Shown here one piece after another: positions 1 through 64,000 of a DNA stretch of 64,000 nt; the stretch's first letter is position 1; every line of letters begins with the position of its first letter. A model generated the notes under the pieces. It was not told the DNA's origin, ran no database searches, and worked only from the letters and a program-made list of their open reading frames with translations. The position numbers were made by a program, and so were the translations under genes. Source of the DNA: Candidatus Amesbacteria bacterium RIFCSPLOWO2_01_FULL_48_25. Its GTDB lineage: Bacteria > Patescibacteriota > Microgenomatia > CAZETR01 > Amesbacteraceae. The DNA lies in NCBI GenBank assembly GCA_001773695.1, contig MEXN01000005.1, positions 3,687-67,686 of the forward strand, given 5' to 3'.

Positions 1-79
1 GCGACCTGTTTGACGGTGTAGGTTTTGGGCATCGGCAGTTTTTACAAGTTTGTGAGGCTAAATTTACAAGTTCTTACAA

Positions 80-985
80 GTGTGTAAAACCAGTGTGAAG
101 CCTTTTTATATATGTGTCAATAGCCTTTTGGAGATGGCTTTGGTAAGCTGGATTAAGATGGGAATAAAAAAGGGCCTAGAGATACCTTGGTTGGAGGGGG
201 TGAAACCCCGGGTAAAAGAGGTGTTCTATTTAGGGAGTTGGCGGGAGGAAGTGTTTACCAAGTGTGTGGCAGTGGTGGGTAGCCGGCGGATGACCCAGTA
301 TGGAGAGAGGGTGGTGGAGAAACTGGTGCCGGGGTTGGTGGATCAGGGATACACAATTGTGTCGGGGTTCATGTATGGGGTGGATCAGGCGGCCCATAGG
401 ATGACTGTGGCCTGTGGAGGTAGAACTGTGGCAGTTTTGGGATGGGGAATAAGTTACCCAATGTCTAATGACGAATGTCTAATGTCTAATAAAATTGTTG
501 ATTCTGGAGGGCTGATTATCTCGGAGTGGGAGAAGCAGGAGCCGATGTTGTGGACGTTTCCTCTAAGAAACCGGATTGTGGCGGCGATGGTGTCGGACAT
601 TTATGTGGTGGAGGCGGCTTCTGTCTCCGGAGCGTTGATTACCGTGGGGTGGGGAAGAAAGTTGGGGAAAAAGATTTGGGCTGTGCCGGGACCGGTGACA
701 AGCAAAGTGTCTGAGGGAACGAACAAGTTAATAGCCGATGGGCTGGCGAAGATGTGGGTGCCAAATGAGAATAAAAGAGCGGGAGAGTTTAAGAGTATAA
801 GTGGAGGTACTAACATAGGTGATTTATATACTGTGTTGCAGAATGATGCATTGACAATTGATGAGCTGGTGAGAAAGACGAGAAAGAGTGCCCAGGAGGT
901 GGGAGCTGCGCTTACTATGATGACCTTGAGAGGAGAAGTGAGTGAGAGGGAGGGAAAGTATTATATCAATGACCAGTTGACCTAA
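80..985 (+). CDS. dprA: DNA-processing protein A (DprA/Smf), Rossmann-like DprA domain plus C-terminal winged helix; true start is probably an internal Met (~137-161)
   Basis: ORF translation contains the DprA core 'VVGSRRMTQYGERVV...GYTIVSGFMYGVDQAAH' and C-terminal wHTH-like tail; long ORF with coding periodicity. Confidence 0.8.
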   Translation: MCKTSVKPFYICVNSLLEMALVSWIKMGIKKGLEIPWLEGVKPRVKEVFYLGSWREEVFTKCVAVVGSRRMTQYGERVVEKLVPGLVDQGYTIVSGFMYGVDQAAHRMTVACGGRTVAVLGWGISYPMSNDECLMSNKIVDSGGLIISEWEKQEPMLWTFPLRNRIVAAMVSDIYVVEAASVSGALITVGWGRKLGKKIWAVPGPVTSKVSEGTNKLIADGLAKMWVPNENKRAGEFKSISGGTNIGDLYTVLQNDALTIDELVRKTRKSAQEVGAALTMMTLRGEVSEREGKYYINDQLT

Positions 986-1013
986 TTGATCTAATTGACA
1001 TACTATAATAGTA

Positions 1014-1394
1014 GTGGGATCGAAAACAAGAGTTTTGATTGTTGACGATGATGGGGATTTTTGTGATTTTTACAAGCGGATATTGGAAGAAGAGGGGTAT
1101 GAGGTAGAAGTGGCCGGGGATGGACATGAGGGATTGGCGAAAGCACTGGCCGGGGGGTACAGGCTGATTTTACTGGATATCAGGATGCCGGGAATGGATG
1201 GAATGGAAGTGTTGAAGCAACTGCATGAGGGTGTGCCGAAAAGGGAAAATGGGAAGGTTGTGATGATGACGAGCTATGCTGATTCGGATATGTCTACGGG
1301 GGCGCGGATGATGGGGGCAGCAGGATATGTGATGAAGGTGAGCGGAGCCGACCCCGGTCAGTTTGTGAAGATGGTTAAGGGTTATTTGGAATGA
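1014..1394 (+). CDS. stand-alone CheY-like response-regulator receiver domain protein
   Basis: 'RVLIVDDDGDF...LILLDIRMPGMDGMEVLKQL' receiver signature (phospho-acceptor Asp in LDIRMPG context); no output domain. Confidence 0.75.
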   Translation: MGSKTRVLIVDDDGDFCDFYKRILEEEGYEVEVAGDGHEGLAKALAGGYRLILLDIRMPGMDGMEVLKQLHEGVPKRENGKVVMMTSYADSDMSTGARMMGAAGYVMKVSGADPGQFVKMVKGYLE

Positions 1395-1416
1395 GACCGT
1401 GTAATATGTGAGTTAA

Positions 1417-1515
1417 TGCTGGTGAAGGTGGGGAGTGTAGCTAATGTGGGATTGCAAAGCTTTGGGGTGGATGTGGAGGTGTCGGAAGGTGTCGAGAGGG
1501 GGGATATTATGTGAA
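1417..1515 (+). pseudogene. truncated duplicate of the 5' end of comM (first ~22 codons: MLVKVGSVANVGLQSFGVDVEV...), then diverges and terminates
   Basis: nt 1441-1480 are identical to 2551-2590 (start of intact comM at 2523); upstream 25 nt similar but diverged; reading frame stops after 32 codons. Confidence 0.55.
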
Positions 1516-1857
1516 CGACCAATGGCCAGCATTGGTAGGATTAATGGAAACTATTCTTCAGGCAGGTCTACAGATATTACTTTGAAGAGTTCCCCAGTGG
1601 TTCGTATGGGACATTTGTCGCAGACTCGATATAATGGGGTTCCCGGGCACTTGAACAGGATTTTTGCTTCCGGTGAGGTGGGCCAGCCGACGGCTACATT
1701 ACTGATAGGTTTTTTAGACCTAAGGTCGGGACAAAGTTTGGGGGCAAGGGTTGAGAGGATCCACAGCCTTGCCAGTTCGAGAAGCGGTTTGAACCCAGCG
1801 GGGTCGAGTAAAACATACTCCTTTTCTTGCAGTGACATACTATAAGGTATTTTACGG

Positions 1858-1875
1858 GTTGTTGTTGTTGTTGTT
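1858..1875. repeat. (GTT)6 trinucleotide microsatellite
   Basis: gttgttgttgttgttgtc seen directly; generates the 'MTTTTTTT' start of an antisense ORF. Confidence 0.9.
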
Positions 1876-1898
1876 GTCAAGGTTTACAATAGTCGGGT

Positions 1899-2180
1899 AT
1901 GGGGACGGATCAGATTATCAGTGCGATTAAGCCGGTGCTTTTGAAGCACGGGGTGATGAAGGCGGAGCTGTTTGGATCGGCGGCTCGGGGTGAGATGGGT
2001 CCAGGCAGTGATGTTGATGTGCTGGTCGAGTTGCCCAAAAAAACTGGTCTTTTGGATTTAATAAGATTACGTAGAGATTTGAAGACCCGGCTGGAGAGGA
2101 ATGTGGATGTGGTTACGTATCGGGCCTTGAATTCGCGGCTGATTCCTTATGTGATGGCTGACACAATGAGAGTAATATGA
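1899..2180 (+). CDS. mntA: minimal nucleotidyltransferase (MNT/MntA-like antitoxin)
   Basis: 'GSAARGEMGPGSDVDVLVE' = GS-X9-DxD nucleotidyltransferase motif; 93 aa; overlaps next gene by 4 nt (ATGA). Confidence 0.8.
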   Translation: MGTDQIISAIKPVLLKHGVMKAELFGSAARGEMGPGSDVDVLVELPKKTGLLDLIRLRRDLKTRLERNVDVVTYRALNSRLIPYVMADTMRVI

Positions 2181-2533
2181 AGAGGAGAGATCCCGATGTC
2201 TATTTGGGGCATATTGAAGATGCTATTCGAGATGTGAACCAGTATTTAGGTGACTATACTTGGGAGGAGTTTTTGGATGACGGCAAGACTCAAGATGCTG
2301 TCATGAGGAAGTTGGAGGTAATAGGAGAGGCGGTGAAAAATTTTCCCGAGGAGTTTCTTGAAAAATGGCCTGATGTTCCCTGGAGAGACATTGCGGACTT
2401 CCGCAATGTCTTGATTCACGAGTATTTCGATGTGGATTTGGAAGAGGTGTGGAACACGGTGAAAAACGACTTACCGGTTTTGGGGGAGAGGATTAGGGGA
2501 GTTCGGGAGAAGATTAAAAAAGATGCTGGTTAA
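2177..2533 (+). CDS. hepT: HepT-like HEPN toxin (DUF86)
   Basis: 'FRNVLIHEY' R-X4-HxY HEPN motif; translationally coupled to upstream MNT gene; 3' end overlaps comM start. Confidence 0.8.
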   Translation: MKRRDPDVYLGHIEDAIRDVNQYLGDYTWEEFLDDGKTQDAVMRKLEVIGEAVKNFPEEFLEKWPDVPWRDIADFRNVLIHEYFDVDLEEVWNTVKNDLPVLGERIRGVREKIKKDAG

Positions 2534-4067
2534 AGTTAGGTCGGTGGCGAATGTGGGATTGCAAAGCTTTGGGGTGGATGTGGAGGTGGATGTGGCGGAA
2601 GCCGGATTTCCTGGATTTAATATAGTAGGCTTGGCTGGTAAGGCAGTGGAGGAAGCGCGAGAGCGGGTAAAGACAGCGATTGTCAATTCCGGCCTGGATT
2701 TTCCGCCAAAAAAAATTACAGTGAATTTGGCCCCGGCTGATTTGCCTAAGGACGGGGGAGCTTATGACTTGCCGATGGCAGTAGGAATACTCGCGGCCAG
2801 CGAGCAAGTCCCAAAACTCAAACCCCAAGACTCAATATTTTATGGTGAATTGTCGTTAGATGGATCATTGCGGGGAACGAAAGGAGTATTGCTCGTTGGA
2901 TTGTTCGCGAAAAAAGGTGATGGTGTTTTTGTTCCCATCGAGTCCGCCAACGAGGCGGCAGTAGTGGAGAATATAAATGTATACCCGGTGAGAAACCTCA
3001 GGGAATTGGTGGACCATTTGAATAACATAAAAGAGATTAAGAGATTGAGTAATTTGGAGATTGGGGAGCTAGTAGACGATGTGTCGGTGGAGTTTGATTT
3101 GGCGGAAGTGGCGGGGCAGGAACAGGCCAAGCGGGCGCTGACGATAGCGGCCGCCGGAGGACACAACTTGTTAATGTGGGGACCTCCGGGGACAGGAAAG
3201 ACGATGTTGGCCCGGGCGATGCCGGGAATACTCCCTCCATTAAATGTGCCGGAGGCGTTGGAGGTGACGAGAATTTATTCGGTCTCCGGCTTGTTGATTG
3301 CCGGAGAATCATTGCTCCGGCGAAGGCCGTTTAGGAGTCCGCATCATGGAATATCTCCGGCGGGAATGGTGGGGGGCGGGAGCAACCCAATGCCAGGAGA
3401 AGTATCACTGGCCCACTTGGGGGTTTTGTTTTTGGATGAGATGGCGGAATTTCCACGGTCGGTGTTGGAGTCTATGCGCCAACCAATGGAAGACGGGGTA
3501 GTGGGGATTGTGCGGGCGACGGCGCATGTTTCTTACCCTGCTAGTTTTACCCTCTTGGCTGCGGTTAACCCTTGCCCGTGCGGATATTTGGGGCATCCCC
3601 GGCGGGAATGTAAATGCACGGATAAAATGATTCGGAAGTATAGGGCAAAGATCTCTGGCCCAATTCTGGACAGAATAGATTTGCATGTGCAGGTGCCGAC
3701 GGTGGAAACAAATAAGTTGACAAGTGATCAGTTATCAGCCCGCCTGCCGGACGGGCAGGTTAATCAGTTAAGTTCAAAAGTTATTAGAGATAAAGTTATT
3801 TTGGCAAGAAAAATACAGGTGGAGAGATTTGGGGATGATGGATTGTATACTAACTCTCAAATGCGCAATAAGCAGGTGAAGAAATATTGTAAGTTGGATG
3901 GGGAGACGCTGAGGATATTGAAGCTGGCGGTGGAGAAATGGGATTTATCGGCGAGGGCGTATTTCCGTTTAATAAAAGTGGCGCGGACAATTGCCGATCT
4001 GGACGAGTCGGAGAATATCGCGGTTAGATATATGGCAGAAGCGCTACAATATAGGCAACTGGTATGA
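2523..4067 (+). CDS. comM: ComM/YifB Mg-chelatase-like AAA+ ATPase (competence-associated)
   Basis: N-terminal Lon-protease-like subdomain, Walker A 'GPPGTGKTMLA', 'VLFLDEMAEF' Walker B, C-terminal Mg-chelatase subunit ChlI-like region. Confidence 0.85.
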   Translation: MLVKVRSVANVGLQSFGVDVEVDVAEAGFPGFNIVGLAGKAVEEARERVKTAIVNSGLDFPPKKITVNLAPADLPKDGGAYDLPMAVGILAASEQVPKLKPQDSIFYGELSLDGSLRGTKGVLLVGLFAKKGDGVFVPIESANEAAVVENINVYPVRNLRELVDHLNNIKEIKRLSNLEIGELVDDVSVEFDLAEVAGQEQAKRALTIAAAGGHNLLMWGPPGTGKTMLARAMPGILPPLNVPEALEVTRIYSVSGLLIAGESLLRRRPFRSPHHGISPAGMVGGGSNPMPGEVSLAHLGVLFLDEMAEFPRSVLESMRQPMEDGVVGIVRATAHVSYPASFTLLAAVNPCPCGYLGHPRRECKCTDKMIRKYRAKISGPILDRIDLHVQVPTVETNKLTSDQLSARLPDGQVNQLSSKVIRDKVILARKIQVERFGDDGLYTNSQMRNKQVKKYCKLDGETLRILKLAVEKWDLSARAYFRLIKVARTIADLDESENIAVRYMAEALQYRQLV

Positions 4068-5752
4068 AGAAATTGGCTCTAGTGATCTGGTTGGCGCTGG
4101 TCTTGCCGACTAAGGTGGGGGCACAAGAATATGAGGTAACCAGTTTTTCTAGCAGGATTGAAATATTGAGGAACACGGATTTGCGTATTACGGAGACGAT
4201 AGAGGCTAATTTTAATATTCCCAAGCACGGAATTTTTAGATACATTCCAAGTAAATATAAAGTGGAGGGCAAGACTTGGGATACGCACTTGCGAGTAGAG
4301 CGGGTAAACGAGAGATACACTTTGACTCATGAGGGAAATAACGTAGTTATAAAAATTGGGGATCCCAATGTGACTTCGACAGGGCCAAAAACGTACGAGA
4401 TTACTTATGTAGTTGAGAATATGGTGCTGGATTTTTCTAACCATGATGAAGTGTATTGGAACGTAACCGGAGCCGATTGGGATACAACAATTGACAAGGC
4501 GAGTGTTCAGGTGGTTACCCCGTGGGCTAAGATAATTAAATCTGACTGTTTTGCCGGAGTAAGCGGGACGAGCGATAGAAGTTGTCGAACGGTTGGGGAC
4601 AGCTGGACGGCCGGGGGATTGGGGGAGGGAAAGGAGATGACGATTGTGGTGGGACTAGACAAGGAAAATCTACTGGAATGGCCTGGGTGGTGGGACAGAA
4701 ACTGGCGGGAAATAGGGAAATATTTGCTGAGTTTAGCTCCGGCTTTAATTATGGGAAGTATTTGGTATGTCCGAGGGAGAGATTTAAAGTATATAGGAAG
4801 TAACGTTTATGTTAAACAGGAGGCGGCAATAGTTCGGAAGACTGGTGTGGGGGAGAGGGAACATTTGCCATTGGTGTATTCACCGATTGCCGGTTTAACT
4901 CCGGCGGAAGTGGGGACGATTATCGACCAGCGGGTAGATCTGGCTGATGTGACGGCGGAAATTTTGGAATTGGCCAGGTTGGGCTATGTCAAAATTAAAA
5001 AAGTCGATAAAGATTATTTGTTTGAGCGGACGGATAAAAATGATGAAGCTTTGAAAGACTTTCAGAAGTCACTGTTAACAAATATTACTGATTCTGTCCG
5101 GTTTGCTCCGGATGTGGGGAGTACTAGCAGACAAACTTCGCTTGCCAAGATGAAGCAGAAATTTAGCAAGTCCCTAGACGAGTTTAAAGATAAATTGTAT
5201 GAGCATTTGGCAAGTGCGCGGATATTTGACGGGAGGCCGGATAATATCCGAAGGATTGTGGTGGGAATAGGAGCGTTTGCGGGTTGGATGACAATTGGGA
5301 TATTTGGCGCGGTAGTTTTGGCGCAAGGGCCGTGGGGAGTGGTTCTTTTGGTCTCATCGGCAATTGCCGGAGTATTTGCTTATCAGCTGCCAAGACGGAC
5401 GGCGTGGGGACATTCGTTGTATAGGCAAACGGTGGGACTCAAGTACTTTTTGGGTAAGGGGAAATGGCGGTATGAAGTTGCGGAGAAATATTTGTTTTTG
5501 GAGGAAGTATTTCCGCTGGCGGTATCTTTGGGGGTAGTGTCTAAACTGGTTTCTGATATGAAGGGACTGGGCCTGGCGGCTCCGGAGTATGTGGGTGGCT
5601 TTGGTGGAAACATTGGGAGTTTCCATAGCCAGATAAGCTCGACTCTGCCGTCTGTGAAATCGGGCGGAAGTGGCGGGTGGAGCGGGGGGTCGGGATTTTC
5701 CGGCGGGTCTTCCGGCGGCGGGGGAGGCGGTGGAGGGGGAGGGAGCTGGTGA
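4064..5752 (+). CDS. DUF2207-family membrane protein with signal peptide, internal TM segments and Gly-rich C-terminal tail
   Basis: N-terminal signal 'MKKLALVIWLALVLP', extracellular beta-rich N-domain, two TM helices mid-protein, C-terminal 'GGSGGWSGGSGFSGGSSGGGGGGGGGG'; start overlaps comM stop (ATGA). Confidence 0.65.
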   Translation: MKKLALVIWLALVLPTKVGAQEYEVTSFSSRIEILRNTDLRITETIEANFNIPKHGIFRYIPSKYKVEGKTWDTHLRVERVNERYTLTHEGNNVVIKIGDPNVTSTGPKTYEITYVVENMVLDFSNHDEVYWNVTGADWDTTIDKASVQVVTPWAKIIKSDCFAGVSGTSDRSCRTVGDSWTAGGLGEGKEMTIVVGLDKENLLEWPGWWDRNWREIGKYLLSLAPALIMGSIWYVRGRDLKYIGSNVYVKQEAAIVRKTGVGEREHLPLVYSPIAGLTPAEVGTIIDQRVDLADVTAEILELARLGYVKIKKVDKDYLFERTDKNDEALKDFQKSLLTNITDSVRFAPDVGSTSRQTSLAKMKQKFSKSLDEFKDKLYEHLASARIFDGRPDNIRRIVVGIGAFAGWMTIGIFGAVVLAQGPWGVVLLVSSAIAGVFAYQLPRRTAWGHSLYRQTVGLKYFLGKGKWRYEVAEKYLFLEEVFPLAVSLGVVSKLVSDMKGLGLAAPEYVGGFGGNIGSFHSQISSTLPSVKSGGSGGWSGGSGFSGGSSGGGGGGGGGGSW

Positions 5753-5753
5753 T

Positions 5754-5972
5754 ATGTCTGAAAAAGCAACACTCGATATAATTTGTTGCAGTGAAAGAGA
5801 GGCTTTGCCGTTGGATGGGGAAGCTTTGAAAAAGGATTATTGCGAGTATGAAGATATTTGTCCGCTGGGAGAACTGAGAATGCAGCTGAGGGTGGCCAAA
5901 GGGGTGCTGGCTCGGGCGATATGCGTGTGCGGAACCGATGAAGTGGGACTAGTGAGATATGAAAAAACTTAA
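5754..5972 (+). CDS. small Cys-rich hypothetical protein (72 aa), possibly co-transcribed with yraN
   Basis: ORF starts 2 nt after DUF2207 stop, 6 Cys residues, overlaps yraN start by 14 nt; not independently supported. Confidence 0.3.
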   Translation: MSEKATLDIICCSEREALPLDGEALKKDYCEYEDICPLGELRMQLRVAKGVLARAICVCGTDEVGLVRYEKT

Positions 5973-6315
5973 CCGGGAGATTGGTAGGATCGGTGAACTA
6001 GCAGCTGAGGAATTTTTGGTAAAAAAGGGATTAGAAGTGGTTTTGAGAAATTTTAGTACTCGATTCGGGGAAATAGATTTGATAATGAATGATAAGAGCG
6101 TATTGGTGTTTGTGGAGGTAAAAGCTAAAAAGGGACTGGTTTTTGGGTCACCGGAGGAAATGTTTACTCGGGGGAAGTACAACAAGGTAAAACGAATGGC
6201 GACGGTGTATTTAAAGGGCCGGGACGTGCTCTGTAGAATTGATATGGTGGCGGTGGTTTTGAACGAATCAAACCAACCAGTTTCTGTAAAGCACTATGAG
6301 AATGTGGTGATGTAA
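5959..6315 (+). CDS. yraN: YraN-family (UPF0102) predicted endonuclease
   Basis: 'GEIDLIM...VFVEVKAK' PD-(D/E)xK-like core typical of UPF0102. Confidence 0.7.
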   Translation: MKKLNREIGRIGELAAEEFLVKKGLEVVLRNFSTRFGEIDLIMNDKSVLVFVEVKAKKGLVFGSPEEMFTRGKYNKVKRMATVYLKGRDVLCRIDMVAVVLNESNQPVSVKHYENVVM

Positions 6316-6317
6316 CT

Positions 6318-6596
6318 TTAGGTTTTGGGTCTTTTTGAGTATTCGGCGGCGAATTCGTCGAGCTTAGTTCCGTAGGGATTCTTTTTCTCTTTGGCGTGAA
6401 ATTCGCCAAGTATTCCAGCCACCAGAGTGTCGAGTATTTTAAGTCCGATTGACCTGTCTCTACTAGGGCTGAATAAATCTGGTTCCAGTTCGGTTGCGGC
6501 TAATTCGGCTGCTCTCGTTTCTAGATTACCTAATCCTCTGGCATCGGAAAGATGAAGGACGCGGCCCCAAGCTTGGAGAAACTCGGCGAGTGACAT
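6318..6596 (-). CDS. hypothetical protein (92 aa) downstream of rplK; not rplA
   Basis: ORF abuts rplK stop; no recognisable L1 motifs. Confidence 0.3.
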   Translation of the reverse strand: MSLAEFLQAWGRVLHLSDARGLGNLETRAAELAATELEPDLFSPSRDRSIGLKILDTLVAGILGEFHAKEKKNPYGTKLDEFAAEYSKRPKT

Positions 6597-7021
6597 TAAA
6601 TTACTTTTATCCCCATGGAGCGGGCAGTACCCATGACCGTTTTGAGGGCACTATCTAACGAGTCGGTGTTTAGATCGGCCAGTTTTTGGGCGGCGATGTC
6701 GCGGGCTTGGTCCATCGTAAGGGAGCCTGCGGTTTCGCGGCCGGGTTTTTGGGAAGCGATTTTGAGGCCAAGGGTTTTTTTGATTATGGCGGAGACGGGG
6801 GGGAGCTTGGTGATGAAAGTGAATGACCGGTCCTCATAGACGGTGATGACTGCCGGGATGATGTTGCCTTTTTGGTCACGGGTTTTGTCGTTGTAGGCTT
6901 TGACGAAGTCCATGATGGGTAACCCGTGCTGGCCCAAAGCTGGGCCGACGGGAGGGGCGGGGGTAGCCTCGCCTGCCGGGAGATTTAGTTTGACGACGAC
7001 CTTGATCTTTTTCGGGGCCAT
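6596..7021 (-). CDS. rplK: 50S ribosomal protein L11
   Basis: 'KLNLPAGEATPAPPVGPALGQHGLPIMDFVKAYN' is the canonical L11 N-terminal domain. Confidence 0.9.
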   Translation of the reverse strand: MAPKKIKVVVKLNLPAGEATPAPPVGPALGQHGLPIMDFVKAYNDKTRDQKGNIIPAVITVYEDRSFTFITKLPPVSAIIKKTLGLKIASQKPGRETAGSLTMDQARDIAAQKLADLNTDSLDSALKTVMGTARSMGIKVI

Positions 7022-7665
7022 TATATTTTCTTAACTTGTAAAAAGTCGAGTTCTACTGGGGTTTCGCGGCCGAAAATGGAGACTAAAACCCGGAGTTTTC
7101 CGTGTTCTTCGTCCAGAGATTCGATTGAACCCAAAAAGTCGGTGAACGGGCCATCGGTGATTTTGACGGCCTCGCCGACGGTGAAATTGGTTTTGAATTT
7201 GGCCGCTCCCATTTGGGCAAATTGCATAATGGCGTCGACCTCGGCTTGGGAGAGGGGGGTAGGCTTGTTGCCCATACCGACGAACCCGGTAATGCCTTGG
7301 GTGGTTCTAACGACTAGCCAGGAATCGTCGTCGGCGATCATTTTGACCAAGAGATAGCCGGGGAAAATTTTCTCGCGGACTTGAAACTTTTTGCCGTGTT
7401 TGATGTGAATTTTGTTTTGAGTGGGGATCAAAAGCTCGAAAACCTTATCGGTTTGGCCGAGGGTGGCGACACGTTGGCGGAGGGCGTCGGCGACCCGGGC
7501 CTCGTGACCGGAGTAGGTGTGAACGACGTACCAGTGGACGGAATTGGAATCTGGGACGTTGGAGTTGATGATCATGTGGCCGGGGATGTTTTTGCCCCCT
7601 AGTCCACGCTCGGAGATAGCGGTAGGACTGTCGGTAGTAGTTATTTGATCGTCATGGGGAGTCAT
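7021..7665 (-). CDS. nusG: transcription termination/antitermination factor NusG (with N-terminal extension)
   Basis: NGN domain 'WYVVHTYSGHE', C-terminal KOW 'FTVGEAVKITDGPF'; stop/start juxtaposed with rplK (ATAATG overlap). Confidence 0.9.
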   Translation of the reverse strand: MTPHDDQITTTDSPTAISERGLGGKNIPGHMIINSNVPDSNSVHWYVVHTYSGHEARVADALRQRVATLGQTDKVFELLIPTQNKIHIKHGKKFQVREKIFPGYLLVKMIADDDSWLVVRTTQGITGFVGMGNKPTPLSQAEVDAIMQFAQMGAAKFKTNFTVGEAVKITDGPFTDFLGSIESLDEEHGKLRVLVSIFGRETPVELDFLQVKKI

Positions 7666-7670
7666 AGGGG

Positions 7671-7850
7671 TTATTTGAAGATTAGAGATAAGGATTTGGT
7701 GAAAGTTAGATCCAGGGCGCCGATGTAGGCGCCGACGAGCAGGGAAATAGCTATGACGATAACTGTGAGTTTGGCGGTTTCGTCGCGGCTTGGCCAGCGG
7801 ACTTGTTTGAGCTCGGACAGCGTGTCACGCAGATATGCGATAGGGTTCAT
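7671..7850 (-). CDS. secE: preprotein translocase subunit SecE (59 aa; below ORF-track size cutoff)
   Basis: my translation of minus strand: MNPIAYLRDTLSELKQVRWPSRDETAKLTVIVIAISLLVGAYIGALDLTF...; canonical 'VRWPSR' + single TM; secE-nusG-rplK order is universally conserved. Confidence 0.7.
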   Translation of the reverse strand: MNPIAYLRDTLSELKQVRWPSRDETAKLTVIVIAISLLVGAYIGALDLTFTKSLSLIFK

Positions 7851-7884
7851 ACAAAAAAAGAGTCTTCTCGACTCGTGTCAAGTA

Positions 7885-8907
7885 TTATATATGATTTATG
7901 AGTTTTTTCAAGATGGGGGCGAGGAGATGGGGGTCGTGGCGGATGCGATTGAGATGGCTGGTGACTGAAAAGATTGGGGCAGAGATGACTAAAACATCAG
8001 ATTTTTTTAGTGGTGTGAGCAGTCCTGGGTTCCAGCCTAGGAAGTGAGAGTGCTCATGAGAGTAATTTTGGGCTACTTTGGGATATTTAGCTTCGAACTG
8101 AGACTCGCTGAGATGAGGAACTATTATGGTATCAAAAGGGCTAGGTGTCCTGGAGTAAGTTTGAAAAACTTTTTGAAAGTCGATTGGAGAGAATTTGTGG
8201 GTTTGGTTGCGGGTTGAGACCAAGTTGGTGATGAGGATTTTATGGGCCCGGGATTTTTTTAGGGCAAGAGATATTCCTTTTGGGAGAAGGTTGGCTATGA
8301 CCGAGCCGTAGATACTGCCTGGGCAGAAAATGATGTGGGTGGCGTCAGTGAGCGCCGTGAGAGCTTGTGGAGTAGCGGGTACTTGGGGATTGAGCCAGAT
8401 AGAAAAAATGGAGTCGGTGGACATGGAGTGACGATCAAGCTCGTGTTCACCACGGAACTCGGAACCGGATATAGTAGAGAAGCAAATGGTGGTTGGGGAG
8501 AGAGTGATGGGGATGGCGGCTCCGGAAAATTTTAAGGAAAGTAGGTTTTCTAGATGCTTTTGGACTTGGAGAAAATCGCCGGAGTATTTTTCCAAAAGAG
8601 CATAATAAAGGGTGTAGCCAAGGTTTCTATTGCGGCCATCGGTGTAAGTGACCAGATCGGTGAAGGCTTGGATCTGGGGGAGGTTTTGATAGCTTGGGGA
8701 AATAAGGGCTAAAAGATTGCGCATCAGATCGCTGACGGCAATCACCTGGTCTCTCTCGTCTGATCTGATAGTGCCCGTTTTGCCGCCGGAGTCCATAGAG
8801 GCGGAAATGGCATTAATGTTATTAAAGCCGGCCAGGGTCAGGGCTCTGACTACTGTCGGAGCTCCGGTTCCGCCACCAATGGTAACAATGCGGGGTTGAG
8901 ATTTCAT
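7885..8907 (-). CDS. YvcK/CofD-family (UPF0052, gluconeogenesis factor / 2-phospho-L-lactate transferase-like) protein
   Basis: N-terminal 'IVTIGGGTGAPTVVRAL' Rossmann-like P-loop and 'SASMDSGGKTG' characteristic of UPF0052. Confidence 0.65.
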   Translation of the reverse strand: MKSQPRIVTIGGGTGAPTVVRALTLAGFNNINAISASMDSGGKTGTIRSDERDQVIAVSDLMRNLLALISPSYQNLPQIQAFTDLVTYTDGRNRNLGYTLYYALLEKYSGDFLQVQKHLENLLSLKFSGAAIPITLSPTTICFSTISGSEFRGEHELDRHSMSTDSIFSIWLNPQVPATPQALTALTDATHIIFCPGSIYGSVIANLLPKGISLALKKSRAHKILITNLVSTRNQTHKFSPIDFQKVFQTYSRTPSPFDTIIVPHLSESQFEAKYPKVAQNYSHEHSHFLGWNPGLLTPLKKSDVLVISAPIFSVTSHLNRIRHDPHLLAPILKKLINHI

Positions 8908-8930
8908 TCTTGGCGACTTAGTATACCAGT

Positions 8931-9962
8931 ATGTGGATTGGTTTAGCTTATAACGTAAAACATGAGGAAACGGGGCGGGAGATGGGGAAGCTGGTGGAGC
9001 TGGATTTTGACTCTTGGGAGGTGATAGAAGGACTAAAAAAGACGTTGGAGAGGCTGGGGCATACTGTGGCTATGGTCGAGGCGGATGAAGAGGCGTTTGA
9101 TAAATTGAGAAATTTAAAGGGAAAGGTAGATATTGTTTTTAATATTGCCGAGGGCTTACATGGAGACGCGCGGGAGGCGCAGGTGCCGCTTTTTTGCGAG
9201 ATACTGGGGCTAGCTTATACACATTCCGGGCCGACGACGCATGCAGTGAAGCTGGATAAGCACATGGCAAAACTGGCGGTAAAGGGAGCCGGAGTAAAAG
9301 TGCCGGAGGGATTTGTGGTCAGACATGCTGAAGTGCCTGAATTGCCGGAGGTGAAAATGCCAGTAATAGTTAAACCCAATGCCCAGGGGTCAAGTATCGG
9401 GGTGTTTGATACCAATGTGGTGAAAGAAAAGGAAAAGCTGGCGGGTGTAATAAAGGAAGTTTCCAAGGGCGGAAAGTGGGAAGTGGTGGTGGAGGAATAT
9501 ATCGAGGGGCGGGAATTTACGGTCTCTCTGTTGGGTAACGATCCTGTAGAAGTATTGCCGATCATAGAGCAAAAATTCGGTTTCTTGCCGCCGGGGATGA
9601 ATAGAATTGCGGGATATGAGGTGAAATGGATATACGAGACGCAGTTGGCTGATATTACCGAGGCATATAGCTGCCCAGCTGATATAGATCGTGATTTGAG
9701 AGAGGAGATAGAGAAAACGTCGGTAAATATTTTTAAGTCACTAAATGTCAAAGATTGTGCAAGGATTGATTTTAGACTGGATGAGCGTGATAATTTGTAT
9801 TTTTTGGAGATAAACACGTTGCCGGGGTTGAATCCCGATCCGGCCGGGCCGTCTTATTTTGTGTACGCTGCATTTAAAGCTGGAATGACATATGAGCAAC
9901 TGGTTGAGAGGATACTATTGGAGGGCTGCAGGAGGTGGGGGTTGACAGAAAAGGGGTTGTGA
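8931..9962 (+). CDS. ddl: D-alanine--D-alanine ligase (ATP-grasp)
   Basis: ATP-grasp motifs 'IVKPNAQGSSIGV', 'EEYIEGREFTVSLLG', 'LYFLEINTLPGL'. Confidence 0.8.
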   Translation: MWIGLAYNVKHEETGREMGKLVELDFDSWEVIEGLKKTLERLGHTVAMVEADEEAFDKLRNLKGKVDIVFNIAEGLHGDAREAQVPLFCEILGLAYTHSGPTTHAVKLDKHMAKLAVKGAGVKVPEGFVVRHAEVPELPEVKMPVIVKPNAQGSSIGVFDTNVVKEKEKLAGVIKEVSKGGKWEVVVEEYIEGREFTVSLLGNDPVEVLPIIEQKFGFLPPGMNRIAGYEVKWIYETQLADITEAYSCPADIDRDLREEIEKTSVNIFKSLNVKDCARIDFRLDERDNLYFLEINTLPGLNPDPAGPSYFVYAAFKAGMTYEQLVERILLEGCRRWGLTEKGL

Positions 9963-10351
9963 ATATAGTATCGGGGTGATGTCGGTGACTTTGGGAGAGT
10001 TAAAAAAAAGCTTTCCTGGTGATGGACAATATTATATTGGATTTAGGGCAGGGGGGATGGTTGTGATAGAAGGTAGGGGTGGGGAAAAGATAGGGGGAAA
10101 AATTTTGAAGGGGGTGGATGTGTTTGGGCGAGTTGCGAGTGAAGGTGGTGACATATCGGCAGCAGCAGCGTTGATTGCCCTGGGGGAATTACCGGCTGAA
10201 ACACGGGAAGAATTTTGTTAAGGTAAAGCGTAAGGATATGTGACTTGAAACGAGCCGGTTTGGGGGAGGAGAGAGGGATGGCTTGGGTGGGGGAGGGGAC
10301 CAAGAATGTAAAAGTCAGAAGAAGCAGAGCGAGACAGTAAATAACAGGTAG

Positions 10352-11242
10352 TTGACAACAGGTGGGGAGTTGATCCAATATGGAGTTGCGACGCATATGC
10401 GAGATAAAAAAGTGGTAGCGGGTGTGGGTTTGGCAGTATTAGTGTTTGGAGTGGCGGTGGGGGTGAGTTTGGTGCAGCAGAGGTTGGACATTAGGAAGAA
10501 GGCGGCGGGGGGAGCGGCTTCGTATTTGAAGCTGGAAAAAACATTTACGGTGAATCCGGCAGTTGGAACACTATTTGATGTATATGTGACTTTAAATACC
10601 GACGGGGTGGCGGTGGGGGCGGTAGATGCGGTGGTTAATTTTAGCCGGGGAGCGTTGGAACTGGTGGATGTGATAGTGACACCTAGGACAGGTAATGCTG
10701 GGGGTGAGCTGCGGGCGTTTTTGCCGGTAACTGGGACGACGACCAAAACATTTGATAAAGTAAAAGTGGTTGCCCAGGCAAATACTACCGGGGGAATTGT
10801 GTTGGGGGCGGTGGCGCAAGACTTAAATACTGGGGCTGTGCTTAGTGGCTTTAACGGGAGTTTGGGCACCGGTAACCCATTGGCTGTCTTGCGGTTTAAA
10901 GGGCTGACCGGGGGGACGACTAGTTTGAATTGGCAATATTCCACTGGGGCGACGAATGACACCAATATGGTAAGCGTATCGTCGCCGACGGATATTTTGG
11001 CAAGTGTAGCAGGATTGAGTGTGACGGTGGCTTCGTCTGTCACCGGGACGCCAGTGCCTCCACCTACGGGAGCGTTTCTAGTTGGGGATATTAATAGGGA
11101 CGGGTGTGTCAACGTCCAGGATTACATACTGCTCTCTAATGCCTACGGGACGAATAACTCGGCTGCAGATTTGAATGGGGATGGGATAGTCAATGTCCAG
11201 GATTACATATTGTTAAGCAACAACTTTGGCCGATGTTCGTGA
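10352..11242 (+). CDS. membrane-anchored (N-terminal TM) cohesin-like domain protein with C-terminal type-I-like dockerin
   Basis: TM 'VVAGVGLAVLVFGVAVGV'; cohesin-like beta-sandwich segment 'FTVNPAVGTLFDVYVTLNTDGVAVGAVDAVVNF'; duplicated Ca-binding dockerin 'GDINRDGCVNVQDYILLS...LNGDGIVNVQDYILLS'. Likely true start Met at ~10397. Confidence 0.6.
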   Translation: MTTGGELIQYGVATHMRDKKVVAGVGLAVLVFGVAVGVSLVQQRLDIRKKAAGGAASYLKLEKTFTVNPAVGTLFDVYVTLNTDGVAVGAVDAVVNFSRGALELVDVIVTPRTGNAGGELRAFLPVTGTTTKTFDKVKVVAQANTTGGIVLGAVAQDLNTGAVLSGFNGSLGTGNPLAVLRFKGLTGGTTSLNWQYSTGATNDTNMVSVSSPTDILASVAGLSVTVASSVTGTPVPPPTGAFLVGDINRDGCVNVQDYILLSNAYGTNNSAADLNGDGIVNVQDYILLSNNFGRCS

Positions 11243-11266
11243 AAAAGATCATATTGACAAGCGATT

Positions 11267-12883
11267 ATGAATAGTAGCACTATGGATAGTATGCGAGATT
11301 TGTTGAGGCGGCATTTGCTGGCTGCACTAGTCATTTTGCTGATGCTGCCGCTGGGAGTGATTTTGGCGCTGCGGCAGACGAGGTTGGGGAGTAAGGCAGC
11401 GGGCACGGCAATATTGTCAATTGCGCCTACTAATGTGCTGATAGCTCCGAACACGGCGGGGACGTTTGATGTCTTTTTGGATCCGCGGGGTGAGAATGTG
11501 GCGGGGATGGATGTGACGATTAGATACGATTTTAATGTGATTGGGGTAACCGACGTAACGCCGGGGGCGTTTTTCAACTCAGCTGCAGGGAGTCCTCAGG
11601 TGCTTCTTAAGGATATTACTACTGAACCGGGAATTGTCAGATATTCGGTGGCCTTTCCTTTGGGGAGCCAGGTGACTTCTTCTACAGCTGGGGTGGCGGC
11701 TACTATACGTTTTACGAGCCGGACGGCTGGTTCGACTGTGCTTGATATCTTGAGTGTATATGGGACGTTTAGGACAGTGGTGACTAACGGTCTGGGGGCG
11801 GATGTGTTGGGGACTATTAATGATGGAAATCTGATTGTGAACGGTCCGCCTACCGGTCAGGGTAGACTGTATTTTGCTGGTCCCAATCCGGCTAATCCTC
11901 AGGCAATTGGTACTACCTTTAATATGGAGGTGCGGGCGGGTACTGGAGGCCAGAGTATTGATGGCCTGGATGCAAGAATTAGATTTGACTCTAACGTGAT
12001 GAGGGTAGTGAGTTTGTCCCAAGGACCGGTTTTCGCTTCGTATCCGGCGATAACATATTGTAATGCCAACCAGACGTGTGCTGCTGGCATGGTGCCGGGG
12101 CAGATAGAAATATCGGCTAATATTGGGAGTGGTGACACTGCTACGCCGGTTAACGGGGATCCGGTGATAGTCGCTGGTATAGTATTTATGCCGTTTGCTA
12201 ACACTGCCGGGACGAGTATTTCATATCTTTTTAATGGAGTGGGGGACAGGAACGACAGTAATATGGTGTTGTATGGCTCGGGTACGCTCCAGGATCCGAT
12301 TGATATACTGGGTTCGGTGACAAATGCCAATATCGTAATCGGAGAAGGGGGGGCTACTCCCACCAATACGCCGGTCCCGACTGTGACTGGGGCGCCGACG
12401 CTAACGCCAACGCCGGGAGCGGGATTGGTGACTTTCAGGTTTGCTTTCGAAGGAAGATTGCGGGCAGGCGTGAGCCGGGCTAAGACTGTGACTGTTATCA
12501 AACGGACGCTGCCTACTGGGACTGAGACTATATCTACGGTAAACACGAATTCAAATGGCGAGGCAGCAATCAGTGTTTCGCCTGGCAGCTATATCTTTTA
12601 TGCCGATACGGCTGGTTATCTGAAACGTAGATTTGGAACGCTGACTTCCCCTGTAGTCATTGCGACGGGGCAGACGGTGGTGGACTTTACGAGCACCCCA
12701 CTTAAGGGAGGGGATTTGACGAGCGATGGAATAGTGAATGCGGTTGACTATACGTCGGTGTTCTTGCAAGCCTTCTTGAGTACTAATCAGACAGTGGATT
12801 TGGACGGCAGCGGGCTGGTTAATAATTTGGACTTCAGCATCATGAGAAGGAACTGGTTCCAGGTAGACGATATATTGCAATAA
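11267..12883 (+). CDS. N-terminal TM protein with two cohesin-like modules, Pro/Thr linker, and C-terminal dockerin
   Basis: TM 'LLAALVILLMLPLGVILAL'; two 'ap-x-ag-tfdv...d-x-v-g-d-v..f' cohesin-like segments; C-terminal 'GDLTSDGIVNAVDY...DLDGSGLVNNLDFSIM' dockerin repeats. Confidence 0.6.
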   Translation: MNSSTMDSMRDLLRRHLLAALVILLMLPLGVILALRQTRLGSKAAGTAILSIAPTNVLIAPNTAGTFDVFLDPRGENVAGMDVTIRYDFNVIGVTDVTPGAFFNSAAGSPQVLLKDITTEPGIVRYSVAFPLGSQVTSSTAGVAATIRFTSRTAGSTVLDILSVYGTFRTVVTNGLGADVLGTINDGNLIVNGPPTGQGRLYFAGPNPANPQAIGTTFNMEVRAGTGGQSIDGLDARIRFDSNVMRVVSLSQGPVFASYPAITYCNANQTCAAGMVPGQIEISANIGSGDTATPVNGDPVIVAGIVFMPFANTAGTSISYLFNGVGDRNDSNMVLYGSGTLQDPIDILGSVTNANIVIGEGGATPTNTPVPTVTGAPTLTPTPGAGLVTFRFAFEGRLRAGVSRAKTVTVIKRTLPTGTETISTVNTNSNGEAAISVSPGSYIFYADTAGYLKRRFGTLTSPVVIATGQTVVDFTSTPLKGGDLTSDGIVNAVDYTSVFLQAFLSTNQTVDLDGSGLVNNLDFSIMRRNWFQVDDILQ

Positions 12884-13743
12884 TGGTCAGGGTAGGCTTA
12901 TGGTTGGCGGTGACGGTCTTTTTGGTGGGAGGGCTGGTGGGTACGGCCGGGGCGGCAGCAGAGCCGAGCTTAGGGTTTGTACCGGTTTCGAAGGTAATTA
13001 AGGTGGGGGAGAGGTTTACGGCTCAGATAGTAATGGATACTGCGGGAGCTGAAGTGGGAGGGGCGGATATGATGCTAGTTTACGATCCGGAGAAGGTAAC
13101 TGTGGTGGAAGTGGTGCCGGGGACTTTATTTGATGATTATCCAATTGCCGCATTTGATAACGAAACGGGTAAAATATCTTTTTCCGGGATTGTTTCATCC
13201 AAAGACAGGTTGTATAGCGGGAGGGGAACTTTGGGATCGGTTACATTTATGGGGCGGGCGGCGGGGGTGAGCATTGTCAAGTTTGAATTTACGCTGGGAG
13301 ATACCCGGGATTCGAATATAGCCGTGACTTATGAGCCGGGGGATATTTTAGCTAAGGTTGATAATTTGACGATAGTAGTTGGGGGCGGCGACGAAGTAGT
13401 GGAGGCGGAAGTGACCCCAACGCCGGCTGGGAATGTGAGTCCAACCCCCACACCGGTGGTTGGATTGTGGGACCGGGTGCTTATAGCACTAGGCTTAAAG
13501 AGCGGGCAGGGGTATCCCGGCGATCTGAATGGCCCGTTGGTGTCCCAGGCGCCCAAGAGAGATTTGGGGGCTACCGAGCCGGCAATGGAGACAGTGGGAG
13601 GTCAGGGGGGTAAGTTGTGGATGTGGTGGGTGCTACTGGCGCTGGTTTTGATCCTAATAATAGTGATAGGGGTAATATGGTGGAGGAGACGGCGTCGTGA
13701 AAGAAAAGAGAAGCCGGTTGTAGGAGGTACGCTTGGGAAGTGA
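12883..13743 (+). CDS. secreted cohesin-domain protein with Pro/Thr linker and C-terminal TM anchor plus poly-Arg stop-transfer (anchoring scaffoldin-like)
   Basis: signal peptide 'MVRVGLWLAVTVFLVGGLVGTAGAAA'; cohesin-like 'VPVSKVIKVGERFTAQIVMDTAGAEVGGADMMLVYDPEKVTVVEVVPGTLFDDYP'; C-terminal 'WWVLLALVLILIIVIGVIWWRRRRRERKEK'; start overlaps previous stop (ATAATG). Confidence 0.6.
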   Translation: MVRVGLWLAVTVFLVGGLVGTAGAAAEPSLGFVPVSKVIKVGERFTAQIVMDTAGAEVGGADMMLVYDPEKVTVVEVVPGTLFDDYPIAAFDNETGKISFSGIVSSKDRLYSGRGTLGSVTFMGRAAGVSIVKFEFTLGDTRDSNIAVTYEPGDILAKVDNLTIVVGGGDEVVEAEVTPTPAGNVSPTPTPVVGLWDRVLIALGLKSGQGYPGDLNGPLVSQAPKRDLGATEPAMETVGGQGGKLWMWWVLLALVLILIIVIGVIWWRRRRRERKEKPVVGGTLGK

Positions 13744-14246
13744 AGATTGAGTAGCGGTGGCTCTCGAGCTGGTAATAAACGAATACAAGGCATTGAGAGA
13801 AAAATTGAGGAAACTGGGGTTGTAGACTACTGATATCCGATAGTATAATCTCGAAATGAGTCTGGAAAAACTAGAGATTCCTACCGGGAAGTATAAATGC
13901 ATTAATAATGTGTTGGGGAAGGGGGTTATGATTGGTCCGGGTGACGTAAGAAATTTAAGGGAGAGGGGTACTGGTGGTGTGACTTATTCTGGAATGAGGG
14001 GAAAAAGATGTGACAATTGTCTGGCCAACTGTCCTTTAGGGGGGTTGATGGCCAGAATTGCTGAGGAGAGTAAGAGTATATATCCTGACGTGGAGTAACT
14101 GGCAGTGATTTTGCAGGCCCTGGTACATTCAGTTCGCATGAATGTACCCTGGATGGAAAGTATGTGCGTGGTTCGACTACGCTCACCACTCCTGATATCT
14201 TCGTTTCACTTCGACATCAGAACGAACCTGGTACGCTCAAAATTGA

Positions 14247-15281
14247 CTAGAGAAAATAGGTGGAGAGGGCGAAGCGGTATTGATCTATCAACAACCTTTT
14301 GATGTGGTAGAGATTGTTGGTTTCAAAAAACAAAATTAGGGCTTGTTTATACTCGTTTTCATCAATGTTCCGATACGAAAGAGGGTAGTAGTCATGGGCA
14401 ATCAAGACTGCGTTTGAAAGCATACGGGAGGTTCGCTTGTTGCCATCCGCGAACGGCTGGAGATAAGAAATTATGGCTGAAATGACCAGAGCTTTTTCCA
14501 AGGGAAATCGGATTTGGTTAACACAATCTAAAACCCGTTTGAAATATTCGGTGATTTGCCACTGATTATCCGGGGGTAGATAAGCGGTTCCCGAGATGCC
14601 TACCTGAACCTGACGAATACCCGTTGAAATATTCAGACCTGACGTTAAGGAGTTGTGCAGTTGGAGAACTGAAGACGGGGAGAGTTGTTTAAAGTCATGG
14701 GGATTTTGCAATATAGTTTCAAAAGCCGCTTTATGATTAAGAATCATGGTTGCGTCGTATAAAGATTTGCCCCGGGCTTGCCTGGCGTCTTTTATTAATC
14801 CCTCAGTTTCTAAAAGAGTGTAGGTATTGCCTTCAATTTTGGAAGATTTCCAAGATAGTTCAATGACAAATCTTTCGAGTTCCCGATAATTTGGTTTTTT
14901 GGGGAAGGGTTTGTAAATATGTTCAAGTTCTGTAAATTCTTCCGTGGTGAACAAACCGGGCAGTTGAGTAAATATTACCGGGTTGAATTGTTTTTGGACG
15001 TTTGGACGCTGGTCCGGATCAAGCTCGAAGTATCCGGCTAAGTTTATCGGTTTTAGCAGGGGGTGAGTGGAAGGAATAAAATATGAGGTGTTTCGGCCAG
15101 CTCCCCGGCCTTGGATTTGGCCGGTGGATATGAGATGTTTCAGGTCGCGGACGAGAGTGGGCTTGGAAACCGGGTAGACCGAAGCCAAAAGGGAGGACAG
15201 TTCCGCCCTGGTGGCCTGATCTTTTGTGCCTAGTATGCCAAGAATTTTTTGCAGCCTGGGAGTGTTTTTCGTCTCATTCAT
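14247..15281 (-). CDS. Fic/Doc-family protein (AMPylase-type fold) with N-terminal winged-helix
   Basis: Fic motif 'QPFADGNKRTSR' (HPFx[DE]GNGR-like, His replaced by Gln in my reading of the ORF-track protein); N-terminal HTH 'ATRAELSSLLASVYPVSKPTLVRDLKHL'. Confidence 0.8.
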   Translation of the reverse strand: MNETKNTPRLQKILGILGTKDQATRAELSSLLASVYPVSKPTLVRDLKHLISTGQIQGRGAGRNTSYFIPSTHPLLKPINLAGYFELDPDQRPNVQKQFNPVIFTQLPGLFTTEEFTELEHIYKPFPKKPNYRELERFVIELSWKSSKIEGNTYTLLETEGLIKDARQARGKSLYDATMILNHKAAFETILQNPHDFKQLSPSSVLQLHNSLTSGLNISTGIRQVQVGISGTAYLPPDNQWQITEYFKRVLDCVNQIRFPLEKALVISAIISYLQPFADGNKRTSRMLSNAVLIAHDYYPLSYRNIDENEYKQALILFFETNNLYHIKRLLIDQYRFALSTYFL

Positions 15282-15641
15282 ATGCGTTTATCGTATCATT
15301 TTGAGACGAAAGTGTCAAGTTTGCAGGCCTTGGTGGACTATGTGGGAACGTATTTCAGCCTGAATTGGAGGATGTATAGAGGGTTGGCTTTTGGATGACT
15401 AGGGGGTTGTTGTGCCTATGAAGTAGATTGAGTTTGGAGATGCCAGGGATGCGGTACCAACGATAGTTGCCGAAGGGGAGACGGGTGCCGTGTTGAAGTG
15501 TAAATGAGGCAGGTCGTCTAGGTGCTCGTGCACAAACAGCGGAGTAACGACTGATGTGGCTATAAGACAGTAAACGATTGGTTTTGTTGACATGGATATA
15601 TTTTACTCTGACAATCAATGATTTGGTGGTAGAATTTAGGT

Positions 15642-16109
15642 ATGTTAACGCTAGTACCAAGGGATTTTAAGGTTCCAGAGAGGTTAGATTGTCCGAGATT
15701 TGTAATCAGGAAATTGTGTGCGAGCGACGTGTATTTGGACTATATGGCAGTGATGTCCAGCGTTGACATTATTAAGAGGACCCGGGGTGGAAAGTGGCCA
15801 ACACCGGCATTAACTTTTGAGGACGATTTGATTGACTTGGCTTGGCACCAGAGAGAGTTTGAATTTAAGAGCAGTTTCGCCTATACGGTTGTGAACAAAG
15901 AAGGAACGGAATGTTTAGGTTGTTTGTATTTTTTTAAGCCAGGAACGAGGAAAAATCCTCCGGAGAACGCAGATGTGGATGTAAGTTTTTGGGTCACCCA
16001 GAAAGGGTATGAGGTCGGTTTATATCCGGAGCTTTATCAAGTTATCAAGGATTGGCTGAATGAGTGGCCGTTTAAGAAACCATATTGGTCAAATTCCGAA
16101 TTACCCTAG
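15642..16109 (+). CDS. GNAT-family N-acetyltransferase-like protein
   Basis: size, beta-alpha pattern and 'ECLGCLYFFKPG...VDVSFWVTQ' resemble the GNAT acetyl-CoA-binding region; weak. Confidence 0.45.
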   Translation: MLTLVPRDFKVPERLDCPRFVIRKLCASDVYLDYMAVMSSVDIIKRTRGGKWPTPALTFEDDLIDLAWHQREFEFKSSFAYTVVNKEGTECLGCLYFFKPGTRKNPPENADVDVSFWVTQKGYEVGLYPELYQVIKDWLNEWPFKKPYWSNSELP

Positions 16110-16110
16110 A

Positions 16111-16188
16111 ATGAAAACAGCTTTAGTTACGGGGGTTTCAACTGGGATTGGGAGGGCGGTGGTACAAGCAGCTTCGTGCTTGTACTAA
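16111..16188 (+). pseudogene. 5' remnant of a short-chain dehydrogenase gene (first ~20 codons: MKTALVTGVSTGIGRAVVQAAS) followed by premature stop
   Basis: my translation from ATG at 16111 gives the classic SDR N-terminus 'TALVTGVSTGIGRAV' (cf. intact paralog at 18422 'FAIVTGASTGIGRAV'); reading frame ends after ~25 codons immediately before the GIY-YIG gene. Confidence 0.5.
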
Positions 16189-16212
16189 AGTACGATTAGC
16201 TTTGTGAACGTA

Positions 16213-16473
16213 CTAAAGCGGTTTGTCCAACGTGTTTTTGAGCATAGAGTGAATGCGTTTCCAGCCGGCGGTTGTTTTAAAGTACTTTTCGCATTCTAGA
16301 GCGTCAGGTTGACTTGTAAAGGCAGAATAATAGATTAAATCATATGGCGCATTGGGCTTCGTAGCTTTGTTTTCTGATGAGTTATGCGATTTTAATCTGG
16401 CTTTCAAGTCGGTTGTGTAACCAAGATACAGTTTATTATTTTTTTGGCTTCGAAGTATGTAGAAGTAAAACAT
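16213..16473 (-). CDS. GIY-YIG nuclease-family protein (UPF0213-like, 86 aa)
   Basis: 'FYFYILRSQKNNKLYLGYTTDLKARLKSHN' = GIY...YIG...R...H motif set. Confidence 0.8.
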   Translation of the reverse strand: MFYFYILRSQKNNKLYLGYTTDLKARLKSHNSSENKATKPNAPYDLIYYSAFTSQPDALECEKYFKTTAGWKRIHSMLKNTLDKPL

Positions 16474-16630
16474 ACAGGGCAGGATACGTTCATGTAAACT
16501 GAACGTATCAGGCTACAATTCAGGCTCGTTGTTTAAGCGAGGCAAGGTGGGCAGGATGGCTTGCTACGTTCACGAGCGGAGCGAGCTGAATGTAGCAGGC
16601 CTGGATGGAAAGTATTCGAACCTGGTACGC

Positions 16631-16954
16631 TCAAATTTGAATAGCTGGAGGGTTAGTGGATCTAATGGCTCCGAGGGTAGTAAGGGGTGAGGCTGAAGCG
16701 TATTCTTCCGGCGTTACTCCATAGGCGTGCAGGTCATAAGGGAAGCCAACGCTAGCACGGTAGATGATTTTTAGTCTGGAATCCGGGTCGTATTTGGAGA
16801 AATCGGATGATAGGATAAGCAGATCCACATCGCTGTCTTCTTTGTTGGTGCCGGCTGGTAGTGAGCCGTACAAGATGGCTTGGTCCACGGAGACATACTT
16901 TTGTAGGCGGCCTAGGTATTGTTTGATTAGTGGGGTAATTGTTGTTTGATCCAT
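16631..16954 (-). CDS. nucleotidyltransferase-domain protein (antitoxin-like partner of HEPN); start at internal Met with strong RBS
   Basis: 'LYGSLPAGTNKEDSDVDLLIL' GS-X9-DxD motif; minus-strand AGGAGG-N7-ATG at ~16955-16970 (MDQTTITPL...); the longer track ORF (to 17047) overlaps the HEPN gene. Confidence 0.7.
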   Translation of the reverse strand: MDQTTITPLIKQYLGRLQKYVSVDQAILYGSLPAGTNKEDSDVDLLILSSDFSKYDPDSRLKIIYRASVGFPYDLHAYGVTPEEYASASPLTTLGAIRSTNPPAIQI

Positions 16955-17307
16955 ATAAAAACCTCCTGGGTTTTGGAGTAAGTAGGCTCGACTGATTCTT
17001 TGGAGGTGTAAACGAACCTTTGGAAGTCGGGATAGCGGACACGCCAAAAGTGGCGGGTAATTTCTGCTAGGTCTTCAAGCCAAATTTCAGGGAATTTTAA
17101 TGTGGTTTGACGAGCCAGAGCATCCAGATTATGGGATTTGGGTGGAAGCTGGTTTGCAAACTGGACGATGCAGCCCTTTAGTAACTTTTCTAGAGCTTGG
17201 TGGCAGCAGTAGACGGCCATAGAGTATCTGGAACCGTTGTAAAGAAATTCAGCGTCTTTTAGACTTTCTTCGGCTTGATCCAGCCACGTCTTGGCTTCGT
17301 CTTTCAT
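16927..17307 (-). CDS. HEPN-domain protein
   Basis: four-helix pattern with 'RYPDF' / 'HQALEKLLKG' typical of HEPN partners of minimal NTases; gene order HEPN-NTase, overlapping. Confidence 0.65.
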   Translation of the reverse strand: MKDEAKTWLDQAEESLKDAEFLYNGSRYSMAVYCCHQALEKLLKGCIVQFANQLPPKSHNLDALARQTTLKFPEIWLEDLAEITRHFWRVRYPDFQRFVYTSKESVEPTYSKTQEVFIWIKQQLPH

Positions 17308-17482
17308 GGACTTAGTATACCACGGCTGGAATTACAAGTTTTTGCAGGCCCTATTGGACGTAATCAGGAACGCTTGGGTGAATCTGAATAGCTTTGATTT
17401 TGGGATGGAGGGGGTGGGGAGGCTGCTGAAACCGGAATTGGCTTTTGCGTAAATAGGCGGGAGGGGATAGAATTCGGATGGT

Positions 17483-17953
17483 ATGGATATTGAGGGACTA
17501 CGGAAGTTTTTGATTGATTCAAACAGGGCTGGTTATGCCGGAGGGGAGGAGAAGAAATGGATTAAGGAACCGGACGGGTCGACCCGGATTCCATTTGAGA
17601 AGGGGGAGTGGAGGTCAGATGACCATTTTTACGGTGGTGAGCCGTATGTGGGAATGATGATTGTTTCTTATGAAAGCCGTGCGGTTTGGTCAATGATTTA
17701 CTACGGCTGGGTGGTGGAAGGTGTGGAAGCGGAGGCTGTATATGGGATATTGAGAGGTGCGTTGATGCAAATGCCGGAGGAATACCCATACCGAGGGCCG
17801 CAGGAGTACAAACGGGGCGACTTTGTATACCGAAATAAGTGGGATGGAGAGTTGGACAGATTTTCAGGTGAAGAGACGATTGAGCAAAGGGGAAAGCTGA
17901 TTTACAAGGCGGATTACCGTGGAGGAGAGGTAGATAAAAGGAGGGGAGTATGA
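17483..17953 (+). CDS. conserved hypothetical soluble protein (Trp/Tyr/Gly-rich), first gene of a translationally coupled 3-4 gene operon
   Basis: ORF with good coding pattern; stop overlaps next start (ATGA). Confidence 0.45.
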   Translation: MDIEGLRKFLIDSNRAGYAGGEEKKWIKEPDGSTRIPFEKGEWRSDDHFYGGEPYVGMMIVSYESRAVWSMIYYGWVVEGVEAEAVYGILRGALMQMPEEYPYRGPQEYKRGDFVYRNKWDGELDRFSGEETIEQRGKLIYKADYRGGEVDKRRGV

Positions 17954-18438
17954 ATACAACTAAGGACGCTTCGGGTAAAGCAATTGTGGATTTTATGGGG
18001 GCAGTTCTTCCCGATGGTAGGAAAATAGAAGATTTATTAAAGAGGGGTTTTACTGACAGTATGGTTAATGTATTGAGGGAGTTTGGGGTCATGGGGGTGG
18101 TTACGTACGTTGGTGGCACATTGATTTTAGTATTCTTCCCTTTTCAATCTGACTTGAATAGGCAAATATTGTTTGCTTTTACAGGTCTGTTTCTTTTATC
18201 TCTTTCTACTTTTATTTCGTACTTTCGCATTAAAGCTCATAGAGAAAGAGAGAAGGGATTAATAGAGATGACCCAGAATACTGGGAATAGACTGGCCGAG
18301 CAGTTGGGCAAAAATATGTCCAGCGAACAGGTTGTATCAATAACCCAAACAATTTGGCAGGACCAAAAGGATCTTATAAGTGCAATATTTGGATTTGCTG
18401 GATTAGGAGGTAGGGCAAACGATGAAGTTGAAAGATAA
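17950..18438 (+). CDS. hypothetical membrane protein (cytoplasmic N-domain, 2 TM helices, coiled-coil C-terminus)
   Basis: hydrophobic segments 'VVTYVGGTLILVFFPF' and 'ILFAFTGLFLLSLSTFISYF'. Confidence 0.45.
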   Translation: MNTTKDASGKAIVDFMGAVLPDGRKIEDLLKRGFTDSMVNVLREFGVMGVVTYVGGTLILVFFPFQSDLNRQILFAFTGLFLLSLSTFISYFRIKAHREREKGLIEMTQNTGNRLAEQLGKNMSSEQVVSITQTIWQDQKDLISAIFGFAGLGGRANDEVER

Positions 18439-19156
18439 ATTTGCAATTGTTACGGGTGCGTCTACAGGGATTGGGAGAGCCGTGGCGGTGGAATTGGGAA
18501 AAAAGGGATATATGGTTGGATTGGTAGCCAGGAGAAAGGAAAAGATGGAGGAGACGAAGAAGATGGTTGAGAAAGTGGGGGGCGTGGCAGAAGTGTTCGT
18601 TTACGACCTGGCTAATGTGTTACAAGTTACTAATTTGATACAGAAAGTTAAGGAGTGGACTGGCAGATTGGATGTTTTGGTGTATGTGGCGGGAGTGTGG
18701 CATGGTGAGGGAGAAGTTTACGCTGGGAAAGAATTTGCCACTTTTGACCAGAAAGTGATTTTGGATACTTATGCGGTGGGATTTACTGCCCCGACACTTA
18801 TGGTTCATGGATTGTTACCAATAATGGGTCAGGGGAGTGTGATTGTGAACTTGTCCGGTACCTTTGAGAATGGAGCCAAGGGTTGGTTGCCATACTTTGC
18901 GTCTAAACGGGCACTGGAGGACTTTACTTTGGGTCTGGCGGAGGAGTTAAAGGATAAGGGAATAAGGGCGAATTGTGTGTCGCCGTCGGATACGGCGACG
19001 GAAGAATACAAGAAATATTTCCCGGAGGACGCTAAGGACGCCAACTTGGTTGAGGATGTAGCTAGGGTTATTGTCGAGATGATAGAAAGTGGGGAGAGTG
19101 GAAAATTTCTGGGGATAAAGAGGGGGAGATCGACTTTTGAGGCATTTCACAAGTAG
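18422..19156 (+). CDS. short-chain dehydrogenase/reductase (SDR) family oxidoreductase
   Basis: 'AIVTGASTGIGRAVA' TGxxxGxG cofactor motif; 'YFASKRALEDF' YxxxK catalytic motif. Confidence 0.8.
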   Translation: MKLKDKFAIVTGASTGIGRAVAVELGKKGYMVGLVARRKEKMEETKKMVEKVGGVAEVFVYDLANVLQVTNLIQKVKEWTGRLDVLVYVAGVWHGEGEVYAGKEFATFDQKVILDTYAVGFTAPTLMVHGLLPIMGQGSVIVNLSGTFENGAKGWLPYFASKRALEDFTLGLAEELKDKGIRANCVSPSDTATEEYKKYFPEDAKDANLVEDVARVIVEMIESGESGKFLGIKRGRSTFEAFHK

Positions 19157-19181
19157 CTTGTAGATATGTTTTGCAAAAAAG

Positions 19182-20135
19182 ATGAATTCTCCTGTTAGGA
19201 AAGTCAGCAAGCCAAATACACCAATTCTTTGGTTTGATACGGGGTTTATTTGGAGTCGCCGAAACGATTTAAATTTTTGGCAACAACTCTCCACTGTCAT
19301 TTTGGGTAGGAAAGTAATTGTGGTTGACACTGGGCAGTTCACAGAAATACAGGAGCGTTATTCATCGAAATTTACTATGAATCCAGAGTCGGAACTCTTG
19401 CTTAGACGGTATGAACTCTTAGTTCAAGACTACTCTTCGACGGATCATAACAGTTTTCTTAGTAAACAAATCTCAAGAGCCATGAAAGCATGTGTCGAGC
19501 AGAAGGACGAAGTAATATATGATTTTTATGATTTGTTTGACCCACTAATTAACTTTTTGACGCCTTTTTTGGATATCCAAAATAGATTATTTAAGAGAAG
19601 GTGGGGTACTCCAAGTGCTTTCAAATCACTTAGTAAAAGCATGGCCGATGATTGGGAATCCCTAGGTAGTCAAGCTAAATCTAAGAGGATTAGCCTTTTG
19701 AAACAGCGAGAGCTAGAGTTACTTGGTCTTCACGAAGCTCTTAAGAAGGTGATTGAATCCGGTGACCAAGTTAAGATGGAAAACTTAGTGAAACATCACT
19801 TAAGGAATTGGGAAAATGCATCAGGTGAAAGCAGTATTGATTCAATGCTTGGATTTTTCAAGTCGCCATATTACAAGACTATTCCTTATATTGAAATTCA
19901 TTCTTGGCTCATTTCTGACCTAATGACATCTAACAAATCAAGGAAATTTAATCGGGGGGACTACTTTGATGTTGTAATGATTTCTATGATGTACCCTTTT
20001 GCAGATTATATGGTGGTGGATAATGATATGAGGGATCGTATTGTTGATAAGCTTAAATTCTCTAAGAGGTACCCAGAGTTTACATGCAGTCTGATAGCTC
20101 CTGGAGAAGTGGATGAATTGTTAAGAAAACTATGA
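19182..20135 (+). CDS. hypothetical protein (317 aa), no recognisable motif
   Basis: long ORF only. Confidence 0.45.
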   Translation: MNSPVRKVSKPNTPILWFDTGFIWSRRNDLNFWQQLSTVILGRKVIVVDTGQFTEIQERYSSKFTMNPESELLLRRYELLVQDYSSTDHNSFLSKQISRAMKACVEQKDEVIYDFYDLFDPLINFLTPFLDIQNRLFKRRWGTPSAFKSLSKSMADDWESLGSQAKSKRISLLKQRELELLGLHEALKKVIESGDQVKMENLVKHHLRNWENASGESSIDSMLGFFKSPYYKTIPYIEIHSWLISDLMTSNKSRKFNRGDYFDVVMISMMYPFADYMVVDNDMRDRIVDKLKFSKRYPEFTCSLIAPGEVDELLRKL

Positions 20136-20334
20136 CTGACTTTTTAGGGATAGAGGGTTTCATTGCTCAATTTTAGTACTTTGTACTGCCAAATAGGGGG
20201 TATGGCCGCAAATGAGCCTCGTCGGGTAGGAGATATACTACTTCCCTCCTCCTAATACGAAGATTGGATTTTTAGAAAAAAGTCGGGTCTTACGGTTAGT
20301 CTATGAGACTGTAGTTAAACAGTGAAAGAGTAAC

Positions 20335-21033
20335 TTAAGATTTTATTTCCATGTCAGAATCGTTTGTTGTAGGTATAGAAGTAGGAGTGGGAGAATAGTA
20401 TTCAGGAATATTCATGTTCTCTTCAGGACAGTCTGGAGGAGGAACTTGGGCAAAGTACTTTCTCCAGTCCTTTATTTCCAGCCCCTTATCAAACGCATCA
20501 AAGTATAAATCTTGGTTTGCCCACCTTTCCTCCTGGAACTTACTCATTAATTCTGTTGGACTACCTTCAAACTGGAATTCCGTGCCGGTTTCTTTGGCCT
20601 TGTCTCCTGCTTTATTCATATCGCTGACTACCTTGTAATATTTGTAATACGCTTCATACATGGCTAGCTGATACTTCCCGGCAGTCTTTACGTAATCAGG
20701 AGCAAGAAGTTTGAAATCCCAGCGATTCATAAAGGCACTTTGTTTGTCTAACCAGTTTCTCTCCAGCTCGATATACTTGTCGGCAGAAGTTAAGAGTACA
20801 CCAAGGTCGCCGCTAAACTGCTCAGCAGATGGTGTTGCTCGACCTGACACAGCAGCTCCAAGTGCCAGATGAGTATTTCTGACTTTGATAAGAGTGGGAT
20901 TCACGCTGTTGCAGCGATCGTTGAATAATTTCCAACCCTCTATGGCCAACGAGTGGTATTTGTATGTGTATATACCAAGTCCTAACGCTCCAACTAATAA
21001 AGTTGCCAATATAAATTTAAATATCAGTTTCAT
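20335..21033 (-). CDS. hypothetical N-terminally anchored/secreted protein (232 aa)
   Basis: N-terminal TM/signal 'FKFILATLLVGALGLGIY'; flanked by ~50-bp imperfect direct repeats. Confidence 0.45.
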   Translation of the reverse strand: MKLIFKFILATLLVGALGLGIYTYKYHSLAIEGWKLFNDRCNSVNPTLIKVRNTHLALGAAVSGRATPSAEQFSGDLGVLLTSADKYIELERNWLDKQSAFMNRWDFKLLAPDYVKTAGKYQLAMYEAYYKYYKVVSDMNKAGDKAKETGTEFQFEGSPTELMSKFQEERWANQDLYFDAFDKGLEIKDWRKYFAQVPPPDCPEENMNIPEYYSPTPTSIPTTNDSDMEIKS

Positions 21034-21325
21034 AAATTATGGGTAGATTCTAACACTCTAGGGTCAGTTTACGGTATACAATTTGTTTTGGATGGTTGTC
21101 ATTGCAGAGGGGGGTATACCCGCAAAATGAGCCTCTTCCCCACGAGGTACTTCCTCCTACCCAAACACATCTTTCAGACAGTTTTCTAATTTCAAAAAAA
21201 GGATGCTTATTTTCCAAAATCAAATACCACCCTATATTTTTTGGAAAAATAACAATTTTCCAATTAGTAAAGTATTTATTTTCTATGGCTAACCTGAGCC
21301 TGTCTAATTGATCTATAATTAACCT

Positions 21326-21796
21326 ATGAAAAATAAAGTTAAACCGACAGAGAAACAGAAACTTGCAGTGATGGGGATATTGCAAGGCAAGTCAGCCAGA
21401 AGAGCCATGATTGACGCTAAGTATACGGAGGTATCAGCATCACACCCTAAGCAGAACCTCATCGACAGGCCAGGGGTGCAGTCCTATGTGGCAAAACTGG
21501 ACAAGGCCTCCCAGGCAAAGTTTGGCATATCCCTGGAAAGTAAGATGATTGACACCACTCTGGAAGGCCTGGAAGCCACCAAGCTATTCGGGAAGGATGC
21601 AGTAAAGCATCCGGACTGGGGATCCAGATATAACTTCCTGAAACTGGTGAGTGATGTCACTGGTAAAACTAAATCCTCAGAGCCAACCTCAGAAACAAAC
21701 CAGCAATATAATTTCTTCCAAGTCAACACAGTCGAACGAGAGGCTTTCCATAATAAATTGAAGGAGTTTTTAAGGAAGAATAATGACAAAGAATAA
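21326..21796 (+). CDS. phage terminase small-subunit-like protein (HTH N-terminus)
   Basis: N-terminal 'PTEKQKLAVMGILQGKSARRAMIDAKYTEVSA' resembles TerS/P27-family DNA-binding region; moderate. Confidence 0.4.
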   Translation: MKNKVKPTEKQKLAVMGILQGKSARRAMIDAKYTEVSASHPKQNLIDRPGVQSYVAKLDKASQAKFGISLESKMIDTTLEGLEATKLFGKDAVKHPDWGSRYNFLKLVSDVTGKTKSSEPTSETNQQYNFFQVNTVEREAFHNKLKEFLRKNNDKE

Positions 21797-22347
21797 AAGC
21801 GGTTGCGGTTCAAAGGGGGAAGAAAGGTGAGCGTGGGGACAGAGCTACCGCTGTGTGCAAACTTTTCTAATTATTACTTTAACAAGAAAGTTTTACTATT
21901 TATTTTGCTTCTTTCCTTTTATAAGTTGGCATAAAATACAATTCTGCTTCCACTTCCTTATTCTTTTTCTCCAAATACAGCTCCGGGTTTTGCTTAACCA
22001 TCTCCACCAACTCGCTCACAATATTGTTCAGACTGATTAAAAACACCAGCTTCTTCTTCTTCTTTTGTGGCGGTTCTACTGTCTGGTCTTTTGGAAGTTT
22101 GTGAGCCTTTTCTCACTGTGACTTAGACATTCCCGTAAACATCTGAAAACCCGCTATACCGTCTTTTCCAATTAGGTCTTCCATAAGTTGCTTCATACGG
22201 CTCATGCTGCCTCCTTTTTTGGATATTCCGGTTTTTTCCGAAAGAAAATTACCTGTGTTTTATCAGATTCCCTTTCCTCAAGTAGTCTTCCCTCTTCCTT
22301 TGCTTTTTTGTTTAATTTATCAATGAATTGCTGAGTAGTAAGTTTTT

Positions 22348-22560
22348 TCACTCGTATCCTTTCTCATCCAGACATCTTTTTCTAAGACTTTGATACTGAT
22401 CGAATGTAAAACTCGCTCCCTTTGAAATTGCAGTATTTGCTAGATCAGAGGCATATTTCCAACACACTTTTCTGTCTTCGGTTGGCCGCCATTGGAACCA
22501 ATAAAACAATCCAGTTAGTAAAAGTAGGATAAGAATAGTTAATAATTCCTTATATTTCAT
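22348..22560 (-). CDS. small single-TM protein, paralog of 22575..22889 (shared 'FYWFQWR' juxtamembrane motif)
   Basis: 'LILLLLTGLFYWFQWRPTEDRKVCWKY' vs neighbour 'VWFYWFQWRTSKIRKECYQK'. Confidence 0.45.
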   Translation of the reverse strand: MKYKELLTILILLLLTGLFYWFQWRPTEDRKVCWKYASDLANTAISKGASFTFDQYQSLRKRCLDEKGYE

Positions 22561-22574
22561 TTATAACTTAAAAA

Positions 22575-22889
22575 TTATATTTTCATTCCATTTTTGAGTA
22601 AACATTGGTTGTACCAACCCTCTACTGTTTTTTGTGAAGTTAAACGGTGCCACCAGCCCCATTTGGCATCCCAGCGGTCTTGCAATGGGTTTGGCATCCA
22701 ATCTTTTCCCCAGGCCCACTTGTCGTCTCCGCTCCGATTACTTTCATTTCTATATTCGTCTATAGCGAAGGATTTTTGGTAACACTCTTTCCTAATTTTT
22801 GAAGTTCGCCATTGAAACCAGTAGAACCATACGGAAGCAGCAATAACTAGTAGGGCAAGAATTAAATAGACCGGCCCATTGTTTTTCAT
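22575..22889 (-). CDS. small single-TM, Trp-rich protein, paralog of 22348..22560
   Basis: see paralog; Trp-rich ectodomain 'DKWAWGKDWMPNPLQDRWDAKWGWWHR'. Confidence 0.45.
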   Translation of the reverse strand: MKNNGPVYLILALLVIAASVWFYWFQWRTSKIRKECYQKSFAIDEYRNESNRSGDDKWAWGKDWMPNPLQDRWDAKWGWWHRLTSQKTVEGWYNQCLLKNGMKI

Positions 22890-23010
22890 GGAAGTATTGA
22901 GAGTATTTTACCATTATTGGCTGATTATTGGGAATTATGCAGAACTAATGCTGAATAATTACAAGGTTTTTTGTCCACAGTGATAAAATCGGCAAAGATG
23001 AAGATTAAGT

Positions 23011-23463
23011 ATGAAAATGGATATCAATAGCCATCTGTCCTATCTTTCCTATAAAGAGGATTGCTTGAAAAAAGGGATAGTCCCTGAACCTGAAATCCCC
23101 TTAGAAATAAGTAATAATCCATACGTTCTTGGTTCCAAGGCCGATATTTACCCAGCACAAGAAGTATTACCTTCCAATACAATATCCAAACGATTTATGG
23201 GGGAGAACAGGCAAAAGATTATTGCCCTCATTGAAAACTCAGGTTTGAAAAGGAAAAACCAGATCAAAGTTTATTTGAATAGGCTCAGCGGCTTCGATTA
23301 CGTAGCTGTGGGTGGACTTATAGGAAAGAAATACCAGCCAAAAAACCGGTCCAGCCTAAGAAATTTGGAGTTTAGAGTTAGGAAATTTCTTAAACCAGGT
23401 TTTTATATAGAAACCGAGAAAAATAAGCCTTACCGAAGAAAGTTGATTTCTCTAACTGATTAA
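23011..23463 (+). CDS. hypothetical protein (150 aa)
   Basis: ORF only. Confidence 0.35.
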   Translation: MKMDINSHLSYLSYKEDCLKKGIVPEPEIPLEISNNPYVLGSKADIYPAQEVLPSNTISKRFMGENRQKIIALIENSGLKRKNQIKVYLNRLSGFDYVAVGGLIGKKYQPKNRSSLRNLEFRVRKFLKPGFYIETEKNKPYRRKLISLTD

Positions 23464-24100
23464 TTTCGAGAGAAAATAATACTTAGCTTCATTTCTTCTG
23501 CGTAATCTAATACCACCCTCCCTGGATTTTTTGAAAATAGCCTTGATTTCTAACGCTTCCAGTAGTGACTTCTAACTTTTGACCCGATTATCCTGTGGAA
23601 ATATGAATATGGGTGAATCATCAAATGTTTATGAAAGTGAAGACGAGCAAATTGCACCGATTTTGTTGACACGTCTGGGAAGAAATGTAACCGATGAAGA
23701 GGTGGTTGAGGCTAAATTTAATTTAAGTGGTTTTGCCAAAGTGTTGTTAAAGATGGCGATGGAGAGGAAGTATGGAAGGGCTAATAATTAGAGTCGTTAT
23801 TCCCATCTCTGATTTCCCCAGATTCAGGATTTCTAACCCTTTTACTGGCAGGGTGTCGTATCGGAAAACTATACGGGGAACATGGGACCTTCTGGAAAAG
23901 CGTTTTACCTCCGTTTGCAAGGCTGGCTCGGGGCATAAAACGGCTGTTTTGGTAAAAGATGGCTTGGGACACATCAACGAAACTTATGAGAGTTCAAATC
24001 CCGGATACCTGGGCTTTGCGGCGAGGTGCTTCTTGGAAGAGTTTATGAAATCCGGTATGCGGAGGAGGTTGGAGGTTGACTATCCACCTACTGATGAAAT

Positions 24101-24331
24101 ATGAATAGCTATAAAACCAAAGATTTGTATGAGGCGGCGTTGCTGTATGCAATTGGTGTACGACTGACTGGACTTGAGGGAGAGCCTAGACAGTTATGGT
24201 TTGTGTTTGAGAGACGGGAGGATACACAGCGATTGGCAGATTCCTACTGGGCAGGGGAGGTGAAGGTTGTAGCCAAACGATATGCCGATGCTATTCGATC
24301 GTTAAAGGATAGGTTGTTTGCGAGGGGGTAG
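24101..24331 (+). CDS. small hypothetical protein typical of phage/mobile-element cargo (76 aa)
   Basis: ORF; start overlaps previous ORF stop (ATGA). Confidence 0.35.
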   Translation: MNSYKTKDLYEAALLYAIGVRLTGLEGEPRQLWFVFERREDTQRLADSYWAGEVKVVAKRYADAIRSLKDRLFARG

Positions 24332-24339
24332 AGATTAGT

Positions 24340-24702
24340 ATGGAGATGAATATAAAAAGAATTGCTTTTCAGGACTGGCGAATAGAAACGCTGGAAATTC
24401 AGATTAGGCCGGTGGTGAGAGGGGATAAGATAAGAGCGTTTGTGGTTTGGACTTTCAAGACTTCGAAGGGAGATTTGAAAATAAGAGGCGGGACAATCAA
24501 ATTAAAAGAGTTGCCAAGTGGAGAGGAGCTGCTATCGTTTGACGCTCCGGCATATAGAGCTGGCCCTCGATATTTCAAGTCCTTTTTTCTGGAAAGCGAT
24601 GAGTTTCGTCGGATTTGTGCGGAAACGGTTAAGTTTTACTGTGAACAAACCGGCGAGGTTCCGCCGAATTATATTTTTTTGGATGGAGATGGCCAGAGAT
24701 AG
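24340..24702 (+). CDS. SpoVG-like small beta-rich protein (tentative)
   Basis: 'IETLEIQIRPVVRGDKIRAFVVWTFKTSKGDLKIRGGTIK' loosely resembles SpoVG fold sequences; weak. Confidence 0.3.
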   Translation: MEMNIKRIAFQDWRIETLEIQIRPVVRGDKIRAFVVWTFKTSKGDLKIRGGTIKLKELPSGEELLSFDAPAYRAGPRYFKSFFLESDEFRRICAETVKFYCEQTGEVPPNYIFLDGDGQR

Positions 24703-24811
24703 TAACCATAATAGTAACTATATGGTAACGGTGACTATATGGTTACAGTAGCTATCTCTTGTAAGAAATGAGTATTAGTTATATAACAGTATTAGTGTTT
24801 TAGAACTGAAG

Positions 24812-26362
24812 ATGAATATGAAAGCGGTACTGTATGCCAGGGTGTCCAGTAGAGAGCAGGAGCAGGGGTATTCATTGGCGGCACAGACAAAGTTGATTAA
24901 GGATTATGCGGAGAGGAACGGTGTTGAGATAATTAGACAATTTGTTTGTTCAGAAAGTGCAAAGGAGGATGGTAGGAAGGTATTTTCCGAGATGGTTGAG
25001 TTTCTAAAAACGAAGCCAGACGTGGAGCTTTTGCTATGCGAGAAGGTCGATAGACTTCTAAGGGGGAATCTGAAAGACAGAGTAGAAGTGGACGACTTGG
25101 TGAGTAAGTATGAAAAGAAAGTAGTGTTTGTAAAGGATGGCACGTCCTACTCTGGGGATTCAAAATCGACGGAAAAATTGACTTATGGAATTCAGGCAGA
25201 GCTGGCGAGGTTTTACCTAAATAACTTGTCTGATGAAGTGAAAAAAGGTTTGACGGAGAAGGCGTCCAGGGGTGAGTATCCGGGTACTCCGCCGTTTGGC
25301 TACGTGAGGAAGGAGGGTAAGATTTTAGTGCATCCGGAGACTTCGGTGGCAGTGAGAAAGGCGTTTGAGTGGTACGCCTCCGGTTCTTACTCGATAAGGC
25401 AGCTTAGGAATAAGCTGGTTGCGGAAGGGTTGGCAACTAAGCTAAACAAGGGGATATTGGGAAGCAGCGATGTGGGCCACATGCTAAGAAATCCGTTTTA
25501 CTATGGGGAGTTTAGGTGGAATGGGAAGGTTTACCCCAGTAACAGTACTTATGAACCGTTGATGAGCAGGGATTTGTGGAATAGAGTGCAGGAAACATTA
25601 GATGAGCAGAATAAACCCAGGACTCGGAGGCATAACTTTAACTTCACCATGTTGTTGCGATGTGGGGAGTGCGGGTACAGCGTGACGGCGGAGAAGAAGA
25701 CTAAATTTTACAAGAAGACTGACAGGAAGGCCGAATACACTTACTATCATTGCACTAGGCCCGATTACGGACGGATAAAATGCCATCAGAAGCCAATTAC
25801 GGAGGAGGAGATGGTGGGCCAACTTACTGGAATTGTGGATTCCATTTCAATTACGGAGGAAGTGGTGGAATTGATGAAAAGTATTCTGCGAAAGGGAGTT
25901 GATGAGGAGCACGTGTATCACACTCAAGCCATTGAAGCTCTAAGTCAGAGATATAAGGAATTTCAGGAGAAAAAGCGGAGGTTGCTGGATGGGTATTTGG
26001 ATGGTGCCGTTAAAGAGGCAACATACCAGGAGAAGGATGAGGAATTGGAAAGGGAACTAAGGGAGGTCGTGGCTCAAAGAGAGAAGCACGAAAGTGGAAA
26101 TAGAGTCTACTATGAGCAAATTGAGAATTTCATTGAAGTGTGCCACCGGGCTCCGGAACTATTCAGAAGTTCCAGTCCTAAGCTAAAACGGGAACTTTTG
26201 AGGTATGTTGTATCGGACCTCCGGTTGATAGACGGAAAAGTCCTATGTACCTACAAATTTCCGTTCTCGGAACTTCTGAAAACAAAGGAAAATGGTAATT
26301 GGCAGGGGCGGAAGGAATCGGACCTTCGTCATTGGTTTTGGAGACCAAGAGCCTACCACTGA
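24812..26362 (+). CDS. large serine recombinase (resolvase/invertase N-domain + recombinase domain + zinc-ribbon + coiled coil)
   Basis: 'AVLYARVSSREQEQGYSLAAQ' catalytic-Ser motif; 'LLRCGECGYSV...YYHCTRPD' zinc ribbon; long coiled-coil C-terminus. Confidence 0.85.
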   Translation: MNMKAVLYARVSSREQEQGYSLAAQTKLIKDYAERNGVEIIRQFVCSESAKEDGRKVFSEMVEFLKTKPDVELLLCEKVDRLLRGNLKDRVEVDDLVSKYEKKVVFVKDGTSYSGDSKSTEKLTYGIQAELARFYLNNLSDEVKKGLTEKASRGEYPGTPPFGYVRKEGKILVHPETSVAVRKAFEWYASGSYSIRQLRNKLVAEGLATKLNKGILGSSDVGHMLRNPFYYGEFRWNGKVYPSNSTYEPLMSRDLWNRVQETLDEQNKPRTRRHNFNFTMLLRCGECGYSVTAEKKTKFYKKTDRKAEYTYYHCTRPDYGRIKCHQKPITEEEMVGQLTGIVDSISITEEVVELMKSILRKGVDEEHVYHTQAIEALSQRYKEFQEKKRRLLDGYLDGAVKEATYQEKDEELERELREVVAQREKHESGNRVYYEQIENFIEVCHRAPELFRSSSPKLKRELLRYVVSDLRLIDGKVLCTYKFPFSELLKTKENGNWQGRKESDLRHWFWRPRAYH

Positions 26363-26759
26363 CTGACGCCCCTATGATGATAGGATTTTAGCATTTTTGA
26401 CGGTGGGCTTGACGGGTGGAGTAAGATTGAGAATGTGGCGTGTGGGCTAATAGCCATTGCATCGGCTAAGTAGGGGGAGTAGTATTCTGGCTGGTGGGAG
26501 CAGAGATTACTTGTCAGAGAGTGTGGATTTCAAGGTTGGATATAGCAAAGTTGCTGCGGGCTTTATGGGGGCAGGGAGACGATAAAGCGGTGCGGGCGGC
26601 GAGGATTTTGAACCAAGTGAGGATGGTTCGGGAAGAGTGTCCGTTGGCTGGGAAGAATGGATGTGATCCGGCGAAATGCCCGGCGGGGTACATAGTGGAG
26701 ATGGGTAGGGAGTGATTTTGGTGTTGACAAATGTTAATCAGTGAGAGATTATTGCAGCC

Positions 26760-27095
26760 ATGGTGAGGCGGTTTCCTAAAGCGCAAAATTATCTGGACAC
26801 GGTTGATTGGATGCGCGCGGATGAGCTGGATAGGATTGCCCGGGAGCTTCTAAACGATGGGGCGTTTTTTGAAAGAGTGGACGATGTATTGGGGCGCAAG
26901 TTCCGGCACGGGAAGACGGAAACGACGGGGATGGACCGGGACGGGAGGTTGGCCAAGATTCGTCGGGAAACCCTCCAAGGGAAGTGGTTTAGATACATGA
27001 TTGAGGGGGCTAATGGGCAGTGGTACGAGCCGGAGGAGAAAATTTGGGTGTTGGCTATGGTGGAACTCTTTCGGAGGAGAAAGAAGACTACTTGA
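26760..27095 (+). CDS. hypothetical protein (111 aa)
   Basis: ORF only. Confidence 0.35.
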   Translation: MVRRFPKAQNYLDTVDWMRADELDRIARELLNDGAFFERVDDVLGRKFRHGKTETTGMDRDGRLAKIRRETLQGKWFRYMIEGANGQWYEPEEKIWVLAMVELFRRRKKTT

Positions 27096-27279
27096 GTTTA
27101 GACGACTCCTTGTGAAGCTGGTATTTTCGGCAGTGGCGGCAATATTTTTTTAGCTCCAGCTTATCGGGAGTGTTGATTTTGTTTTTCTGACTAAGGTAAT
27201 TTTGGGACTTGCAGACCGAGCAGATAAACGCGAAATATTGACGGGCGCCTTTTTTAGCCATGGGGGGATTTTAGTTTAA

Positions 27280-27316
27280 AAGGCACTCCCTTGGCAAGGG
27301 GGAGTGCTTTTGGGAT
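27280..27316. terminator. bidirectional rho-independent terminator (GC hairpin GCACTCCC-TTGGCAA-GGGGGAGTGC flanked by A/T runs on both sides)
   Basis: perfect 8-9 bp GC-rich stem with T-tract downstream on both strands, located between convergent genes 26760..27095(+) and 27327..27650(-). Confidence 0.6.
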
Positions 27317-27326
27317 CAGTTTCTAT

Positions 27327-27650
27327 TTATTGCAGCGGTTGAACTTGGTTGGGGTCTAGCGGAGATGCAACCGCTGGAGCAGCGGGAGTTGCCGGAGTTA
27401 TCGGTACTGTCGGAGCCGCGGTGGCTGTAGTACCCATAGTCATGTCTGGAATTGATGCCGGAATCACTGGAGGTACGGGAGATATGGCTTCCATTGGTTC
27501 TGCCGAAGTTGAGGTGATGGGCATGGCGGCAGTACTAACGGCTGGGTTTTCGGTGCCGCAATTTTGGCAGACCCAGACTTTGGAGCCGTCGGTAAGCGCG
27601 ACCTCTTGGCAGTTGACGCACTTGATTTGAGATTGATCCAAAGAAATCAC
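27327..27650 (-). CDS. zinc-ribbon protein with Pro/Thr/Ala-rich C-terminal tail
   Basis: 'CVNCQEVALTDGSKVWVCQNCGTEN' C-x2-C...C-x2-C ribbon; divergent from pilB-like gene. Confidence 0.45.
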   Translation of the reverse strand: MISLDQSQIKCVNCQEVALTDGSKVWVCQNCGTENPAVSTAAMPITSTSAEPMEAISPVPPVIPASIPDMTMGTTATAAPTVPITPATPAAPAVASPLDPNQVQPLQ

Positions 27651-27718
27651 CGCCTTTCGTTAATATTCAATGTTTAATATTTAGTGTTTAATAGTATTTA
27701 TAATAAACCATCCTTGAC

Positions 27719-28945
27719 GTGGTTGTAAAGACGGGTGATCATGGATGTATGGAATTGGGGTCGGGATTGTTTAATCTGTCGGGGATGAGTTCGCCTGTGG
27801 CTATTGTGGACCAGGTGATTTCGGAGGCGATTCGGGTTACGGCGTCCGACATACTTTTGGAGCCGGAGGAGAAAGAAGTCCGGGTGAGATTGCGGGTGGA
27901 CGGGGTGTTGCAGACTTACGGGACGATGGCCCACGGGGCATATGACCAGGTGCTGTCGCGGATAAAAGTGCTGGGTAACATGGATGTGACGGAAAATAGA
28001 AAGCCCCAGGAGAGTAAGATCCGGGTGGAAGTGGAGGGACACCCGTATGTCCTGCGGGCGGGGATTGTTACTACTAATTTTGGCCAGATGGCGGCCTTGC
28101 GGGTGTTGGACTTGCCTCAGTATACACAGTTTACTCAATTGGGGGTGTCTGAGGCTTTAGCTTCTAAAATTAGAAGTAATATATCTGGTCGATACGGATT
28201 GTTTTTAGTGTGCGGGCCGACGGGGTCAGGGAAAACGACCACGGTTCACGCGTGCCTTAAGCACTTGAATACGGGCGAAGTAAATATCATGACAATTGAA
28301 GACCCGGTGGAATATGTCATGCCGGGGGTGAACCAAATTGAGGTGGGAGAAGATGTGGGATTGGATTTTGTCCGGGGTTTGCGGCAAATATTGCGACTGA
28401 ACCCGGATATAGTTTTTGTGGGGGAGATTAGGGACGCGGAGACGGCTAAAATTGCGGTTCAGGCGTCTCTTACGGGCCATCTGGTGATTTCCACAATTCA
28501 TGGGAGAAATAGTGTGGGGGCGATTTATAGACTTTTGGACTTGGGAATAGACCGATTTATGATCAACTATGCTTTGCGGGCGGTGGTGTCGCAGCGGTTG
28601 ATGCGGCGGATATGTGAGCATTGTAGGGAAGATTATCGGGCGACGCCTGAGGAGTTGGCTCTGTATGCCCGAGAGACGGGCAAAAAACCATTGCAGCTCT
28701 TAACAGGCCGCGGCTGTGAAATGTGCCACCAGAGCCGGTTTCGCGGCCGGGTGGGGATATATGAGATGCTGGAGATGGACGAGGAGACGCGCCAGCTGAT
28801 TTTTTCGGGAGCGGATGAAGAAGTGTTTAAAAAGGAGCTACTTAGGAAAGGGTTTAAGACTATGAACGAAGAGGGAATAAGACTGGTGGACGAAGGAGTG
28901 ACGTCCATCCCCGAGTTTATCCGGACGATGTATGATGCCAGATGA
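27719..28945 (+). CDS. type II/IV secretion-system ATPase (PilB/GspE/PilT family), compact form lacking the long N-terminal domains
   Basis: Walker A 'CGPTGSGKTTT', Asp box, Walker B 'IVFVGEIRD', His box, tetracysteine 'CEHC...CEMC'. Confidence 0.8.
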   Translation: MVVKTGDHGCMELGSGLFNLSGMSSPVAIVDQVISEAIRVTASDILLEPEEKEVRVRLRVDGVLQTYGTMAHGAYDQVLSRIKVLGNMDVTENRKPQESKIRVEVEGHPYVLRAGIVTTNFGQMAALRVLDLPQYTQFTQLGVSEALASKIRSNISGRYGLFLVCGPTGSGKTTTVHACLKHLNTGEVNIMTIEDPVEYVMPGVNQIEVGEDVGLDFVRGLRQILRLNPDIVFVGEIRDAETAKIAVQASLTGHLVISTIHGRNSVGAIYRLLDLGIDRFMINYALRAVVSQRLMRRICEHCREDYRATPEELALYARETGKKPLQLLTGRGCEMCHQSRFRGRVGIYEMLEMDEETRQLIFSGADEEVFKKELLRKGFKTMNEEGIRLVDEGVTSIPEFIRTMYDAR

Positions 28946-29502
28946 GCGCTTGGGTTGACATGTTTAATCCTATAGTCTATACTGGGGCGGATGGGTAAGT
29001 CTGAACGGGGTTATGATGCAGAGCAAAAGGCGAGAGAGGCTGCCACTAAGGCAGTATGGAGGGCTCGGGCTCGTGAGGAAGCAGTGGGGTTTGTTGTCAA
29101 CTCGGTGGCATTTGGAGCGGCCGCAACTTTGTGTGTGGCGGGAAGAACTTGAGGGCATACAAACGCGGCCGAAATGGCTGCAGGTGCAGCGTTGGGATGT
29201 GCTTTTAACATTATGAAACATGTCAGGGAATTGAGGTTTATTGGAAAAGAGAAGTTCGAAGGTTCTGTGCTGGCCGATTTAGTGTTTACTGCTGGGCCAC
29301 TTGGTGTGGCGATGGTTGGTGTGGGGTTTCAGGCATATGAGGTGTTTTTGCGCCATCAATATTCGTATTTTTGGTCAGGACTGATCTTTGCATTGGGAGC
29401 CGATATGGGATTGAGTGGAGCGACCCACAGTTTATTTGGGATAGCGAAGTTAGAGGAAGACTAGTGGCGGAGCGAGGGTAAATTGCTGATTTGGTGAGGT
29501 GA

Positions 29503-29576
29503 GCCTGGGCTGGGAATCGGACCCAGGACCTCATTCTTACCAAGAATGCGTTCTGCCACTGAACTACCCAGGCTGG
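29503..29576 (-). tRNA. tRNA-Thr (anticodon GGU)
   Basis: minus-strand read: GCCTGGG-TA-GTTCAGTGGCAGAAC-G-CATTC-TTGGTAA-GAATG-AGGTC-CTGGG-TCCGATT-CCCAG-CCCAGGC-T; cloverleaf folds by eye; coordinates +/- 2 nt. Confidence 0.65.
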
Positions 29577-29626
29577 TGGATTTGATTTTACGGGGGGGGA
29601 GGGGTTTTGGGAAGAGGAGAGAGATT

Positions 29627-32329
29627 TTAATTCGTGACGAAGAACCAAACTTTGGCTACACCAGAGGCTCGGTTTTGGATGCCGCTTGGTCCACATATTA
29701 AAGGAATGTTGCATGTGGTTAAGTGGGTTTCAGAATCATCCGAGGTGGCAGCGATGGAATGCCAGCCATTTTGAAGTTTATTAAGATCGATTAGGACAGG
29801 CTGGAGTGATGTTATATTCCCAGGTTGAGCTAGAAGCACTAAACCAGCGCGGGCTTGAACCTGGGGCCAAGTTCCGGTCGCGGGAATAGCGTGACTTTTG
29901 TCCATTGCAATTGTGAGTTTGCTACTAGTTTCTTGAGAGGCTCTTGCTCGGAAGGTATAACCTGATGGGTAAGCACTCTTTGAAAGTGGCCTAAGAGGCA
30001 CACAGTCTATCACGGCGACAGTATATCCGGCGTCTGTATACCAACCTCTTCCTGAAAAAGACGAATATCTAGTTGATCCGGGGCCGGGATTATTACAAAG
30101 CATTTGACCAGTAACAGCGTCGGCGTGGGCCGTGTCTGATGTACTACCATTTGCTACTTGAAAAGGAACTGCGCTGGAATTGAGGAATTCCTTGCCGTCA
30201 AGAGTATGTGAAACCGAGCGGAGTCTGAATTCGTGCCATTGATTACTCAAGCTGTTGGTATCAAAGTTTACATCGAAGTTAAATGCACAGTTTGTGCTAA
30301 TTGAACCGTCGTATGGACATCTGGTATTTGTACTAACATAACGTCTTGTATGACTTTCGTCATAAACCTCGACCGTTGATAAAGTACTAGGGTTATCGTG
30401 CATGACGATACGGATGTTGAAGTTCATGGTTCCTGTAACCTGTTGACCCAAAGGAACATTAGCGGCCCAGTGCACATGTCCGTAACTTGGCATCCACCAG
30501 CCTTGCAGTTCGATTGGAATTCTTCTTTGATCAAAAGCTACTTGGCCATTGACAAGGTAAGGGGGCGACTCGGCACACCAGAGGCCACCGCAGTCTGATG
30601 TTGACCCGGGTGGGGGGTTTGGAAAGGTGCCGGGGGGGAGAGTGGGGCCGGGGGTGGAGGTGGGACCAGATGTCGGAATGGGGGTGGGGGTACGAGTAGG
30701 TGTGGGGATACTAGTGGTGGGGGTAGGACCGGTAGAAGTCGGGGTGGGGGAAGAGGGGGGAGAGGGAAGGAAATTGACACGCCAGATGAGGTAGTCAACC
30801 CCATTGACCATTGAGTCGGTGTTGAAGTCGGCTGGCGAAGTAGTTAGGCCGTAGTCGCGAGCCCAAAGGCCCAGATCTACTAGATCCACATCCCCATCGT
30901 GATCGGCGTCACCTGGGAGAAATGAGGAGGTGGGGGCGGGGGATCCGGTAGGAACGGAAGTGGGGGTTGGGGTGGAGAGAGGATTGCCGGAGATGGGAGT
31001 ATTCATGACGGATTGGATTTCGGTGGATGATAACTCGCGGTTGTAAATTCGAACCTCGTCGATGATGCCGGAGAAGAAATCGTTAAAGCTGGAACCCGAT
31101 GGATGAGCACCAATATATATAGTGTCGGTGACCGAGCTAGGTTGGGCCCCAAAGGGAGAGGCGAAAGTAGTGCCCATCCATGTGCCGTCGAGATAAGCTC
31201 GGAGATTGCCGGTGCCATCATAAGTTACCGCCAGATGGTGCCATTGGTTATTGGGAATTGTGCCGGACCAGATATCATCCCGGGTGCCGTCGTAGAAGCC
31301 GACTTGGCCGTTGGCCAGGAAAAAGTGACGGTTGGGGCCGACGGAGACGATGGTTTCCCGAGAGCTGTTAGTGGGATTGTTGATCCAGGCCATAAAGGTG
31401 TAGGGGAGGATAGTAACGGAAGAGTCCTGGGTGCGGCTGGAAGTGCCGTTGAATGATAGGCCATTTGAAAACTTGCCGGTAGTCCAGGTAGTGTTGGAGA
31501 GGGCGGCGTGGCGGGAGTTGCCGGAGGTATCAAAAGCGGTGGTGCCGGAGCCTTCGTTGAAACTGTATGCGGCTAGTTGGTCTGGAGCGGCAGAGTCGGT
31601 ATTGTATTGGTCGGATTTGGCCCACCAGATGAAAGTTGCACTTCCGGGGAAGTCGGCGCGGGGATGGTCGGAGTTGGCGAAGGAATGAATTTGGGCGGCT
31701 TGGGTGTCTGACAAGGTTCCGGTTCCGGCGGCAACCCAATAATAATCGGAATTAGGCTGGCGACCTGAGCCTTGGACAAGGGTAGACCCGATTAGAAACG
31801 GCGCTTGGGCAGGTATGGAGCTGGTAGAGGTGGTAACGAACTGATTTCCATCAACACTGATTTTTAGTTGGGTGGGAGTCCAGGCGGCGATAATGGTTTT
31901 GGTATCGCCGATGCTGAAGGATTGAGTAGCTGATGCGTGGATAGTGCCGCCGGAGCCACTGTTGCGGGCGAAGTGAAACTGATCCGTTCCGACGTCGTAA
32001 TACACAAAGAGGTCCTTGGGGTCAGATTCGCTCATGTCCCAGATGATGGGGTCTGGGGAAAGAGTAGTAGTTGAGGGGAAGCCCACTTTCATTCTCACTG
32101 CGACCCAGCCTTGGGTGGGGTTTATGAGATTTGTTTCCGGGAGCTGGGCGGAGTCGCTACTGCGGGAGATATTGGCGCTGGAGTCGGCGTTGTAAGTGAC
32201 GCCAGAGGTACATAGTGAGCCCGGAGTAGTACAAGACGTTTGGGCCAGAGCGATTTGTGGAGAGAAAAGCTGGGATAAAAGCATGAGGAGACCCGCTAAA
32301 CCTAGGGCAAATACGAGTATCGTTCTCAT
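29627..32329 (-). CDS. giant secreted protein: tandem LamG/concanavalin-like lectin domains, internal dockerin, Pro/Thr linker, C-terminal unknown domain
   Basis: signal peptide; LamG-like 'WINNPTNSSRETIVSVG...WHHLAVTYDGTGNLRAYLDG...IDEVRIYNRELSSTEIQ'; dockerin 'GDADHDGDVDLVDLGLWARDYG...FNTDSMVNGVDYLIW'; PTPT linkers. Confidence 0.7.
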   Translation of the reverse strand: MRTILVFALGLAGLLMLLSQLFSPQIALAQTSCTTPGSLCTSGVTYNADSSANISRSSDSAQLPETNLINPTQGWVAVRMKVGFPSTTTLSPDPIIWDMSESDPKDLFVYYDVGTDQFHFARNSGSGGTIHASATQSFSIGDTKTIIAAWTPTQLKISVDGNQFVTTSTSSIPAQAPFLIGSTLVQGSGRQPNSDYYWVAAGTGTLSDTQAAQIHSFANSDHPRADFPGSATFIWWAKSDQYNTDSAAPDQLAAYSFNEGSGTTAFDTSGNSRHAALSNTTWTTGKFSNGLSFNGTSSRTQDSSVTILPYTFMAWINNPTNSSRETIVSVGPNRHFFLANGQVGFYDGTRDDIWSGTIPNNQWHHLAVTYDGTGNLRAYLDGTWMGTTFASPFGAQPSSVTDTIYIGAHPSGSSFNDFFSGIIDEVRIYNRELSSTEIQSVMNTPISGNPLSTPTPTSVPTGSPAPTSSFLPGDADHDGDVDLVDLGLWARDYGLTTSPADFNTDSMVNGVDYLIWRVNFLPSPPSSPTPTSTGPTPTTSIPTPTRTPTPIPTSGPTSTPGPTLPPGTFPNPPPGSTSDCGGLWCAESPPYLVNGQVAFDQRRIPIELQGWWMPSYGHVHWAANVPLGQQVTGTMNFNIRIVMHDNPSTLSTVEVYDESHTRRYVSTNTRCPYDGSISTNCAFNFDVNFDTNSLSNQWHEFRLRSVSHTLDGKEFLNSSAVPFQVANGSTSDTAHADAVTGQMLCNNPGPGSTRYSSFSGRGWYTDAGYTVAVIDCVPLRPLSKSAYPSGYTFRARASQETSSKLTIAMDKSHAIPATGTWPQVQARAGLVLLAQPGNITSLQPVLIDLNKLQNGWHSIAATSDDSETHLTTCNIPLICGPSGIQNRASGVAKVWFFVTN

Positions 32330-32379
32330 TTGGAGTATCTCTTAAGTAAAAAGGTTTTTGGGGGGAGAGTCAAGAGGGG

Positions 32380-34818
32380 TTACTGTCTGATGGTTCCGGT
32401 GACGGGATCGTAGCCGCCCTGGATGAATTCGTAGTCGGACCAGGGGATGGAGCTGAGAGCGCTGAAGGTCAGGCCCAGATTTTGCCACGCGGTTTTATTT
32501 AACTCAAGCTGTACCCGGTTTCCTGCGCCGGTGTTGTCTCCTACAGTGCAGCCGTAAGTTTGAAGGGCCCTGGCTATTACTAGGGCGGGTGGGGTTAGGC
32601 CTTTGGTTGAGAGATTTACACTGGGTTTGATGCGGGCGACAATGCCTTCGGGGACGATGCCGCCTTTGGCACCTTCGTCACCGGACATCGGCCAGTAGTG
32701 GTTGGCGTAATTGGTTCCAGTGGCCCACCAGAAGCACTCCAGGCGGTGGTTGATGGCGCCGGCTTGGACCTCGTCCACCCGGATGGCGCGGGCGGGGGGA
32801 GGGATACCTCGGTGACCGAAATTTAAGACTGTGGTATAGCCGGTGACTCCGAAAGCTAGGCCATTGGAGTCCAGAACGTAATGCTTGAATGATGCATAAG
32901 ACCAGGAGTTGCTGGTGCTGTTGTATACGGCTTTCCACATTTCTATGACCTGGTTCCAGCCCCGATCGTAGACGATGAGCGCTCCGTCAGAGCCCGATGC
33001 TGGTTTGGCGCCAAGAGGGATACGGTAAGGGATGGTAACAGTGACGGGATTGTTGGTGACTGGGTCTATGTAGGTGTAGTTGTAGTTATAGGTGGGGTCG
33101 GAGGCGGTAGCCCAGTAGATGGGGTAGCCAAAGTCTTGGAGAGCGTCGGGGGCGGCGGTAAGCCCAAGATAGTCGAGATTCTCCGAAGATGTTTGGCTAT
33201 CTGTAATATAGGTGGAGCTGTGAATATCGATGGGAGCATTGGCCGGCATGGGGACGTTCCAGTAACTGTCGTTGGTGTGGGAGCGATAGACGGAGCCTAC
33301 TGGTGGAGGAGTGGGAGTGGGGCCTGATGGAGTGGGGGTAGGAGTCGGGGTGCGGGTGGGAGTGGGGCCGGTAGTGGTGGGGGTAGGAGTAGTGGGAGGA
33401 GAGGGGGCGGGGAGGAAATTGGTGCGCCAGATGAGGTAGTCGAGGCCGTTGACTGTAGAATCCGAGTTGAAGTTAGCCGGGGAGATGGACAGACCGTAAT
33501 CCCGGGCCCATAATCCCAGATCACCTAGGTCTACGTCCCCGTCATGGTCGGCGTCACCAGGGGGGAACGAAGTGGAGGAAGTGGAGATGACCAGGGCCGG
33601 GCGGCAGCTGGGAATGGCAGTGGGACAGGTGGCTTCGGAAGAGTAAATATCCAGGCCGTCAATGTCGGTCTGGTCCAGGCCGACAGAGTAATAATTACCC
33701 CGGTTGGCAGAGACAGAAGAAGTGATGTCGATTAGTTTAGTTTCGCCAAGGGTTCCCCCGGGGTTGGTAGCCAGAACTGTTCCTAGGGGGTAACTGGTGG
33801 AATTGGAGTAAGTTAGAGTGCTTTCGGACCAAGAGGAATTGGAAATGAATTTAACCGATTGGGTGGAAGTGGAGTCTGAGTTTGTGGCCTGGGAAACGGT
33901 AAGCCGGAGTTTGGCCGAGGTAATGGTGGTGTTACTTAGATTTCTCAGGTCAAACTTGAGAAATGAGATTTTAGTGGTGGGTGAAGCATCTACTCCCAAG
34001 ACACCGCTTGAACCATAGTTTGAGGAAGGGCTGCCCGAGTCCACGTAAGTGTCTTCAATTGCTGTAAGAGTAAATGTACCTCCGGGTGGAAGTGTGGGGG
34101 TGGGAGTAGGTGCGGTCGAGGAAATGGTGATATTGAGTTGGGAAGTGGGGGCCGCCAAGATATCTTCGACGGTGGTTGCGGCGGTGACATTGGAGTCGGT
34201 GGTTGAGGAGAGGGAAGTGAAGACGAATTTGATGGGATTGGTTCCGGCGGGAGCGGTAGATTTGACCTGGAAAGTGAAAGTGGCCACATCGACAGTGGAA
34301 CCATTGGTGGAGTAGGCGGCGGTGGGGGCATTGGCACCCCAGTTGAAGCGAACAAAGCCGAATTCGGCAACGCCCCGACCGGAGGGGCAACCAGACGAGC
34401 CGCCGTTGTTGGCACAATTTATGACCCTTAACAAATCGAATGTTCCTGTACTGGTGACGGGGGCAAAGGTGGCCGAGGTGGAGTTGAGGTTGGTGTCTCC
34501 AGTGGGATTGATGGTGATACCGGTTAAGGAGAGCTGGTCGGCGTTGAAGCTGGTTAGGATGTCGCTGCCGGATATGGATTGGGTGTTGGTATTGAGCCTG
34601 ACGGTGACGGGAAATGAGTTACCGGGTGAGTAGGTGGTTGGGGAAAGAGGGGCAAAGGTGAGGGTGGCCGTGTCGGCGAGGGCGGCTTTCTTTTTGAAGA
34701 GCTGGGTTTGACGGACCGCAGTCAAGCCGAGAAATAAACCCAGAAGGAGAAGGAGGATGATAAACAGACCGCGGCGATTGTTGGGCATAAGATGAAAACT
34801 GTTAGGGCCAGGTAACAC
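32380..34818 (-). CDS. giant N-terminally anchored surface protein with internal dockerin and Pro/Thr linker; C-terminal domain of unknown function
   Basis: TM 'LFIILLLLLGLFLGL'; dockerin 'GDADHDGDVDLGDLGLWARDYG...FNSDSTVNGLDYLIW' near-identical to that of 29627..32329; PTPT linker. Confidence 0.65.
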   Translation of the reverse strand: MLPGPNSFHLMPNNRRGLFIILLLLLGLFLGLTAVRQTQLFKKKAALADTATLTFAPLSPTTYSPGNSFPVTVRLNTNTQSISGSDILTSFNADQLSLTGITINPTGDTNLNSTSATFAPVTSTGTFDLLRVINCANNGGSSGCPSGRGVAEFGFVRFNWGANAPTAAYSTNGSTVDVATFTFQVKSTAPAGTNPIKFVFTSLSSTTDSNVTAATTVEDILAAPTSQLNITISSTAPTPTPTLPPGGTFTLTAIEDTYVDSGSPSSNYGSSGVLGVDASPTTKISFLKFDLRNLSNTTITSAKLRLTVSQATNSDSTSTQSVKFISNSSWSESTLTYSNSTSYPLGTVLATNPGGTLGETKLIDITSSVSANRGNYYSVGLDQTDIDGLDIYSSEATCPTAIPSCRPALVISTSSTSFPPGDADHDGDVDLGDLGLWARDYGLSISPANFNSDSTVNGLDYLIWRTNFLPAPSPPTTPTPTTTGPTPTRTPTPTPTPSGPTPTPPPVGSVYRSHTNDSYWNVPMPANAPIDIHSSTYITDSQTSSENLDYLGLTAAPDALQDFGYPIYWATASDPTYNYNYTYIDPVTNNPVTVTIPYRIPLGAKPASGSDGALIVYDRGWNQVIEMWKAVYNSTSNSWSYASFKHYVLDSNGLAFGVTGYTTVLNFGHRGIPPPARAIRVDEVQAGAINHRLECFWWATGTNYANHYWPMSGDEGAKGGIVPEGIVARIKPSVNLSTKGLTPPALVIARALQTYGCTVGDNTGAGNRVQLELNKTAWQNLGLTFSALSSIPWSDYEFIQGGYDPVTGTIRQ

Positions 34819-37786
34819 TTGCAGAACAAGATTCGTAGAAAGTGGTGGCTAGAATGTAGGGACTTGCTATTATATTGCCACTGAAAAGGAAGACCAGATC
34901 TTTGGTTTGTCCGACGGCGGTAACCCTGTTACCCGTCGACCAGGAGCTAATTGTGGCTGTGCAAACACCCGTGGTTGAATTGCATGACCCGGTTGAGCCT
35001 GTCCAAATAATCACACCAGCAAGGGTAATCTTTTGAAGTTGGCCTTTATAGTACGGCCAGGTGAGAGAAATGCTGGAAATTGTGGCATTAGCTGTGGATT
35101 TTGTTGGGTCATTAAATATCCTGGAGTAAAAGCTGTTTCCGCCCGCTCCTTGGGAAGTCAGGTTGACGTAGCAGACAGGGATAGGGGTGGGGGTGGGAGG
35201 AGCTGGGGTTGGGGTGCGGGTGGGAGTAGGAGGGATGGGAGTAGGGGTGCGGGTGGGAGTAGGGGCTGTTGTGGTGGCAGTGGGAGAGAGGGTGGGGGAT
35301 GGGGTGGAAGCGGGGAGAGGACCGGCGAGGGAGGCGAAATCAAGGGAATTGACTTTGAAGTCCCCATTTTGGTCCAGGATTGAGCTGAGCCAGGAGAGAA
35401 GGAGATTTTTGATGGTGGCGATGGGGGTGGGTGAGATGGTTGGTCCCAGGCTGGTTAATACAGCTCCGTCGTCATAAATCAAACCAACCCCGGGAGCATA
35501 GCGCTTGGTACTGGGGGGAGTTTCATTTACCAATAAGACATTGTTGAAGGTGCCAGCGGGAACTGTATATGTCCCAAATGATATGTGTAGAGCCCGATCT
35601 TCAGCGAATCCTGGAGCAAATTCTTGATAATAAGACTGGCCTACTGCTGGAGAGGCCGGCATGATTATACCCGGCCTGAAATTTGGGTGAGCTGGATCGT
35701 CATAAGCAATCCAGGAGCCTGCTATGGGATTTCCGTTGCCGTCGAACACATCCTCGCCATAGTAGCAGACGGTGCCATTGGGGGCCTGAACAAACCAGTT
35801 ATTCGATACTTCAACAAGAGTACCATTTAGCCACTCTCTCTCCTCTATCACGCGGGTGGTTATGCCGCCTATAACTTTTGTTTGATTTAAGACACTGAAC
35901 TGAACCTTAAGTCCTCCACCTTCGAGTATGTGTACCAGGCCGACTGGCAGGGGGAAGTAGGGATTGTTGATGTTAAGAGAGAAAGGACCGTTGGCGCGGT
36001 CGCAGACGGCAATATCGATCTCGCCCGTTGAAGGCTGAGTGGGAGTGGGAGCACCTGAAGGAGTGGGAGTGGGAGGAATTGGAGTTGGGGTTCGGGTGGG
36101 AGTAGGGCCGGAGGTGGGTGAGGGACCGGGAGTGTTGGTGGGTCCAACACCGCCAGAATTTAGGGTAATGGTATCGCGGTTAACTCCTGTTTGGTCAATA
36201 TAGCTGGCAGTCATGGTGTCGCCATTGACCTGGAAATATAGAAAACCGGCGTCGGAGTCGCCGGAAGCCGATTTGGCGGCACAGCCCGGACCAGGACTGG
36301 TAGAAGTGCAACTGGAAGAGCCACTTTTACCACCATTCCCGATAGTATAGGCCTGGACGTTGGGGTAAAAACCGGGTTTTCGGTTCCAGCGTTCGAAAAC
36401 GTGGGAGTGGCCCCAAAGAACCAGATCGGCTCCGGCATCGGAGGCCATGCGAATTAAGTTGTCTATGATAGCTGTATTTGTGGAGTGAGATCCGGCAGAC
36501 CAGCCGTTGTGGTGCCAATAGACGACCTTCCAAGGCTGGTTTGAGGTAATCAAGTTATTGTAAGCCCAGGCTACCTGGGGATCGGAAGCGGAAGGATTGG
36601 TAGCATTGTAAGCGTAGCTACTGTTGGAATTTAGGGCTACGAAGTGAACGTTGCCATAATCAAACGCGTAAGTTGATATTTGGGACGACATTTTTCCTCC
36701 ACCGGGTAGACTATGGTCGGCCATTACCGTGGGGCAAGAAGTCTCGTGATTGCCGCAGGTGACGTAAAAAGGAGAGAACGACATCGTATTTTGGCCGGGA
36801 GAGGCATCAGAGTAGCGATCGAAATAAAGAGTATTGTTGTTACTAAAACTGGTGCTGTATGGGTAAGCGATGTCGCCGGCAACTATGGTCACATCCGGTC
36901 TTTTGGCAAAAACTTGTTTGGCAACGTTATTTTGGCGGGTGCCGTTGTCGCCAGAATCTCCCCAAATGGCCCAGGTGAAGGGGGTGGATGAGCCGACGGC
37001 GGGAGGAGTTTTGAAATAGTGGTTGGGATCACCGGCCGGGGTTAAGGCCGTTCCTGTGGTAGTGGTAACTTGATAGTAATATGAGGTGTTTGGAGCCAGG
37101 CCGGTGATTTTGGCGTGGTTATTATTCCCGCCGGTACAAGGAAAGCTGGAGTTGTTACCGCAATTTATTAACTGCTCGGCGTCACTAGTCACTTGGCTGC
37201 CGTAAGAAGTCGTCAATCCGTACTTGACGATGAGCTGGTTCTGGGTATTGGTTACCCATCTGAAATCATATGAAGCGGTGGTGGCTTTTTGTAAAAAAAC
37301 CTTTCTGGTGAGGTTTGCGGAACCAGGAATTGGTGTCGGGGTTGGGATTGGGGTATTTGTTGGAACGAGGGTGGGGACGGGGGTGTTGGTAGGGACGGTT
37401 TGGTTTGTTAAACACAAGCAATTTGTCCACTGAACTTCGTGCCTATCGATTGCCCCAGCCGGGCAATATATGGTGCCTTGGGTATTTTCGATAAAGTTAG
37501 AGCAGGTACCACTCAATTCAATGCATGAATTATTTGTTGAATCCCTGGCGAAGTACTTGTTGTTTGATGCAGACGAGTCGGTGCCAACATCATAGCATTG
37601 AAATCCGTATCCTTGGTTTGCGCATACGTCATTACATGTAGCCCCATTAGAAGTCGGACCTGCCTCACCTCCATTGAAAACTACTCTTGAGGTGGTTTGT
37701 GACAGGACCGGTCTTGGTAGAAGTATTAGGAGGAGGAAGAGGGTGAGGATGAACGAGAATTTTTTGGACATTATAGTTAGATTCAA
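34802..37786 (-). CDS. giant secreted protein containing an FN3 + purple-acid-phosphatase-type metallophosphoesterase domain, Cys-rich N-domain, Pro/Thr linkers and a half-dockerin-like segment
   Basis: metallophosphatase motifs 'WGDSGDN', 'GDIAYP', 'GNHE', 'VYWHHNGWS', 'WGHSHVFER'; signal peptide; 'DQNGDFKVNSLDFASL' dockerin-like half site. Confidence 0.7.
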   Translation of the reverse strand: MNLTIMSKKFSFILTLFLLLILLPRPVLSQTTSRVVFNGGEAGPTSNGATCNDVCANQGYGFQCYDVGTDSSASNNKYFARDSTNNSCIELSGTCSNFIENTQGTIYCPAGAIDRHEVQWTNCLCLTNQTVPTNTPVPTLVPTNTPIPTPTPIPGSANLTRKVFLQKATTASYDFRWVTNTQNQLIVKYGLTTSYGSQVTSDAEQLINCGNNSSFPCTGGNNNHAKITGLAPNTSYYYQVTTTTGTALTPAGDPNHYFKTPPAVGSSTPFTWAIWGDSGDNGTRQNNVAKQVFAKRPDVTIVAGDIAYPYSTSFSNNNTLYFDRYSDASPGQNTMSFSPFYVTCGNHETSCPTVMADHSLPGGGKMSSQISTYAFDYGNVHFVALNSNSSYAYNATNPSASDPQVAWAYNNLITSNQPWKVVYWHHNGWSAGSHSTNTAIIDNLIRMASDAGADLVLWGHSHVFERWNRKPGFYPNVQAYTIGNGGKSGSSSCTSTSPGPGCAAKSASGDSDAGFLYFQVNGDTMTASYIDQTGVNRDTITLNSGGVGPTNTPGPSPTSGPTPTRTPTPIPPTPTPSGAPTPTQPSTGEIDIAVCDRANGPFSLNINNPYFPLPVGLVHILEGGGLKVQFSVLNQTKVIGGITTRVIEEREWLNGTLVEVSNNWFVQAPNGTVCYYGEDVFDGNGNPIAGSWIAYDDPAHPNFRPGIIMPASPAVGQSYYQEFAPGFAEDRALHISFGTYTVPAGTFNNVLLVNETPPSTKRYAPGVGLIYDDGAVLTSLGPTISPTPIATIKNLLLSWLSSILDQNGDFKVNSLDFASLAGPLPASTPSPTLSPTATTTAPTPTRTPTPIPPTPTRTPTPAPPTPTPIPVCYVNLTSQGAGGNSFYSRIFNDPTKSTANATISSISLTWPYYKGQLQKITLAGVIIWTGSTGSCNSTTGVCTATISSWSTGNRVTAVGQTKDLVFLFSGNIIASPYILATTFYESCSASVTWP

Positions 37787-37831
37787 TAATCGTTCTTGAC
37801 AGGGTTGTTTGTCAAGGACTAGGATGAAAAG

Positions 37832-38230
37832 GTGAAGGTTAGACTTTTGTTGTTTGTTTTGACTGTAGTTGGTCTAATTGCGCTGGGTTACTATTTGTTC
37901 CAAAGATCGAAGCCAGAACCGGTTGAGGAGGTGCTGAATAGGGTGCAGACGGTAAATGTCCGGGCGGATGGGGGGAAATTTGTGCCGGATAGTTTTAAGG
38001 TGGAGCTATTTGATATGGTGAAGCTGAATATTTCGGCTGTAGACCGGGATTACGTTTTTAAAGTTAGGGATTACCCCAGAATGGATGTGAGCGTTCCTGC
38101 TGGGAAAACTATTGTTGCCACCATAGAATTTTTGGGGGTGGGAGATTATGTCTTTGAATGCGGGCAGGGGTGTACCGGAACGATTACCGTGGTCCAGGAG
38201 AGGGATACAGAAGGAGAAGAGCCGAATTAA
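37832..38230 (+). CDS. small N-terminally anchored cupredoxin-like protein (tentative)
   Basis: TM 'LLLFVLTVVGLIALGYYLF'; C-terminal beta-rich 'GDYVFECGQGCTGTITVV' reminiscent of a cupredoxin/plastocyanin-like ligand loop; weak. Confidence 0.35.
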   Translation: MKVRLLLFVLTVVGLIALGYYLFQRSKPEPVEEVLNRVQTVNVRADGGKFVPDSFKVELFDMVKLNISAVDRDYVFKVRDYPRMDVSVPAGKTIVATIEFLGVGDYVFECGQGCTGTITVVQERDTEGEEPN

Positions 38231-39524
38231 TGTAAGGGAGGAGATTCGGCGGAGCTGTCGCTTTAGCTTTTTGATATAGGTTTCTAGACTCTGCCGGTTT
38301 GCCGAGCGTGAACTTTATTCCGGCTAGATTGATCATGTCCGGGTAGCCAAGATAAAAATAGAGTTTATGGGGGTGGGTTTTAGTGGCTTGCTCTAATTCT
38401 GACTCGGCTTGGATATAATCCCCCTTGAATAGGTAATAGTTGCCCAAGTAAGAGTGGGCTTCGGAAAAATCCGGATCGGTGGCAACTTCCGGGGTGAAGA
38501 GGGTGGCGTCGTTTTGGTATTGGAAGCCGGCGAAGAAAGTCGAGACAGAGGCGATGGCAATCCAGAGGTAAAGAAGCGGACTACCGAGCCGGCGGGTTAT
38601 CAAGACCAGACCCAGGGCGAAGGGAATGAGGGGCAGATAAGCATAGTGGGGCGAACCCACCCTGGGAACCGGAATGATGTTCAGGCCAGGGGCGAGCATG
38701 ATGGCAAACAGGACTAGGAATTTTTTGTTTTTGATTTTTAGGAATGCGATGATGAGGAGAAAGAGCGAAAATAGGGATTTGGGGTCGGTGATTTTTAAGA
38801 TGGGCACCACGTCGCTCAACGTCGGTTTGAGGGGGGCGACGAGCATAAATAGCCAACGGTTGAGAAGATCAAGGCGAGTGCCGATATTTTCGGATAGGGA
38901 AAGGCTGACGGCCGGTGTGCCCCAGACTTGGGGAACGGCGGAGTATCGCAGGGTGCTGTAAACTAAAATGAGAGAAGCAAGCAACAAGAGCGGCGAGCGA
39001 TGAAACTTTTTGGTGAGCAAAATTAATGCAGGAACTATAATGAGGGCGGTTTCTTTGGAAAACAGGGCCAGGGCGAAAGCGGCGGAGGTGGGTAAGGCAC
39101 GATTAAGATTGTAAAAATATAAGGTGAGCATGATACCGATGAGAACCAGTGATTCCTGGCGTTGGAAGATCAGACCGACGACGGGGGAGGCGACAGGATG
39201 GACGCCGATGACAAGAGTCGTAAGAAGTTTCTCTTTGGCAGTGAGGTGGAAAAATACCGATAGAAAAAGGGGGGTTAAGGCGGCCACCAGAAGATGCAAA
39301 AAAATCGAGGTGAGATGAAATCCGGGCAACCACTGGCCATAGATAGCCGAGTCGAGACTGTATGAGATGGTAACCGCGGGGCGATAAAAGCTGGTGTGAC
39401 CAAAAGGGGAGGTGAAGGCCTTGTAAATTTGAGACAGGGGTAGGACGGCGGCGCGCCTTTGGATGTCATTGTGCTCGAGCCAAAGAAAATCTCGGTTTAA
39501 GAAGCTTAAGTGGATCAAGAACAA
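38184..39524 (-). CDS. polytopic membrane protein (O-antigen-ligase / PMT glycosyltransferase-39-like) with C-terminal TPR
   Basis: ~10 TM helices followed by 'AHSYLGNYYLFKGDYIQAESELEQATKTHP' TPR-like repeats; true start likely downstream of 39524 overlap-free Met. Confidence 0.5.
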   Translation of the reverse strand: MFLIHLSFLNRDFLWLEHNDIQRRAAVLPLSQIYKAFTSPFGHTSFYRPAVTISYSLDSAIYGQWLPGFHLTSIFLHLLVAALTPLFLSVFFHLTAKEKLLTTLVIGVHPVASPVVGLIFQRQESLVLIGIMLTLYFYNLNRALPTSAAFALALFSKETALIIVPALILLTKKFHRSPLLLLASLILVYSTLRYSAVPQVWGTPAVSLSLSENIGTRLDLLNRWLFMLVAPLKPTLSDVVPILKITDPKSLFSLFLLIIAFLKIKNKKFLVLFAIMLAPGLNIIPVPRVGSPHYAYLPLIPFALGLVLITRRLGSPLLYLWIAIASVSTFFAGFQYQNDATLFTPEVATDPDFSEAHSYLGNYYLFKGDYIQAESELEQATKTHPHKLYFYLGYPDMINLAGIKFTLGKPAESRNLYQKAKATAPPNLLPYINSALLLLYPSPGPR

Positions 39525-39563
39525 AAAAATGAGGACGGTTTTGGGGTTTATGGATAGAGATTA

Positions 39564-39923
39564 CTACTTTTTGGGTGGGGATTTGCGGATTTCTTCGAGA
39601 TGTTTGGCCAGATCTTCACAGTAGACGGTCCAGGAGTGGTGGTTGGGACTGGAGAGGTACCCTAGGTTGTGGCAGAGATCGATCATAGCGGCGATTTTGG
39701 CTACGGTTTTGATGCTCCTGTCCAGGCTGTGAAACGAATCGTCTGGGCCTTTGGAGGAGTAATGTTCGGCAATATCTTGGAGGACGGAAGTTCCCATGGC
39801 GCGGAGTTGTTTTATGACGCCATTTTTCTCATAGTCGGGTAATTTTCCGGTGAGGTTGAAAATGTCCTTGGTGAAAATGAGGGTCTTTTCGTAGGCGATT
39901 TTGTTTTGAAAGCGGAAATACAT
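39564..39923 (-). CDS. four-helix-bundle protein (23S rRNA intervening-sequence-protein-like family)
   Basis: size (119 aa) and all-alpha pattern 'AYEKTLIFTKDIFNLTGKLPDYEKNGVIKQLRAMGTSVLQDIAE' similar to TIGR02436-type proteins. Confidence 0.5.
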   Translation of the reverse strand: MYFRFQNKIAYEKTLIFTKDIFNLTGKLPDYEKNGVIKQLRAMGTSVLQDIAEHYSSKGPDDSFHSLDRSIKTVAKIAAMIDLCHNLGYLSSPNHHSWTVYCEDLAKHLEEIRKSPPKK

Positions 39924-39939
39924 GGTTTTAGTTTAACAC

Positions 39940-41265
39940 TCATGTGGGTTTGTTTAAAAGTATAGCCAATCCTAAACCTGTCACAATAACAGCAGATAGG
40001 ATCGAGATATACTTTTCTGTGTTTGCAAAATGGGGTATTTTTTGCAAAGTCATTTTTTTGGAAACAACCACCAAGACACCTCCAATAACCAAAGCGCTGG
40101 CAAGGCCAAGACTAAAAATCACCAAAAGAATAATCCCGAACAATATCTTTCGCACCGAGACGGCAACTACCAAAATAGCCAGAGCATCAACACAAGGAAC
40201 AATCCCTCCAGAGATACCCAAGGGCATCAGGTTTTTCCAATCAATCTTACTCACATTATCTTCGTGCAAATGTGGATGTAGATGCTCATGCTGGGGTTTA
40301 AACAAATCAACTATCCTAGTAACCAGAAGGTATAGTCCAAACCCGGTAACCAGAATCCCCGATACGACATTCAACCACTTAATAATGGTGACCGGCACAA
40401 TATATTGAGTAAGAAGCAGAGCCAGAAGACCCAAAATAAAAACGCTGGCGGTGTGGGTAATAGTGATTATCAGACCTAGTTGAACGGCATGAGTAATCGT
40501 TCCTTTCTCACCGACTAGATAACCGGCAACGATAGCTTTGCCGTGTCCTGGGGTTAACGCATGAAGCATGCCTATTACAAAAGCAGCAAAGAGGGCAAGC
40601 CCGGCTAGTTTCGTTGGTACTTTGTCAACTTTTACGTAAGTGTTTAAAAAAATGTTTATTCTGGATCCAGCACTTATACCCAGAACCGAAGGGCTATTTT
40701 TCTGGCCCTCACTAACTTTAATTTTGACCGAGTCGGATTCTACTTTTTCCAAAACATCCGCCTTTAGACCTTCTGTACCTTTGGCTGACAGTTCAAACTC
40801 CCCTAATTTTTTGTCCTTTCCTTGGTAGTGGTAACTCCAAATTTGTCCTGGCAAAAATTTCCCGCTAGTTTCAAACTCGATACTAACGTTAGCTGGCCGG
40901 GGTAAATAAAAGGCGTAGTAGCCTGGAAACGATAACTTATGGGCTGAAAAGTCATATCTGGTTCCATCTAATTCCAACCATGACGAGTCTTGGCCCTTTA
41001 TCATCCAGGAGTCTTTTTCTTTCTGGGAAATTTCCCGATCTTTATTTATGTCGATACTTTCCCAAATTTTATTTTTGTCCAAGGGGTATAATATCAATTG
41101 GATAGTCAGCTTTGCCTGACGAGGGGATATCTCCAATATTTGTCTCTGGTCGTAAGTTATGGTATTTCCAAACTCGTCGACGGGGTGAGCTTGGGCGGTG
41201 CCTGGGTTGGACAAAACTAAAAGAGTGAGGAGGGTGAGTGCAAAGGGTTTCATGAAAGTCTGCAA
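39940..41265 (-). CDS. fusion of a periplasmic beta-sandwich domain and a 6-7 TM transporter-like domain with 'LHALTPGHGKA' motif (putative Ni/Co-type metal transporter)
   Basis: signal peptide, soluble N-domain, then TM region with HxxxPGHGK and second His-rich loop 'HEHLHPHLHED'; family assignment tentative. Confidence 0.45.
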   Translation of the reverse strand: MQTFMKPFALTLLTLLVLSNPGTAQAHPVDEFGNTITYDQRQILEISPRQAKLTIQLILYPLDKNKIWESIDINKDREISQKEKDSWMIKGQDSSWLELDGTRYDFSAHKLSFPGYYAFYLPRPANVSIEFETSGKFLPGQIWSYHYQGKDKKLGEFELSAKGTEGLKADVLEKVESDSVKIKVSEGQKNSPSVLGISAGSRINIFLNTYVKVDKVPTKLAGLALFAAFVIGMLHALTPGHGKAIVAGYLVGEKGTITHAVQLGLIITITHTASVFILGLLALLLTQYIVPVTIIKWLNVVSGILVTGFGLYLLVTRIVDLFKPQHEHLHPHLHEDNVSKIDWKNLMPLGISGGIVPCVDALAILVVAVSVRKILFGIILLVIFSLGLASALVIGGVLVVVSKKMTLQKIPHFANTEKYISILSAVIVTGLGLAILLNKPT

Positions 41266-41299
41266 GATTTGTGCTTGCCCCGAGCGAAGTCGAAGGGTG

Positions 41300-41384
41300 C
41301 CGGGAGCAGGATTCGAACCTACGTAGCCATAAAGGCGCGGCTTTTACAGAGCCGTGTATTTGACCGCTCTACCATCCCGGCTTT
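41300..41384 (-). tRNA. tRNA-Tyr (anticodon GUA) with long variable arm
   Basis: minus-strand read: GCCGGGA-TG-GTAGAGCGGTCAAATAC-ACGG?-CGGCT-CTGTAAA-AGCCG-[long variable arm CGCCTTTATGGCTACGT]-AGGTTCGAATCCT-...TCCCGGC-A; coordinates +/- 3 nt. Confidence 0.65.
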
Positions 41385-41418
41385 GGAGTTAATTTTACAG
41401 CAAAAGTGCTATTATTGA

Positions 41419-41751
41419 TTGGTGAAGATTAACTTAAGGCTTTTGTATTTGTATCTGTTTTCGTTTGTGGGTTTGCTGATTGTGGTCATCGGGTCGATAA
41501 GACTGGTGGATTTGGGACTCAAGGTGTTTGTGTTTAAGGACGCGGACAAATTTGAATATGTGGCGCCGGCAAGAGTCGAGGGAGAAAAAATGCAGGTGGA
41601 TGTAGTGGAAGAGAAGAAGCGGTCAGAAAGAGAATTTGTGCGGCAGAGGCAGAGGGAGTTTACGGGGTCGATATCTATGATCGCGGTTGGGTTGCCTCTT
41701 TATTTGTACCACTGGAAGACGATTCAGAAGGAGCACGAGAAGGAGTCTTGA
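41419..41751 (+). CDS. hypothetical small membrane protein
   Basis: N-terminal TM 'LLYLYLFSFVGLLIVVIGSI'; ORF between two tRNAs. Confidence 0.35.
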   Translation: MVKINLRLLYLYLFSFVGLLIVVIGSIRLVDLGLKVFVFKDADKFEYVAPARVEGEKMQVDVVEEKKRSEREFVRQRQREFTGSISMIAVGLPLYLYHWKTIQKEHEKES

Positions 41752-41762
41752 ATTTTTTGAGA

Positions 41763-41833
41763 GCCGCCCCCCAGATTTGAACTGGGAACCTTCGCTTTAC
41801 AAAAGCGTTGCTCAACCGTTGAGCTAGGGCGGC
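41763..41833 (-). tRNA. tRNA-Thr (anticodon UGU)
   Basis: minus-strand read: GCCGCCC-TA-GCTC-AACGGTT-GAGC-A-ACGCT-TTTGTAA-AGCGA-AGGTT-CCCAG-TTCAAAT-CTGGG-GGGCGGC; one non-WC pair at top of anticodon stem. Confidence 0.6.
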
Positions 41834-42046
41834 GGGAATTAATTTTACCAATAAAATGTCCCGCCAGTCAGGCAATTGAGGTTTTTCCCCAAGTCCTTTT
41901 TTAGGTGGGCGAGCTCCCCTTCTGACTTTCGCTTTGAAGGGATGTCCAGTCTGGTACAGGACCAAGCTGGAATTATGCAGGCCCTACTTGGAAAAAACAG
42001 TCGAGAAAAAATGACTCAATCGGTCCTTCTTGGCAGGACAAGTTAA

Positions 42047-42631
42047 TTATAACAAGATATGCAACAGGAAATTTGAGATGGGGAAGAGGATGGAGCCTAT
42101 GATGCCGGTGGCAATGAGAAGAATCAGGATAAAATAGCTGGTTTGGGGGTTAGTTAGAAGCGGTGAGCGGATGGCAAATATTTTTGAGCCGTCCAAGGGC
42201 GGTAAGGGGATAAGATTGAAGAGAGCGAGATTGATATTTAAAGAGACTAGAGAATAGAGAATAGTGTTTAGGGAAGGGGGGAGAGAAGGGAAACGGAAAA
42301 GCTGGGCGAGGAGAATGGCTACGATTATGTTACTGACCGGGCCGGCGAGGGCGATTTTGGCTGTGTCTTTCCGGGGGTCCTTGAGATTGTAGGGGTCAAA
42401 TGGTGAGGGTTTGCCCCAGCCGAAGGCGCCGGTTATGAGAATGACCACGGTGCCTAGGGGGTCGAGATGGGCTAGGGGGTTTAGAGTTAGCCGACCCAGG
42501 GCGCGGGGAGTGGGGTCTCCTAGGTAATCGGCCATGTAGCAATGGGCGGCTTCATGAATGCCGATAGCGATAATTAATCCGCCAAAGAATAAGATGAACG
42601 CGTAGGGGTTGGAAAAAAGGAGGGGGAGCAT
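42047..42631 (-). CDS. compact site-2 protease-like zinc metalloprotease (peptidase M50 family)
   Basis: 'GIHEAAHCYMADYLGD' HExxH in first TM, multi-TM, 'LDGSK' second metal-ligand region. Confidence 0.75.
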   Translation of the reverse strand: MLPLLFSNPYAFILFFGGLIIAIGIHEAAHCYMADYLGDPTPRALGRLTLNPLAHLDPLGTVVILITGAFGWGKPSPFDPYNLKDPRKDTAKIALAGPVSNIIVAILLAQLFRFPSLPPSLNTILYSLVSLNINLALFNLIPLPPLDGSKIFAIRSPLLTNPQTSYFILILLIATGIIGSILFPISNFLLHILL

Positions 42632-42649
42632 GTTAAAATCAATTCTATC

Positions 42650-42868
42650 ATGTCATACGTTTGTGATAATTGTGGTCGAGGAGTGCAGTACGGCGAGTCG
42701 GGTCGGCACGGCCGGGGGGTAGCTGGAGGCAGGTGGAAGAAGAGGGCGCAGCGGACGAGAAAAGTATTTAAGCCTAACCTGCATAAATATATGGGTTCAA
42801 AATATTGCACGAAGTGTTTGAGGAAGATAAAGGGTCAAAGGATTACGGTTGTGGCGGCGGCGGCTTAG
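42650..42868 (+). CDS. rpmB: 50S ribosomal protein L28
   Basis: 'CDNCGRGVQYGESGRHGR...KRAQRTRKVFKPNLHKY' matches L28 N-terminal consensus (C..CG..p..G...sH....kr.f.pNl). Confidence 0.7.
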   Translation: MSYVCDNCGRGVQYGESGRHGRGVAGGRWKKRAQRTRKVFKPNLHKYMGSKYCTKCLRKIKGQRITVVAAAA

Positions 42869-43120
42869 GGAAGGTGCGATCTACGACAAGATTTGAGGCG
42901 ACGAATTCTGTGACTGTGCCGAGGGCTGAGTAGAAGAACGCGGCCTGAAGTGGTTCCTGATTTATAATTCCCAGTAAAGCAATGGTGGTGACCCTGATGG
43001 TTTCCAGGGCGAAGTAAGACGCGATTTCGATTTTAGAGAAAATCTGTTTTTTGGCGGTCCGATTTATCTGGACCATGCGGATGGGTATGATGTAAGGGAT
43101 TAGTACTGACTCGAACCTGA

Positions 43121-43963
43121 TTAGGAATCTCTCCATGGTTGGGGTTCTTTCCCTGCGTATTGTACCAAAACCGGACTTAAGGATACAAGTTTGACTCGTT
43201 TGCCGGAAGGATCGATACTCCAAATTCCTGGCCAACCGACGAATGCACGATGCATTCGCGCAATGTCCAATTCACAAATCCCAAGATCCAAATAATTTTT
43301 TAATTTTTCAAATTCTATAAAACCGCTTTGGCGGGTGATTTTTTGAGTGAATGAGGCTTCGGCTTCGTTTTGGGGTTTATACCTCACCCCTTCGGTTCCC
43401 CTCTCCTGATTCAGGAGAGGGGGAAGGGGAGAGGTTAGAAAAAGTTTTGCGCCTTTTTCAAAAAGCCTATTTCCCAGGGTAATCCAGGTGTCGTTGGGGA
43501 GGATGACGTCTTTTTGCTGGGCGACAATAGGGCCGTGGTCCATGAGCGCGTCCAGCTGGATGATGGTAACGCCGGTTTGGGTCACGCCGTCTAATATCTG
43601 CTGTTGCAGGGGACTTGGACCACGGTATTTAGGTAGAAGGGACGGATGAATGTTGTAAATATGGTCATTAAATTTGTCCAGAATTGATTGGGGGATAATT
43701 TTGCCGTAGGCGGCGACGAGACCTATAACGCCCCCCTTCCCCCCTCTTAAATTAAGAGGGGGGATTGAGGAGGGTGATATATAAACTGGGATATGGTGTT
43801 TCAGGGCGAGGAGTTTGACGGGGTTGTGAGTGAGTTTGAGTCCGCGACCGGCGGGTTTATCCGGTGTTGTTACTGTAGCTGCAACCTGAAACCCGGAACC
43901 TAGAACCTTTTCTAACACTATTACTGAGAATGGCGAGGAGCCAAAGAAGACAAGACTTGACAT
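43121..43963 (-). CDS. fmt: methionyl-tRNA formyltransferase carrying two in-frame palindromic insertions
   Basis: 'MSSLVFFGSSPFSVIVLEKVL', 'IYNIHPSLLPKYRGPSPLQQQILDG', 'MHRAFVGWPGIW'; start at internal Met of the longer track ORF. Confidence 0.8.
   Translation of the reverse strand: MSSLVFFGSSPFSVIVLEKVLGSGFQVAATVTTPDKPAGRGLKLTHNPVKLLALKHHIPVYISPSSIPPLNLRGGKGGVIGLVAAYGKIIPQSILDKFNDHIYNIHPSLLPKYRGPSPLQQQILDGVTQTGVTIIQLDALMDHGPIVAQQKDVILPNDTWITLGNRLFEKGAKLFLTSPLPPLLNQERGTEGVRYKPQNEAEASFTQKITRQSGFIEFEKLKNYLDLGICELDIARMHRAFVGWPGIWSIDPSGKRVKLVSLSPVLVQYAGKEPQPWRDS
43388..43435. repeat. GC-rich palindromic element inside fmt (CCCCTCTCCTGA|TTCAGGAGAGGGG), in frame
   Basis: perfect 25-bp palindrome seen directly; fmt ORF continuous through it. 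Confidence 0.8.
43733..43775. repeat. GC-rich palindromic element inside fmt (CCCCCCTCTTAA-A-TTAAGAGGGGGG), in frame
   Basis: seen directly; encodes 'IPPLNLRGGKGG' between conserved Fmt segments. Confidence 0.8.
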
Positions 43964-43985
43964 GAGGAGATTATAATAGATATAT

Positions 43986-44357
43986 ATGGCACCGGTATGG
44001 ATTGAAGTGATGAGAGAGAGAGTGGATAGGGTGGGTAGTTTGTACCGCAGGGTGAGGGGTACCAAACCCGCACCGGCGATTTCTGTAGATCAGAGAGAGG
44101 CTGTGATTTTGGGAGAAGTTACGGGGTACGAAAGAACTGTAGCTACGCCGCGAGGACCGAAACTGGTGACCGGCAGGGCGACAGTTGTAGAAGCAGACGG
44201 TGATGAGATGTGTTTGCCGGGGGGAACTGAAGTGGGTGACCGAATGTCGATTCGGGGATTTAGTGGATTGGCACCGGGGTTGGTGGAGCAGGTTGGGAAT
44301 GCCGTAGAGTTGGATAGGGCAAAGAAGAAGGCTAGGCTGAAGGAGCGTAGGAGTTAA
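43986..44357 (+). CDS. hypothetical protein (123 aa)
   Basis: ORF only. Confidence 0.35.
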   Translation: MAPVWIEVMRERVDRVGSLYRRVRGTKPAPAISVDQREAVILGEVTGYERTVATPRGPKLVTGRATVVEADGDEMCLPGGTEVGDRMSIRGFSGLAPGLVEQVGNAVELDRAKKKARLKERRS

Positions 44358-45057
44358 TCAAGTCGTCCTTGAATTTTAATACTGAATCCGGTGGACCTTC
44401 GATTTCGTTTATGAATTCAAGCGCTGCTTCTTGCCCAGGTGTGAGTTCGGGTTCGTCCGGAACTTTAATTTCTGGTGGTGAGGCCCTTTCTGCGGCTCTG
44501 CGCCTCAATCCGGCCTCTCTTTGGACAACGATTGGAATGTGGAAAGGGCCAAGGGGGTTGGGGAGACGTTGGGGGTTTCGAGTGACTTGGATGGGGCGAC
44601 GGCGGAGGATCCGGTTTCCTACGTAGGCTATTACGGCGATGGCTATTATCGCTCCACCGACCAAAGTGGCATTGGGGCCTTGGATCTCTGGGTTTTTGGA
44701 AACAGTGACAGGCATTTCGGTGGGATGGGAGGGCTGGACTATGGATGTGGAGTAGAGACAAGATTCGGGGCTATTGGGGTCAACAAACTCTATTTGGCCG
44801 GTGGAGGTGATTTGACAGTTGCCGGATACAGTGGCGTTGGCAATCATCAGGGCGAGGGCGGTGTCTGGATTACTTATCGGGCTCACTTGCTGGTGTAATA
44901 TTTGCTCTGCGACTTGGAAATTGTTCAGATCCGGTTCGCCTGGGGGAGGTTGGACCAATTGGACAGCGTATCCGTCTCTGGTGGCGTAAGGAACGAACCA
45001 ATTACTAAAGGCCGGGGCATAGTTGACAGGCGCTTCTGGTGTAGGAATACTTCCCAT
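44332..45057 (-). CDS. hypothetical Pro-rich protein with one TM segment
   Basis: 'GGAIIAIAVIAYVGNRIL' TM; ORF only. Confidence 0.4.
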   Translation of the reverse strand: MGSIPTPEAPVNYAPAFSNWFVPYATRDGYAVQLVQPPPGEPDLNNFQVAEQILHQQVSPISNPDTALALMIANATVSGNCQITSTGQIEFVDPNSPESCLYSTSIVQPSHPTEMPVTVSKNPEIQGPNATLVGGAIIAIAVIAYVGNRILRRRPIQVTRNPQRLPNPLGPFHIPIVVQREAGLRRRAAERASPPEIKVPDEPELTPGQEAALEFINEIEGPPDSVLKFKDDLINSYAPSA

Positions 45058-45081
45058 AACTTATAGTATAGCGCGGGTTGT

Positions 45082-45690
45082 CTAGATTGTCACCTCGTGC
45101 CAGGTGTCGCCTTCGGCTTTGTATAATTTGGCGTTTTGTTCTAGGACCCGGTCTATAAATAGTATGCCGTTGAGGTGGTCCATTTCATGCTGAATGATAT
45201 GGGCAGGAAAGCCCGAAAAGACTGAGGTCTTTTCAATAATATCACCCTCGCCTTCGGCACCCCCTCTTAAATTCTCGCTTTCGGCTCGTGCCTTCGTCGT
45301 AAGAGGGGGATGGGGGGTGATACTGTGGAGAGTTTGATATTTGACGGTTACAGACATGGCGCGGGTGATGGGGGAATAGTGGCCGGGAAGGGAGAGGCAA
45401 CCCTCGTAGGTGCCGGATTTGCCATGGGGCAATTGGCGACGCTGGGAATATTTTATAATTTCGGGGTTGATGAAGACCTGGGGTATATCGTCTGGCTTGG
45501 GACGAGTGATAAAAATGCGCAAAGAGATTCCAATCTGGGGAGCGGCCAGCCCGACGCCAACTGGGTTTTTGGCGGTAATTAGTACTTTTTTCATATAATT
45601 GATGATATTTAGTACTCTAGAATCTAAGGAGGCGACGGACCTGGCGGTTTGGCGGAGTACGGGGTCGGGGACTTGGACGATTGTCGTCAT
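45082..45690 (-). CDS. def: peptide deformylase carrying an in-frame palindromic insertion
   Basis: 'GVGLAAPQIG', 'EGCLSLPG', 'QHEMDHLNG' three PDF motifs; ~27-aa insertion before motif III. Confidence 0.85.
   Translation of the reverse strand: MTTIVQVPDPVLRQTARSVASLDSRVLNIINYMKKVLITAKNPVGVGLAAPQIGISLRIFITRPKPDDIPQVFINPEIIKYSQRRQLPHGKSGTYEGCLSLPGHYSPITRAMSVTVKYQTLHSITPHPPLTTKARAESENLRGGAEGEGDIIEKTSVFSGFPAHIIQHEMDHLNGILFIDRVLEQNAKLYKAEGDTWHEVTI
45258..45318. repeat. long variant of the GC-rich palindromic element inside def (outer arms CCCCTCTTAA...TAAGAGGGGG with inner hairpin)
   Basis: seen directly; in frame. Confidence 0.75.
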
Positions 45691-47723
45691 GGGGTGATTT
45701 TATCACCAGAGGGGGTTGCCTGCCTGCCGGCAGGCAGGGTGAGCTCTTCCAGGCGAACTTTTGGATCGTTGAAGTCCGGCTTTAAGTCGAGAGAAGCTTG
45801 GAAATACTGGCGGGCCAAATCCGGGTGGTCTAGGTAGATGGCTATGATACCGCGGTTGTAGGGAATACGGGGGTCGGTGGGGGAGATTTGTGTGGCCTTG
45901 GCTAAGGCCTCGTCTGCTTGGGCCAGGTACTTGGAGTCTAAGTCGGAAAGGAGAATAAACATGCGGGAGCGGTTTTTGAAGATGTTGGGATGATATGGGT
46001 TGACTGATGCGGCTTTGTCCGAGGCGGATATGGCCACTCTGGCGAGTTGGGAGGCGGAAGTAGGGTCGGACTCGTTTGAGGCCAAGGCCAAAAAGGCGGC
46101 GGTGACTGATAAATCTGAGGCGATGGAGGGTTCGGCGGGATTGCCTTCATATGCCTGGGTCAAAGATTGATAGGAGGAGAGCAGGTATTTTGGCTCCTGG
46201 GTGGCGGTGAAGGCGCGGAGATTATATGTGCCGGCGGCATAATCGACGTCGGCTAGCCAGTAGCGGGAGATAGCAAACAACAAATAGCAAACAGCAAATC
46301 CGGGAATAAATAACAAGAATATTTGGGGTTTCGAGATTTGGGTTGATTTGTGTTCTTGGGGTTCATTGTTTAGAGCGATGGCCATGGCGGGGAAGAGGAA
46401 CAAAAATATTTGGATAATGACGACGGAAAAGCCCCAGAAATTCGTGACGGATATAGAAAGCCAACCCGCAAACAAGGCGGTCAGTAACGCCCCCTCTGAG
46501 GGGGTGTTATTAAAAAAGCATCGAATCATAAAACCAAGCAAGACCAGGTAGGAGAGAAGGCCGAGTAAACCGGTATTGGCTAAGTAGTTTAGAAACTCAT
46601 TGTGGGCTTTGTTGTAGAGGAGTTCCCATTCGGTGGTGGTGTTGTGGGCCCGGGGCCGGTATTGATAGTAGGACATAGCAAATGTTTCCGGGCCGGTTCC
46701 TACTAGGAAGTTTTTGGTGCTGGCTTGCCAGATACTTAAGGCCCCGGACCAGACGATTTTTCTGATATTTCCGGATTCGGTGATGCCGCTGGTTTCCAGG
46801 GAAGTTTCGGTGGGGGAGGTCGTTTTGGTAGTGATGGGTGGGGGAGGAGAGGATTTAAATCTGGATTTCAGGAAATCTCCGGCGGGATTATTGATGGTGA
46901 GGGTGAGGGTGAGCGTGAGGGCTAAAAAGGCAAGAATTTTTAATTTTAAATTCGAAATTTTTAATGAATTTTTATTTTTTAAATTTTCAATTATTAAATT
47001 TCCCCAAAACAAGATTGATGATATGCCGAAGGCCATGAGGCCGGAGCGGGATTTGGTAAACAGTAATGCAGAAAAGTAAATAGTGAACAGTAAATAGTAA
47101 ATTGTAGGGAATTTTTTGGAAGATAAAATTTTGGAGAGGGGAACAAACATTAGGGCGACTAAATATGCGGCCATCCAGTTAGGCTGGCCCAATGTGGCAA
47201 AAACCCGGCCTTGGACATCTTGGACCCAGCAGGAAACGTCCCAGGTACCTGTCGTGAATACGCAGGATGGGGAGAAACCAAAATGCTCGAGAGTGCCGTA
47301 GATAGAAACAAGGGCGGAAGTGATCAGTGAATAGTTGATCAGTTTCAGGGTAGAGCGGCGGTCCATGTAGGTGACGTAGGCCCAATAGAGGAGGGAGTAA
47401 GCCAGTAATGATGCTAGACCTCCGTTAAATCTGGAATAGTAGCCGTGCCAGGAGACGTGGGTGGAAATAGAGAATAAGAGACTAAGAGATTGAGATATTA
47501 AGAAAATAAGAAGCGGCCAGTCTAGGGGGGTGCGCCTAAAAACGAATTTTTTTTGTAGAATGCAGTCGGCGAGCCAGGAGGAAACTATAACGGTTGTGAT
47601 GAGATAGGTGAGAATGATTTTATTAAATTCAAAAAGCTCGGAGGTGATTGAGAGGAAAAAGAGGGGGACGGAGAAGAAAAGAAGGTAAAACGACCAGCGG
47701 ATGATTCTACTTGGCCAGGACAT
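45687..47723 (-). CDS. O-antigen ligase (Wzy_C)-like polytopic membrane protein with C-terminal TPR domain; contains a short palindrome and an AT-rich low-complexity insert
   Basis: ~12 TM helices, loop 'GTGPETFAMSYYQYRP', C-terminal TPR-like 'ARQYFQASLDLKPDF'; start overlaps def stop. Confidence 0.6.
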   Translation of the reverse strand: MSWPSRIIRWSFYLLFFSVPLFFLSITSELFEFNKIILTYLITTVIVSSWLADCILQKKFVFRRTPLDWPLLIFLISQSLSLLFSISTHVSWHGYYSRFNGGLASLLAYSLLYWAYVTYMDRRSTLKLINYSLITSALVSIYGTLEHFGFSPSCVFTTGTWDVSCWVQDVQGRVFATLGQPNWMAAYLVALMFVPLSKILSSKKFPTIYYLLFTIYFSALLFTKSRSGLMAFGISSILFWGNLIIENLKNKNSLKISNLKLKILAFLALTLTLTLTINNPAGDFLKSRFKSSPPPPITTKTTSPTETSLETSGITESGNIRKIVWSGALSIWQASTKNFLVGTGPETFAMSYYQYRPRAHNTTTEWELLYNKAHNEFLNYLANTGLLGLLSYLVLLGFMIRCFFNNTPSEGALLTALFAGWLSISVTNFWGFSVVIIQIFLFLFPAMAIALNNEPQEHKSTQISKPQIFLLFIPGFAVCYLLFAISRYWLADVDYAAGTYNLRAFTATQEPKYLLSSYQSLTQAYEGNPAEPSIASDLSVTAAFLALASNESDPTSASQLARVAISASDKAASVNPYHPNIFKNRSRMFILLSDLDSKYLAQADEALAKATQISPTDPRIPYNRGIIAIYLDHPDLARQYFQASLDLKPDFNDPKVRLEELTLPAGRQATPSGDKITP

Positions 47724-47979
47724 GCTAATTAGTTTAGCATGTTGCCGTCTTTAATTTTGGGAAGCGATGGCCAGCGCCCCCAGGCCGAAAAGGGTAATGC
47801 CGCCTAGGCAATATACCCCAAGCATGGCGTCGGGAGAGATTTTGCCGGCCCCGATCTCGTAAACCTGGTTTAGGATGGCGGCCCCGGTGCCAATTGCTAG
47901 TGTAGCTATAGCTGCCAATTTGGTCCAAGAAGGGATATTCAATTTGGATTCGGGTTGATTTTCTGGGGGACGAATAGAC

Positions 47980-48447
47980 ATGTTATGTCATTATAACACT
48001 GACTATAGGATATGTCAAAAGAGATTGGATACTATAGGCTTGACATGGTGTTTGGTATGTGGTAGCCTTATATTTATGCCATACGGAAGCAATGAGGGTG
48101 ACCGATCTTTCGAAACTGTCGAACAGGCCAGGAATTCTGCCGTGGGATATGCAATGAGAGCTTTGGGATGGTTGGTTGGTTGTACTACACCCAAAAGAGA
48201 AGTAGATAATGCTGGAGACGAGAAGGCGGTGGTGTGGCAGGTAAAGGGAGAGAACGGGACGAAAAAATTCGTGAGAATCAGAGAAGATTTACATGATCCG
48301 AGTGGAAAAGTGGTGTTTGATGTAGAGACGTCTCAGAGTTCACCCAAGAGATCCACAAGTAAAGAGACCGTGCATTTTTTGGCTCAAGACTCTGATGCCG
48401 AAGCGGTTGCAGCAAAAAAATCAAGGAGACGGGGTAATGGCCAGTAG
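47980..48447 (+). CDS. hypothetical protein (155 aa)
   Basis: ORF only; overlaps next gene. Confidence 0.3.
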   Translation: MLCHYNTDYRICQKRLDTIGLTWCLVCGSLIFMPYGSNEGDRSFETVEQARNSAVGYAMRALGWLVGCTTPKREVDNAGDEKAVVWQVKGENGTKKFVRIREDLHDPSGKVVFDVETSQSSPKRSTSKETVHFLAQDSDAEAVAAKKSRRRGNGQ

Positions 48448-49330
48448 ATATGAGGTTTTTGAATTGTTATCAGGCATAGAATCATTGTCCCGCGAGCAGA
48501 GGGGAAATATAAGTCGAGTAAGTAAAAGAAAACTTCTTAATCAGGCCGGAACTACATATTTAGCAATGGTTGAGTACGAGTCTGGGAAAAAGGTAGAGGG
48601 GATTTGTAAAGAGTATGAGCGTGGCCAGGGAAGTGGGTGGTTGGAGGCGGCAACTAAGCAGGCGTTGGTCTTAAGCGCTTTGGAAATGCAGGATAATACT
48701 ACTGGAAAGTTGTTGGACGTGGTAGTGGGGGTAGATGAAAGTGACAGGGTTGATAAGGTTATGATAGTGCGGGGGAGGATTGAAGGTATGACACTCAGAG
48801 ATTTTGTTTCAGCAAGACCGCTTAGTGAAGTGAGAAGGCGCGTGGGAGTGTTGTTTTCCCAACTGGCACAAGTTTCTTCTGACGGAGTTTTGATTAATGT
48901 TGGTATGGCATATTGCGGTGACTTGTCCGCTCGAAATGTAATCGAGTCTGGGCGGGGATATGAGATTATTGAATGGGACGGGTTGCTTGGGCAGGGTGGG
49001 ATGTCAGATTTAACGGCCGGTTACGTGGCTCCGGAAGTGATTAATACAGAAGGTGCAGTGGCCGAGGTTCAGGCTGATACATATAGTCTGGGTTGTGTTT
49101 TGGCCAGGGCCTTAATCGGGCAGGAGAGATTTAGGAGTATAGTTCCAGTAGGAGATTTCGCTAAGTTTTTGACGTTTGATAAAATTAAAAATTTGGTTCC
49201 GCGTGAAGCTCACGATTTTTTTGCATTTACTTTGAGGAAGTCAAATAGAGACAGGGTGTTCTCGGGGGCTAGTAACCCAACGGTTCACTACCAGAGGTCG
49301 AAGGAATTGTTTATGGGACGGCTCAGTTAA
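48395..49330 (+). CDS. atypical eukaryotic-like protein-kinase-fold protein (HRD replaced by CGD, no obvious Gly-rich loop)
   Basis: 'YCGDLSARNVI' (cf. HRDLAARN), 'IEWDGL' (DFG-like), 'YVAPEV' (APE), 'DTYSLGCVLARALIG' (DxWSxG). Confidence 0.5.
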   Translation: MPKRLQQKNQGDGVMASRYEVFELLSGIESLSREQRGNISRVSKRKLLNQAGTTYLAMVEYESGKKVEGICKEYERGQGSGWLEAATKQALVLSALEMQDNTTGKLLDVVVGVDESDRVDKVMIVRGRIEGMTLRDFVSARPLSEVRRRVGVLFSQLAQVSSDGVLINVGMAYCGDLSARNVIESGRGYEIIEWDGLLGQGGMSDLTAGYVAPEVINTEGAVAEVQADTYSLGCVLARALIGQERFRSIVPVGDFAKFLTFDKIKNLVPREAHDFFAFTLRKSNRDRVFSGASNPTVHYQRSKELFMGRLS

Positions 49331-49332
49331 AA

Positions 49333-50157
49333 TTATTCAGATTGGCTGGAGGCAAGGTTGATGATGCGGACGGAGTGGCCGGTGGGGTGAGCTAAGATGT
49401 GTTTGGTTGCCGATTTTTCGGCTTCTACTTTTGCGTTTAGTAATATCTGGGGCTCATTGGGGTCTGGGGTTTGTCCACAATAGCGAACAAGTAGGAGGAA
49501 CAAATGCAGGCCGCGGCCGCGGTCGCATTTTTGACAGAAGACCATTACTCCAATGGCCGTTCCCCTCAATATTTCTTCGTCTTTTATTGTTGATGAATCT
49601 GTATCGTATGCAGGTGGAAAATCACATGGGGGAGGCCCTTCTTTGCTAAACTTGCTTCTTCGGGTCCAGTGGTGTCCTTTCATAGCTTATTAGGAGTTAT
49701 CGTCGGGGCTGGCGTAGGGTTCACCACCTTTTAACATGTGGTGGTTCCAGTTTTGGTGTTGGGGAAGATCTGCTAGTATGAACGTTCTCGCATCTAGTTT
49801 TAGGTTTGTGATTGCATCTCTATCTGCTAGTATAATCCGGCAAATTAATTGCTCAGCCTGATCGACGACGTTGGGTAGTTTGGCAGGCCGGGTGTGAGTG
49901 GGGAGGTTTTTTTCTGAGTCGGGGACGGGGAAGAAGAGGCAGTGGGGACCAGTACATTCACCGGAGCGATCGTGAGGGCATTGGAAGGGAAGAATTAGTA
50001 GATTTTTTCGTTGGCTAAGTTGGCGGGCGGAATTCCAGAGTTCGCAGGCCATGGGAGAGATTATAGCCGTCATACTCGAGTTCGCCAATGGCGGACAAGA
50101 GTTGGCGGATATATGACCAACGCAGTTTGCTACTGCAAACTGGAATACGTTGGGCAT
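49333..50157 (-). other. two adjacent Cys-containing ORFs (49690..50157 and 49333..49683) possibly one disrupted gene
   Basis: same strand, 7-nt gap; C-x2-C and scattered Cys/His; no confident family. Confidence 0.25.
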
Positions 50158-50182
50158 ATATATGATATATTGCGAGTGAGTT

Positions 50183-51238
50183 ATGTTTGATTACTTTTTC
50201 GGGTTGCTTTCGCATGACGTGGGGATTGATTTGGGGACGGCCAATACTCTGGTGCATGTCAAAGGCCGGGGGATTGTAATTCGCGAGCCGTCGGTTGTGG
50301 CTCGGCACAGAAAGACCCATCAGGTGTTGGCTATTGGTGAGGAGGCCAAAAAAATGCTGGGGCGGACGCCAGCTACAATTGAAGCCTTAAGGCCACTTAA
50401 AGACGGAGTGATTGCCGATTTTGATGCGACTGAGGCGATGCTGTCATACTACATCAGACTGGTGCATGAGTCGGGGCGGCTTATTCCTAGGATTCCCAAG
50501 CCCAGGGTGGTTATTGGAATTCCCTCGGGTGTGACCGAAGTGGAGAGGCGGGCGGTGCAGGAAGCGGCGCTTAGCGCCGGGGCCAGACAATGTTTTTTGA
50601 TTGAGGAGCCGATGGCGGCGGCTATCGGGGCGCAGTTGCCTATTGATGATGCTGGGGGGGTGATGGTGGTTGATATTGGCGGTGGGACGAGCGAGATGGC
50701 GGTAATTTCCTTGGGAGGGATAGTCTTGAACAAGTCGATCAGGATTGCCGGTGATGAGATGGACGAGGCGATTATCCACTATGTGAGGCTGAAATATAAT
50801 GTACTTTTGGGAGAGCGGACGGCGGAGGATGTGAAGTTTTCTTTAGGCAACGCCCATGTGTCTGCTTTTGAGAACCAAGTGAAGTATATGGTTGTTCGTG
50901 GGCGGGATTTGGAGAGCGGGCTTCCTAGAAGCCTAAAGATTACTTCAGACGAGATCCGAGAAGCGCTGATGCCAACTTTAAGAGAGATTACGTCGGCTGT
51001 TGCTGATTTGATTGAGGTGACTCCGCCGGAACTGGTGGCGGATGTATTGGAGCGGGGAATTGTGATGGCCGGAGGGGGGAGCATGATTGCCGGAATGAGT
51101 AAGCTAATGGAGGACGAGACGCGGATGCCGGTATATGTGGCGGACGATCCGATGACGGCTGTCGTTCGGGGGTGTGGCATGGTGTTGGAGGACGAGCAGC
51201 TTCTTAAAAGAGTGAGAGTGGTGGGAGGACTGAGATAG
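50183..51238 (+). CDS. mreB: rod-shape-determining actin homolog MreB
   Basis: 'VGIDLGTANTLV', 'VVDIGGGTSEMAVISLGG', actin-fold phosphate loops. Confidence 0.9.
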   Translation: MFDYFFGLLSHDVGIDLGTANTLVHVKGRGIVIREPSVVARHRKTHQVLAIGEEAKKMLGRTPATIEALRPLKDGVIADFDATEAMLSYYIRLVHESGRLIPRIPKPRVVIGIPSGVTEVERRAVQEAALSAGARQCFLIEEPMAAAIGAQLPIDDAGGVMVVDIGGGTSEMAVISLGGIVLNKSIRIAGDEMDEAIIHYVRLKYNVLLGERTAEDVKFSLGNAHVSAFENQVKYMVVRGRDLESGLPRSLKITSDEIREALMPTLREITSAVADLIEVTPPELVADVLERGIVMAGGGSMIAGMSKLMEDETRMPVYVADDPMTAVVRGCGMVLEDEQLLKRVRVVGGLR

Positions 51239-51278
51239 CAAATTGACCTAATTGACCTAATTGATCTAATGTCTAAGT

Positions 51279-52904
51279 ATGCGTAAATTCAGGCCGGGGT
51301 TGAGTTTTTCCGATTTTGTACAGCGGGGGGGGAAGGTATGGAAATTTAGGGCCGAGGAGCAGAGAGATTACCGGAGGGGATGGTTGGTGTGGCTGGGGGT
51401 TGTCGTGGTGTTTGGAGTATTGGGAGTACGACTTACCGGCTTGACGGTATTTTCAGGTGGAAAGTATCGGGTACTGGCGGATGAGAACCGGATTTCTAGG
51501 ATTAGGCTGCCGGCGCCCAGGGGAAAAATTTTGGATAGGAACGGAGTAGAGTTGCTCCGAGACGAGGCGACCGCGCACGTGGTGGGTTATGTGGGGGAGG
51601 TAAGCGAAGATGAGGTAGGGCTTTTGAAAGAAAAGGGGGCCAAATACACTCCTGGAAGTTTGATTGGCAGATCAGGGATAGAAGCTCAGTACGAAGAAAC
51701 TTTGCGGGGGGTGGATGGGGGGAGGCTGGTGGAGGTGGATAACGTAGGTGAGGCAGCCCGCGAGTTGGGCAGGCGGGAGCCGGTAGCGGGGACTGATTTG
51801 CGGTTATCAATAGACGCTGGCCTACAGGAAATAGCATATAAGTCATTAAATGGTCAAAAGGGGGCGGCGGCGGTTTCTGATCCGAGGACGGGAGAAATAT
51901 TGGCGCTGGTGTCGTCGCCGTCGTTTGATCCAAACGAGATTAGTACTAAGTATGAAGTACTAAGTGCAAAGGCGGACTTACCTTTTTTCAACCGGGCGAT
52001 TGGCGGTGTATATGCGCCGGGGTCGACTTTTAAGATAGTAACGACCACGGCAGCCCTTGAGTCGGGGAATGTCGAACCGGATTTTGTGTTTGAGGACCGG
52101 GGAGTGATAACCGTGGGTAGTTTTAGCTACACCAACTGGTTGTTTACCAAACGGGGGGGAATAGAAGGGGTGGTGGGATTTGATCGGGCTTTGACCCGCT
52201 CAACGGATACATTTTTTTATAAGGTGGGGGAGTTGACAGGGCCGGAAATCATAGTCGAGTGGGCCAAGAAAATGGGGTTGGGGGAGAAAACCGGGATTGA
52301 TTTGCCCGGAGAAGTGGCTGGATTGGTGCCGGACCCAACGGCTGGCTCAGGGCAAGGCTGGTATTTGGGGAACACGTATCACTTGGCGATTGGGCAAGAA
52401 GACTTGCTGGCGACGCCGTTGCAGATTAATGTGATGACTAATATTATTGCTTCGAACGGAAAGAAATGTAAGCCTAGGCTGGTTAATACCGCCCTCTCCA
52501 GTCCCCCTCCTAAATTAGGAGGGGGAAGTAAGGGGGAGGTATGTAGCGAGGTTAAGATTTCATCCGAAACCCTTGAAATTATTAAAAAGGGGATGGTGGG
52601 GGCGTGCAGTACCGGGGGAACGAGCTTTGTGATGTTTGATTGGAATGCGTCGGAGTCGTTTCCGAAGATTGCTTGTAAGACGGGGACCGCTGAGTATGTG
52701 GCCCAGAACGGCCGGATAAAAACCCACGCTTGGCTGACGGCCTTTGCTCCGGCTGATAACCCCGTGATTTCGGCTACGGTAGTGTTTGAGGGCGGGGGGG
52801 AAGGATCCAATGTGGCAGCGCCGGCGGTCCGGAAAATATTTGCTAAATATTTTGGGGTGGAAGACACTTATCCTTACGGGGCGATTAGGGGGGAGGGAGA
52901 ATAA
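51279..52904 (+). CDS. mrdA: penicillin-binding protein 2 (class B transpeptidase) with in-frame palindromic insertion
   Basis: N-terminal TM, dimerisation domain, transpeptidase motifs 'STFKIV' (SxxK), 'SNG'-like 'ASNG', 'KTGTA'. Confidence 0.85.
   Translation: MRKFRPGLSFSDFVQRGGKVWKFRAEEQRDYRRGWLVWLGVVVVFGVLGVRLTGLTVFSGGKYRVLADENRISRIRLPAPRGKILDRNGVELLRDEATAHVVGYVGEVSEDEVGLLKEKGAKYTPGSLIGRSGIEAQYEETLRGVDGGRLVEVDNVGEAARELGRREPVAGTDLRLSIDAGLQEIAYKSLNGQKGAAAVSDPRTGEILALVSSPSFDPNEISTKYEVLSAKADLPFFNRAIGGVYAPGSTFKIVTTTAALESGNVEPDFVFEDRGVITVGSFSYTNWLFTKRGGIEGVVGFDRALTRSTDTFFYKVGELTGPEIIVEWAKKMGLGEKTGIDLPGEVAGLVPDPTAGSGQGWYLGNTYHLAIGQEDLLATPLQINVMTNIIASNGKKCKPRLVNTALSSPPPKLGGGSKGEVCSEVKISSETLEIIKKGMVGACSTGGTSFVMFDWNASESFPKIACKTGTAEYVAQNGRIKTHAWLTAFAPADNPVISATVVFEGGGEGSNVAAPAVRKIFAKYFGVEDTYPYGAIRGEGE
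52497..52540. repeat. GC-rich palindromic element inside mrdA (CCCCCTCCTAA-A-TTAGGAGGGGG), in frame, encodes SPPPKLGGGSKGE
   Basis: seen directly. Confidence 0.8.
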
Positions 52905-52905
52905 A

Positions 52906-54138
52906 TTACCGGCAGACGCAATATGTCCATCTGGTGAGTTGGTTTGATGTGGACCCTTTTGAACAATAGTTTGATAAGAATGAACTGGTCATTAAAGTGG
53001 CACAGTTCCCACCTTCTGTGACGCAGTCGTAATTTACATAACATGACGATGGAGAGAATGGACAGTTGAGGTCGGCGGGGTCGGAGTATCCGGGAATTAT
53101 GATATCAACGCAAGAGAGGCCACGGCTGCTGCAGATCATGGCACAGGAATCGCCAGTGCCTGCGTTGAGTATCGGAGCGAGGGTGGGGGTGGGGGGAATG
53201 GGGGTGGGGGTGACCACATTAATAACATAACTTGCAAACGGTCCGGGACAGCGATAAACGGGTGGTCCACTAACACAGTCGCTGTTCCCTCGACATTCCG
53301 CAATACCATCATTCCATGCTCGGCAATCGATGACATATCTACCGCCAACCGTGGGAGTCCATGTGAATGACACGTTCCCCGGTCCGCCCGGTGAATCTTG
53401 CCAGAAATTCTGTGTCGCGCAATTATTACTTGTTACTGCCGTTCCCCTGCTGGTTACCGGTCCGTTGTAGTTTTCGTAAGTGAAAGTGTACGTCGCTGGA
53501 TTTCCTAGCACTATTGTTGAAGGTCCAGTCACATTCTTGCAATTGGGATATGGGGGTAGGGTTGGGGTGGGGGTGGGGGGGGACGAAAGACATTGGCAGA
53601 TGAGGGAGGAGATGCAGTAGGGTTGGTTTGGAGATGTGCAGTTGTTTTCAACCACTGATCCTATGTCGCACTGGCAGGTGTTTGGAGGAAGAAATGAGGT
53701 GGGGGTGGGGGGAATGGAAGTGGGTGGTGGGGTAGTGGGGACTCGGGTGGCTGTGGGTGGGGGAGGTGGGAAGGTCGGTTGGGGGGGGGAAGACGAGAAA
53801 CCTGAGGTAAAGGAAGGGATTTGGTAAGAGATGAGGTTGATCCCAAAAAACTGGGAGGCGAGGCGGATGATGAGTAAAATACATAAAAGAATGGTCAGAC
53901 CTACGAGAGCAGAAATGAGCCTTTTTCTGGCTTGACCCAGAGCTTCTTTGTCACCTCCAGCGGTTAAAAATTGATAGCCTCCCCAGATGAGCATGAACAG
54001 AAAGACAATGCCGCCGATTATGAGTGCCAGGGTGAGGACGGCCTGAAAGATGTTGGAGAGAATCGTTCCCAGCTTGTCTAATCCTAGCTGACCTAAGGCT
54101 GGAGTTAGAATTGGGTTTACCAGGGCAAATAGAGGCAT
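52906..54138 (-). CDS. fusion protein: N-terminal VirB2/TrbC-like (T4SS-pilin-like) two-TM hairpin domain + Pro/Thr linker + Cys-rich C-terminal domains
   Basis: 'ALIIGGIVFLFMLIWGGYQFLTAGGDKEALGQARKRLISALVGLTILLCILLII' two hydrophobic helices separated by charged loop; long PTPT linker; ~30 Cys in C-terminal half. Confidence 0.55.
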   Translation of the reverse strand: MPLFALVNPILTPALGQLGLDKLGTILSNIFQAVLTLALIIGGIVFLFMLIWGGYQFLTAGGDKEALGQARKRLISALVGLTILLCILLIIRLASQFFGINLISYQIPSFTSGFSSSPPQPTFPPPPPTATRVPTTPPPTSIPPTPTSFLPPNTCQCDIGSVVENNCTSPNQPYCISSLICQCLSSPPTPTPTLPPYPNCKNVTGPSTIVLGNPATYTFTYENYNGPVTSRGTAVTSNNCATQNFWQDSPGGPGNVSFTWTPTVGGRYVIDCRAWNDGIAECRGNSDCVSGPPVYRCPGPFASYVINVVTPTPIPPTPTLAPILNAGTGDSCAMICSSRGLSCVDIIIPGYSDPADLNCPFSPSSCYVNYDCVTEGGNCATLMTSSFLSNYCSKGSTSNQLTRWTYCVCR

Positions 54139-54150
54139 ATTATTGATTGC

Positions 54151-55467
54151 TTATTGGCAGCGACAATAGGTCCAGTCTACGAAGTGTCCAGTGCAGACAA
54201 CGTAACCACCGGCGATTTGTGGCTGTCTAGTTAGTGTGGTGTTGCAACTAGCCGGTTGACTGTATGAACAAGAGAAGCCGCTAAGTGTGTTGTAAGTTCC
54301 TCCGGTTCCGGTAGCATTGGTTCCGATGTCGATACATGTCCTGCCGGAATTGCCGCAAACCGTGTTACAAGATTGAGAGATGCCAGGCGCTGGTTCATTG
54401 AGAACCACGACGGGAACTGGGGTAGGGGTGGAAGTGGGGACGGAACATGGGCGGATTCCGGTACAGGAAGTACTGCTAACAGGACTTTCTAAGGCTTGCC
54501 TGTAGGCTGTGGCCGTGTAGGTATAACTAGTTCCACAAATGGCAGTGAAATCCGGATAAGTGAATGTTTGTCCAGTGCCGATGAGGGGATTGGGATTGTC
54601 GAATAGTCTGAATGCTAGGTCGTTTCTGTATATCCTGAACCCGTCTTCGTCTGTGGAGTTGTCTCTAAAGGTGACAGAAATTCTGTCTGTGAGATTTGTT
54701 GAGCAAGAGACCATGGTTGGAGCGATTAGGGGTGCGAGGGTGGGGGTGGGGGAGGGGCCGGAGCCGCCGCATTTACAGTTTGTCCATTGAGTGGGTCTCC
54801 CTTCGCAAATACCGCCGTCGCTATTTAAGTTGAGTGTGCATACATTTGTACCACCGAAGGCTAATTGGTCTGCGCATGTGCCGCCTACGAAAGCTCTCCT
54901 GGCACCATTCTCACCTGCAGCGTCCGTCCCTCTGCTCACGCAGGTGTACCCCCTGCTTGTACAAGCAGTTTGACAATTGCCCGAAGCGTTTATGGGGACT
55001 ATTGATATGAAGGAGGGGGTGGGGGTGGGCGCGCCTGGGGTTGGGGTGGGAGTGGGGTTTAATATGTCAATCGTCGGGGTGGGCGTGCTGCCGCCGGGGA
55101 AGGTGGGGAGGGGAATGAAAGCACCCGGGCCTTCTGAGAAAGTGGGGAGTTGGAAAGCCAAGAGGTTGACGCCAAAGAACTGGGAGGCGAGGCGGGTGAT
55201 GACCAGGATGCATAAAAGGATGATGATGCCAATAAGGGCGGAGGTGAGGCGTTTACTGGCCATGCCCATTTTTTCTTTGTCCCCTGCTGATGTCAAGAAC
55301 TCGTACCCGCCCCAGATGAGCATGAAAAAAAAGATGACAGCGCCTAGGGTGAGCGCTATGGAAAGAATTGCCTGGAGGAAGTTGGAGACGGTTGGTCCTA
55401 TCTTGTCGACTCCTAGCTGACCTAAGGCTGGGTCCAGGATGGGGTTTATGAAGGCGAAGAAGGGCAT
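54151..55467 (-). CDS. paralog of 52906..54138: VirB2/TrbC-like pilin N-domain fused to a different Cys-rich C-terminal region
   Basis: N-terminal 110 aa ~65% identical to neighbour ('MPFFAFINPILDPALGQLGVDKIG...MLIWGGYEFLTSAGDKEKMG'); divergent C-terminus. Confidence 0.55.
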   Translation of the reverse strand: MPFFAFINPILDPALGQLGVDKIGPTVSNFLQAILSIALTLGAVIFFFMLIWGGYEFLTSAGDKEKMGMASKRLTSALIGIIILLCILVITRLASQFFGVNLLAFQLPTFSEGPGAFIPLPTFPGGSTPTPTIDILNPTPTPTPGAPTPTPSFISIVPINASGNCQTACTSRGYTCVSRGTDAAGENGARRAFVGGTCADQLAFGGTNVCTLNLNSDGGICEGRPTQWTNCKCGGSGPSPTPTLAPLIAPTMVSCSTNLTDRISVTFRDNSTDEDGFRIYRNDLAFRLFDNPNPLIGTGQTFTYPDFTAICGTSYTYTATAYRQALESPVSSTSCTGIRPCSVPTSTPTPVPVVVLNEPAPGISQSCNTVCGNSGRTCIDIGTNATGTGGTYNTLSGFSCSYSQPASCNTTLTRQPQIAGGYVVCTGHFVDWTYCRCQ

Positions 55468-55490
55468 AGGGCGACTAATGCTACAATAGC

Positions 55491-57557
55491 ATGATTATGA
55501 ATTTGGTACTAGTGGAAAGCCCGACCAAGGCCAGGACTCTAGGGAAATTTTTGGGAACTGGTTTTGACATTGAGGCGACGTATGGTCATGTGAGGGATCT
55601 GCCAAAGAAGAAGATGGGGATAGAGATAAAGAGATTAAGTGATGGAGTGATGAAGTTTGAGCCGGAGTACGTGAGTACGAAAGAACAGGAGAAAAAGATC
55701 AAAGATATTAAGAGATTAAGTGATAAAGCAGAATGGATATATCTGGCGACAGATCCGGATCGGGAAGGAGAAGCGATTGCCTTTCATGTAGCGGAGCTAC
55801 TGAAAGTCAACAAATCCCAAGCCCCAAGCCCCAAATCCCAAATTAAGAGGATTGTATTTCATGAGATCACGGAACATGCCATAAAAGAGGCGTTGGGGCA
55901 TCCGCGGGGATTGGATATGAAGTTGGTTGACGCTCAGCAGGCGCGAAGAGTGTTGGACCGGTTGGTAGGGTATAAATTGTCTCCATTACTGTGGAAAAAG
56001 ATAAGAAGGGGGCTGTCGGCGGGGAGGGTGCAAAGCGTGGCAGTGCGATTGGTAGTGGAACGAGAAAGGGAGATTGAAGCTTTTAAACCAGAAGAGTATT
56101 GGCAAATCATGGTGGATTTGCTCAAGATCCAAGAACCAAGAAACAAGATACAAGTGACGTTGGTTGAGAAGAACGGGGAGAAAATGAAAATCGGAAATCA
56201 AGTTGAGGCGGAAAAAGTGGAAGGGGATTTGAGGGGGGCGGGATATGTGGTGGAGGGGGTGGAGATGAAGGAGTTTAAGCGGACCCCGCCGGCGCCGTTT
56301 ACAACTTCTACACTTCAGCAGGCGGGGGCAAATAAGCTGGGGTGGAGTGCCAAGCGGACGATGCAAGTGGCACAGGGTTTATATGAAGAGGGACTAATTA
56401 CTTATCACCGGACGGACTCGACAAACATTGCTGTTGAAGCAGCGCTTGCGGTTAGGCAGTTAATTAGTGATCGGTTTGGGAAAGAATATTCTTTAGAGAA
56501 ACCTAGATTCTATAAAACCAAAAGCAAAGTGGCGCAGGAGGCTCATGAGGCCATACGTCCTACGGACGTGAATACCACCTCGTCTCACGGCACCCCTCCT
56601 AATTTAGGAGGGGTCGGGGGTAGTATAAACCGCGACCAGGCGCGATTGTACGAGATGATTTGGAGGAGGTTCGTGGCGTGCCAGATGGCGGAGGTACGGG
56701 GGACGAGTGTTAAAATTAGTGTGGTTGCCGGTCAATACGGCTTGGAAGCAAGGGGTGAAACTATAACTTTTGATGGTTGGTACAAGGTGTTGGAAAAAGA
56801 CGCCGAAGAAAATTTATTGCCGCAGGTGAGTGAGGGGGAGAAGTTGGATTTTGTAGATTTAACAAAAGAGCAAAAATTTACTCAACCGCCAGCCCGGTAC
56901 AATGACGCCTCGCTGATTAAAGCATTGGAGGAGATGGGGATCGGGCGGCCCTCCACGTATGCGCCGACTTTGTCGACAATTCAAGACAGGCAATATGTAG
57001 AGAAGATCGAAAAGCGCTTTAAGCCAACTGAGTTGGGGGTGGCGGTGAATGATTTTTTGGTGGCCAACTTTCCCCGGGAAGTAAATTATGAGTTTACGGC
57101 CAATATGGAGTATGGTTTGGACGAAGTGGCCAATGGAGACAAGGAGTGGCAACCGCTGGTGTCTGATTTTTACGGGCCATTTGAGGCGGATTTAAAGAAT
57201 GTGGAGCAGACGGTGGCGAGAGTGAAAGTGGAAGTGGAGAAAACGGGGGAGAAGTGCCCGGAGTGCGAAGTTGGGGATGTGGTGATAAGAATAGGAAGGT
57301 TTGGAAGATTTTTGGCTTGCAGCCGGTATCCGGAGTGTAAATATAAAGCGAATTATCAGAACAAGATTGGGATGAAATGCCCCAAATGTAGTGAAGGGGA
57401 CGTAATAGTGAGAAAGACCAGAAAGGGCAAGAGTTTTTACGGCTGCAGCCGGTACCCCGATTGCGATTTTGCCAGTTGGACTAAGCCGCAAGTGAGTGGT
57501 CAAGATAAAAAAGAAGGAGGAGATGGACAAACGGGAAAGGGAAGAGCAGAACAGTGA
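55491..57557 (+). CDS. topA: DNA topoisomerase I with C-terminal zinc ribbons; carries one palindromic and one low-complexity in-frame insertion
   Basis: TOPRIM 'LVLVESPTKARTLGKFLG', 'YLATDPDREGEAIA', active-site region 'ITYHRTDST', C4 ribbons 'CPECE...C', 'CPKCSEG...C'. Confidence 0.9.
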   Translation: MIMNLVLVESPTKARTLGKFLGTGFDIEATYGHVRDLPKKKMGIEIKRLSDGVMKFEPEYVSTKEQEKKIKDIKRLSDKAEWIYLATDPDREGEAIAFHVAELLKVNKSQAPSPKSQIKRIVFHEITEHAIKEALGHPRGLDMKLVDAQQARRVLDRLVGYKLSPLLWKKIRRGLSAGRVQSVAVRLVVEREREIEAFKPEEYWQIMVDLLKIQEPRNKIQVTLVEKNGEKMKIGNQVEAEKVEGDLRGAGYVVEGVEMKEFKRTPPAPFTTSTLQQAGANKLGWSAKRTMQVAQGLYEEGLITYHRTDSTNIAVEAALAVRQLISDRFGKEYSLEKPRFYKTKSKVAQEAHEAIRPTDVNTTSSHGTPPNLGGVGGSINRDQARLYEMIWRRFVACQMAEVRGTSVKISVVAGQYGLEARGETITFDGWYKVLEKDAEENLLPQVSEGEKLDFVDLTKEQKFTQPPARYNDASLIKALEEMGIGRPSTYAPTLSTIQDRQYVEKIEKRFKPTELGVAVNDFLVANFPREVNYEFTANMEYGLDEVANGDKEWQPLVSDFYGPFEADLKNVEQTVARVKVEVEKTGEKCPECEVGDVVIRIGRFGRFLACSRYPECKYKANYQNKIGMKCPKCSEGDVIVRKTRKGKSFYGCSRYPDCDFASWTKPQVSGQDKKEGGDGQTGKGRAEQ
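56587..56620. repeat. GC-rich palindromic element inside topA (CCCCTCCTAA-T-TTAGGAGGGG), in frame, encodes TPPNLGGVGG
   Basis: seen directly. Confidence 0.8.
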
Positions 57558-57816
57558 TGTACCGGAGTGGGCTTGGTGGTTATATCAAATTTTGGCGACG
57601 GCAGTACTGGTGTCAGGTTTGACGCAGGCTGGGAGAGGAGTGGTGGAAGGGTACATTTTGCCCAAAGTCGCGCCGCTGGTCGTGGGTGAGTTGGCATTGG
57701 GCGCAGGAATGTGGGCGTACTTTTATTGGATGAATTGGGGAGGCGGGAGGGAGGTTTGATGTCAATAGGTATTTTGGGGATTGAAAGTGGGGGGTGAGTT
57801 TTGTTAAAAGTGGGGC

Positions 57817-58386
57817 GTGGTTTTGAGTGATCGGGATATTAGAAAGAGGGTAAAGGGTAAAGGGCTGGTAATTCGGCCGTTTAGAAGTGAGAATGTCCAG
57901 CCGTCGTCTGTGGATTTACTTTTGGGTAGCGAGTTTCTGGTGTTTGATACACACGGACAGAGTTTGATTGACACTAAAAATGAAATTAAGGGGCTGATGA
58001 AAAAGATAGTTGTTAAATCGGGGGAACCGTTGATCGTCCACCCGCGGGAGTTTGTACTGGGGACGACTCGAGAATGGGTGGAATTGCCGTCTGATTTGGT
58101 GGGACGACTGGAGGGAAAGTCGAGTTTGGGGCGGATTGGCCTGGTGATCCATTCGACGGCCGGGTACGTGGACCCGGGTTTTGCCGGGCAGTTGACGCTG
58201 GAGATATCTAACTTAGCTAATTTGCCCATTGCCTTGTACTCGGGGATGAAGATTTGTCAGTTTAGTTTGCAGCAAATGACTAGTCCAGCCCAGTATCCGT
58301 ACGGGCACAAAAAATTAAAGAGTCATTACATGGGGCAAAAAGGCGTGACCGGCGCCGATACCGGGAGTATTTGGGGGAGGAAATAA
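57817..58386 (+). CDS. dcd: dCTP deaminase
   Basis: 'LVIRPFRSENVQPSSVDL', 'GLVIHSTAGYVDPGFAGQLTLEI' dUTPase-like fold motifs of Dcd. Confidence 0.8.
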   Translation: MVLSDRDIRKRVKGKGLVIRPFRSENVQPSSVDLLLGSEFLVFDTHGQSLIDTKNEIKGLMKKIVVKSGEPLIVHPREFVLGTTREWVELPSDLVGRLEGKSSLGRIGLVIHSTAGYVDPGFAGQLTLEISNLANLPIALYSGMKICQFSLQQMTSPAQYPYGHKKLKSHYMGQKGVTGADTGSIWGRK

Positions 58387-59331
58387 ATGGCTTTGTCTAC
58401 TGAGACTAAGAGTTCAGAAAAAATTGTAAACGAAGGTGCGGAGAAGTGGTTAGGAGTTAGGATCCCTGTTTTGGATCATGGATATGTAATGCTAGTTGAT
58501 TACATGGGAAACGATCAAACGATTGAGAAGGCGGCTAGAGTATCGTATCAAGCGGGAACGAGACAAGTGAGTGAAACGCGAACTCTACTGAGATATTTGA
58601 TGAGAAATAGGCATACCAGCCCTTTTGAGATGAACGAATACGTGTTTCACATGAAGTTGCCGATTTTTGTGGCTAGACAGGTGGTCAGACATAGGACTGC
58701 GGGTTTGAATGAAGAATCGGCCAGGTATTCGATATTGGCTGACGAAGTGTATATTCCAGATGCGAATGTTCTGGCTGGACAATCGAAAAGTAACAGGCAG
58801 GGGCGAGACGAAGTGTTTGGTGCAGAGGAAGCTGAGGCTGTGAGGAAATTACTGATTGCCGAAGCGGGTATGGCAAGGAAAAACTATGAGTATTTGTTGA
58901 ATGACGATGGTATTGGGAATCCGGTTGACCAAAGTCGGGGAATGCTGGCTCGGGAATTGGCCAGACTTGGGTTGACTATGGGGCAATACACTCAATGGAT
59001 TTGGAAGATGGACTTGCATAATTTGTTGCATTTTCTTAGTTTAAGAATGGATGCCCATGCCCAGTATGAAACGAGGCAATATGCGAATGCTGTGGCTACA
59101 GTAGTAGCTGATGCGGTTCCGATTACTTATCAAGCTTTTGTGGACTATGAGTTGGAAGCGATTCGATTAACTAAGCCTGATCAGGTGGTTATTGGAAGCC
59201 TGATGGCGAGTTTGGGTGTGGTTTTGACAGAACAGCAGGTCGGTGACAGGGCAAAAGCATTAGGAATGAAGAATAAAAGGGAGCGGGAGGAATTACTGGA
59301 TAAACTACGTAGACTGGGTCTGGTAAAATAG
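58387..59331 (+). CDS. thyX: flavin-dependent thymidylate synthase ThyX
   Basis: 'RQVVRHRTAGLNEESARY' = RHRxxxxxxxS ThyX signature. Confidence 0.85.
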   Translation: MALSTETKSSEKIVNEGAEKWLGVRIPVLDHGYVMLVDYMGNDQTIEKAARVSYQAGTRQVSETRTLLRYLMRNRHTSPFEMNEYVFHMKLPIFVARQVVRHRTAGLNEESARYSILADEVYIPDANVLAGQSKSNRQGRDEVFGAEEAEAVRKLLIAEAGMARKNYEYLLNDDGIGNPVDQSRGMLARELARLGLTMGQYTQWIWKMDLHNLLHFLSLRMDAHAQYETRQYANAVATVVADAVPITYQAFVDYELEAIRLTKPDQVVIGSLMASLGVVLTEQQVGDRAKALGMKNKREREELLDKLRRLGLVK

Positions 59332-59439
59332 GGGTATGGCTGAAGGAAGAGAGAAGAACGAATATTTGGGGACGTTTTTAAAAATTGCGTTGGCGATTGG
59401 GATCTTGGCGTTGGTGCTTTAGGGTGATAAACTCGTGTT

Positions 59440-60039
59440 ATGAAGAAGGGATTGTTTGTGGTGTTGTATGGGCCGGACGGGGTGGGGAAAAGCCGGCAGA
59501 TGGAACTAATAGAAGAGCGGTTGCGGGAGCAGGGGGTGATGTACCGGCGGCTGAGGTATCCGATTTATGACTTAAAACCTACGGGGTCTAGGTTAGATGA
59601 GATGCTGCATAAAAATAAAAAACCTTTGGAAGAGGAGAAAATGCAGGAACTGTTTGCCCAAAATCGGCGGGATTTCGAACCGACCCTAAGGTCCTGGTTG
59701 AATTCCGGTGTGTGTGTGGCGGCGGAAAACTATACCGGTACGGGATTGGCGTGGGGAGCGGTGCGGGGTGTGGCCATGATTAAACTTGAAGAGATGAATA
59801 AAGGCATACTGGAGCCGGATGTGGCGATATTTCTGGACGGGCCGAAAAGAGCTGAATTGCCTATTGAGGGTCATCCATATGGGACGGAAGAAAACGAGGA
59901 TGAGTGGTATAGACTGCGGAAGATTTACTTGCAACTGGCGGATAAATACGGCTGGGTGCGGGTGGGCGGTGACGCACCGATATTGATTGTGGCTAACCGG
60001 ATCTGGGCCGTGGTCCGACCGGTGTTGGTAAGAAGATAG
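59440..60039 (+). CDS. divergent (d)NMP-kinase-fold protein, thymidylate-kinase-like paralog
   Basis: P-loop 'LYGPDGVGKSRQ' in Tmk-like context, LID-like region, ~200 aa; differs from canonical Tmk downstream. Confidence 0.55.
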   Translation: MKKGLFVVLYGPDGVGKSRQMELIEERLREQGVMYRRLRYPIYDLKPTGSRLDEMLHKNKKPLEEEKMQELFAQNRRDFEPTLRSWLNSGVCVAAENYTGTGLAWGAVRGVAMIKLEEMNKGILEPDVAIFLDGPKRAELPIEGHPYGTEENEDEWYRLRKIYLQLADKYGWVRVGGDAPILIVANRIWAVVRPVLVRR

Positions 60040-60066
60040 TTTTTCGGGTGTGGTATATTTCGGGCA

Positions 60067-60765
60067 GTGGCGGGGGAATACGACGGCTATTTTATTACTT
60101 TTGAAGGACCCGACGGTTCGGGTAAAAGCACGCAGTCGAAATTATTGGTCCAATACTTGGGGGGGTTGGGATACGATGTGATGCATACGTTCGAGCCGGG
60201 AGGGACGAAGATTGGTGAGCAGGTGCGAAACGTGTTGCACGATATGAGAAATACAGCAATGCAACCGAGAGCTGAGGCTTTGGGGTATCTGATGTCTCGG
60301 GCGCAGCTGATGGGAGAAAAAATCAGGCCCCGATTGGCTTGGGGAGGAATAGTGGTTAGCGATAGATATAACGATAGTACTCTGGCATATCAGGGGTACG
60401 GGCATGGTCTAGATTTGGATATGCTGAGAGTGGTTTGCGGTTTTGCCACCGGAGGGTTAACGCCGGATTTGACGTTACTCCTTGATTTGTCTGTCGAGGA
60501 GGGTTTGGAGCGTCGGAAAACTGGAGGAGGAGAATGGAATAGGTTGGATGCGATGGATGTGGAGTTTCATGGGCGGGTGAGAGGTGGTTATTTAGAAATG
60601 GCTCGGCAGGAACCGGACAGATGGGTAGTGATCGACGCTAAGGCGAGTGTTTGGGAGTTGCACAAGGCTGTGAGGGTGGTGGTGCAGGGAGTCTTAGGTT
60701 TAGGGATGGATGTGGATCGGATGCGATGGGAGGGAGAAGGCGGTATAATTCCCGGCAATGGATGA
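60067..60765 (+). CDS. tmk: thymidylate kinase
   Basis: 'ITFEGPDGSGKSTQ' P-loop, 'DRY' motif 'VVSDRYNDS', LID 'RR...GEWNRLD'. Confidence 0.8.
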   Translation: MAGEYDGYFITFEGPDGSGKSTQSKLLVQYLGGLGYDVMHTFEPGGTKIGEQVRNVLHDMRNTAMQPRAEALGYLMSRAQLMGEKIRPRLAWGGIVVSDRYNDSTLAYQGYGHGLDLDMLRVVCGFATGGLTPDLTLLLDLSVEEGLERRKTGGGEWNRLDAMDVEFHGRVRGGYLEMARQEPDRWVVIDAKASVWELHKAVRVVVQGVLGLGMDVDRMRWEGEGGIIPGNG

Positions 60766-61963
60766 AGTATTTGAATTGATCAAATCGGAAGAGAAGAGGC
60801 AGGGGGAGACACTGATGATGATCCCGTCGGAGAACTACGCCAGTAGGGCGGTAAGGCAGGCGATGGGGTCGGTACTAAATAATAAATACTCGGAAGGGTA
60901 TCCCGGAAAGAGATATTATCAAGGAAATAAATATGTTGATGATATAGAGAATATCGCTATAGAAAGAGTAAAAAAATTGTTCGCAGTGAAGTATGCGAAT
61001 GTCCAACCATATTCCGGCTCCCCGGCTAACGCCGCGGTGTTAATGGCATTGGTTGGGCCGGGAGAAAAAATTATGGGGATGAAATTGTCCGGAGGCGGGC
61101 ATTTGACGCATGGACATCCCAAGATCACTTTTTCGGGCAAGTATTATCAGAGTGGGCAATACGATGTAAATGATGAGGGGTGGATTGATTATGATGAGGT
61201 GGAGCGGATGGCGCGAGCCGAGAAACCGAAACTGATTATTGCAGGAACCACGGCGTATCCCAGAATCTTGGATTTTTCTAAGTTTGGAAAAATTGCCCAT
61301 GGTGTGGGGGCGTATTTGTTGGCGGATATATCCCACATTGCCGGGTTAGTGGTGGCTGGGACTCATCCATCGCCAGTGGGTCATGCTGATGTGGTTATGA
61401 CCACAACTCATAAGACATTGCGGGGGCCGCGGGGGGCAATTTTGATGACTGATAATGAGGAAACCGCTCGCAAAATCGACCGGGCGGTATTTCCGGGATT
61501 GCAAGGCGGTCCGCATAACAGTACGACTGCTGCTATTGCTGTCGCTTTGGTTGAAGCCGGTACGCCGGAGTTTAAAGAGTACGGGGTGCAGGTTGTAAAG
61601 AATGCTAAAGTTTTGAGTGATGAGCTAACAAAATTGGGGTTTAAGCTGACGACTGGCGGGACAGATAACCATCTGGTGGTTATAAATTTGGGCGGAGGCG
61701 GTAAGGAAGCGGCTGTGGCTTTGGAAGAGGCGGGAATTATAGTCAATTATAATGCCGTACCGCATGACTCCAATCCTCCGGCTAACCCTTCGGGACTCCG
61801 GTTGGGGACACCGGCGGTGACAACTCGGGGAATGGAAGAAGAGGAGATGAAACAAATTGCGCAGTGGATAAGCGATACGATTCGTATAAGGAATAACGTA
61901 TCAGGTATTAGGGAAATTAGAAATGAAGTGAAGAAGATGTGCAAAAAATTTCCGGTGCCGTGA
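60758..61963 (+). CDS. glyA: serine hydroxymethyltransferase
   Basis: 'VVMTTTHKTLRGPRGA' PLP-lysine motif; 'GLRLGTPAVTTRGM'. Confidence 0.9.
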   Translation: MDEVFELIKSEEKRQGETLMMIPSENYASRAVRQAMGSVLNNKYSEGYPGKRYYQGNKYVDDIENIAIERVKKLFAVKYANVQPYSGSPANAAVLMALVGPGEKIMGMKLSGGGHLTHGHPKITFSGKYYQSGQYDVNDEGWIDYDEVERMARAEKPKLIIAGTTAYPRILDFSKFGKIAHGVGAYLLADISHIAGLVVAGTHPSPVGHADVVMTTTHKTLRGPRGAILMTDNEETARKIDRAVFPGLQGGPHNSTTAAIAVALVEAGTPEFKEYGVQVVKNAKVLSDELTKLGFKLTTGGTDNHLVVINLGGGGKEAAVALEEAGIIVNYNAVPHDSNPPANPSGLRLGTPAVTTRGMEEEEMKQIAQWISDTIRIRNNVSGIREIRNEVKKMCKKFPVP

Positions 61964-62201
61964 GACTTGATGGTTGACAGGAGTGTGAAAAGAGGACTAA
62001 GGTGAGGTATGGATGAGAGGAAAGTTGTGTTTGCCAAGGATCTGGGTAAGACCGGGAGTGGGGAAGCGAGGGAGTTTTTAAGGGAACCAGAAAAAGTGGT
62101 TAGGTGGGCCTATTGGATACTGGGGTTGGCTGCACTGGCGGCCGTGGCGGCGTCTCAATTTGTGAGATAAATCCAACGTATTCCAGTCCGCCACTGGCGG
62201 A

Positions 62202-63014
62202 TTGCATTGGCTATATACTCGTCAGGAGCCTGACGATTATAATCGGGGCATGATTTTTGATGGGAAGAAGTTTGCGGGGGAAATTGAGAAGATATTAAGA
62301 GATGAAGTGATTAAGTTGGGGAAGAGGCTGAAGCTGGTGACGATTGTAGACCCGGCGAATCCAGCAAGCGTAACATATACAAATCTCAAAGCTGCTATGG
62401 CTGCACGCCTGGGTGTAGATTTTGAAATTCAAAAATCAAATAACAAATCACAAATCAAATCTAAAATCCAAAAACTAAACGTGGATTCAGATGTTGATGG
62501 GATTATGGTTCAGATGCCGTTCCCGAATGCCAAATTTCTAATTGATCTAATTGACCCAAGGAAAGATATAGACGGATTGAGAGAAGATTCGCCGTATAAG
62601 CCGGCGGTAGTGAGAGCGATTTGTGAAATCCTAATTTCTAATTTCGAATTTCTAAACAAATCTCAAGCCCCAAAATCCAAAACACAAATTTGTGTTGTGG
62701 GGTCGAAGGGGTTTGTGGGATCTAGGCTGATGCGGGAGTTGCCGGGAGCGGTGGGGATGGATAAGGGGGATTTTGACCCTTCGGTGTTGCTCAGAGCAAG
62801 TGTAATTGTAAGTGCTACGGGGCAGGCGGGGCTGATTAAGCCCGATATGGTTAAAGAGGGGGTGGTAGCTATTGATGTGGGGTATCCCAAAGGGGATTTT
62901 GACCCGGAAGTGGTGAAGAAAACCGCGTTTTTTACGCCGGTTCCGGGTGGAGTGGGGCCGGTAACGGTGGTGATGCTGTTTAAAAATTTGGTGGATGCTG
63001 TATTATTGGAGTAG
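62202..63014 (+). CDS. folD: bifunctional 5,10-methylene-THF dehydrogenase/cyclohydrolase FolD (true start probably Met at ~62250) with Lys/Gln-rich low-complexity segments
   Basis: 'DGIMVQMPFP', 'KPAVVRAI', 'VVGSKGFVGSRL', 'VSATGQAGLIKPDMVKEGVVAIDVG'. Confidence 0.75.
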   Translation: MHWLYTRQEPDDYNRGMIFDGKKFAGEIEKILRDEVIKLGKRLKLVTIVDPANPASVTYTNLKAAMAARLGVDFEIQKSNNKSQIKSKIQKLNVDSDVDGIMVQMPFPNAKFLIDLIDPRKDIDGLREDSPYKPAVVRAICEILISNFEFLNKSQAPKSKTQICVVGSKGFVGSRLMRELPGAVGMDKGDFDPSVLLRASVIVSATGQAGLIKPDMVKEGVVAIDVGYPKGDFDPEVVKKTAFFTPVPGGVGPVTVVMLFKNLVDAVLLE

Positions 63015-63258
63015 TGGCGATTGCAGTTCAAGATCAAGCAGTGGAGACTCCGGTGAAGTTGGAGGGGAGGGATATTGGAGAAGGCTTGTCGGACAAGCAA
63101 CTGGGGAGTTTGTTGAGTACTCAGATGCAGGCTGAGGGAGCAGCGTCTAAATTGTCAGAAGGCATCAATACTGGTGTTTCGGAGAGGGTAGCGGAGGATA
63201 AAGTGAGGATTGGTTTTTTGAGAGGGGTGATAAATAAGATAAGGTCAAAAACAGGTTT

Positions 63259-63756
63259 TTAGTGGGAGATTTCGCGGGTGATGGTGACTTCGGTGGAGCC
63301 GTCCCCATATGGTAACTCGCCTTTTATTGTGTCCGAGGTCCCGGGGCAATCTGGGTTGGGGTGGTGAGTTTCTGCAACAGGATTTTCGAGATGAAGGTCA
63401 ATGGTTGTTTCTTGGCCGTCGGCGAATTTTAGTTCTAGGTCTGCGGCATGAGGTTTAATGATAAGAGATAGATCCGAGTCGTGGTATATTTCCTGGTCGG
63501 GTTGGGAGGTGGAAAAGATTTTGTGGAGTAGGACTCTGGGAGAACAGTCGACGGGTGTAGGGGTAAGCATTGAACCTTCTGGGGTAGTGGTGGCTTCGGA
63601 ATAAAGAGCTGCACAAAAAGATGCCCCAACCAAGGTTCCAAGGGCCAGTACTAGGCCGTATTTGAGTTCGTGGCTGGTAAAGGTGGATTTGGGTCGCCCA
63701 TGACTGAGAGGTTTTCCGGCGTCTCCACGTCCGGCATAGTTCCTGATTCTAGGCAT
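63259..63756 (-). CDS. hypothetical secreted/anchored protein (165 aa)
   Basis: N-terminal TM 'GLVLALGTLVGASFCAALY'; ORF only. Confidence 0.35.
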   Translation of the reverse strand: MPRIRNYAGRGDAGKPLSHGRPKSTFTSHELKYGLVLALGTLVGASFCAALYSEATTTPEGSMLTPTPVDCSPRVLLHKIFSTSQPDQEIYHDSDLSLIIKPHAADLELKFADGQETTIDLHLENPVAETHHPNPDCPGTSDTIKGELPYGDGSTEVTITREISH

Positions 63757-64000
63757 AGCGCGAATTATACGCCTGTGATAAAATGCTTTGGAGGTTATTT
63801 CGCACCTCGCCTAATTTCTCCTTATAAATTTTGGCGGGGGAGGTAAAAAGGAGAAAGTATGAATACAGCTCACGATTTGATAATGTCTGAGTTAGATCGG
63901 ACTAATGTTGCAAGGTTGGCAGCTTTGGAGATGGTAAAGGTGGGTGCGATGACGGTGGAGGAGTGGAAAAGACTTGATGACGCGTTGGATGGAAGGGCGA

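Follow-up and report, generated by a model that had tools for sequence, protein, structure and literature searches.

Chromosomal hot spots lie between the flanks of core genes, and the accessory cassettes that they hold are exchanged by homologous recombination in those flanks. The first descriptions of homology-facilitated illegitimate recombination (HFIR) came from Acinetobacter and Streptococcus. The AbaR islands are Tn7-like transposons of large size whose insertion interrupts comM and inactivates it, with a short target duplication. These islands are associated with the comM gene of Acinetobacter baumannii (PMC11441513, PMC7508600). Islands of the dusA type carry a dedicated tyrosine integrase next to att, and occur at the same site in many genomes (PMC4482086). 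Natural transformation is documented to give rise to HFIR (PMC3240628). And in type VII toxin–antitoxin (TA) systems of the HepT/MntA (HEPN/MNT) kind (PMC7641770, PMC13000451), MntA adenylylates HepT, neutralising its RNase activity (PMC7641770).

Here we describe a locus that is reminiscent of all of these. It lies in a stretch of 64,000 nucleotides (hereafter ‘the window’, meaning the whole of the DNA analysed) from a Candidatus Amesbacteria, an uncultured bacterium of groundwater and one of the Microgenomates, in which the order dprA–comM–yraN is conserved. A MNT–HepT pair is situated between dprA and comM, and the start of comM occurs twice, once on either side of it. An earlier note took this arrangement for a TA module that had landed in comM and regenerated or duplicated the 5′ end of the gene. 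We consider it probable, though not assured, that the repeat is instead a scar, left when recombination went imprecisely in the variable slot that separates two conserved competence genes, and that two types of cassette have become stacked there.

The features that follow lie on the plus strand unless stated otherwise. dprA (80–985) is intact, with Pfam matches to DNA_processg_A (3.4e-51) and DprA_WH, and is syntenic in 71 related loci. Its last ~50 nt (about 935–985), referred to here as ‘tail A’, are the functional counterpart of a relic farther downstream (1483–1530). At its stop codon lies a 9-nt tandem motif, TTGAYCTAA, in 2.6 copies (977–999; TRF). This motif forms the left edge of a response-regulator segment, and is the point at which similarity to the closest relative stops. 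It occurs again in intergenic DNA at 51243–51269 and at 62542 (4 matches, 0.05 expected). Next comes a stand-alone response-regulator receiver gene of 126 aa (1014–1394; Pfam Response_reg, 3.8e-24), the cassette that we term ‘h1-type’. Its codon usage is native-like, and its best homologue (54%) lies in the order dprA–response regulator–comM in two related loci (L102 and L103). The gene was not found at this position in the 80 other loci compared.

Behind the response regulator lies the dead comM head, ‘copy 1’, corresponding to codons 1–22 of comM (1416–1481). The repeat search finds it as a single direct repeat (n = 1) of 66 nt, 1416–1481 versus 2523–2588, the copies being 86% identical at a spacing of 1107. 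The similarity is distributed unevenly. The last 39 nt, 1443–1481 and 2550–2588, form an exactly identical core (blastn-short, E 6e-18), while the 27 nt before it contain all the mismatches (9/27 versus 0/39; Fisher p = 1.3e-4), so that identity between the copies switches sharply at comM nt 27/28. The two 27-nt heads are different comM alleles: eight of the nine changes are synonymous, and they occupy six codons and include an AGT/TCG exchange at Ser. Since two alleles are present, recombination between diverged DNAs was involved. Head 1 (1416–1442) is closest to the comM heads of L014 and L043 (4/27 differences). Head 2 is near that of the closest relative (4/27), and head 1 differs at 9/27 positions with the synonymous pattern. 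A second copy of a genome's own comM start was seen in the window only, among the 81 comM loci compared.

Directly behind the dead comM head is a putative relic, ‘tail B’, of the 3′ end of a dprA (1483–1530), with two 3-nt deletions, one 2-nt deletion and its stop codons lost. By blastx it matches the DprA C-terminus at 8/10 aa, and by tblastx the DprA tail of the closest relative at 8/9. Its Smith–Waterman score against the latter tail is 34 (maximum 30 in 2000 shuffles, and 31 in 670 genomic windows), and the window's own dprA tail, compared with 1001–2522, matches best at exactly 1485–1522. With a broad nhmmer profile built from 20 dprA tails, the real tail was detected (E 4e-11) and the relic was not, and the identification, over ~46–48 nt with three indels, is thus one of pairwise and positional evidence. 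Both dprA tails share with the closest relative the post-stop sequence type AAYGAY...TGRCC, and the relic looks more decayed than the comM fragment that it adjoins. The novel junction (1482–1490) connects comM nt 66 (or nt 79 with a 6-nt deletion) to dprA ~48 nt before its stop. It fuses comM codon 22 in frame to dprA about 16 codons from the end, and the upstream copy in consequence opens a 32-aa ORF (1416–1514), MLVKVGSVANVGLQSFGVDVEV-SEGVERGDIM followed by a stop. The junction sequence, TCGGAAGGT, is compatible with both parents and is a candidate microhomology: CGGAAG(GT) fits GCGGAAG of comM and CGGGGAGAGGT of dprA. The breakpoint falls inside a 12-nt tandem of comM, GGTGGATGTGGA (TRF). 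The upstream comM head and the piece of dprA tail are dead, and have no function.

A small gene on the minus strand follows (1551–1838), encoding a Cys-rich protein of 95 aa with the motifs CPxxR...KCPG...CxKC. It has a homologue, P0214 (36% identity; E 1.5e-5 against 1.8e9 representatives), and no Pfam or PADLOC match. Its codon usage is atypical, and it points towards the dprA relic and away from MNT. A 13-mer, TGACATACTATAA, occurs both at its start and upstream of the response regulator, which is only marginally unexpected. Gene callers place an ORF on the plus strand here (1489–1845); this has no homologue beyond its own cluster, and is probably a shadow of the minus-strand gene. There is a lesson for annotation in this: where ORFs are called within 1416–1845, those of 30–32 aa represent the fusion relic, and those of 118–133 aa are probably the wrong strand of the small Cys-rich gene. 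The divergent promoter region upstream of MNT contains a (GTT)6.7 microsatellite (1858–1877; TRF). The MNT antitoxin, of the MntA type (93 aa; 1899–2180; Pfam NTP_transf_2 3e-13 and Polbeta 2.6e-11; PADLOC PDC-S09), shows in translation the GSx10DxD motif, as G26-S27-x10-D38-V-D40. The HepT toxin (118 aa; 2177–2533; Pfam HepT-like 3.3e-30) shows the Rx4HxY motif of its HEPN fold, as R76-NVLI-H81-E-Y83. The two genes are co-oriented, MNT first, and overlap by 4 nt. HepT in turn overlaps comM by 11 nt, its last three codons and stop being read from the comM start region. comM (yifB; 2523–4067) is intact, encodes 514 aa with the Pfam domains ChlI, Mg_chelatase and Mg_chelatase_C, and aligns end to end with 80 orthologues. 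A promoter and terminator scan was uninformative.

Much of this anatomy had been described correctly in the earlier note. The microsatellite, given there as (GTT)6, is present; MNT and HepT are coupled, and the HepT stop overlaps the start of comM; the downstream copy is the true start of an intact ComM/YifB; and the duplication does bracket the TA genes. The ~25 nt before the identical run, called similar, are so, and the run itself, put at 1441–1480 and 2551–2590, is real, its coordinates being off by 2–3 nt.

To place the locus among its relatives, 81 comM loci were compared, the window included, and the gap between dprA and comM was counted in 71 related loci. The two genes lie no more than 76 nt apart in 46 of the 71, and in many they overlap. 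In the remaining 25 the gap is at least 145 nt, and holds varied small cassettes: PaaX-like and IS200/RAYT-like genes, MNT–HepT, a 1191-aa protein and small ORFs. In Amesbacteria and other Microgenomates the two genes are usually adjacent. The dprA–comM junction is a recurrently used insertion slot, occupied in these 25 loci by unrelated cassettes. In the closest relative (L095–L101), promoter, (GTT)n, MNT and HepT lie between intact dprA and comM, without the duplication and without the response regulator, the segment encoding which is the window DNA that this relative lacks. Its locus is collinear with window positions 1858–4068, and its HepT, ending in ...DAG and a stop, likewise overlaps the comM ATG. 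Between the two, protein identity declines from ComM (88%) and YraN (83%) through DprA (68%) and MNT (59%) to HepT (48%). Along the locus, the promoter and MNT 5′ end are 92% identical, comM ~85%, dprA ~68% and the TA core 42–60%. The (GTT)n repeat and its flanks are 90–92% conserved.

Other relatives carry other parts of the composite. In L109, dprA is intact, and a homologue of the Cys-rich gene is convergent to it, 10 nt away from its stop and preceded by (AAC)n; this geometry matches that of the window. L010 also has MNT–HepT between intact dprA and comM, without the repeat, and L102 and L103 have the h1 arrangement on its own. Both parental arrangements, h1 (L102/L103) and the MNT–HepT type that we term h2 (L095–L101), occur independently, in related species from the same aquifer; within the window's own species, no haplotype with h1 only or h2 only was found. 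When an intact comM with the head-1 peptide, MLVKVGSVANVG, was sought by a degenerate scan, only the composite locus came up. No signal of an h1-like mosaic was seen in the C-terminal half of DprA, and no mosaic boundary was detectable in dprA. The interior of 1530–1857 was considered as a homologue of the closest relative's spacer, and rejected: only the two ends are shared, and global alignment scored 19 against a null of 16 ± 5.

Our preferred explanation builds on two versions of the interval, both known from close relatives: the h1 type, dprA–response regulator–comM, and the h2 type, made up of dprA, the small minus-strand gene, the (GTT)n promoter and MNT–HepT–comM. The window appears to contain both in series. 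The h1 unit ends with the first 66 nt of comM; there, comM nt 66 is joined in frame, apparently through microhomology of a few bases, to a piece of dprA comprising its last ~48 nt, and with this piece begins a complete h2 unit that runs into the intact comM. Because the segment opens with the relic of a dprA 3′ end and with a gene that adjoins dprA in L109, the duplicated unit is best described as ‘dprA tail ... comM head’, and not as the target site of a cassette. A head-to-tail junction of this kind, interval end to interval beginning, is what arises when two versions of one interval recombine illegitimately or unequally. The likeliest route, we infer, would be HFIR after uptake of DNA, with one end in shared sequence and the other at microhomology; alternatively, the interval might first have been duplicated in tandem, and the cassette of one copy then swapped. 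Identical cores (39/39) beside diverged heads (9/27) call for an extra assumption, namely that the parental haplotypes were conspecific and that heads were exchanged together with cassettes. Later gene conversion, or duplication before the swap with a crossover inside the 66-nt fragment, could also account for them. Natural transformability of these bacteria is assumed here, from gene content. As to the consequence, the small gene on the minus strand interrupts read-through from dprA, so that transcription of comM now probably starts at the TA promoter; in translation, comM is probably coupled to HepT through the 11-nt overlap.

Several other explanations deserve consideration. The model of the earlier note, in its strictest form, supposes that a minimal mobile MNT–HepT cassette entered the 5′ end of comM by site-specific integration, with the 39-nt core as att and a replacement start carried in the manner of dusA islands. 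The TA genes do lie between direct repeats with an identical core and diverged arms, of which the downstream one restores the ORF, and these are formally like the attL/attR pair of islands by which a gene's 5′ end is regenerated (PMC4482086). We regard the model as very improbable nevertheless. There is no integrase or transposase in or beside the 1.1-kb segment, whose upstream neighbours are dCache/HTH genes, and no tyrosine or serine recombinase in 1–6400 or in the ~3.7 kb upstream displayed in L081. The repeat search found no inverted repeats bounding the segment. No tRNA or other RNA gene was found near the locus (Rfam at gathering thresholds on the window and in E-value mode on 1380–1960; ARAGORN). 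The ORFs in 986–2522 encode the receiver domain, MNT and HepT, and otherwise match nothing in Pfam or PADLOC; none is a transposition gene of the TnsA/B/C kind. The search for integrase remnants that the note had proposed came to nothing: 1482–1898 has two long ORFs with no Pfam or PADLOC match, and blastx and tblastx found only the dprA tail. Neither the claim of a minimal mobile TA element nor that of insertion into comM is supported. In the closest relative the same block fills the dprA–comM slot without any duplicated comM head, and the TA module therefore occupies this slot rather than comM; L010, with dprA and comM both intact and no repeat, agrees. The supposed element begins with the dprA relic and with a gene that elsewhere adjoins dprA. 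And although the core and its diverged 27-nt arms are present, the arm next to the intact comM is the one common to the repeat-less closest relative, the TA-bearing relatives have no repeats, and a duplicated comM head occurs in 0 of the 80 other loci. Comparison with related comM loci, also proposed in the note, did reveal TA-bearing loci and compact dprA–comM pairs, and gave no support for insertion into comM. What can be kept is the direction. TA-bearing DNA might have entered a response-regulator–comM genome, as a relative's chromosomal interval and not as a minimal mobile TA element.

That polarity, the opposite of the one we favour, is unlikely but credible. A resident dprA–response regulator–comM locus would have received a fragment (dprA tail, Cys gene, MNT, HepT, comM head) from a TA-bearing relative; in detail, a homologous crossover in comM near nt 27/28 and an illegitimate join at nt 66 would have duplicated nt 28–66. 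This would account for the identical cores without gene conversion, and it suits head 1 and its 21-nt leader, which resemble the clade's native comM starts and leaders (4/27 for L014/L043), as well as the promoter and MNT 5′ end, which are nearer to the closest relative (92%) than are comM (~85%) or dprA (~68%). It uses nt 28–66 of the recipient twice, however, which is atypical of HFIR; the TA core is so different (42–60%) that any donor was not near the closest relative; and head 2 and the comM body diverge alike from that relative, as contiguous resident DNA would. Local tandem duplication of the interval from dprA tail to comM head, with divergence in place and no foreign DNA, is decidedly improbable. 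Joining of a comM head to a dprA tail is a hallmark of tandem duplication, the cores are identical, and the two dprA tails are of one post-stop type, but the interiors of the units (response regulator versus Cys gene–MNT–HepT) are unrelated, and a dead copy would not gain 8/9 synonymous changes, AGT/TCG Ser included, in 27 nt while the next 39 nt stayed unchanged. At least one later replacement of a cassette from another allele would be needed, and pure duplication then merges into our preferred explanation. That selection maintains the upstream copy, as a leader peptide or regulatory small ORF behind the response regulator, is hardly credible. The start codon, an open frame of 32 aa, a coding score of 0.51 bits/codon and an undecayed core might suggest as much; the score, however, comes from the comM and dprA sequence, the peptide joins an N-terminal fragment of ComM to a frameshifted DprA tail, and a homologous small ORF occurs in 0/80 related loci, the composite being known from one sequence population only. 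Negligible, finally, is the chance that co-occurring Amesbacteria strains were collapsed or chimerised in assembly. Chimeric contigs do exist in these data, two loci (L094 and L120) each combining sequence of an L043-like species with that of the window species, with the switch at conserved motifs, but the composite is 100% identical across samples and assemblers. Window positions 1–6400 are so in 13 loci from 9 distinct contigs, and the sequence recurs in >20 independent metagenome contigs; all ten contexts displayed, from 23 contigs encoding the response regulator, have the same arrangement; and the identical composite is present on contigs of 5–217 kb from JGI, ENA, NCBI and Logan assemblies of different samples. 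Breaks inside the 39-nt repeat are confined to k=31 Logan unitigs, as expected of a true repeat. L094, in which dprA abuts a comM identical to the window from nt ~66, was considered as an ‘empty site’ and set aside: its left part is 95% identical to the L043 species, and its junction was not found in a scan of metagenome contigs. L120 shows the same kind of switch together with an unmatched end, and both are likely assembly chimeras.

The scar is a real but fairly ordinary rearrangement, and a dead by-product. Its interest is that it reveals illegitimate recombination between alternative versions of a locus shaping the tiny genomes of uncultured bacteria of the Candidate Phyla Radiation, and that the TA pair, between dprA and comM, has probably captured a competence gene transcriptionally. 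Should natural transformation service the slot, the genomes would offer indirect evidence of transformability in these organisms, for which we know of no experimental demonstration. More speculatively, and we think this distinctly unlikely, the dprA–comM junction in Microgenomates might be a dedicated, integrase-free slot in which TA, regulatory and selfish cassettes are swapped by transformation, with dprA and comM as homology arms. The window would then represent an imprecise swap that stacked two cassettes. The TA cassette would uncouple comM from dprA and put it under the TA promoter, coupled to HepT, and a selfish module would control a protein needed to recombine that module away. This would be a gentler analogue of the AbaR islands, which, by disrupting comM, resist being cured through transformation (PMC11441513, PMC4795794).

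How, then, does the locus compare with the systems described at the outset? With the AbaR islands it shares foreign DNA tied to comM, and a possible effect on transformation. In the window, however, comM is intact, the cassette lies upstream of it, there are no transposition genes, and the repeat is a diverged one of 66 nt rather than 5 bp. Formally like dusA-type islands, it has direct repeats of which the element-side copy restores the reading frame of the target; unlike them, it lacks an integrase and does not recur, and its ‘element’ opens on part of a neighbouring chromosomal gene. As a type VII system the pair is ordinary. Judged from the genes, it has the MNT–HepT order, the 4-nt overlap, GSx10DxD, and Rx4HxY with the Tyr that is adenylylated in the studied system, and its only peculiarity is that HepT runs into the start of comM. 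The resemblance to HFIR consists in a block of DNA added beside shared sequence, with its far end at putative microhomology and with no recombinase gene or terminal repeats, in a host that encodes DprA and ComM, recombination proteins of transformation. It differs in that short duplicates of both flanking genes are kept and that the 39-nt identity calls for an added assumption. We know of no description of a variable slot of this kind in the Candidate Phyla Radiation. This one is very small, one to three genes, and lies inside an otherwise translationally coupled competence pair, and yet it has the character of a hot spot: it is flanked by the conserved genes dprA and comM, unrelated small cassettes occupy it in 25 of 71 loci, and between close relatives the TA core is 42–60% identical where the sequences beside that core are 85–92%.

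The start of comM occurs twice in the window. A repeat search recovers a direct repeat of 66 nt (1416–1481 and 2523–2588; 86% identity, spacing 1107 nt). Its final 39 nt, the 'core', are identical (1443–1481 = 2550–2588; self-search, E 6e-18), and all nine differences between the copies are confined to the first 27 nt, the 'heads' (Fisher p = 1.3e-4). The claim of the earlier note that a comM start is duplicated around toxin–antitoxin (TA) genes is borne out by this repeat; its description was otherwise accurate, with positions 2–3 nt off. Pfam identifies, in order, DprA (80–985), a stand-alone response-regulator receiver, RR (1014–1394), MNT (1899–2180), HepT (2177–2533), full-length ComM/YifB (2523–4067), DUF2207 (4064–5752) and YraN (5959–6315). 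A (GTT)6.7 run lies at 1858–1877, and HepT overlaps comM by 11 nt. The translations contain GSx10DxD in MNT and Rx4HxY in HepT—the signatures of type VII HepT/MntA systems (PMC7641770)—and the pair is an ordinary HepT/MntA module. Neither a tRNA nor an Rfam family was found near the locus. Within the dprA coding sequence, at 460–490, is a 7-nt tandem repeat (AATGTCT x4.4) in which slippage by one unit would shift the frame; phase variation of dprA by this means is conceivable. Upstream of window position 1, as seen in a fetched contig (L081, 1946–3760, minus strand), a divergent 604-aa protein with HTH_17 and dCache_1 domains precedes dprA, and the same region encodes a large unannotated protein (649–828 aa). 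This sensory module could be the partner of the orphan RR.

The duplicated arrangement is not an artefact. The window derives from a Rifle aquifer population of Candidatus Amesbacteria (RIFCSP..._FULL_48_32/48_25), and positions 1–6400 are matched at 100% identity by 13 fetched loci, which represent 9 distinct contigs from different samples and assemblers. Among 23 RR-encoding contigs, the arrangement was the same in each of the 10 whose context was inspected; breaks within the 39-nt repeat are confined to k=31 Logan unitigs. Two JGI contigs, L094 (1–200) and L120 (reverse complement of 1–240, and 3348–3562), switch into the window species from sequence that is 95–99.6% identical to another Amesbacteria species (L043). 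The switch points lie at conserved motifs in comM (nt 58–78) and in dprA; these contigs are probably assembly chimeras and, less probably, real interspecies recombinants. Several other contigs end close to window 3116.

According to the earlier note, the duplication arose when the TA genes landed in the 5' end of comM. The closest relative, from the same aquifer (L095–L101; ComM 88% and YraN 83% identical to the window proteins), contradicts this. Its order is DprA, a 279-nt spacer with a small minus-strand ORF, (GTT)8, MNT, HepT, ComM and YraN, collinear with window 1858–4068, and its HepT ends in '...DAG', likewise reading into the start of comM. RR and a duplicated comM head are both absent from these loci. 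Since the TA block upstream of comM is common to the two genomes, the DNA specific to the window is the RR segment and copy 1, the upstream, dead comM start. The relative's comM head differs from copy 2, the start of intact comM, at 4 of 27 positions, and from copy 1 at 9 of 27. The best homologue of RR (54% identity) occurs in another relative, from Rifle groundwater (L102/L103), in the order DprA-RR-ComM, with the RR stop 3 nt ahead of the comM ATG. The TA core itself (window 1978–2517) is 42–60% identical to that of L095 at the nucleotide level, while the promoter and 5' end of MNT are 78–92% identical and the comM flank 84–90% (about 85%). This difference suggests that the TA pair was exchanged by allele replacement between conserved flanks, as is typical for a variable slot, or alternatively that it has been under diversifying selection.

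Immediately downstream of 1481 comes sequence that matches a dprA 3' end. The match is 8 of 10 residues against the DprA C-terminus by blastx, and 8 of 9 against the DprA tail of the closest relative by tblastx. Nucleotide alignment of window GGAAGGTGTCGAGAGGGGGGATATTATGTGAACGACCAATGGCC with GGAGAGGTAGTGGAGAGGGAGGGGAAGTATTATGTCAATGATTAATGACC of the closest relative scores 34, which exceeds the best score among 2000 shuffles (30) and among 670 genomic windows (31). A comparison of the window's own dprA tail with 1001–2522 places the top match at exactly 1485–1522. Small deletions have altered the segment and its stop codons are gone, and a broad nhmmer profile missed it; we regard it as a supported, if short, putative relic of a dprA tail. 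A minus-strand ORF follows (1551–1838; 95 aa, four Cys). Its homologue P0214 (36% identity, E 1.5e-5 against 1.8 billion representatives) occurs in a further relative (L109) next to a convergent, intact dprA, whose stop is 10 nt away, and is preceded by an (AAC)n run: the same geometry as the relic, Cys gene and (GTT)n of the window. On the plus strand, the ORF annotated over this region by gene callers has no homologues outside its own cluster.

The window thus reads dprA, RR, comM' (nt 1–66), junction, dprA' tail, Cys gene (minus strand), (GTT)n promoter, MNT, HepT and comM. These are two units of one interval, one RR-type and one TA-type, joined head-to-tail. The junction, 1482–1490, is in frame, falls within a 12-nt tandem repeat of comM, and contains CGGAAG(GT), which is compatible with both parents. 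This structure bears the hallmark of recombination, illegitimate or unequal, involving two alternative forms of the dprA-comM interval. On one side, the joined DNA would lie in homologous sequence, in the manner of homology-facilitated illegitimate recombination (PMC3240628). The same structure would also result if a tandem duplication preceded a cassette swap. Judged from their codons, the comM heads represent two alleles: of the nine nucleotide changes, eight, spread over six codons, are synonymous, among them the AGT/TCG switch of a serine codon. Decay of a dead copy in place would not give this synonymous pattern. The identity of the 39-nt cores obliges the recombination model to make one further assumption: the parents might have been conspecific haplotypes, with heads travelling with their cassettes; later gene conversion might have homogenised the cores; or a swap might have taken place, with its crossover necessarily inside the 66-nt fragment. 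Tests of dprA for mosaic structure were negative, and a search for a single-cassette haplotype of the window species found none. If recombination through the 39-nt repeat popped the TA block out, it would leave GTAGCTAATGTGGGATTGCAAAGCTTTGGGGTGGATGTGGAGGTGGATGTGGCGGAAG.

Two further repeats occur in the region. The tandem 9-mer TTGAYCTAA (TTGACCTAATTGATCTAA) lies at 977–999, 51243–51269 and 62542–62559, in each case intergenic and right after a gene stop (4 matches versus 0.05 expected). The first overlaps the dprA stop, where similarity to the closest relative ends, and the motif may serve as a promoter or terminator-like element specific to this genome. The 13-mer TGACATACTATAA occurs at 996–1008 and 1833–1845 and, with 2 mismatches allowed, nowhere else in the 64 kb. 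The first stands 6 nt ahead of the RR start; the second overlaps the Cys-gene start codon, 54 nt upstream of MNT. The pairing is only marginally unexpected; it could represent a promoter element that the two sites share, or else a second microhomology for recombination.

Gene order is dprA-comM-yraN in 80 related Microgenomates loci, and none of these 80 has a second copy of its own comM start. Among the 71 loci that contain both genes, dprA and comM are at most 76 nt apart in 46, the dprA stop often lying inside comM codons 3–5, and are separated by at least 145 nt in 25. The gaps hold a PaaX-like protein (L003, L004 and L011), an IS200/RAYT-like gene (L035), an MNT-HepT pair different from that of the window (L010), a 1191-aa protein (L012) and, in further loci, several small ORFs. 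Because these contents are unrelated among loci, the dprA-comM junction is a variable slot. The dprA tail of L062 gave the top score (33, near 725) among 27 loci compared with their own dprA-comM gaps, and this gap may hold another dprA-tail relic. Beyond the (AAC)n run of L109, 1–327 reads by eye as a C-terminal fragment of a putative IS30-family transposase-like protein; if this is correct, true mobile elements visit the slot in some genomes. The comM-yraN interval is a second variable slot of the same gene cluster. A DUF2207 membrane-protein gene occupies it in the window (4064–5752) and in L001 (5324–6955), and is missing from the closest relative and most others, where yraN adjoins comM. 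Several metagenome contigs break at the Gly-rich 3' end of this gene (about 5700–5750). In another Amesbacteria MAG (L077), comM is genuinely disrupted, with an in-frame stop at codon 27 (6079) and an AT-rich insertion of ~500 nt, with a 78-aa ORF, exactly at the conserved NPCPCGY motif (7119–7620).

Where relatives lack a cassette, translation of comM is coupled to dprA, and the two proteins act together in transformation (PMC6158740, PMC12012524). The Cys gene of the window, being convergent, would cut comM off from the dprA-RR transcript, so that the TA promoter probably drives comM, whose expression would be coupled to HepT. The fusion ORF comM'/dprA' (1416–1514) is most likely inert.

The earlier note is right, then, in what it observed and finds only partial support in how it interpreted this: what lies between these competence genes is a scar left by recombination in a variable slot, one more case of a known type of event. 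As a lead, the slot as such, together with the capture of comM by a TA operon, is the more interesting. Islands of the dusA type, which regenerate the 5' end of a gene, carry the gene for a cognate integrase and turn up repeatedly at one site (PMC4482086). The window locus, in contrast, has no cognate integrase and shows no recurrence at its site. Islands of the AbaR type are Tn7-like transposons that interrupt comM, whereas at this locus transposition genes are absent, the repeat is 66 nt long, and comM is intact.

Follow-up and report, generated by a model that had tools for sequence, protein, structure and literature searches.

A candidate membrane-tethered cohesin-dockerin surface scaffold encoded by Candidatus Amesbacteria

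Candidatus Amesbacteria is an ultra-small groundwater bacterium of the Microgenomates (CPR), and the presence of cohesin and dockerin modules in three of its adjacent genes raises the question of whether they build a surface assembly of the cellulosome type and, if so, what such an assembly would display. In the window of 64,000 nucleotides, the whole stretch of DNA analysed here, the original prediction had placed a three-gene cohesin/dockerin operon at 10352-13743, and three adjacent co-directional ORFs (P1, P2 and P3) were found there (Table 1). P1 and P2 are spaced by 24 nt, and the P2 stop and P3 start share 1 nt (TAATG at 12881-12885). The predicted end of the locus was retained but its start was revised: the longest P1 ORF begins at TTG 10352, but ATG 10397 is the more likely start, because it has GGAG 11 nt upstream and because gene callers and NCBI give the 281-aa version. 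The window contains a total of five cohesins and four dockerins, the latter falling into three classes.

Table 1. Candidate cohesin-dockerin proteins of the window and their predicted features (nucleotide positions for genes, residues for domains).
Feature	Position	Strand	Description
P1	10397..11242	+	281 aa, NCBI A2634_03185; candidate adaptor
P1 N-terminal TM helix	~6-26		then R/Q-rich juxtamembrane stretch ending KKAA
P1 cohesin	~39-216		low-confidence insertion at 98-128
P1 dockerin	228-279		class A, symmetric; preceded by short Pro-rich linker
P2	11267..12883	+	538 aa; candidate primary scaffoldin
P2 N-terminal TM helix	~15-38		junction RQTRLGSKAA
P2 cohesin 1	~45-196		
P2 cohesin 2	~196-363		
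P2 Pro/Thr linker	362-385		
P2 X-like beta-sandwich	~386-473		
P2 dockerin	~479-538		class B, asymmetric, C-terminal
P3	12883..13743	+	286 aa, NCBI A2634_03175; candidate anchoring scaffoldin
P3 signal peptide	1-24		Sec-type, AGA|AAEPS
P3 cohesin	~25-171		
P3 stalk	172-244		Pro/Thr stretch and conserved motifs
P3 C-terminal TM helix	245-267		23-residue, hydrophobic
P3 basic cytoplasmic tail	268-286		RRRRRERKEK...
900-aa secreted protein	29627..32329	-	signal peptide ALA|QTS; candidate dockerin-bearing cargo
Laminin_G_3 / ConA-like lectin	299-439		900-aa protein; further C-terminal domain after dockerin
Internal class-C dockerin	~472-522		900-aa protein
812-aa protein	32380..34818	-	N-terminal TM and P1/P2-like junction (VRQTQLFKKKAA); same module repertoire
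Cohesin	~48-237		812-aa protein
CBM96	248-397		812-aa protein
Internal class-C dockerin	~420-470		812-aa protein
C-terminal domain	~500-812		812-aa protein
994-aa secreted protein	34802..37786	-	purple-acid-phosphatase-like; Pur_ac_phosph_N and Metallophos

Modules, folds and membrane signals

Profile searches of the three proteins identified the expected modules, with Cohesin (PF00963; Pfam gathering cut-off 24.1) above threshold in P2 (39.3 bits over two stretches, E 9.4e-10) and P3 (42.5 bits, E 9.6e-11), and Dockerin_1 (PF00404; cut-off 22.9) above threshold in P1 (31.1 bits, E 2.8e-7). The beta-rich part of P1 had no Cohesin match in Pfam. Because it aligned to the P3 family with 96% probability (E 3.5e-9, hhalign), and because the top 28 PDB matches of the P1 AF2 model (pLDDT 70.5) were all cohesins in Foldseek (TM 0.55-0.71; for 1g1k, E 6e-7 and TM 0.64-0.71), profile and model nonetheless indicate that it is a cohesin. 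The AF2 model of P2 (pLDDT 88.6) matched the CipA Coh9-X-DocII fragment (4fl4, 3kcp) and the A. cellulolyticus ScaA cohesin dyad (3l8q) at E ~1e-13, and superposed on single cohesins with TM 0.73-0.82 and an rmsd of about 3 A. The beta-rich segments of all three proteins are thus identified as cohesins, as had been predicted.

We took a dockerin to consist of two tandem segments of ~22 residues, each with a 12-residue EF-hand-like Ca loop followed by a helix, and both P1 and P2 possess such a module. In P1, the loops are DINRDGCVNVQD and DLNGDGIVNVQD, and the C-terminus superposes on the dockerin 2y3n_B (TM 0.81, rmsd 1.4) with every Ca-ligand position retained in the alignment. For P2, with loops DLTSDGIVNAVD and DLDGSGLVNNLD, Dockerin_1 scored just below the cut-off of 22.9 (19.7 bits for the whole protein, 22.8 for a C-terminal fragment); a P2-family profile searched against the PDB nevertheless found the dockerins 2yik (3.4e-4) and CelS (8.6e-4) as well as the CipA X-DocII region (3.6e-5), and AF2 placed helices at 492-502 and 520-528. 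Two tolerated EF-hand ligands, T (position 3) and S (position 5), occur in the P2 loops, and orthologues carry N at position 3. The description of a classical duplicated dockerin therefore suits P1, but P2 is better termed divergent. Loss of the Ca-binding Asp/Asn positions, which would have spoken against the modules, was not observed: loop positions 1, 3, 5, 9 and 12 are D/N/S/T in 8/8 loops of the four window dockerins.

All parts foreseen for the third gene, namely a signal peptide, a cohesin, a Pro/Thr linker, a C-terminal TM helix and a poly-Arg tail, were found in P3, confirming the module assignments there as well. P3 has no SLH match in Pfam and, in the window, no LPXTG-like motif. 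Among P3-like relatives, only two possess LPNTG or LPDSG right before the hydrophobic segment, and in several orthologues the cytoplasmic tail, at 20-40 residues, exceeds the length of a sorting signal. The N-termini of P1, P2 and the 812-aa protein have in common a TM segment, an R/Q-rich stretch and an S-x-A-A junction. As judged from its sequence, this conserved junction could be a signal-peptidase site, and N-terminal anchoring of P1 and P2 is therefore uncertain; of the predicted anchored cohesin with a classical dockerin in P1, the cohesin, dockerin and TM helix stand, and retention of the anchor is in question. If uncleaved, the N-terminal TM segments would mean that P1, P2 and the 812-aa protein are already membrane-bound and that P3 is unnecessary as an anchor.

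Dockerins had also been noted at 29.6-37.8 kb, and two of the three large proteins there possess a full one. The class-C dockerins of the 900-aa and 812-aa proteins are 81% identical. The 812-aa protein scores 24.1 bits for Cohesin, equal to the gathering cut-off, and may be cohesin carrier and cargo at once. In the 994-aa protein no dockerin was detected at E<=0.01 and a two-loop regex found no match; as it holds only a single dockerin-like EF loop, DQNGDFKVNSLD, its membership of the system is doubtful. Neither P1-P3 nor the scanned window ORFs (150 aa or longer) gave a match to a glycoside hydrolase, cellulose-specific CBM3, SLH or sortase, and for these ORFs the original remark that no glycoside hydrolases were in view is correct. 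Pfam likewise gave no CBM match in P1-P3, CBM96 being confined to the separate 812-aa protein.

A conserved gene pair and distinct dockerin classes

P2 belongs to a genuine, conserved family: 607 representatives reach E<=1e-3 and 55 reach E<=1e-30, and ~40 of the 150 family matches listed have a TM-Coh-Coh-X-Doc layout. P2 has an X-dockerin (type II-like) layout, in which the beta-sandwich (pLDDT >90) directly precedes the asymmetric C-terminal dockerin and the two are conserved together. In many family members this unit (residues 362-538) gives the highest-scoring match, and it is also joined to other N-terminal domains. In 7/7 loci checked by hand (the window and relatives L008, L009, L010, L011, L012 and L013), the P2-type gene precedes one encoding a signal peptide, cohesin, stalk and TM helix. 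Of the non-redundant X-Doc genes from a metagenome scan that had enough sequence after them, 19/32 had an anchor gene within 3.5 kb downstream on the same strand, the other 13/32 having none nearby. Where the X-Doc gene also carried cohesins, a cohesin-only gene followed in 13/13 cases and encoded a C-terminal TM helix in 11/13. Several of the related loci derive from Hainich groundwater 0.1-um fractions.

The conserved unit is thus the P2-P3 gene pair, the conservation of which is new here, and P1 is a lineage-specific addition. Since no P1 orthologues were detectable outside this lineage, the adaptor tier is not conserved, and the predicted three-gene operon holds for this locus but not for the family. 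The neighbours of the pair also vary. L010 has a GH5 cellulase/mannosidase with a dockerin in divergent orientation to the pair, and L008 has, directly upstream of the pair, a DUF5060 GH-like protein with a dockerin, which favours work on polysaccharides in at least some lineages. Proteins that bear the P2-type dockerin in more distant loci include beta-helix, FG-GAP, Ig-like and peptidoglycan-amidase types, so that function is not clearly cellulolytic. Attachment to a host cell, the role originally suggested, is accordingly one possibility only.

In class A dockerins the two halves are near-identical, with 16/22 positions shared in P1 and 18/22 in the L010 GH5 protein, as in dual-binding type I dockerins. 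Class B dockerins, of the P2 type, have halves sharing 5-7/22 positions and a preceding beta-sandwich, as in X-Doc type II units, and are 49-76% conserved among orthologues. Cohesins group by position and not by genome, with P3-type cohesins 34-44% and P2-Coh2-type cohesins 30-74% identical among orthologues. At the sequence level, three dockerin classes alongside position-specific cohesin classes suggest matched specificities.

A proposed scaffold and its alternatives

Taken together, these findings make it reasonably probable that P1-P3 form a membrane-tethered, hierarchical cohesin-dockerin scaffold for surface display on the Amesbacteria cell, the best reading being a system comparable in its working to a mini-cellulosome without being a bona fide cellulosome. 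P3 would be exported via its cleavable signal peptide and held in the membrane by its C-terminal TM helix and basic tail, bearing its single cohesin on a stalk of about 75 residues. The beta-sandwich and dockerin of P2 would plug into this cohesin, much as the CipA X-dockerin does into an anchoring scaffoldin, and the two P2 cohesins may take up proteins with class-A symmetric dockerins, i.e. P1 in this genome and GH5 or GH-like enzymes in relatives. As an adaptor, P1 would add one further cohesin, and the ConA-like lectin and CBM96 proteins with class-C dockerins (29.6-34.8 kb) could be additional cargo docking, probably, on the P1 or 812-aa cohesin. The outcome would be a Ca-dependent surface display of carbohydrate-binding and hydrolytic proteins, which may serve polymer scavenging and/or a grip on a partner cell or particle. 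We infer this hierarchy by analogy and synteny; the predicted logic of anchor, adaptor and cargo is backed by the P2-P3 gene order and the dockerin and cohesin classes, with the individual pairings proposed from these.

The modules could instead be genuine but form no hierarchical complex, in which case independent membrane-tethered proteins would use the cohesin as an Ig-like spacer or adhesin and the dockerin as a Ca-binding or glycan/cell-wall-binding tail. Such a situation is assumed for many 'non-cellulosomal' cohesins and dockerins, and would account for the TM segment found in 4/4 window cohesin carriers and for the X-Doc genes with no anchored cohesin gene nearby. Non-cellulosomal modules with no known partner occur widely (Peer et al. 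2009, cited in PMC10066038), and proteins with a dockerin alone are essential to a saccharibacterium in PMC10633639, the text of which mentions no cohesin. We consider this explanation unlikely, as the tight and recurrent adjacency of X-Doc and anchored-cohesin genes, and the translational coupling seen here, are hard to explain without a functional link, and the conserved dockerin classes again point to matched specificities. A bona fide minimal cellulosome, with P2 and P3 arraying glycoside hydrolases that bear dockerins and are encoded at other sites of the genome, for the breakdown of plant or microbial polysaccharide, is quite improbable given that the scanned ORFs hold none of the expected enzymes, CBM3, SLH or sortase, that the window dockerin proteins are lectin-like (Laminin_G_3, CBM96) or of unassigned fold, and that distant cargo includes the FG-GAP, Ig-like, beta-helix and amidase proteins noted above. 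In its favour are the dockerin-bearing enzymes of L010 and L008, a published cellulosome reading for Ca. Shapirobacterales and Ca. Roizmanbacterium (PMC9123182), and a statement that glycoside hydrolases are more numerous in Microgenomates than in other CPR (PMC7143001). Of the cellulosome-type assembly first envisaged, the two-cohesin scaffoldin, the minimum for a multi-cohesin one, remains; a scaffoldin CBM, SLH and LPXTG were not found, and dockerin-bearing glycoside hydrolase cargo was found in L010 but not among the scanned ORFs of the 64-kb window.

Contacts in trans or head to tail, by which P1, P2 and the 812-aa protein would polymerise into fibres or a lattice, or bridge cells, would favour aggregation or attachment over enzyme display. 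Characterised scaffoldins are not known to bind themselves, as with the type I/type II specificity of C. thermocellum, and the conserved partner P3, a cohesin without a dockerin, is more what would be expected of a terminal anchor than of a polymer; such contacts are consequently very unlikely. They would nonetheless suit the 3/4 window cohesin carriers that also have a dockerin, the frequent episymbiotic habit of CPR cells (PMC10633639), and a retained N-terminal TM segment, which would oblige any cis complex with P3 to fold back onto the membrane it starts from. More speculative than the scaffold we prefer, and on balance doubtful, is a dedicated membrane-integrated network, distinct from cellulosomes, across Microgenomates and perhaps other CPR. 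All cohesin carriers would be integral, by an N-terminal TM with S-x-A-A or a C-terminal TM, and a network with the X-dockerin/anchored-cohesin cassette as its hub would present lectins, adhesins and cell-wall hydrolases with which the cell would latch onto a host envelope and feed on it. If true, this would give molecular access to the way in which episymbiotic CPR beyond Saccharibacteria attach.

Relation to known cohesin-dockerin systems

In C. (Acetivibrio) thermocellum, the primary scaffoldin CipA ends in a C-terminal X-module and type II dockerin bound to the anchoring scaffoldins SdbA, OlpB or Orf2p. P2 resembles the C-terminal Coh-X-DocII part of CipA in its tandem cohesins, beta-sandwich and asymmetric dockerin, but has only two cohesins, lacks a CBM3, and has its own N-terminal TM or uncleaved-looking leader. 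Likewise shared are a separate, small, one-cohesin protein placed as anchor and the coexistence of symmetric and asymmetric dockerin styles in the window. In contrast, P3 is predicted to be anchored by a C-terminal TM helix and basic tail without SLH repeats, no cellulases were found among the scanned window ORFs, and the host is a small-genome CPR bacterium; identity of the P1 and P2 models to cellulosomal modules in the PDB is only 10-22%. Ruminococcus flavefaciens possesses ScaC-type adaptors with one cohesin and one dockerin, and the anchor ScaE, attached by sortase. P1 shares the ScaC composition but has an N-terminal TM segment, and P3 resembles ScaE in the order of its parts, from signal peptide through one cohesin and stalk to C-terminal hydrophobic segment and basic tail, but lacks an LPXTG-like motif, with no sortase among the scanned ORFs.

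Fold matches of the P1 and P2 models also include 2xdh, 2w1n, 2jh2 and 2vo8, of which 2xdh is an Archaeoglobus fulgidus cohesin; non-cellulosomal examples also include the Clostridium perfringens GH84C/GH33 cohesins. As in such sets, Amesbacteria is no known cellulose degrader, its cargo extends beyond cellulases, and the region contains few modules with some proteins carrying both. Unlike isolated modules, the set described here is a conserved gene cassette, has an explicit membrane anchor, comprises at least three dockerin classes, and appears organised into multiple tiers. Cohesin/dockerin 'cellulosome' genes have been reported earlier for Ca. Shapirobacterales BG1-G2, where they are expressed, and for Ca. 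Roizmanbacterium (PMC9123182), so the Amesbacteria set is not unprecedented. These organisms share its superphylum, groundwater habitat and Pfam/InterPro-level modules; the reports, in the portion of that paper available, are annotation-level, without a scaffoldin-anchor pair, TM anchoring, a shared N-terminal junction or dockerin classes. P1-P3 are consequently less unexpected than first implied, their unusual feature being the apparent TM anchoring.

Module identity of the encoded proteins

Cohesins were identified in all three products of the gene set, and dockerins in P1 and P2: P1, a candidate adaptor; P2, a candidate scaffoldin with the layout TM-Coh-Coh-X-Doc, where X-Doc is a beta-sandwich plus C-terminal dockerin; and P3, a candidate anchoring scaffoldin. 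The Pfam Cohesin model matched two stretches of P2 (39.3 bits) as well as P3 (42.5 bits) above its cut-off of 24.1, and Dockerin_1 matched P1 at 31.1 bits against a cut-off of 22.9; the P2 dockerin fell just under the latter (19.7 bits whole, 22.8 as a fragment). Alignment of the P1 dockerin to 2y3n_B, a dockerin of B. cellulosolvens (E 7e-7), matches residue for residue and keeps all Ca-ligand positions. The beta-rich part of P1 gave no Pfam match; its hhalign alignment to the P3 family (96% probability, E 3.5e-9), together with an AF2 model of P1 whose best 28 PDB matches are all cohesins, shows that it is a cohesin.

In the model of P2 (pLDDT 88.6, from a 30-sequence alignment), a long N-terminal helix leads into two beta-sandwiches; a Pro/Thr linker, which is disordered, then connects these to a third, smaller sandwich and to a C-terminal module of two helices. 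The PDB entries that fit it best are scaffoldin fragments spanning several modules (CipA Coh9-X-DocII, 4fl4 and 3kcp; the ScaA cohesin dyad, 3l8q; E ~1e-13), and single cohesins fit it at TM ~0.8. Searched against PDB, the P2-family profile likewise retrieved cohesins (3e-7), the CipA X-DocII region (3.6e-5) and enzyme dockerins (3e-4 to 9e-4). By these Pfam, hhalign, model and profile results, the cohesin folds proposed in the original prediction are present, and so are dockerin repeats with their Ca-ligand positions.

P3 also has the anatomy first proposed for it, with a textbook signal peptide (AGA↓AAEPS), a cohesin at residues ~25-171, a stalk containing a Pro/Thr run and two motifs kept in orthologues, and a 23-residue hydrophobic helix followed by RRRRRERKEK. 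The stalk is thus more than a Pro/Thr linker: its motifs, an amphipathic (F/W)xRLLxxLGFK-like and a DP(H/Y)APxPSQxPxTDP-like one 25-45 residues ahead of the TM helix, recur in the P3-like proteins P0003-P0005 and at loci L009 and L012. The TM helix and basic tail had raised the suspicion of a sortase signal, which was rejected for the window P3 as there is no LPXTG-like motif and orthologue tails are long; a PEP-CTERM-type signal was rejected for lack of a PEP motif. In two P3-like anchored cohesin proteins, one at L011 (P0006) and one at L009, LPNTG or LPDSG directly precedes the C-terminal hydrophobic segment and basic tail, and is by sequence a predicted sortase-type sorting signal. The window P3 and most orthologues have no such motif; within the family, anchoring may alternate between a TM helix and sortase attachment.

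The N-termini of P1, P2 and the 812-aa protein share a junction in which a basic N-tail and a ~20-residue TM helix are followed by ~8 R/Q-rich residues, S/T-x-A-A/G and the first cohesin strand. Across the P2-family alignment (A4), conservation of its Ala reaches at least 90%, and the Pro that follows does not vary. Within the window, the junction is limited to proteins with a cohesin as first module, and the remaining secreted proteins carry ordinary signal peptides. It could represent an uncleaved type II anchor, in line with the original assumption, or be cut by signal peptidase at a distal S-x-A↓A; its role may be that of a conserved juxtamembrane stalk or of such a cleavage site.

Coordinates of features in the window and at related loci
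Sequence	Feature	Coordinates	Strand
Window	P1 (281 aa)	10397-11242 (alternative start 10352)	+
Window	P2 (538 aa)	11267-12883	+
Window	P3 (286 aa)	12883-13743	+
Window	N-terminal junction, P1	10412-10510	+
Window	N-terminal junction, P2	11309-11400	+
Window	N-terminal junction, 812-aa protein	34680-34770	-
Window	P3 stalk	13396-13614	+
Window	Fic/DOC-family protein	14247-15281	-
Window	HEPN/nucleotidyltransferase pair	~16600-17300	-
Window	Low-GC, zero-skew region	~20000-26400	
Window	GC-skew exceptions	20001-24000, 40001-42000	
Window	Large serine recombinase	24812-26362	
Window	tRNA-Trp	26300-26373	opposite to recombinase
Window	900-aa protein	29627-32329	-
Window	812-aa protein	32380-34818	-
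Window	994-aa protein	34802-37786	-
Window	T4SS_pilin paralogue, 410 aa	52906-54138	-
Window	T4SS_pilin paralogue, 438 aa	54151-55467	-
L009	Stalk motifs	5878-6828	
L012	Stalk motifs	3427-4338	
L011	LPNTG/LPDSG-type protein (P0006)	3611-4387	
L009	LPNTG/LPDSG-type protein	10689-11546	

Operon organization and conservation of the P2-P3 pair

The predicted three-gene operon holds for the open reading frames, their order and their spacing in the window. All three run in the same direction; P1 and P2 are 24 nt apart, and a single base is common to the P2 stop and P3 start (TAATG), which points to coupled translation of these two. For P1, the ATG at 10397 is the likelier start: it is preceded by GGAG at a distance of 11 nt, and the gene calls give a protein of 281 aa. 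Both P3 (A2634_03175) and P1 (A2634_03185) are annotated by NCBI as 'hypothetical protein'. Because several groundwater samples yielded identical P3 copies, on 20 contigs in all, the locus is no assembly artefact, and these copies, along with HMM E-values of 1e-7 to 1e-11, rule out a chance or non-coding origin.

As a conserved unit, the three-gene set was reduced to P2 and P3. Although word-indexed searches gave mostly self-matches (1, 6 and 3 proteins for P2, P3 and P1, respectively), as if the genes were orphans, exhaustive HMMER identified 607 P2 relatives (cluster representatives, E<=1e-3), 55 of which reach E<=1e-30. Among the 150 relatives listed, about 40 show the complete TM-Coh-Coh-X-Doc arrangement, with identities of 30-45%. 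A P3-type gene, defined by signal peptide, cohesin, stalk, C-terminal TM and basic tail, lies directly 3' of the P2-type gene in all hand-inspected loci (the window, L008, L009, which has two tandem P2 paralogues, L010, L011, L012 and L013). A metagenome scan added 72 loci, with 32 non-redundant genes ending in X-Doc and followed by at least 800 nt; an anchor gene was found within 3.5 kb downstream on the same strand for 19 of these 32, directly adjacent in 10. Where the X-Doc gene also encodes cohesins, a cohesin-only gene comes next in 13/13 cases, with a C-terminal TM in 11. P1 has no orthologue except through its dockerin, so the conserved core is the P2-P3 pair. At the P1 position or beside the pair, two relatives instead encode a dockerin enzyme, DUF5060 GH-like in L008 and GH5 in L010. 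A genome-collection scan with a 3-sequence alignment yielded three loci, L007, L008 and L009 (GenBank CAZLQM01, CAYUGO01 and CAYRUS01).

Also identified was a recurrent three-gene cassette variant (L025-L028, L058, L065, L071/L073, L074, L076 and L078), consisting of an X-Doc protein, a ~200-aa protein with an N-terminal TM and a cohesin, ending right after the latter, and a ~235-aa SP-cohesin-C-terminal-TM protein.

Dockerin classes and a candidate surface assembly

The window encodes five cohesins in four proteins (P1, P2 twice, P3 and the 812-aa protein) and four two-loop dockerins (P1, P2, the 812-aa and the 900-aa proteins); searches of it with a custom cohesin HMM and with a loop regex added none. 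Of the dockerins predicted at 29.6-37.8 kb, those of the 812-aa and 900-aa proteins were confirmed as two-loop, whereas the 994-aa protein has one EF-like loop only. The latter is secreted and purple-acid-phosphatase-like; besides the isolated dockerin/EF-hand-like loop DQNGDFKVNSLD, it contains an N-terminal region rich in Cys, extended Pro/Thr linkers and two domains that match no family. The C-terminal domains of the 812-aa and 900-aa proteins had no match in PDB sequence searches or Pfam.

The dockerins fall into three classes. Class A comprises those of P1, the L010 GH5 protein and an 862-aa GH-like protein of L008, the last assigned by similarity (50% identical to P1); where both loops are readable the halves are nearly identical, at 16/22 residues in P1 and 18/22 in the GH5 protein. 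Near-identical halves are a hallmark of dual-binding type I dockerins. In class B, the P2 family, halves share 5-7/22 residues, a small beta-sandwich always precedes, and orthologues are 49-76% identical. Class C dockerins, in the 900-aa and 812-aa proteins, are internal and 81% identical to each other. At more distant loci, X-Doc-type dockerins are found on beta-helix/pectate-lyase-like, FG-GAP, fn3/Ig-like and Amidase_3 proteins, and on several proteins with no assignable domain. Cohesins group by position and not by genome, into P3, P2-Coh1 and P2-Coh2 types, and those of P1 and the 812-aa protein each stand alone; this would be the pattern expected of matched specificities.

Taken together, we consider it reasonably probable that these proteins form a hierarchical surface display, with pairings that we infer. 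P3 would be the membrane anchor, its cohesin bound by the P2 X-dockerin, a clear first prediction; both P2 cohesins would hold class A dockerins, that of P1 here and those of enzymes in relatives. P1 would provide an extra cohesin tier, and class C lectin-like proteins may dock on the P1 or 812-aa cohesin, resulting in Ca-dependent display of carbohydrate-binding and hydrolytic proteins. If the N-terminal TM segments are retained, a separate anchor such as P3 would be needless, which would favour two other readings: that the proteins act independently at the surface, which we regard as unlikely, or that they engage in trans or polymerising contacts, which appears very unlikely.

Functionally, the C. 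thermocellum CipA/SdbA arrangement is the closest known system, and the layouts of P1 and P3 resemble those of R. flavefaciens ScaC and ScaE, respectively. What sets the window system apart from these is its anchoring by TM helices, the minimal number of cohesins, the N-terminal junction common to several of its proteins and cargo other than cellulases. A true cellulolytic cellulosome is quite unlikely, given that three of its defining features, GH cargo, a CBM on the scaffoldin and an SLH or sortase anchor, are absent across the 64-kb window to which the GH and cargo negatives apply; those of its ORFs of at least 150 aa that were scanned gave no hit to a glycoside hydrolase, a sortase or an SLH protein.

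Non-cellulosomal cohesins and dockerins occur in all three domains of life (Peer et al. 2009, as cited in PMC10066038), and among the essential proteins of a cultivated saccharibacterium is one with a dockerin domain (PMC10633639). PMC9123182 reports 'cellulosome' cohesin/dockerin genes as expressed in Ca. Shapirobacterales and present in Ca. Roizmanbacterium, two groundwater Microgenomates; in view of such earlier reports, these modules are not new in a Microgenomates genome. We found no description of the conserved scaffoldin-anchor cassette, TM anchoring, the junction motif or the three dockerin classes. The system bears on surface organisation, polymer uptake and partner attachment in ultra-small CPR bacteria, in whose genomes almost nothing is testable without cultivation. 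Cohesin-dockerin modules are small, soluble and autonomously folding, with binding measurable on recombinant protein, and the window provides a complete 5 x 4 matrix. A hierarchical display, if true, would carry the scaffoldin principle over to anchoring by membrane helices and to non-cellulolytic cargo, and protein engineering would gain orthogonal binding pairs; if false, the modules would join many non-cellulosomal ones of unknown partner.

Genomic setting

The host is a member of Microgenomates (CPR), and the surrounding housekeeping genes are usual for a small genome (DprA, ComM-like, NusG, L11, Ddl, CofD-like, MreB, PBP2, TopA, ThyX, SHMT and FolD), accompanied by a Fic protein, a PilB-type ATPase and two long T4SS-pilin-like proteins. 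A promoter/terminator scan gave no more sites than shuffled sequence. Downstream, the operon is adjoined by the Fic/DOC-family gene, beyond which gene calls of the identical contig L001 place a HEPN/nucleotidyltransferase pair resembling a toxin-antitoxin module.

Strand asymmetry is extreme throughout positions 1-64000 (GC skew +0.27 to +0.45 per 2 kb, +0.31 overall, whichever strand genes use), with two exceptions (see table). Such a G/C disparity has been described in complete genomes of the Microgenomates order UBA1400, for which near-unidirectional replication was proposed (PMC7143001). The MAG records of L007, L008 and L009 are titled 'uncultured Gammaproteobacteria bacterium', yet carry a Microgenomates-type cohesin cassette; this label is probably wrong, and is distrusted for L007 and L008 because of their Microgenomates-like skew of ~-0.4.

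The low-GC (0.39-0.41), zero-skew region holds hypothetical genes and, at its end, a large serine recombinase (Resolvase, Recombinase and Zn ribbon) whose gene overlaps tRNA-Trp at its 3' end; it looks like a mobile element integrated at a tRNA gene. Finally, the two T4SS_pilin paralogues, arranged in tandem, share the N-terminal domain (residues ~21-92); beyond it, over 300 residues in each match no family, which makes both proteins far longer than the Pfam pilin model with its 71 positions.

Follow-up and report, generated by a model that had tools for sequence, protein, structure and literature searches.

A tRNA-Trp-anchored array of small gene units in a Candidatus Amesbacteria contig, probably derived from serial integration by large serine recombinases

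The stretch of DNA analyzed here (the window, 64 kb of a contig of Candidatus Amesbacteria, an ultra-small groundwater bacterium) contained four copies of one ~50-bp element, W1 to W4, which lay in the same orientation at 14110, 15320, 16592, and 17341 and occupied the gaps between genes (Table 1). An earlier note made from the sequence alone had described a related sequence in every gap, and four colinear copies of a single element were indeed recovered. The sequence TTTGCAGGCC occurred exactly three times on the + strand, at the starts of W1, W2, and W4; a search of the 64 kb yielded no other exact match and four one-mismatch matches, all elsewhere. GTAGCAGGCCTGG begins at 16592, CCTGGATGGAAAGTAT was exact at 14148 and 16600, and CGAACCTGGTACGCTCAAA was exact at 14223 and 16617, with two matches of the latter in 0 of 100 shuffles. 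These exact matches agreed with the longer copies and shared blocks reported previously, the first copy carrying a 59-nt insert. The copies at 15320 and 17341 were diverged, yet aligned colinearly with the family consensus, with local alignment scores of 32 and 28, respectively, compared to 14.6 +/- 2.9 in shuffles. No further copy was found in the window outside 14.1-17.4 kb; the copies were confined to the array, and the possibility that the shared words are common throughout the genome was not borne out within 64 kb.

Counted from the tRNA-Trp gene, unit 1 is an island (26302-17344) that carries a large serine recombinase (LSR) and ends with W4; unit 2 holds the HEPN-MNT pair and W3; unit 3 the GIY-YIG gene, an SDR remnant, the 155-aa ORF, and W2; and unit 4 the Fic gene and W1. 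Pfam confirmed the Fic, GIY-YIG, NTP_transf_2 (MNT), and HEPN calls, whereas the supposed acetyltransferase (15642-16109) had no match at E <= 1. Genes lay on both strands within units, as had been noticed before. The Fic cassette recurred in the arrays of loci L046 and L048, and the MNT-HEPN pair was also present between elements in L009 and L010, where its neighbors were different. The genes for the CofD-like protein, SecE, and NusG come after tRNA-Trp and one island in L087.

Table 1. Features of the array and its surroundings in the window
Feature	Coordinates	Strand	Evidence
CofD-like gene, secE, nusG	7021..8907	-	
W1, main-type element, long form, distal end of Fic unit	14110..14250	+	sequence matches
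Fic/Doc-family gene, cargo of unit 4	14247..15281	-	Pfam PF02661, E = 1e-10
W2, diverged (W2-type) element, distal end of unit 3	15320..15375	+	local alignment
155-aa ORF	15642..16109	+	no Pfam family matched
SDR 5'-end remnant, 25 codons	16111..16188	+	sequence identity to full SDR gene
GIY-YIG nuclease gene, 86 aa	16213..16473	-	Pfam PF01541, E = 3e-16
Hairpin-rich flank between GIY-YIG and W3	16474..16591	-	homologous to sequence after real tRNA-Trp, L029
W3, main-type element, short form, distal end of HEPN-MNT unit	16592..16644	+	nhmmer E = 1e-16
MNT (16631-16957) and HEPN (16927-17307) toxin-antitoxin pair, cargo of unit 2	16631..17307	-	Pfam
W4, W4-type arm, conserved distal end (attR side) of LSR island	17341..17433	+	
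Unit 1, ~9-kb integrated element: DUF5680, SDR, DUF5659, recombinase	17344..26302	.	
Large serine recombinase (LSR), 516 aa	24812..26362	+	Pfam PF00239 + PF07508 + PF13408 (Resolvase, Recombinase, Zn_ribbon_recom)
tRNA-Trp(CCA) gene, array anchor (attB side)	26300..26373	-	ARAGORN + Rfam

The earlier note saw no integrase adjacent to the array, but the LSR (N-terminus YARVSSREQ) is encoded ~7.5 kb to its right, and W4 is the far end of the LSR island. The gene for this enzyme, which has Resolvase, Recombinase, and zinc-ribbon domains, occupies one end of the element and overlaps tRNA-Trp in antisense with its last ~20 codons. GC content was low across 19 to 24 kb, inside unit 1. The island (19.2-26.3 kb) had no match in the phage collection, and two patterns scanned against viral contigs had none. 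No inverted copy of the LSR-tail half-site was found, and a search for a displaced 3' fragment of the window's tRNA-Trp gave only 8-11-nt matches.

Both hairpins described previously were present, GTACATTCA-GTTCGCA-TGAATGTAC at 14123-14147 and GATACGTTCA-TGTAAAC-TGAACGTATC at 16483-16509. W1 carries a 27-nt palindrome insert at 14123-14147, with CCTGG on its flanks, and a 59-nt insert in its linker (14164-14222) with a type-A hairpin, which is common to L009, L031, L056, and L079. An 11-nt match to 5S rRNA within the W1 insert was dismissed, being missing in other long forms. Two long-copy folds were unremarkable as structured RNA (z = -1.4 to -3.1), and the short-form consensus fold was unsupported. 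A candidate sigma-54 promoter, TGGCAG-N5-TTGCA at 14101-14116, was taken as chance because the other copies have no -24 box.

The long forms have stable hairpins with stems that differ between copies, and TTTGCAG often follows a terminator T-run, as might be seen in a MITE/REP-like dispersed repeat, a regulatory motif, or a small RNA gene with no role in insertion. This reading is very unlikely: the window holds no copies elsewhere, the orientation is constant, the copies are tied to tRNA-Trp, and the hairpin inserts fall into several unrelated types. Rfam gave no match in the region at gathering thresholds, nor at E <= 10 on 13.7-17.7 kb, and ARAGORN detected no tRNA at the repeats.

The element was also found in ~40 other contigs, apparently of related CPR bacteria, and the family sample comprised ~40 independent element copies from 68 metagenome loci. 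A 19-mer scan of species genomes gave Ca. Amesbacteria GW2011_GWB1_47_19 as the sole match. Copies shared one orientation in all 26 multi-copy loci, and in 19/19 loci that hold tRNA-Trp they lay 3' of that gene and were co-oriented with it. The median copy-to-copy spacing was 957 bp. Units between elements measured 0.3-6.6 kb, with Fic, MNT-HEPN, and AbiEii genes prominent among their cargo; the commonest families in 76 inter-element ORFs were AbiEii (5), Fic (5), MNT (5), HEPN (3), HepT (2), and Gp49 with HTH (2).

The earlier note offered two readings, an integron-like cassette array and a stack of small site-specific insertions. The tRNA-Trp anchor and the LSR-linked distal arms favor the second. 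Tightly packed small cassettes, one direct repeat per junction, and a toxin-antitoxin-rich cargo like that of chromosomal integrons are what an array with attC-type folded sites would present, but such an array is extremely unlikely here. The array-bearing loci, ~0.5 Mb in all, yielded neither IntI nor another tyrosine recombinase; genes occur in both orientations with their own promoters, and the head of the array is a tRNA rather than attI/intI. Bulged attC-like hairpins, which the note had proposed to look for by folding, did not emerge, as the consensus of 28 short copies folded at only -3.5 kcal/mol with no covarying pair. No RYYYAAC/GTTRRRY pair was seen on reading the element sequences.

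The link between LSRs and elements recurred outside the window. LSR genes ran antisense into tRNA-Trp in the window and in homologues L085 and L087 (72-74% identical), as did four LSRs of a second type (L058, L088, L089, and L090) that were 25% identical to the window LSR. The L082 LSR (79% identical to the window LSR) ended within a main-type element and not in tRNA-Trp, which gave seven LSR ends in tRNA-Trp and one in the element. Five window-type units (window, L082, two in L086, and L087) had a W4-type arm as their far end, and four of them still contained an LSR. W4 was 77-82% identical to the distal ends of these related islands, and the homology of W4-type arms began exactly at GCAGG. 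The main-type element terminated three of the four L058-type islands (L058, L089, and L090), and no element was detectable at the far end of the fourth, L088. The W2 variant also terminated a methyltransferase unit in L031.

Read in the tRNA sense, the arm has the form ...GCGTA-nn-AGG TTCGAAT nnn TTCCATCCAGGsCTGC and resembles tRNA-Trp from the T-loop to the 3' end with 5 extra bases. W3, its flank, and the GIY-YIG gene were colinear with the tRNA-Trp 3' end, its flank, and a GIY-YIG gene in L029; in alignment A4 the sole difference was 5 extra nt between GGTTCGA (GGTYCGA) and TTCCATCC (TTCC..CTGC). This spacing counted 28 nt in main-type and W4-type arms and 23 nt in 13 tRNA-Trp genes. In attP, compared with attB, the zinc-ribbon-domain motif of a half-site lies 5 bp further from the center (Rutherford et al. 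2013, PMC3783163). By this rule, and as compared on the arm side, the arm would be an attP-type half-site. The conserved length of the element was ~48 nt, against ~28 nt expected for one half-site, and the L082 LSR sits at an arm with attP-type spacing, which is unusual for attB.

The resemblance to the 3' half of a tRNA, with its TTCGAAT loop motif and CTGC end, is also what tRNA islands of a tyrosine integrase would give, with crossover in the T-loop and each repeat being the attR of an arm plus the displaced 3' end of the host tRNA. Otherwise identical cassettes with variable element centers, together with a half-element in L048 that is cut at the center, fit such islands as well and provide some evidence for a breakpoint at the center of the element and not at its edge. 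We consider this explanation quite unlikely. No locus gave evidence of a tyrosine recombinase: a crude motif scan of all loci gave no match, Phage_integrase was absent from the top-25 families listed in a Pfam census of 192 ORFs, and a Pfam scan of ten ORFs from units adjoining tRNA-Trp detected no recombinase. Nor do the repeats duplicate the 3' segment of the host tRNA; CAGGGCT mismatches host acceptor strands, and a tRNA-Trp profile matched the elements weakly (nhmmer E ~2-3). The 'acceptor' strand of the element is not a displaced host end, because it does not pair with the 5' strand of the host tRNA in L058 or L090. Strain-level breakpoints fall at the CTGC edge, and LSR genes lie at the junctions in eight loci.

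Unit content differed between near-identical strains, which answered the presence/absence comparison with related genomes that the note had suggested. From 17344 to 30765, L079 and the window shared 99.993% identity, but different units stood to the left of W4 in L079, which places a strain-level breakpoint at 17343/17344, at the edge of W4. L054 and L032 matched each other at 99.85% identity as far as tRNA-Trp, beyond which their units differed. L031 and L074 shared 3.1 kb at 100% identity; one of them has this block joined behind the tRNA-Trp CTGC, the other behind a W2-type arm. Multi-unit blocks that are 100% identical across different genomic backgrounds, and units without a recombinase of their own, would also be expected if the ~50-bp elements served as homology patches that swap units by RecA-type recombination after DNA uptake, no site-specific enzyme acting on the small units. 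This is unlikely, since the breakpoints of L079 and of L031/L074 lie at the element edge and not within the shared homology; the existence of the element, its 5-bp-shifted mimicry of the tRNA-Trp end, and its place at the ends of LSR islands are also left unexplained.

Signs of decay were seen in several loci. A pseudogenized LSR tail adjoins tRNA-Trp in L039, one L031 unit opens with LSR-tail sequence and has a methyltransferase as its sole gene, and the second W4-type unit of L086 has no LSR. Most units have no recombinase and start exactly after CTGC, a precision that is not explained by simple decay.

Taken together, the data suggest that the array probably arose as LSR elements integrated successively at tRNA-Trp and later decayed, with the stretch of W1 to W4 as the older part of the stack. 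LSR-carrying elements, whose enzyme is presumably active, would insert at the 3' end of tRNA-Trp, with the crossover probably at ...CTGC/CA, and each would be closed distally by a conserved ~50-bp arm, the repeat, that mimics the tRNA-Trp end with its T-loop-like motif 5 bp further outward. Each new insertion would displace the older units from the tRNA, and the arm may also be usable as a substitute target. Recombinase-less units would have formed as the older units lost the enzyme, leaving mostly toxin-antitoxin and abortive-infection cargo. It is possible, though doubtful, that the arm is a self-renewing landing pad, such that every LSR element entering at tRNA-Trp leaves a mimic of the tRNA end for reuse by its own or a second LSR family, and that recombinase-less toxin-antitoxin and defense units with this arm are mobilized in trans; CPR bacteria would then have an integron counterpart based on a serine recombinase.

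Large serine integrases (phiC31, Bxb1, and A118/LI integrase) likewise have a Resolvase, Recombinase, and zinc-ribbon enzyme, short sites, and hybrid product sites (attP x attB -> attL/attR) with no long duplication, and the island arm here repeats the target half-site with its outer motif shifted 5 bp as the attP/attB rule has it (PMC3783163). In contrast to them, the elements here target a tRNA gene at its 3' end, with the int ORF crossing it in antisense, tandem attR-type arms persist from many generations, the arm appears reusable as a target, and most units have no enzyme. The array shares with chromosomal integrons (Vibrio superintegrons) long one-orientation runs of small cassettes with one site per junction, strong toxin-antitoxin enrichment, and cassette differences between close strains, but has no IntI, attI, Pc promoter, or folded attC, and its cassettes have their own promoters in either orientation. 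Tandem genomic islands at tRNA/tmRNA genes, reportedly formed by tyrosine integrases, are alike in serial insertion at one tRNA gene, with older islands further out and direct repeats between islands co-oriented with the tRNA; here the recombinase is a serine enzyme, the repeats do not duplicate the end of the host tRNA, and the units are very small (median ~1 kb). The pdif modules of IMEX arrays are small, Xer-dependent, recombinase-less modules, often toxin-antitoxin, that are delimited by short conserved sites and mobilized in trans. The units described here are similarly small, recombinase-less, and often toxin-antitoxin, with short conserved sites at their boundaries, whereas their sites are not 28-bp XerC/D sites and are direct instead of alternating, and their arrays have a tRNA as anchor and are associated with LSRs.

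The proposed explanation would supply a concrete mechanism for a variable toxin-antitoxin/defense locus in CPR bacteria, whose small genomes had been considered poor in mobile DNA, and natural LSRs with a conserved tRNA end as target; our literature search found nothing specific on serine recombinases at tRNA-Trp in CPR bacteria. It would also provide dozens of natural attR, attL, and surrogate-attB sequences of use for integrase specificity work. Should the recombinase-less units indeed be mobilized in trans, the arrays would represent a cassette system whose enzyme is a serine recombinase and not a tyrosine recombinase.

The SDR remnant noticed earlier is real: its nucleotide sequence is 81% identical to that with which the full SDR gene at 18422 begins (tblastn E = 4e-4). 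The suggestion that the nuclease gene had inserted into an SDR gene was only partly upheld, in that the remnant adjoins GIY-YIG, but the rest of the SDR gene is absent beyond the nuclease gene. The same remnant was found in L010, where it adjoins a 97.5%-identical GIY-YIG gene directly after DUF5680; because the junction recurs there, it is old and moves as a unit. The first gene behind tRNA-Trp in L029 shared 87% identity with the window GIY-YIG.

Exact copies of TTTGCAGGCC were found at 14110, 15320 and 17341, all on the + strand, and no further exact copy was present within the 64-kb window. Two longer blocks also matched exactly (14148/16600 and 14223/16617), the second pair of which was never produced by shuffled sequence. 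The first long copy (W1) contained a 59-nt insert and a hairpin at 14123-14147, and another hairpin was located at 16483-16509; these matches, the insert and both hairpins bore out the repeats described in the earlier note. Alignment of the window copies (W1-W4) with three copies from L009 (Candidatus Amesbacteria GW2011_GWB1_47_19, the sole species genome matching the 19-mer) yielded a single ~50-bp element, reading tTTGCAGsCC-TGGATGGAA-nny-ATTCGAACCT-nnTACGCwCAAAttt on the window + strand.

Repeat elements, tRNA gene and recombinase gene in the window
Feature	Position	Strand	Description
W1	14110-14250		long form of the element
W2	15320		diverged copy of the element
W3	16592-16644		short form of the element
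W4	17341		diverged copy of the element
LSR	24812-26362		large serine recombinase, 516 aa; last ~20 codons antisense to the tRNA-Trp 3' half
tRNA-Trp	26300-26373	minus	

A scan of metagenomes with TGGATGGAANNNATTCGAACCT gave 68 loci and ~40 distinct true copies, and a profile search found 2-7 copies apiece in many loci (contigs designated L0xx), spaced 247-6655 bp apart (median 957 bp). All copies had the same orientation in 26 of 26 multi-copy loci. Rfam gave no match to the element, and the folding proposed in the earlier note found no credible fold in the short form. In the long forms, hairpin sequences 25-90 nt in length and of several unrelated types interrupted the element after ..GGAAnnyAT. 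At least three of these inserts (types A, B and C), mutually unrelated, recurred at one element position, a 5-nt linker, in W1 (14164-14222), L009, L011, L021, L025, L031, L042, L048, L051, L055 and L056; type-A stems varied among copies yet stayed paired. A ~27-nt palindrome (GGTACGTTCA-GTTyACA-TGAACGTACC) recurred at the two window hairpins and in L010, L025, L029, L048, L062 and L079, and several elements carried it as an insertion, flanked on each side by CCTGG, between GCAGGCC and CCTGGATGG; a very small mobile palindrome is one possible reading. A second piece resembling a tRNA 3' end (GGTTCGATTCC-N12-TGATATAGTTTGAT) was located ~56 nt upstream of the element, in the opposite orientation and after unrelated genes (L009 ~4939, L011 1832, L043 509, L054 12535, L049 180).

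A tRNA-Trp(CCA) gene, detected by ARAGORN, adjoined the arrays in many unrelated loci. In each of the 19 tRNA-containing loci, all elements lay 3' of tRNA-Trp and were co-oriented with it, the tRNA sense being the reverse complement of the element as written on the window + strand. The gene next to it in the window encodes an LSR, and its homologues were similarly placed: window-type LSRs (72-79% identical) had tRNA-Trp at their end in L085 and L087; an LSR family 25% identical to the window LSR had it in four of four cases (L058, L088, L089 and L090); and remoter relatives (48-54% identical) were placed likewise on tRNA-Pro. The window-type LSR of L082 terminated within a main-type element (..AATGGTAATTGGCAGGCCTGGATGGAAGACATTCGAACC..). 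In the window (26300-26362), L058, L085, L087-L090, L083 and L084, the LSR open reading frame overlapped the 3' half of its target tRNA in antisense, so that the tRNA gene supplies the codons for the last ~20 residues of the protein.

Most of the LSR islands carried the element at their other end. The segment 17344-17433 (W4 and ~40 nt rightward) was 77-82% identical to the far ends of window-type islands in L082, L086 (two copies) and L087, and this homology began exactly at GCAGG. The L058-type islands ended in a main-type element in L058, L089 and L090; none was detectable at the far end of the L088 island. On this homology, the repeats are best read as the far ends of LSR islands. The simple state of the locus is represented by L087, in which tRNA-Trp, a single island, a W4-type arm (the element as distal end), NAGPA, CofD, secE and nusG follow one another without an array; in the window, the same CofD-like, secE and nusG genes lie at 8907-7021, ~17 kb from tRNA-Trp.

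Read in tRNA sense, W3, its flank and the GIY-YIG gene were colinear with the real tRNA-Trp 3' end, flank and GIY-YIG gene of L029, with 5 extra nt in W3 between GGTTCGA and TTCCATCC..CTGC. By our own count, the distance from GGTTCGA to CTGC was 28 nt in main-type and W4-type arms versus 23 nt in tRNA-Trp genes. Half-sites of LSR systems differ in the placement of the zinc-ribbon-domain motif, which in attP is 5 bp more distant from the centre than in attB (PMC3783163). Under this spacing rule, the 5-nt shift gives the arm the architecture of a P half-site, with the tRNA-Trp T-loop-to-3'-end as the putative matching attB half-site. The 3-nt variable centre and the long-form hairpin inserts fall in the uncontacted linker, a location consistent with dead scars that tolerate insertions. 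Conservation of the element extended past the 28-nt half-site. Breakpoints at the edge favour CTGC/CA as the probable crossover position; a crossover at the element centre is possible given the variable centres and the half-element of L048.

Closely related loci revealed the unit boundaries. L079 was 99.993% identical to the window over 17344-30765, and left of W4 it carried different units: a 262-aa ORF, a long-form element and another Fic allele. L054 and L032 were 99.85% identical across 10.9 kb as far as tRNA-Trp and divergent beyond. The MNT-HEPN and Fic cassettes reappeared beside other neighbours, each with its distal arm retained. Together with the strain breakpoints, this indicates that a unit spans from just past one ..CTGC to the next ..CTGC. 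A 3.1-kb block at 100% identity was common to L031 (11422-14583) and L074 (465-3626), following tRNA-Trp CTGC in one and a W2-type arm in the other, a pattern that points to several units having been transferred together very recently. The tRNA-Trp genes of these two loci differ despite the identical block. L032 also differed from L054 by a ~700-bp ORF inserted immediately upstream of tRNA-Trp (L032 10907-11609), which from its translation may be a LAGLIDADG-type endonuclease.

Remnants of recombinases were found within arrays: L039 retained a broken LSR tail 820 nt from an element; one L031 unit opened with L058-type LSR-tail sequence and had a methyltransferase as its sole gene; and L086 carried a W4-type unit without LSR behind an intact one. 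Older units would decay, leaving toxin-antitoxin genes, which resist loss, as the expected survivors. Among 76 inter-element ORFs, the commonest Pfam families were AbiEii (5), Fic (5), MNT (5), HEPN (3), HepT (2) and Gp49+HTH (2); others were single transporters, methyltransferases and similar. In the window, Pfam confirmed the Fic, GIY-YIG, NTase (MNT) and HEPN genes named earlier; the supposed acetyltransferase had no Pfam match at all.

No integrase family was among those listed for the 76 inter-element and 116 flanking ORFs, and a crude motif scan of the loci gave no tyrosine-recombinase match. Of the two organizations the earlier note had entertained, the evidence upholds the stack of site-specific insertions, which can be specified as tandem islands at a tRNA gene, a structure of a known kind, and the integron-like array is rejected. 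What appears unusual is that, in CPR bacteria, these islands would be serine-recombinase-built, would bear attP-type tRNA-mimic arms and would have shrunk to toxin-antitoxin units.

The SDR remnant noted earlier (16111-16188) was confirmed. The 5' remnant was paired with the GIY-YIG gene (97.5% aa identity) in both the window (16111-16473) and L010 (8457-8772); the pair directly follows DUF5680 in L010, and DUF5680 precedes a full SDR gene in the window. Adjacent SDR sequence may have travelled with the nuclease gene. Three neighbouring genes at 10352-13743, located between the array and secE-nusG, encode secreted proteins that match cohesin or dockerin, an unusual cargo for a CPR genome. GC skew in the window was +0.2 to +0.47 in nearly all 1-kb windows regardless of gene strand, an unusually strong strand asymmetry; 20-23 kb and 40-41 kb were the only stretches where it dropped.
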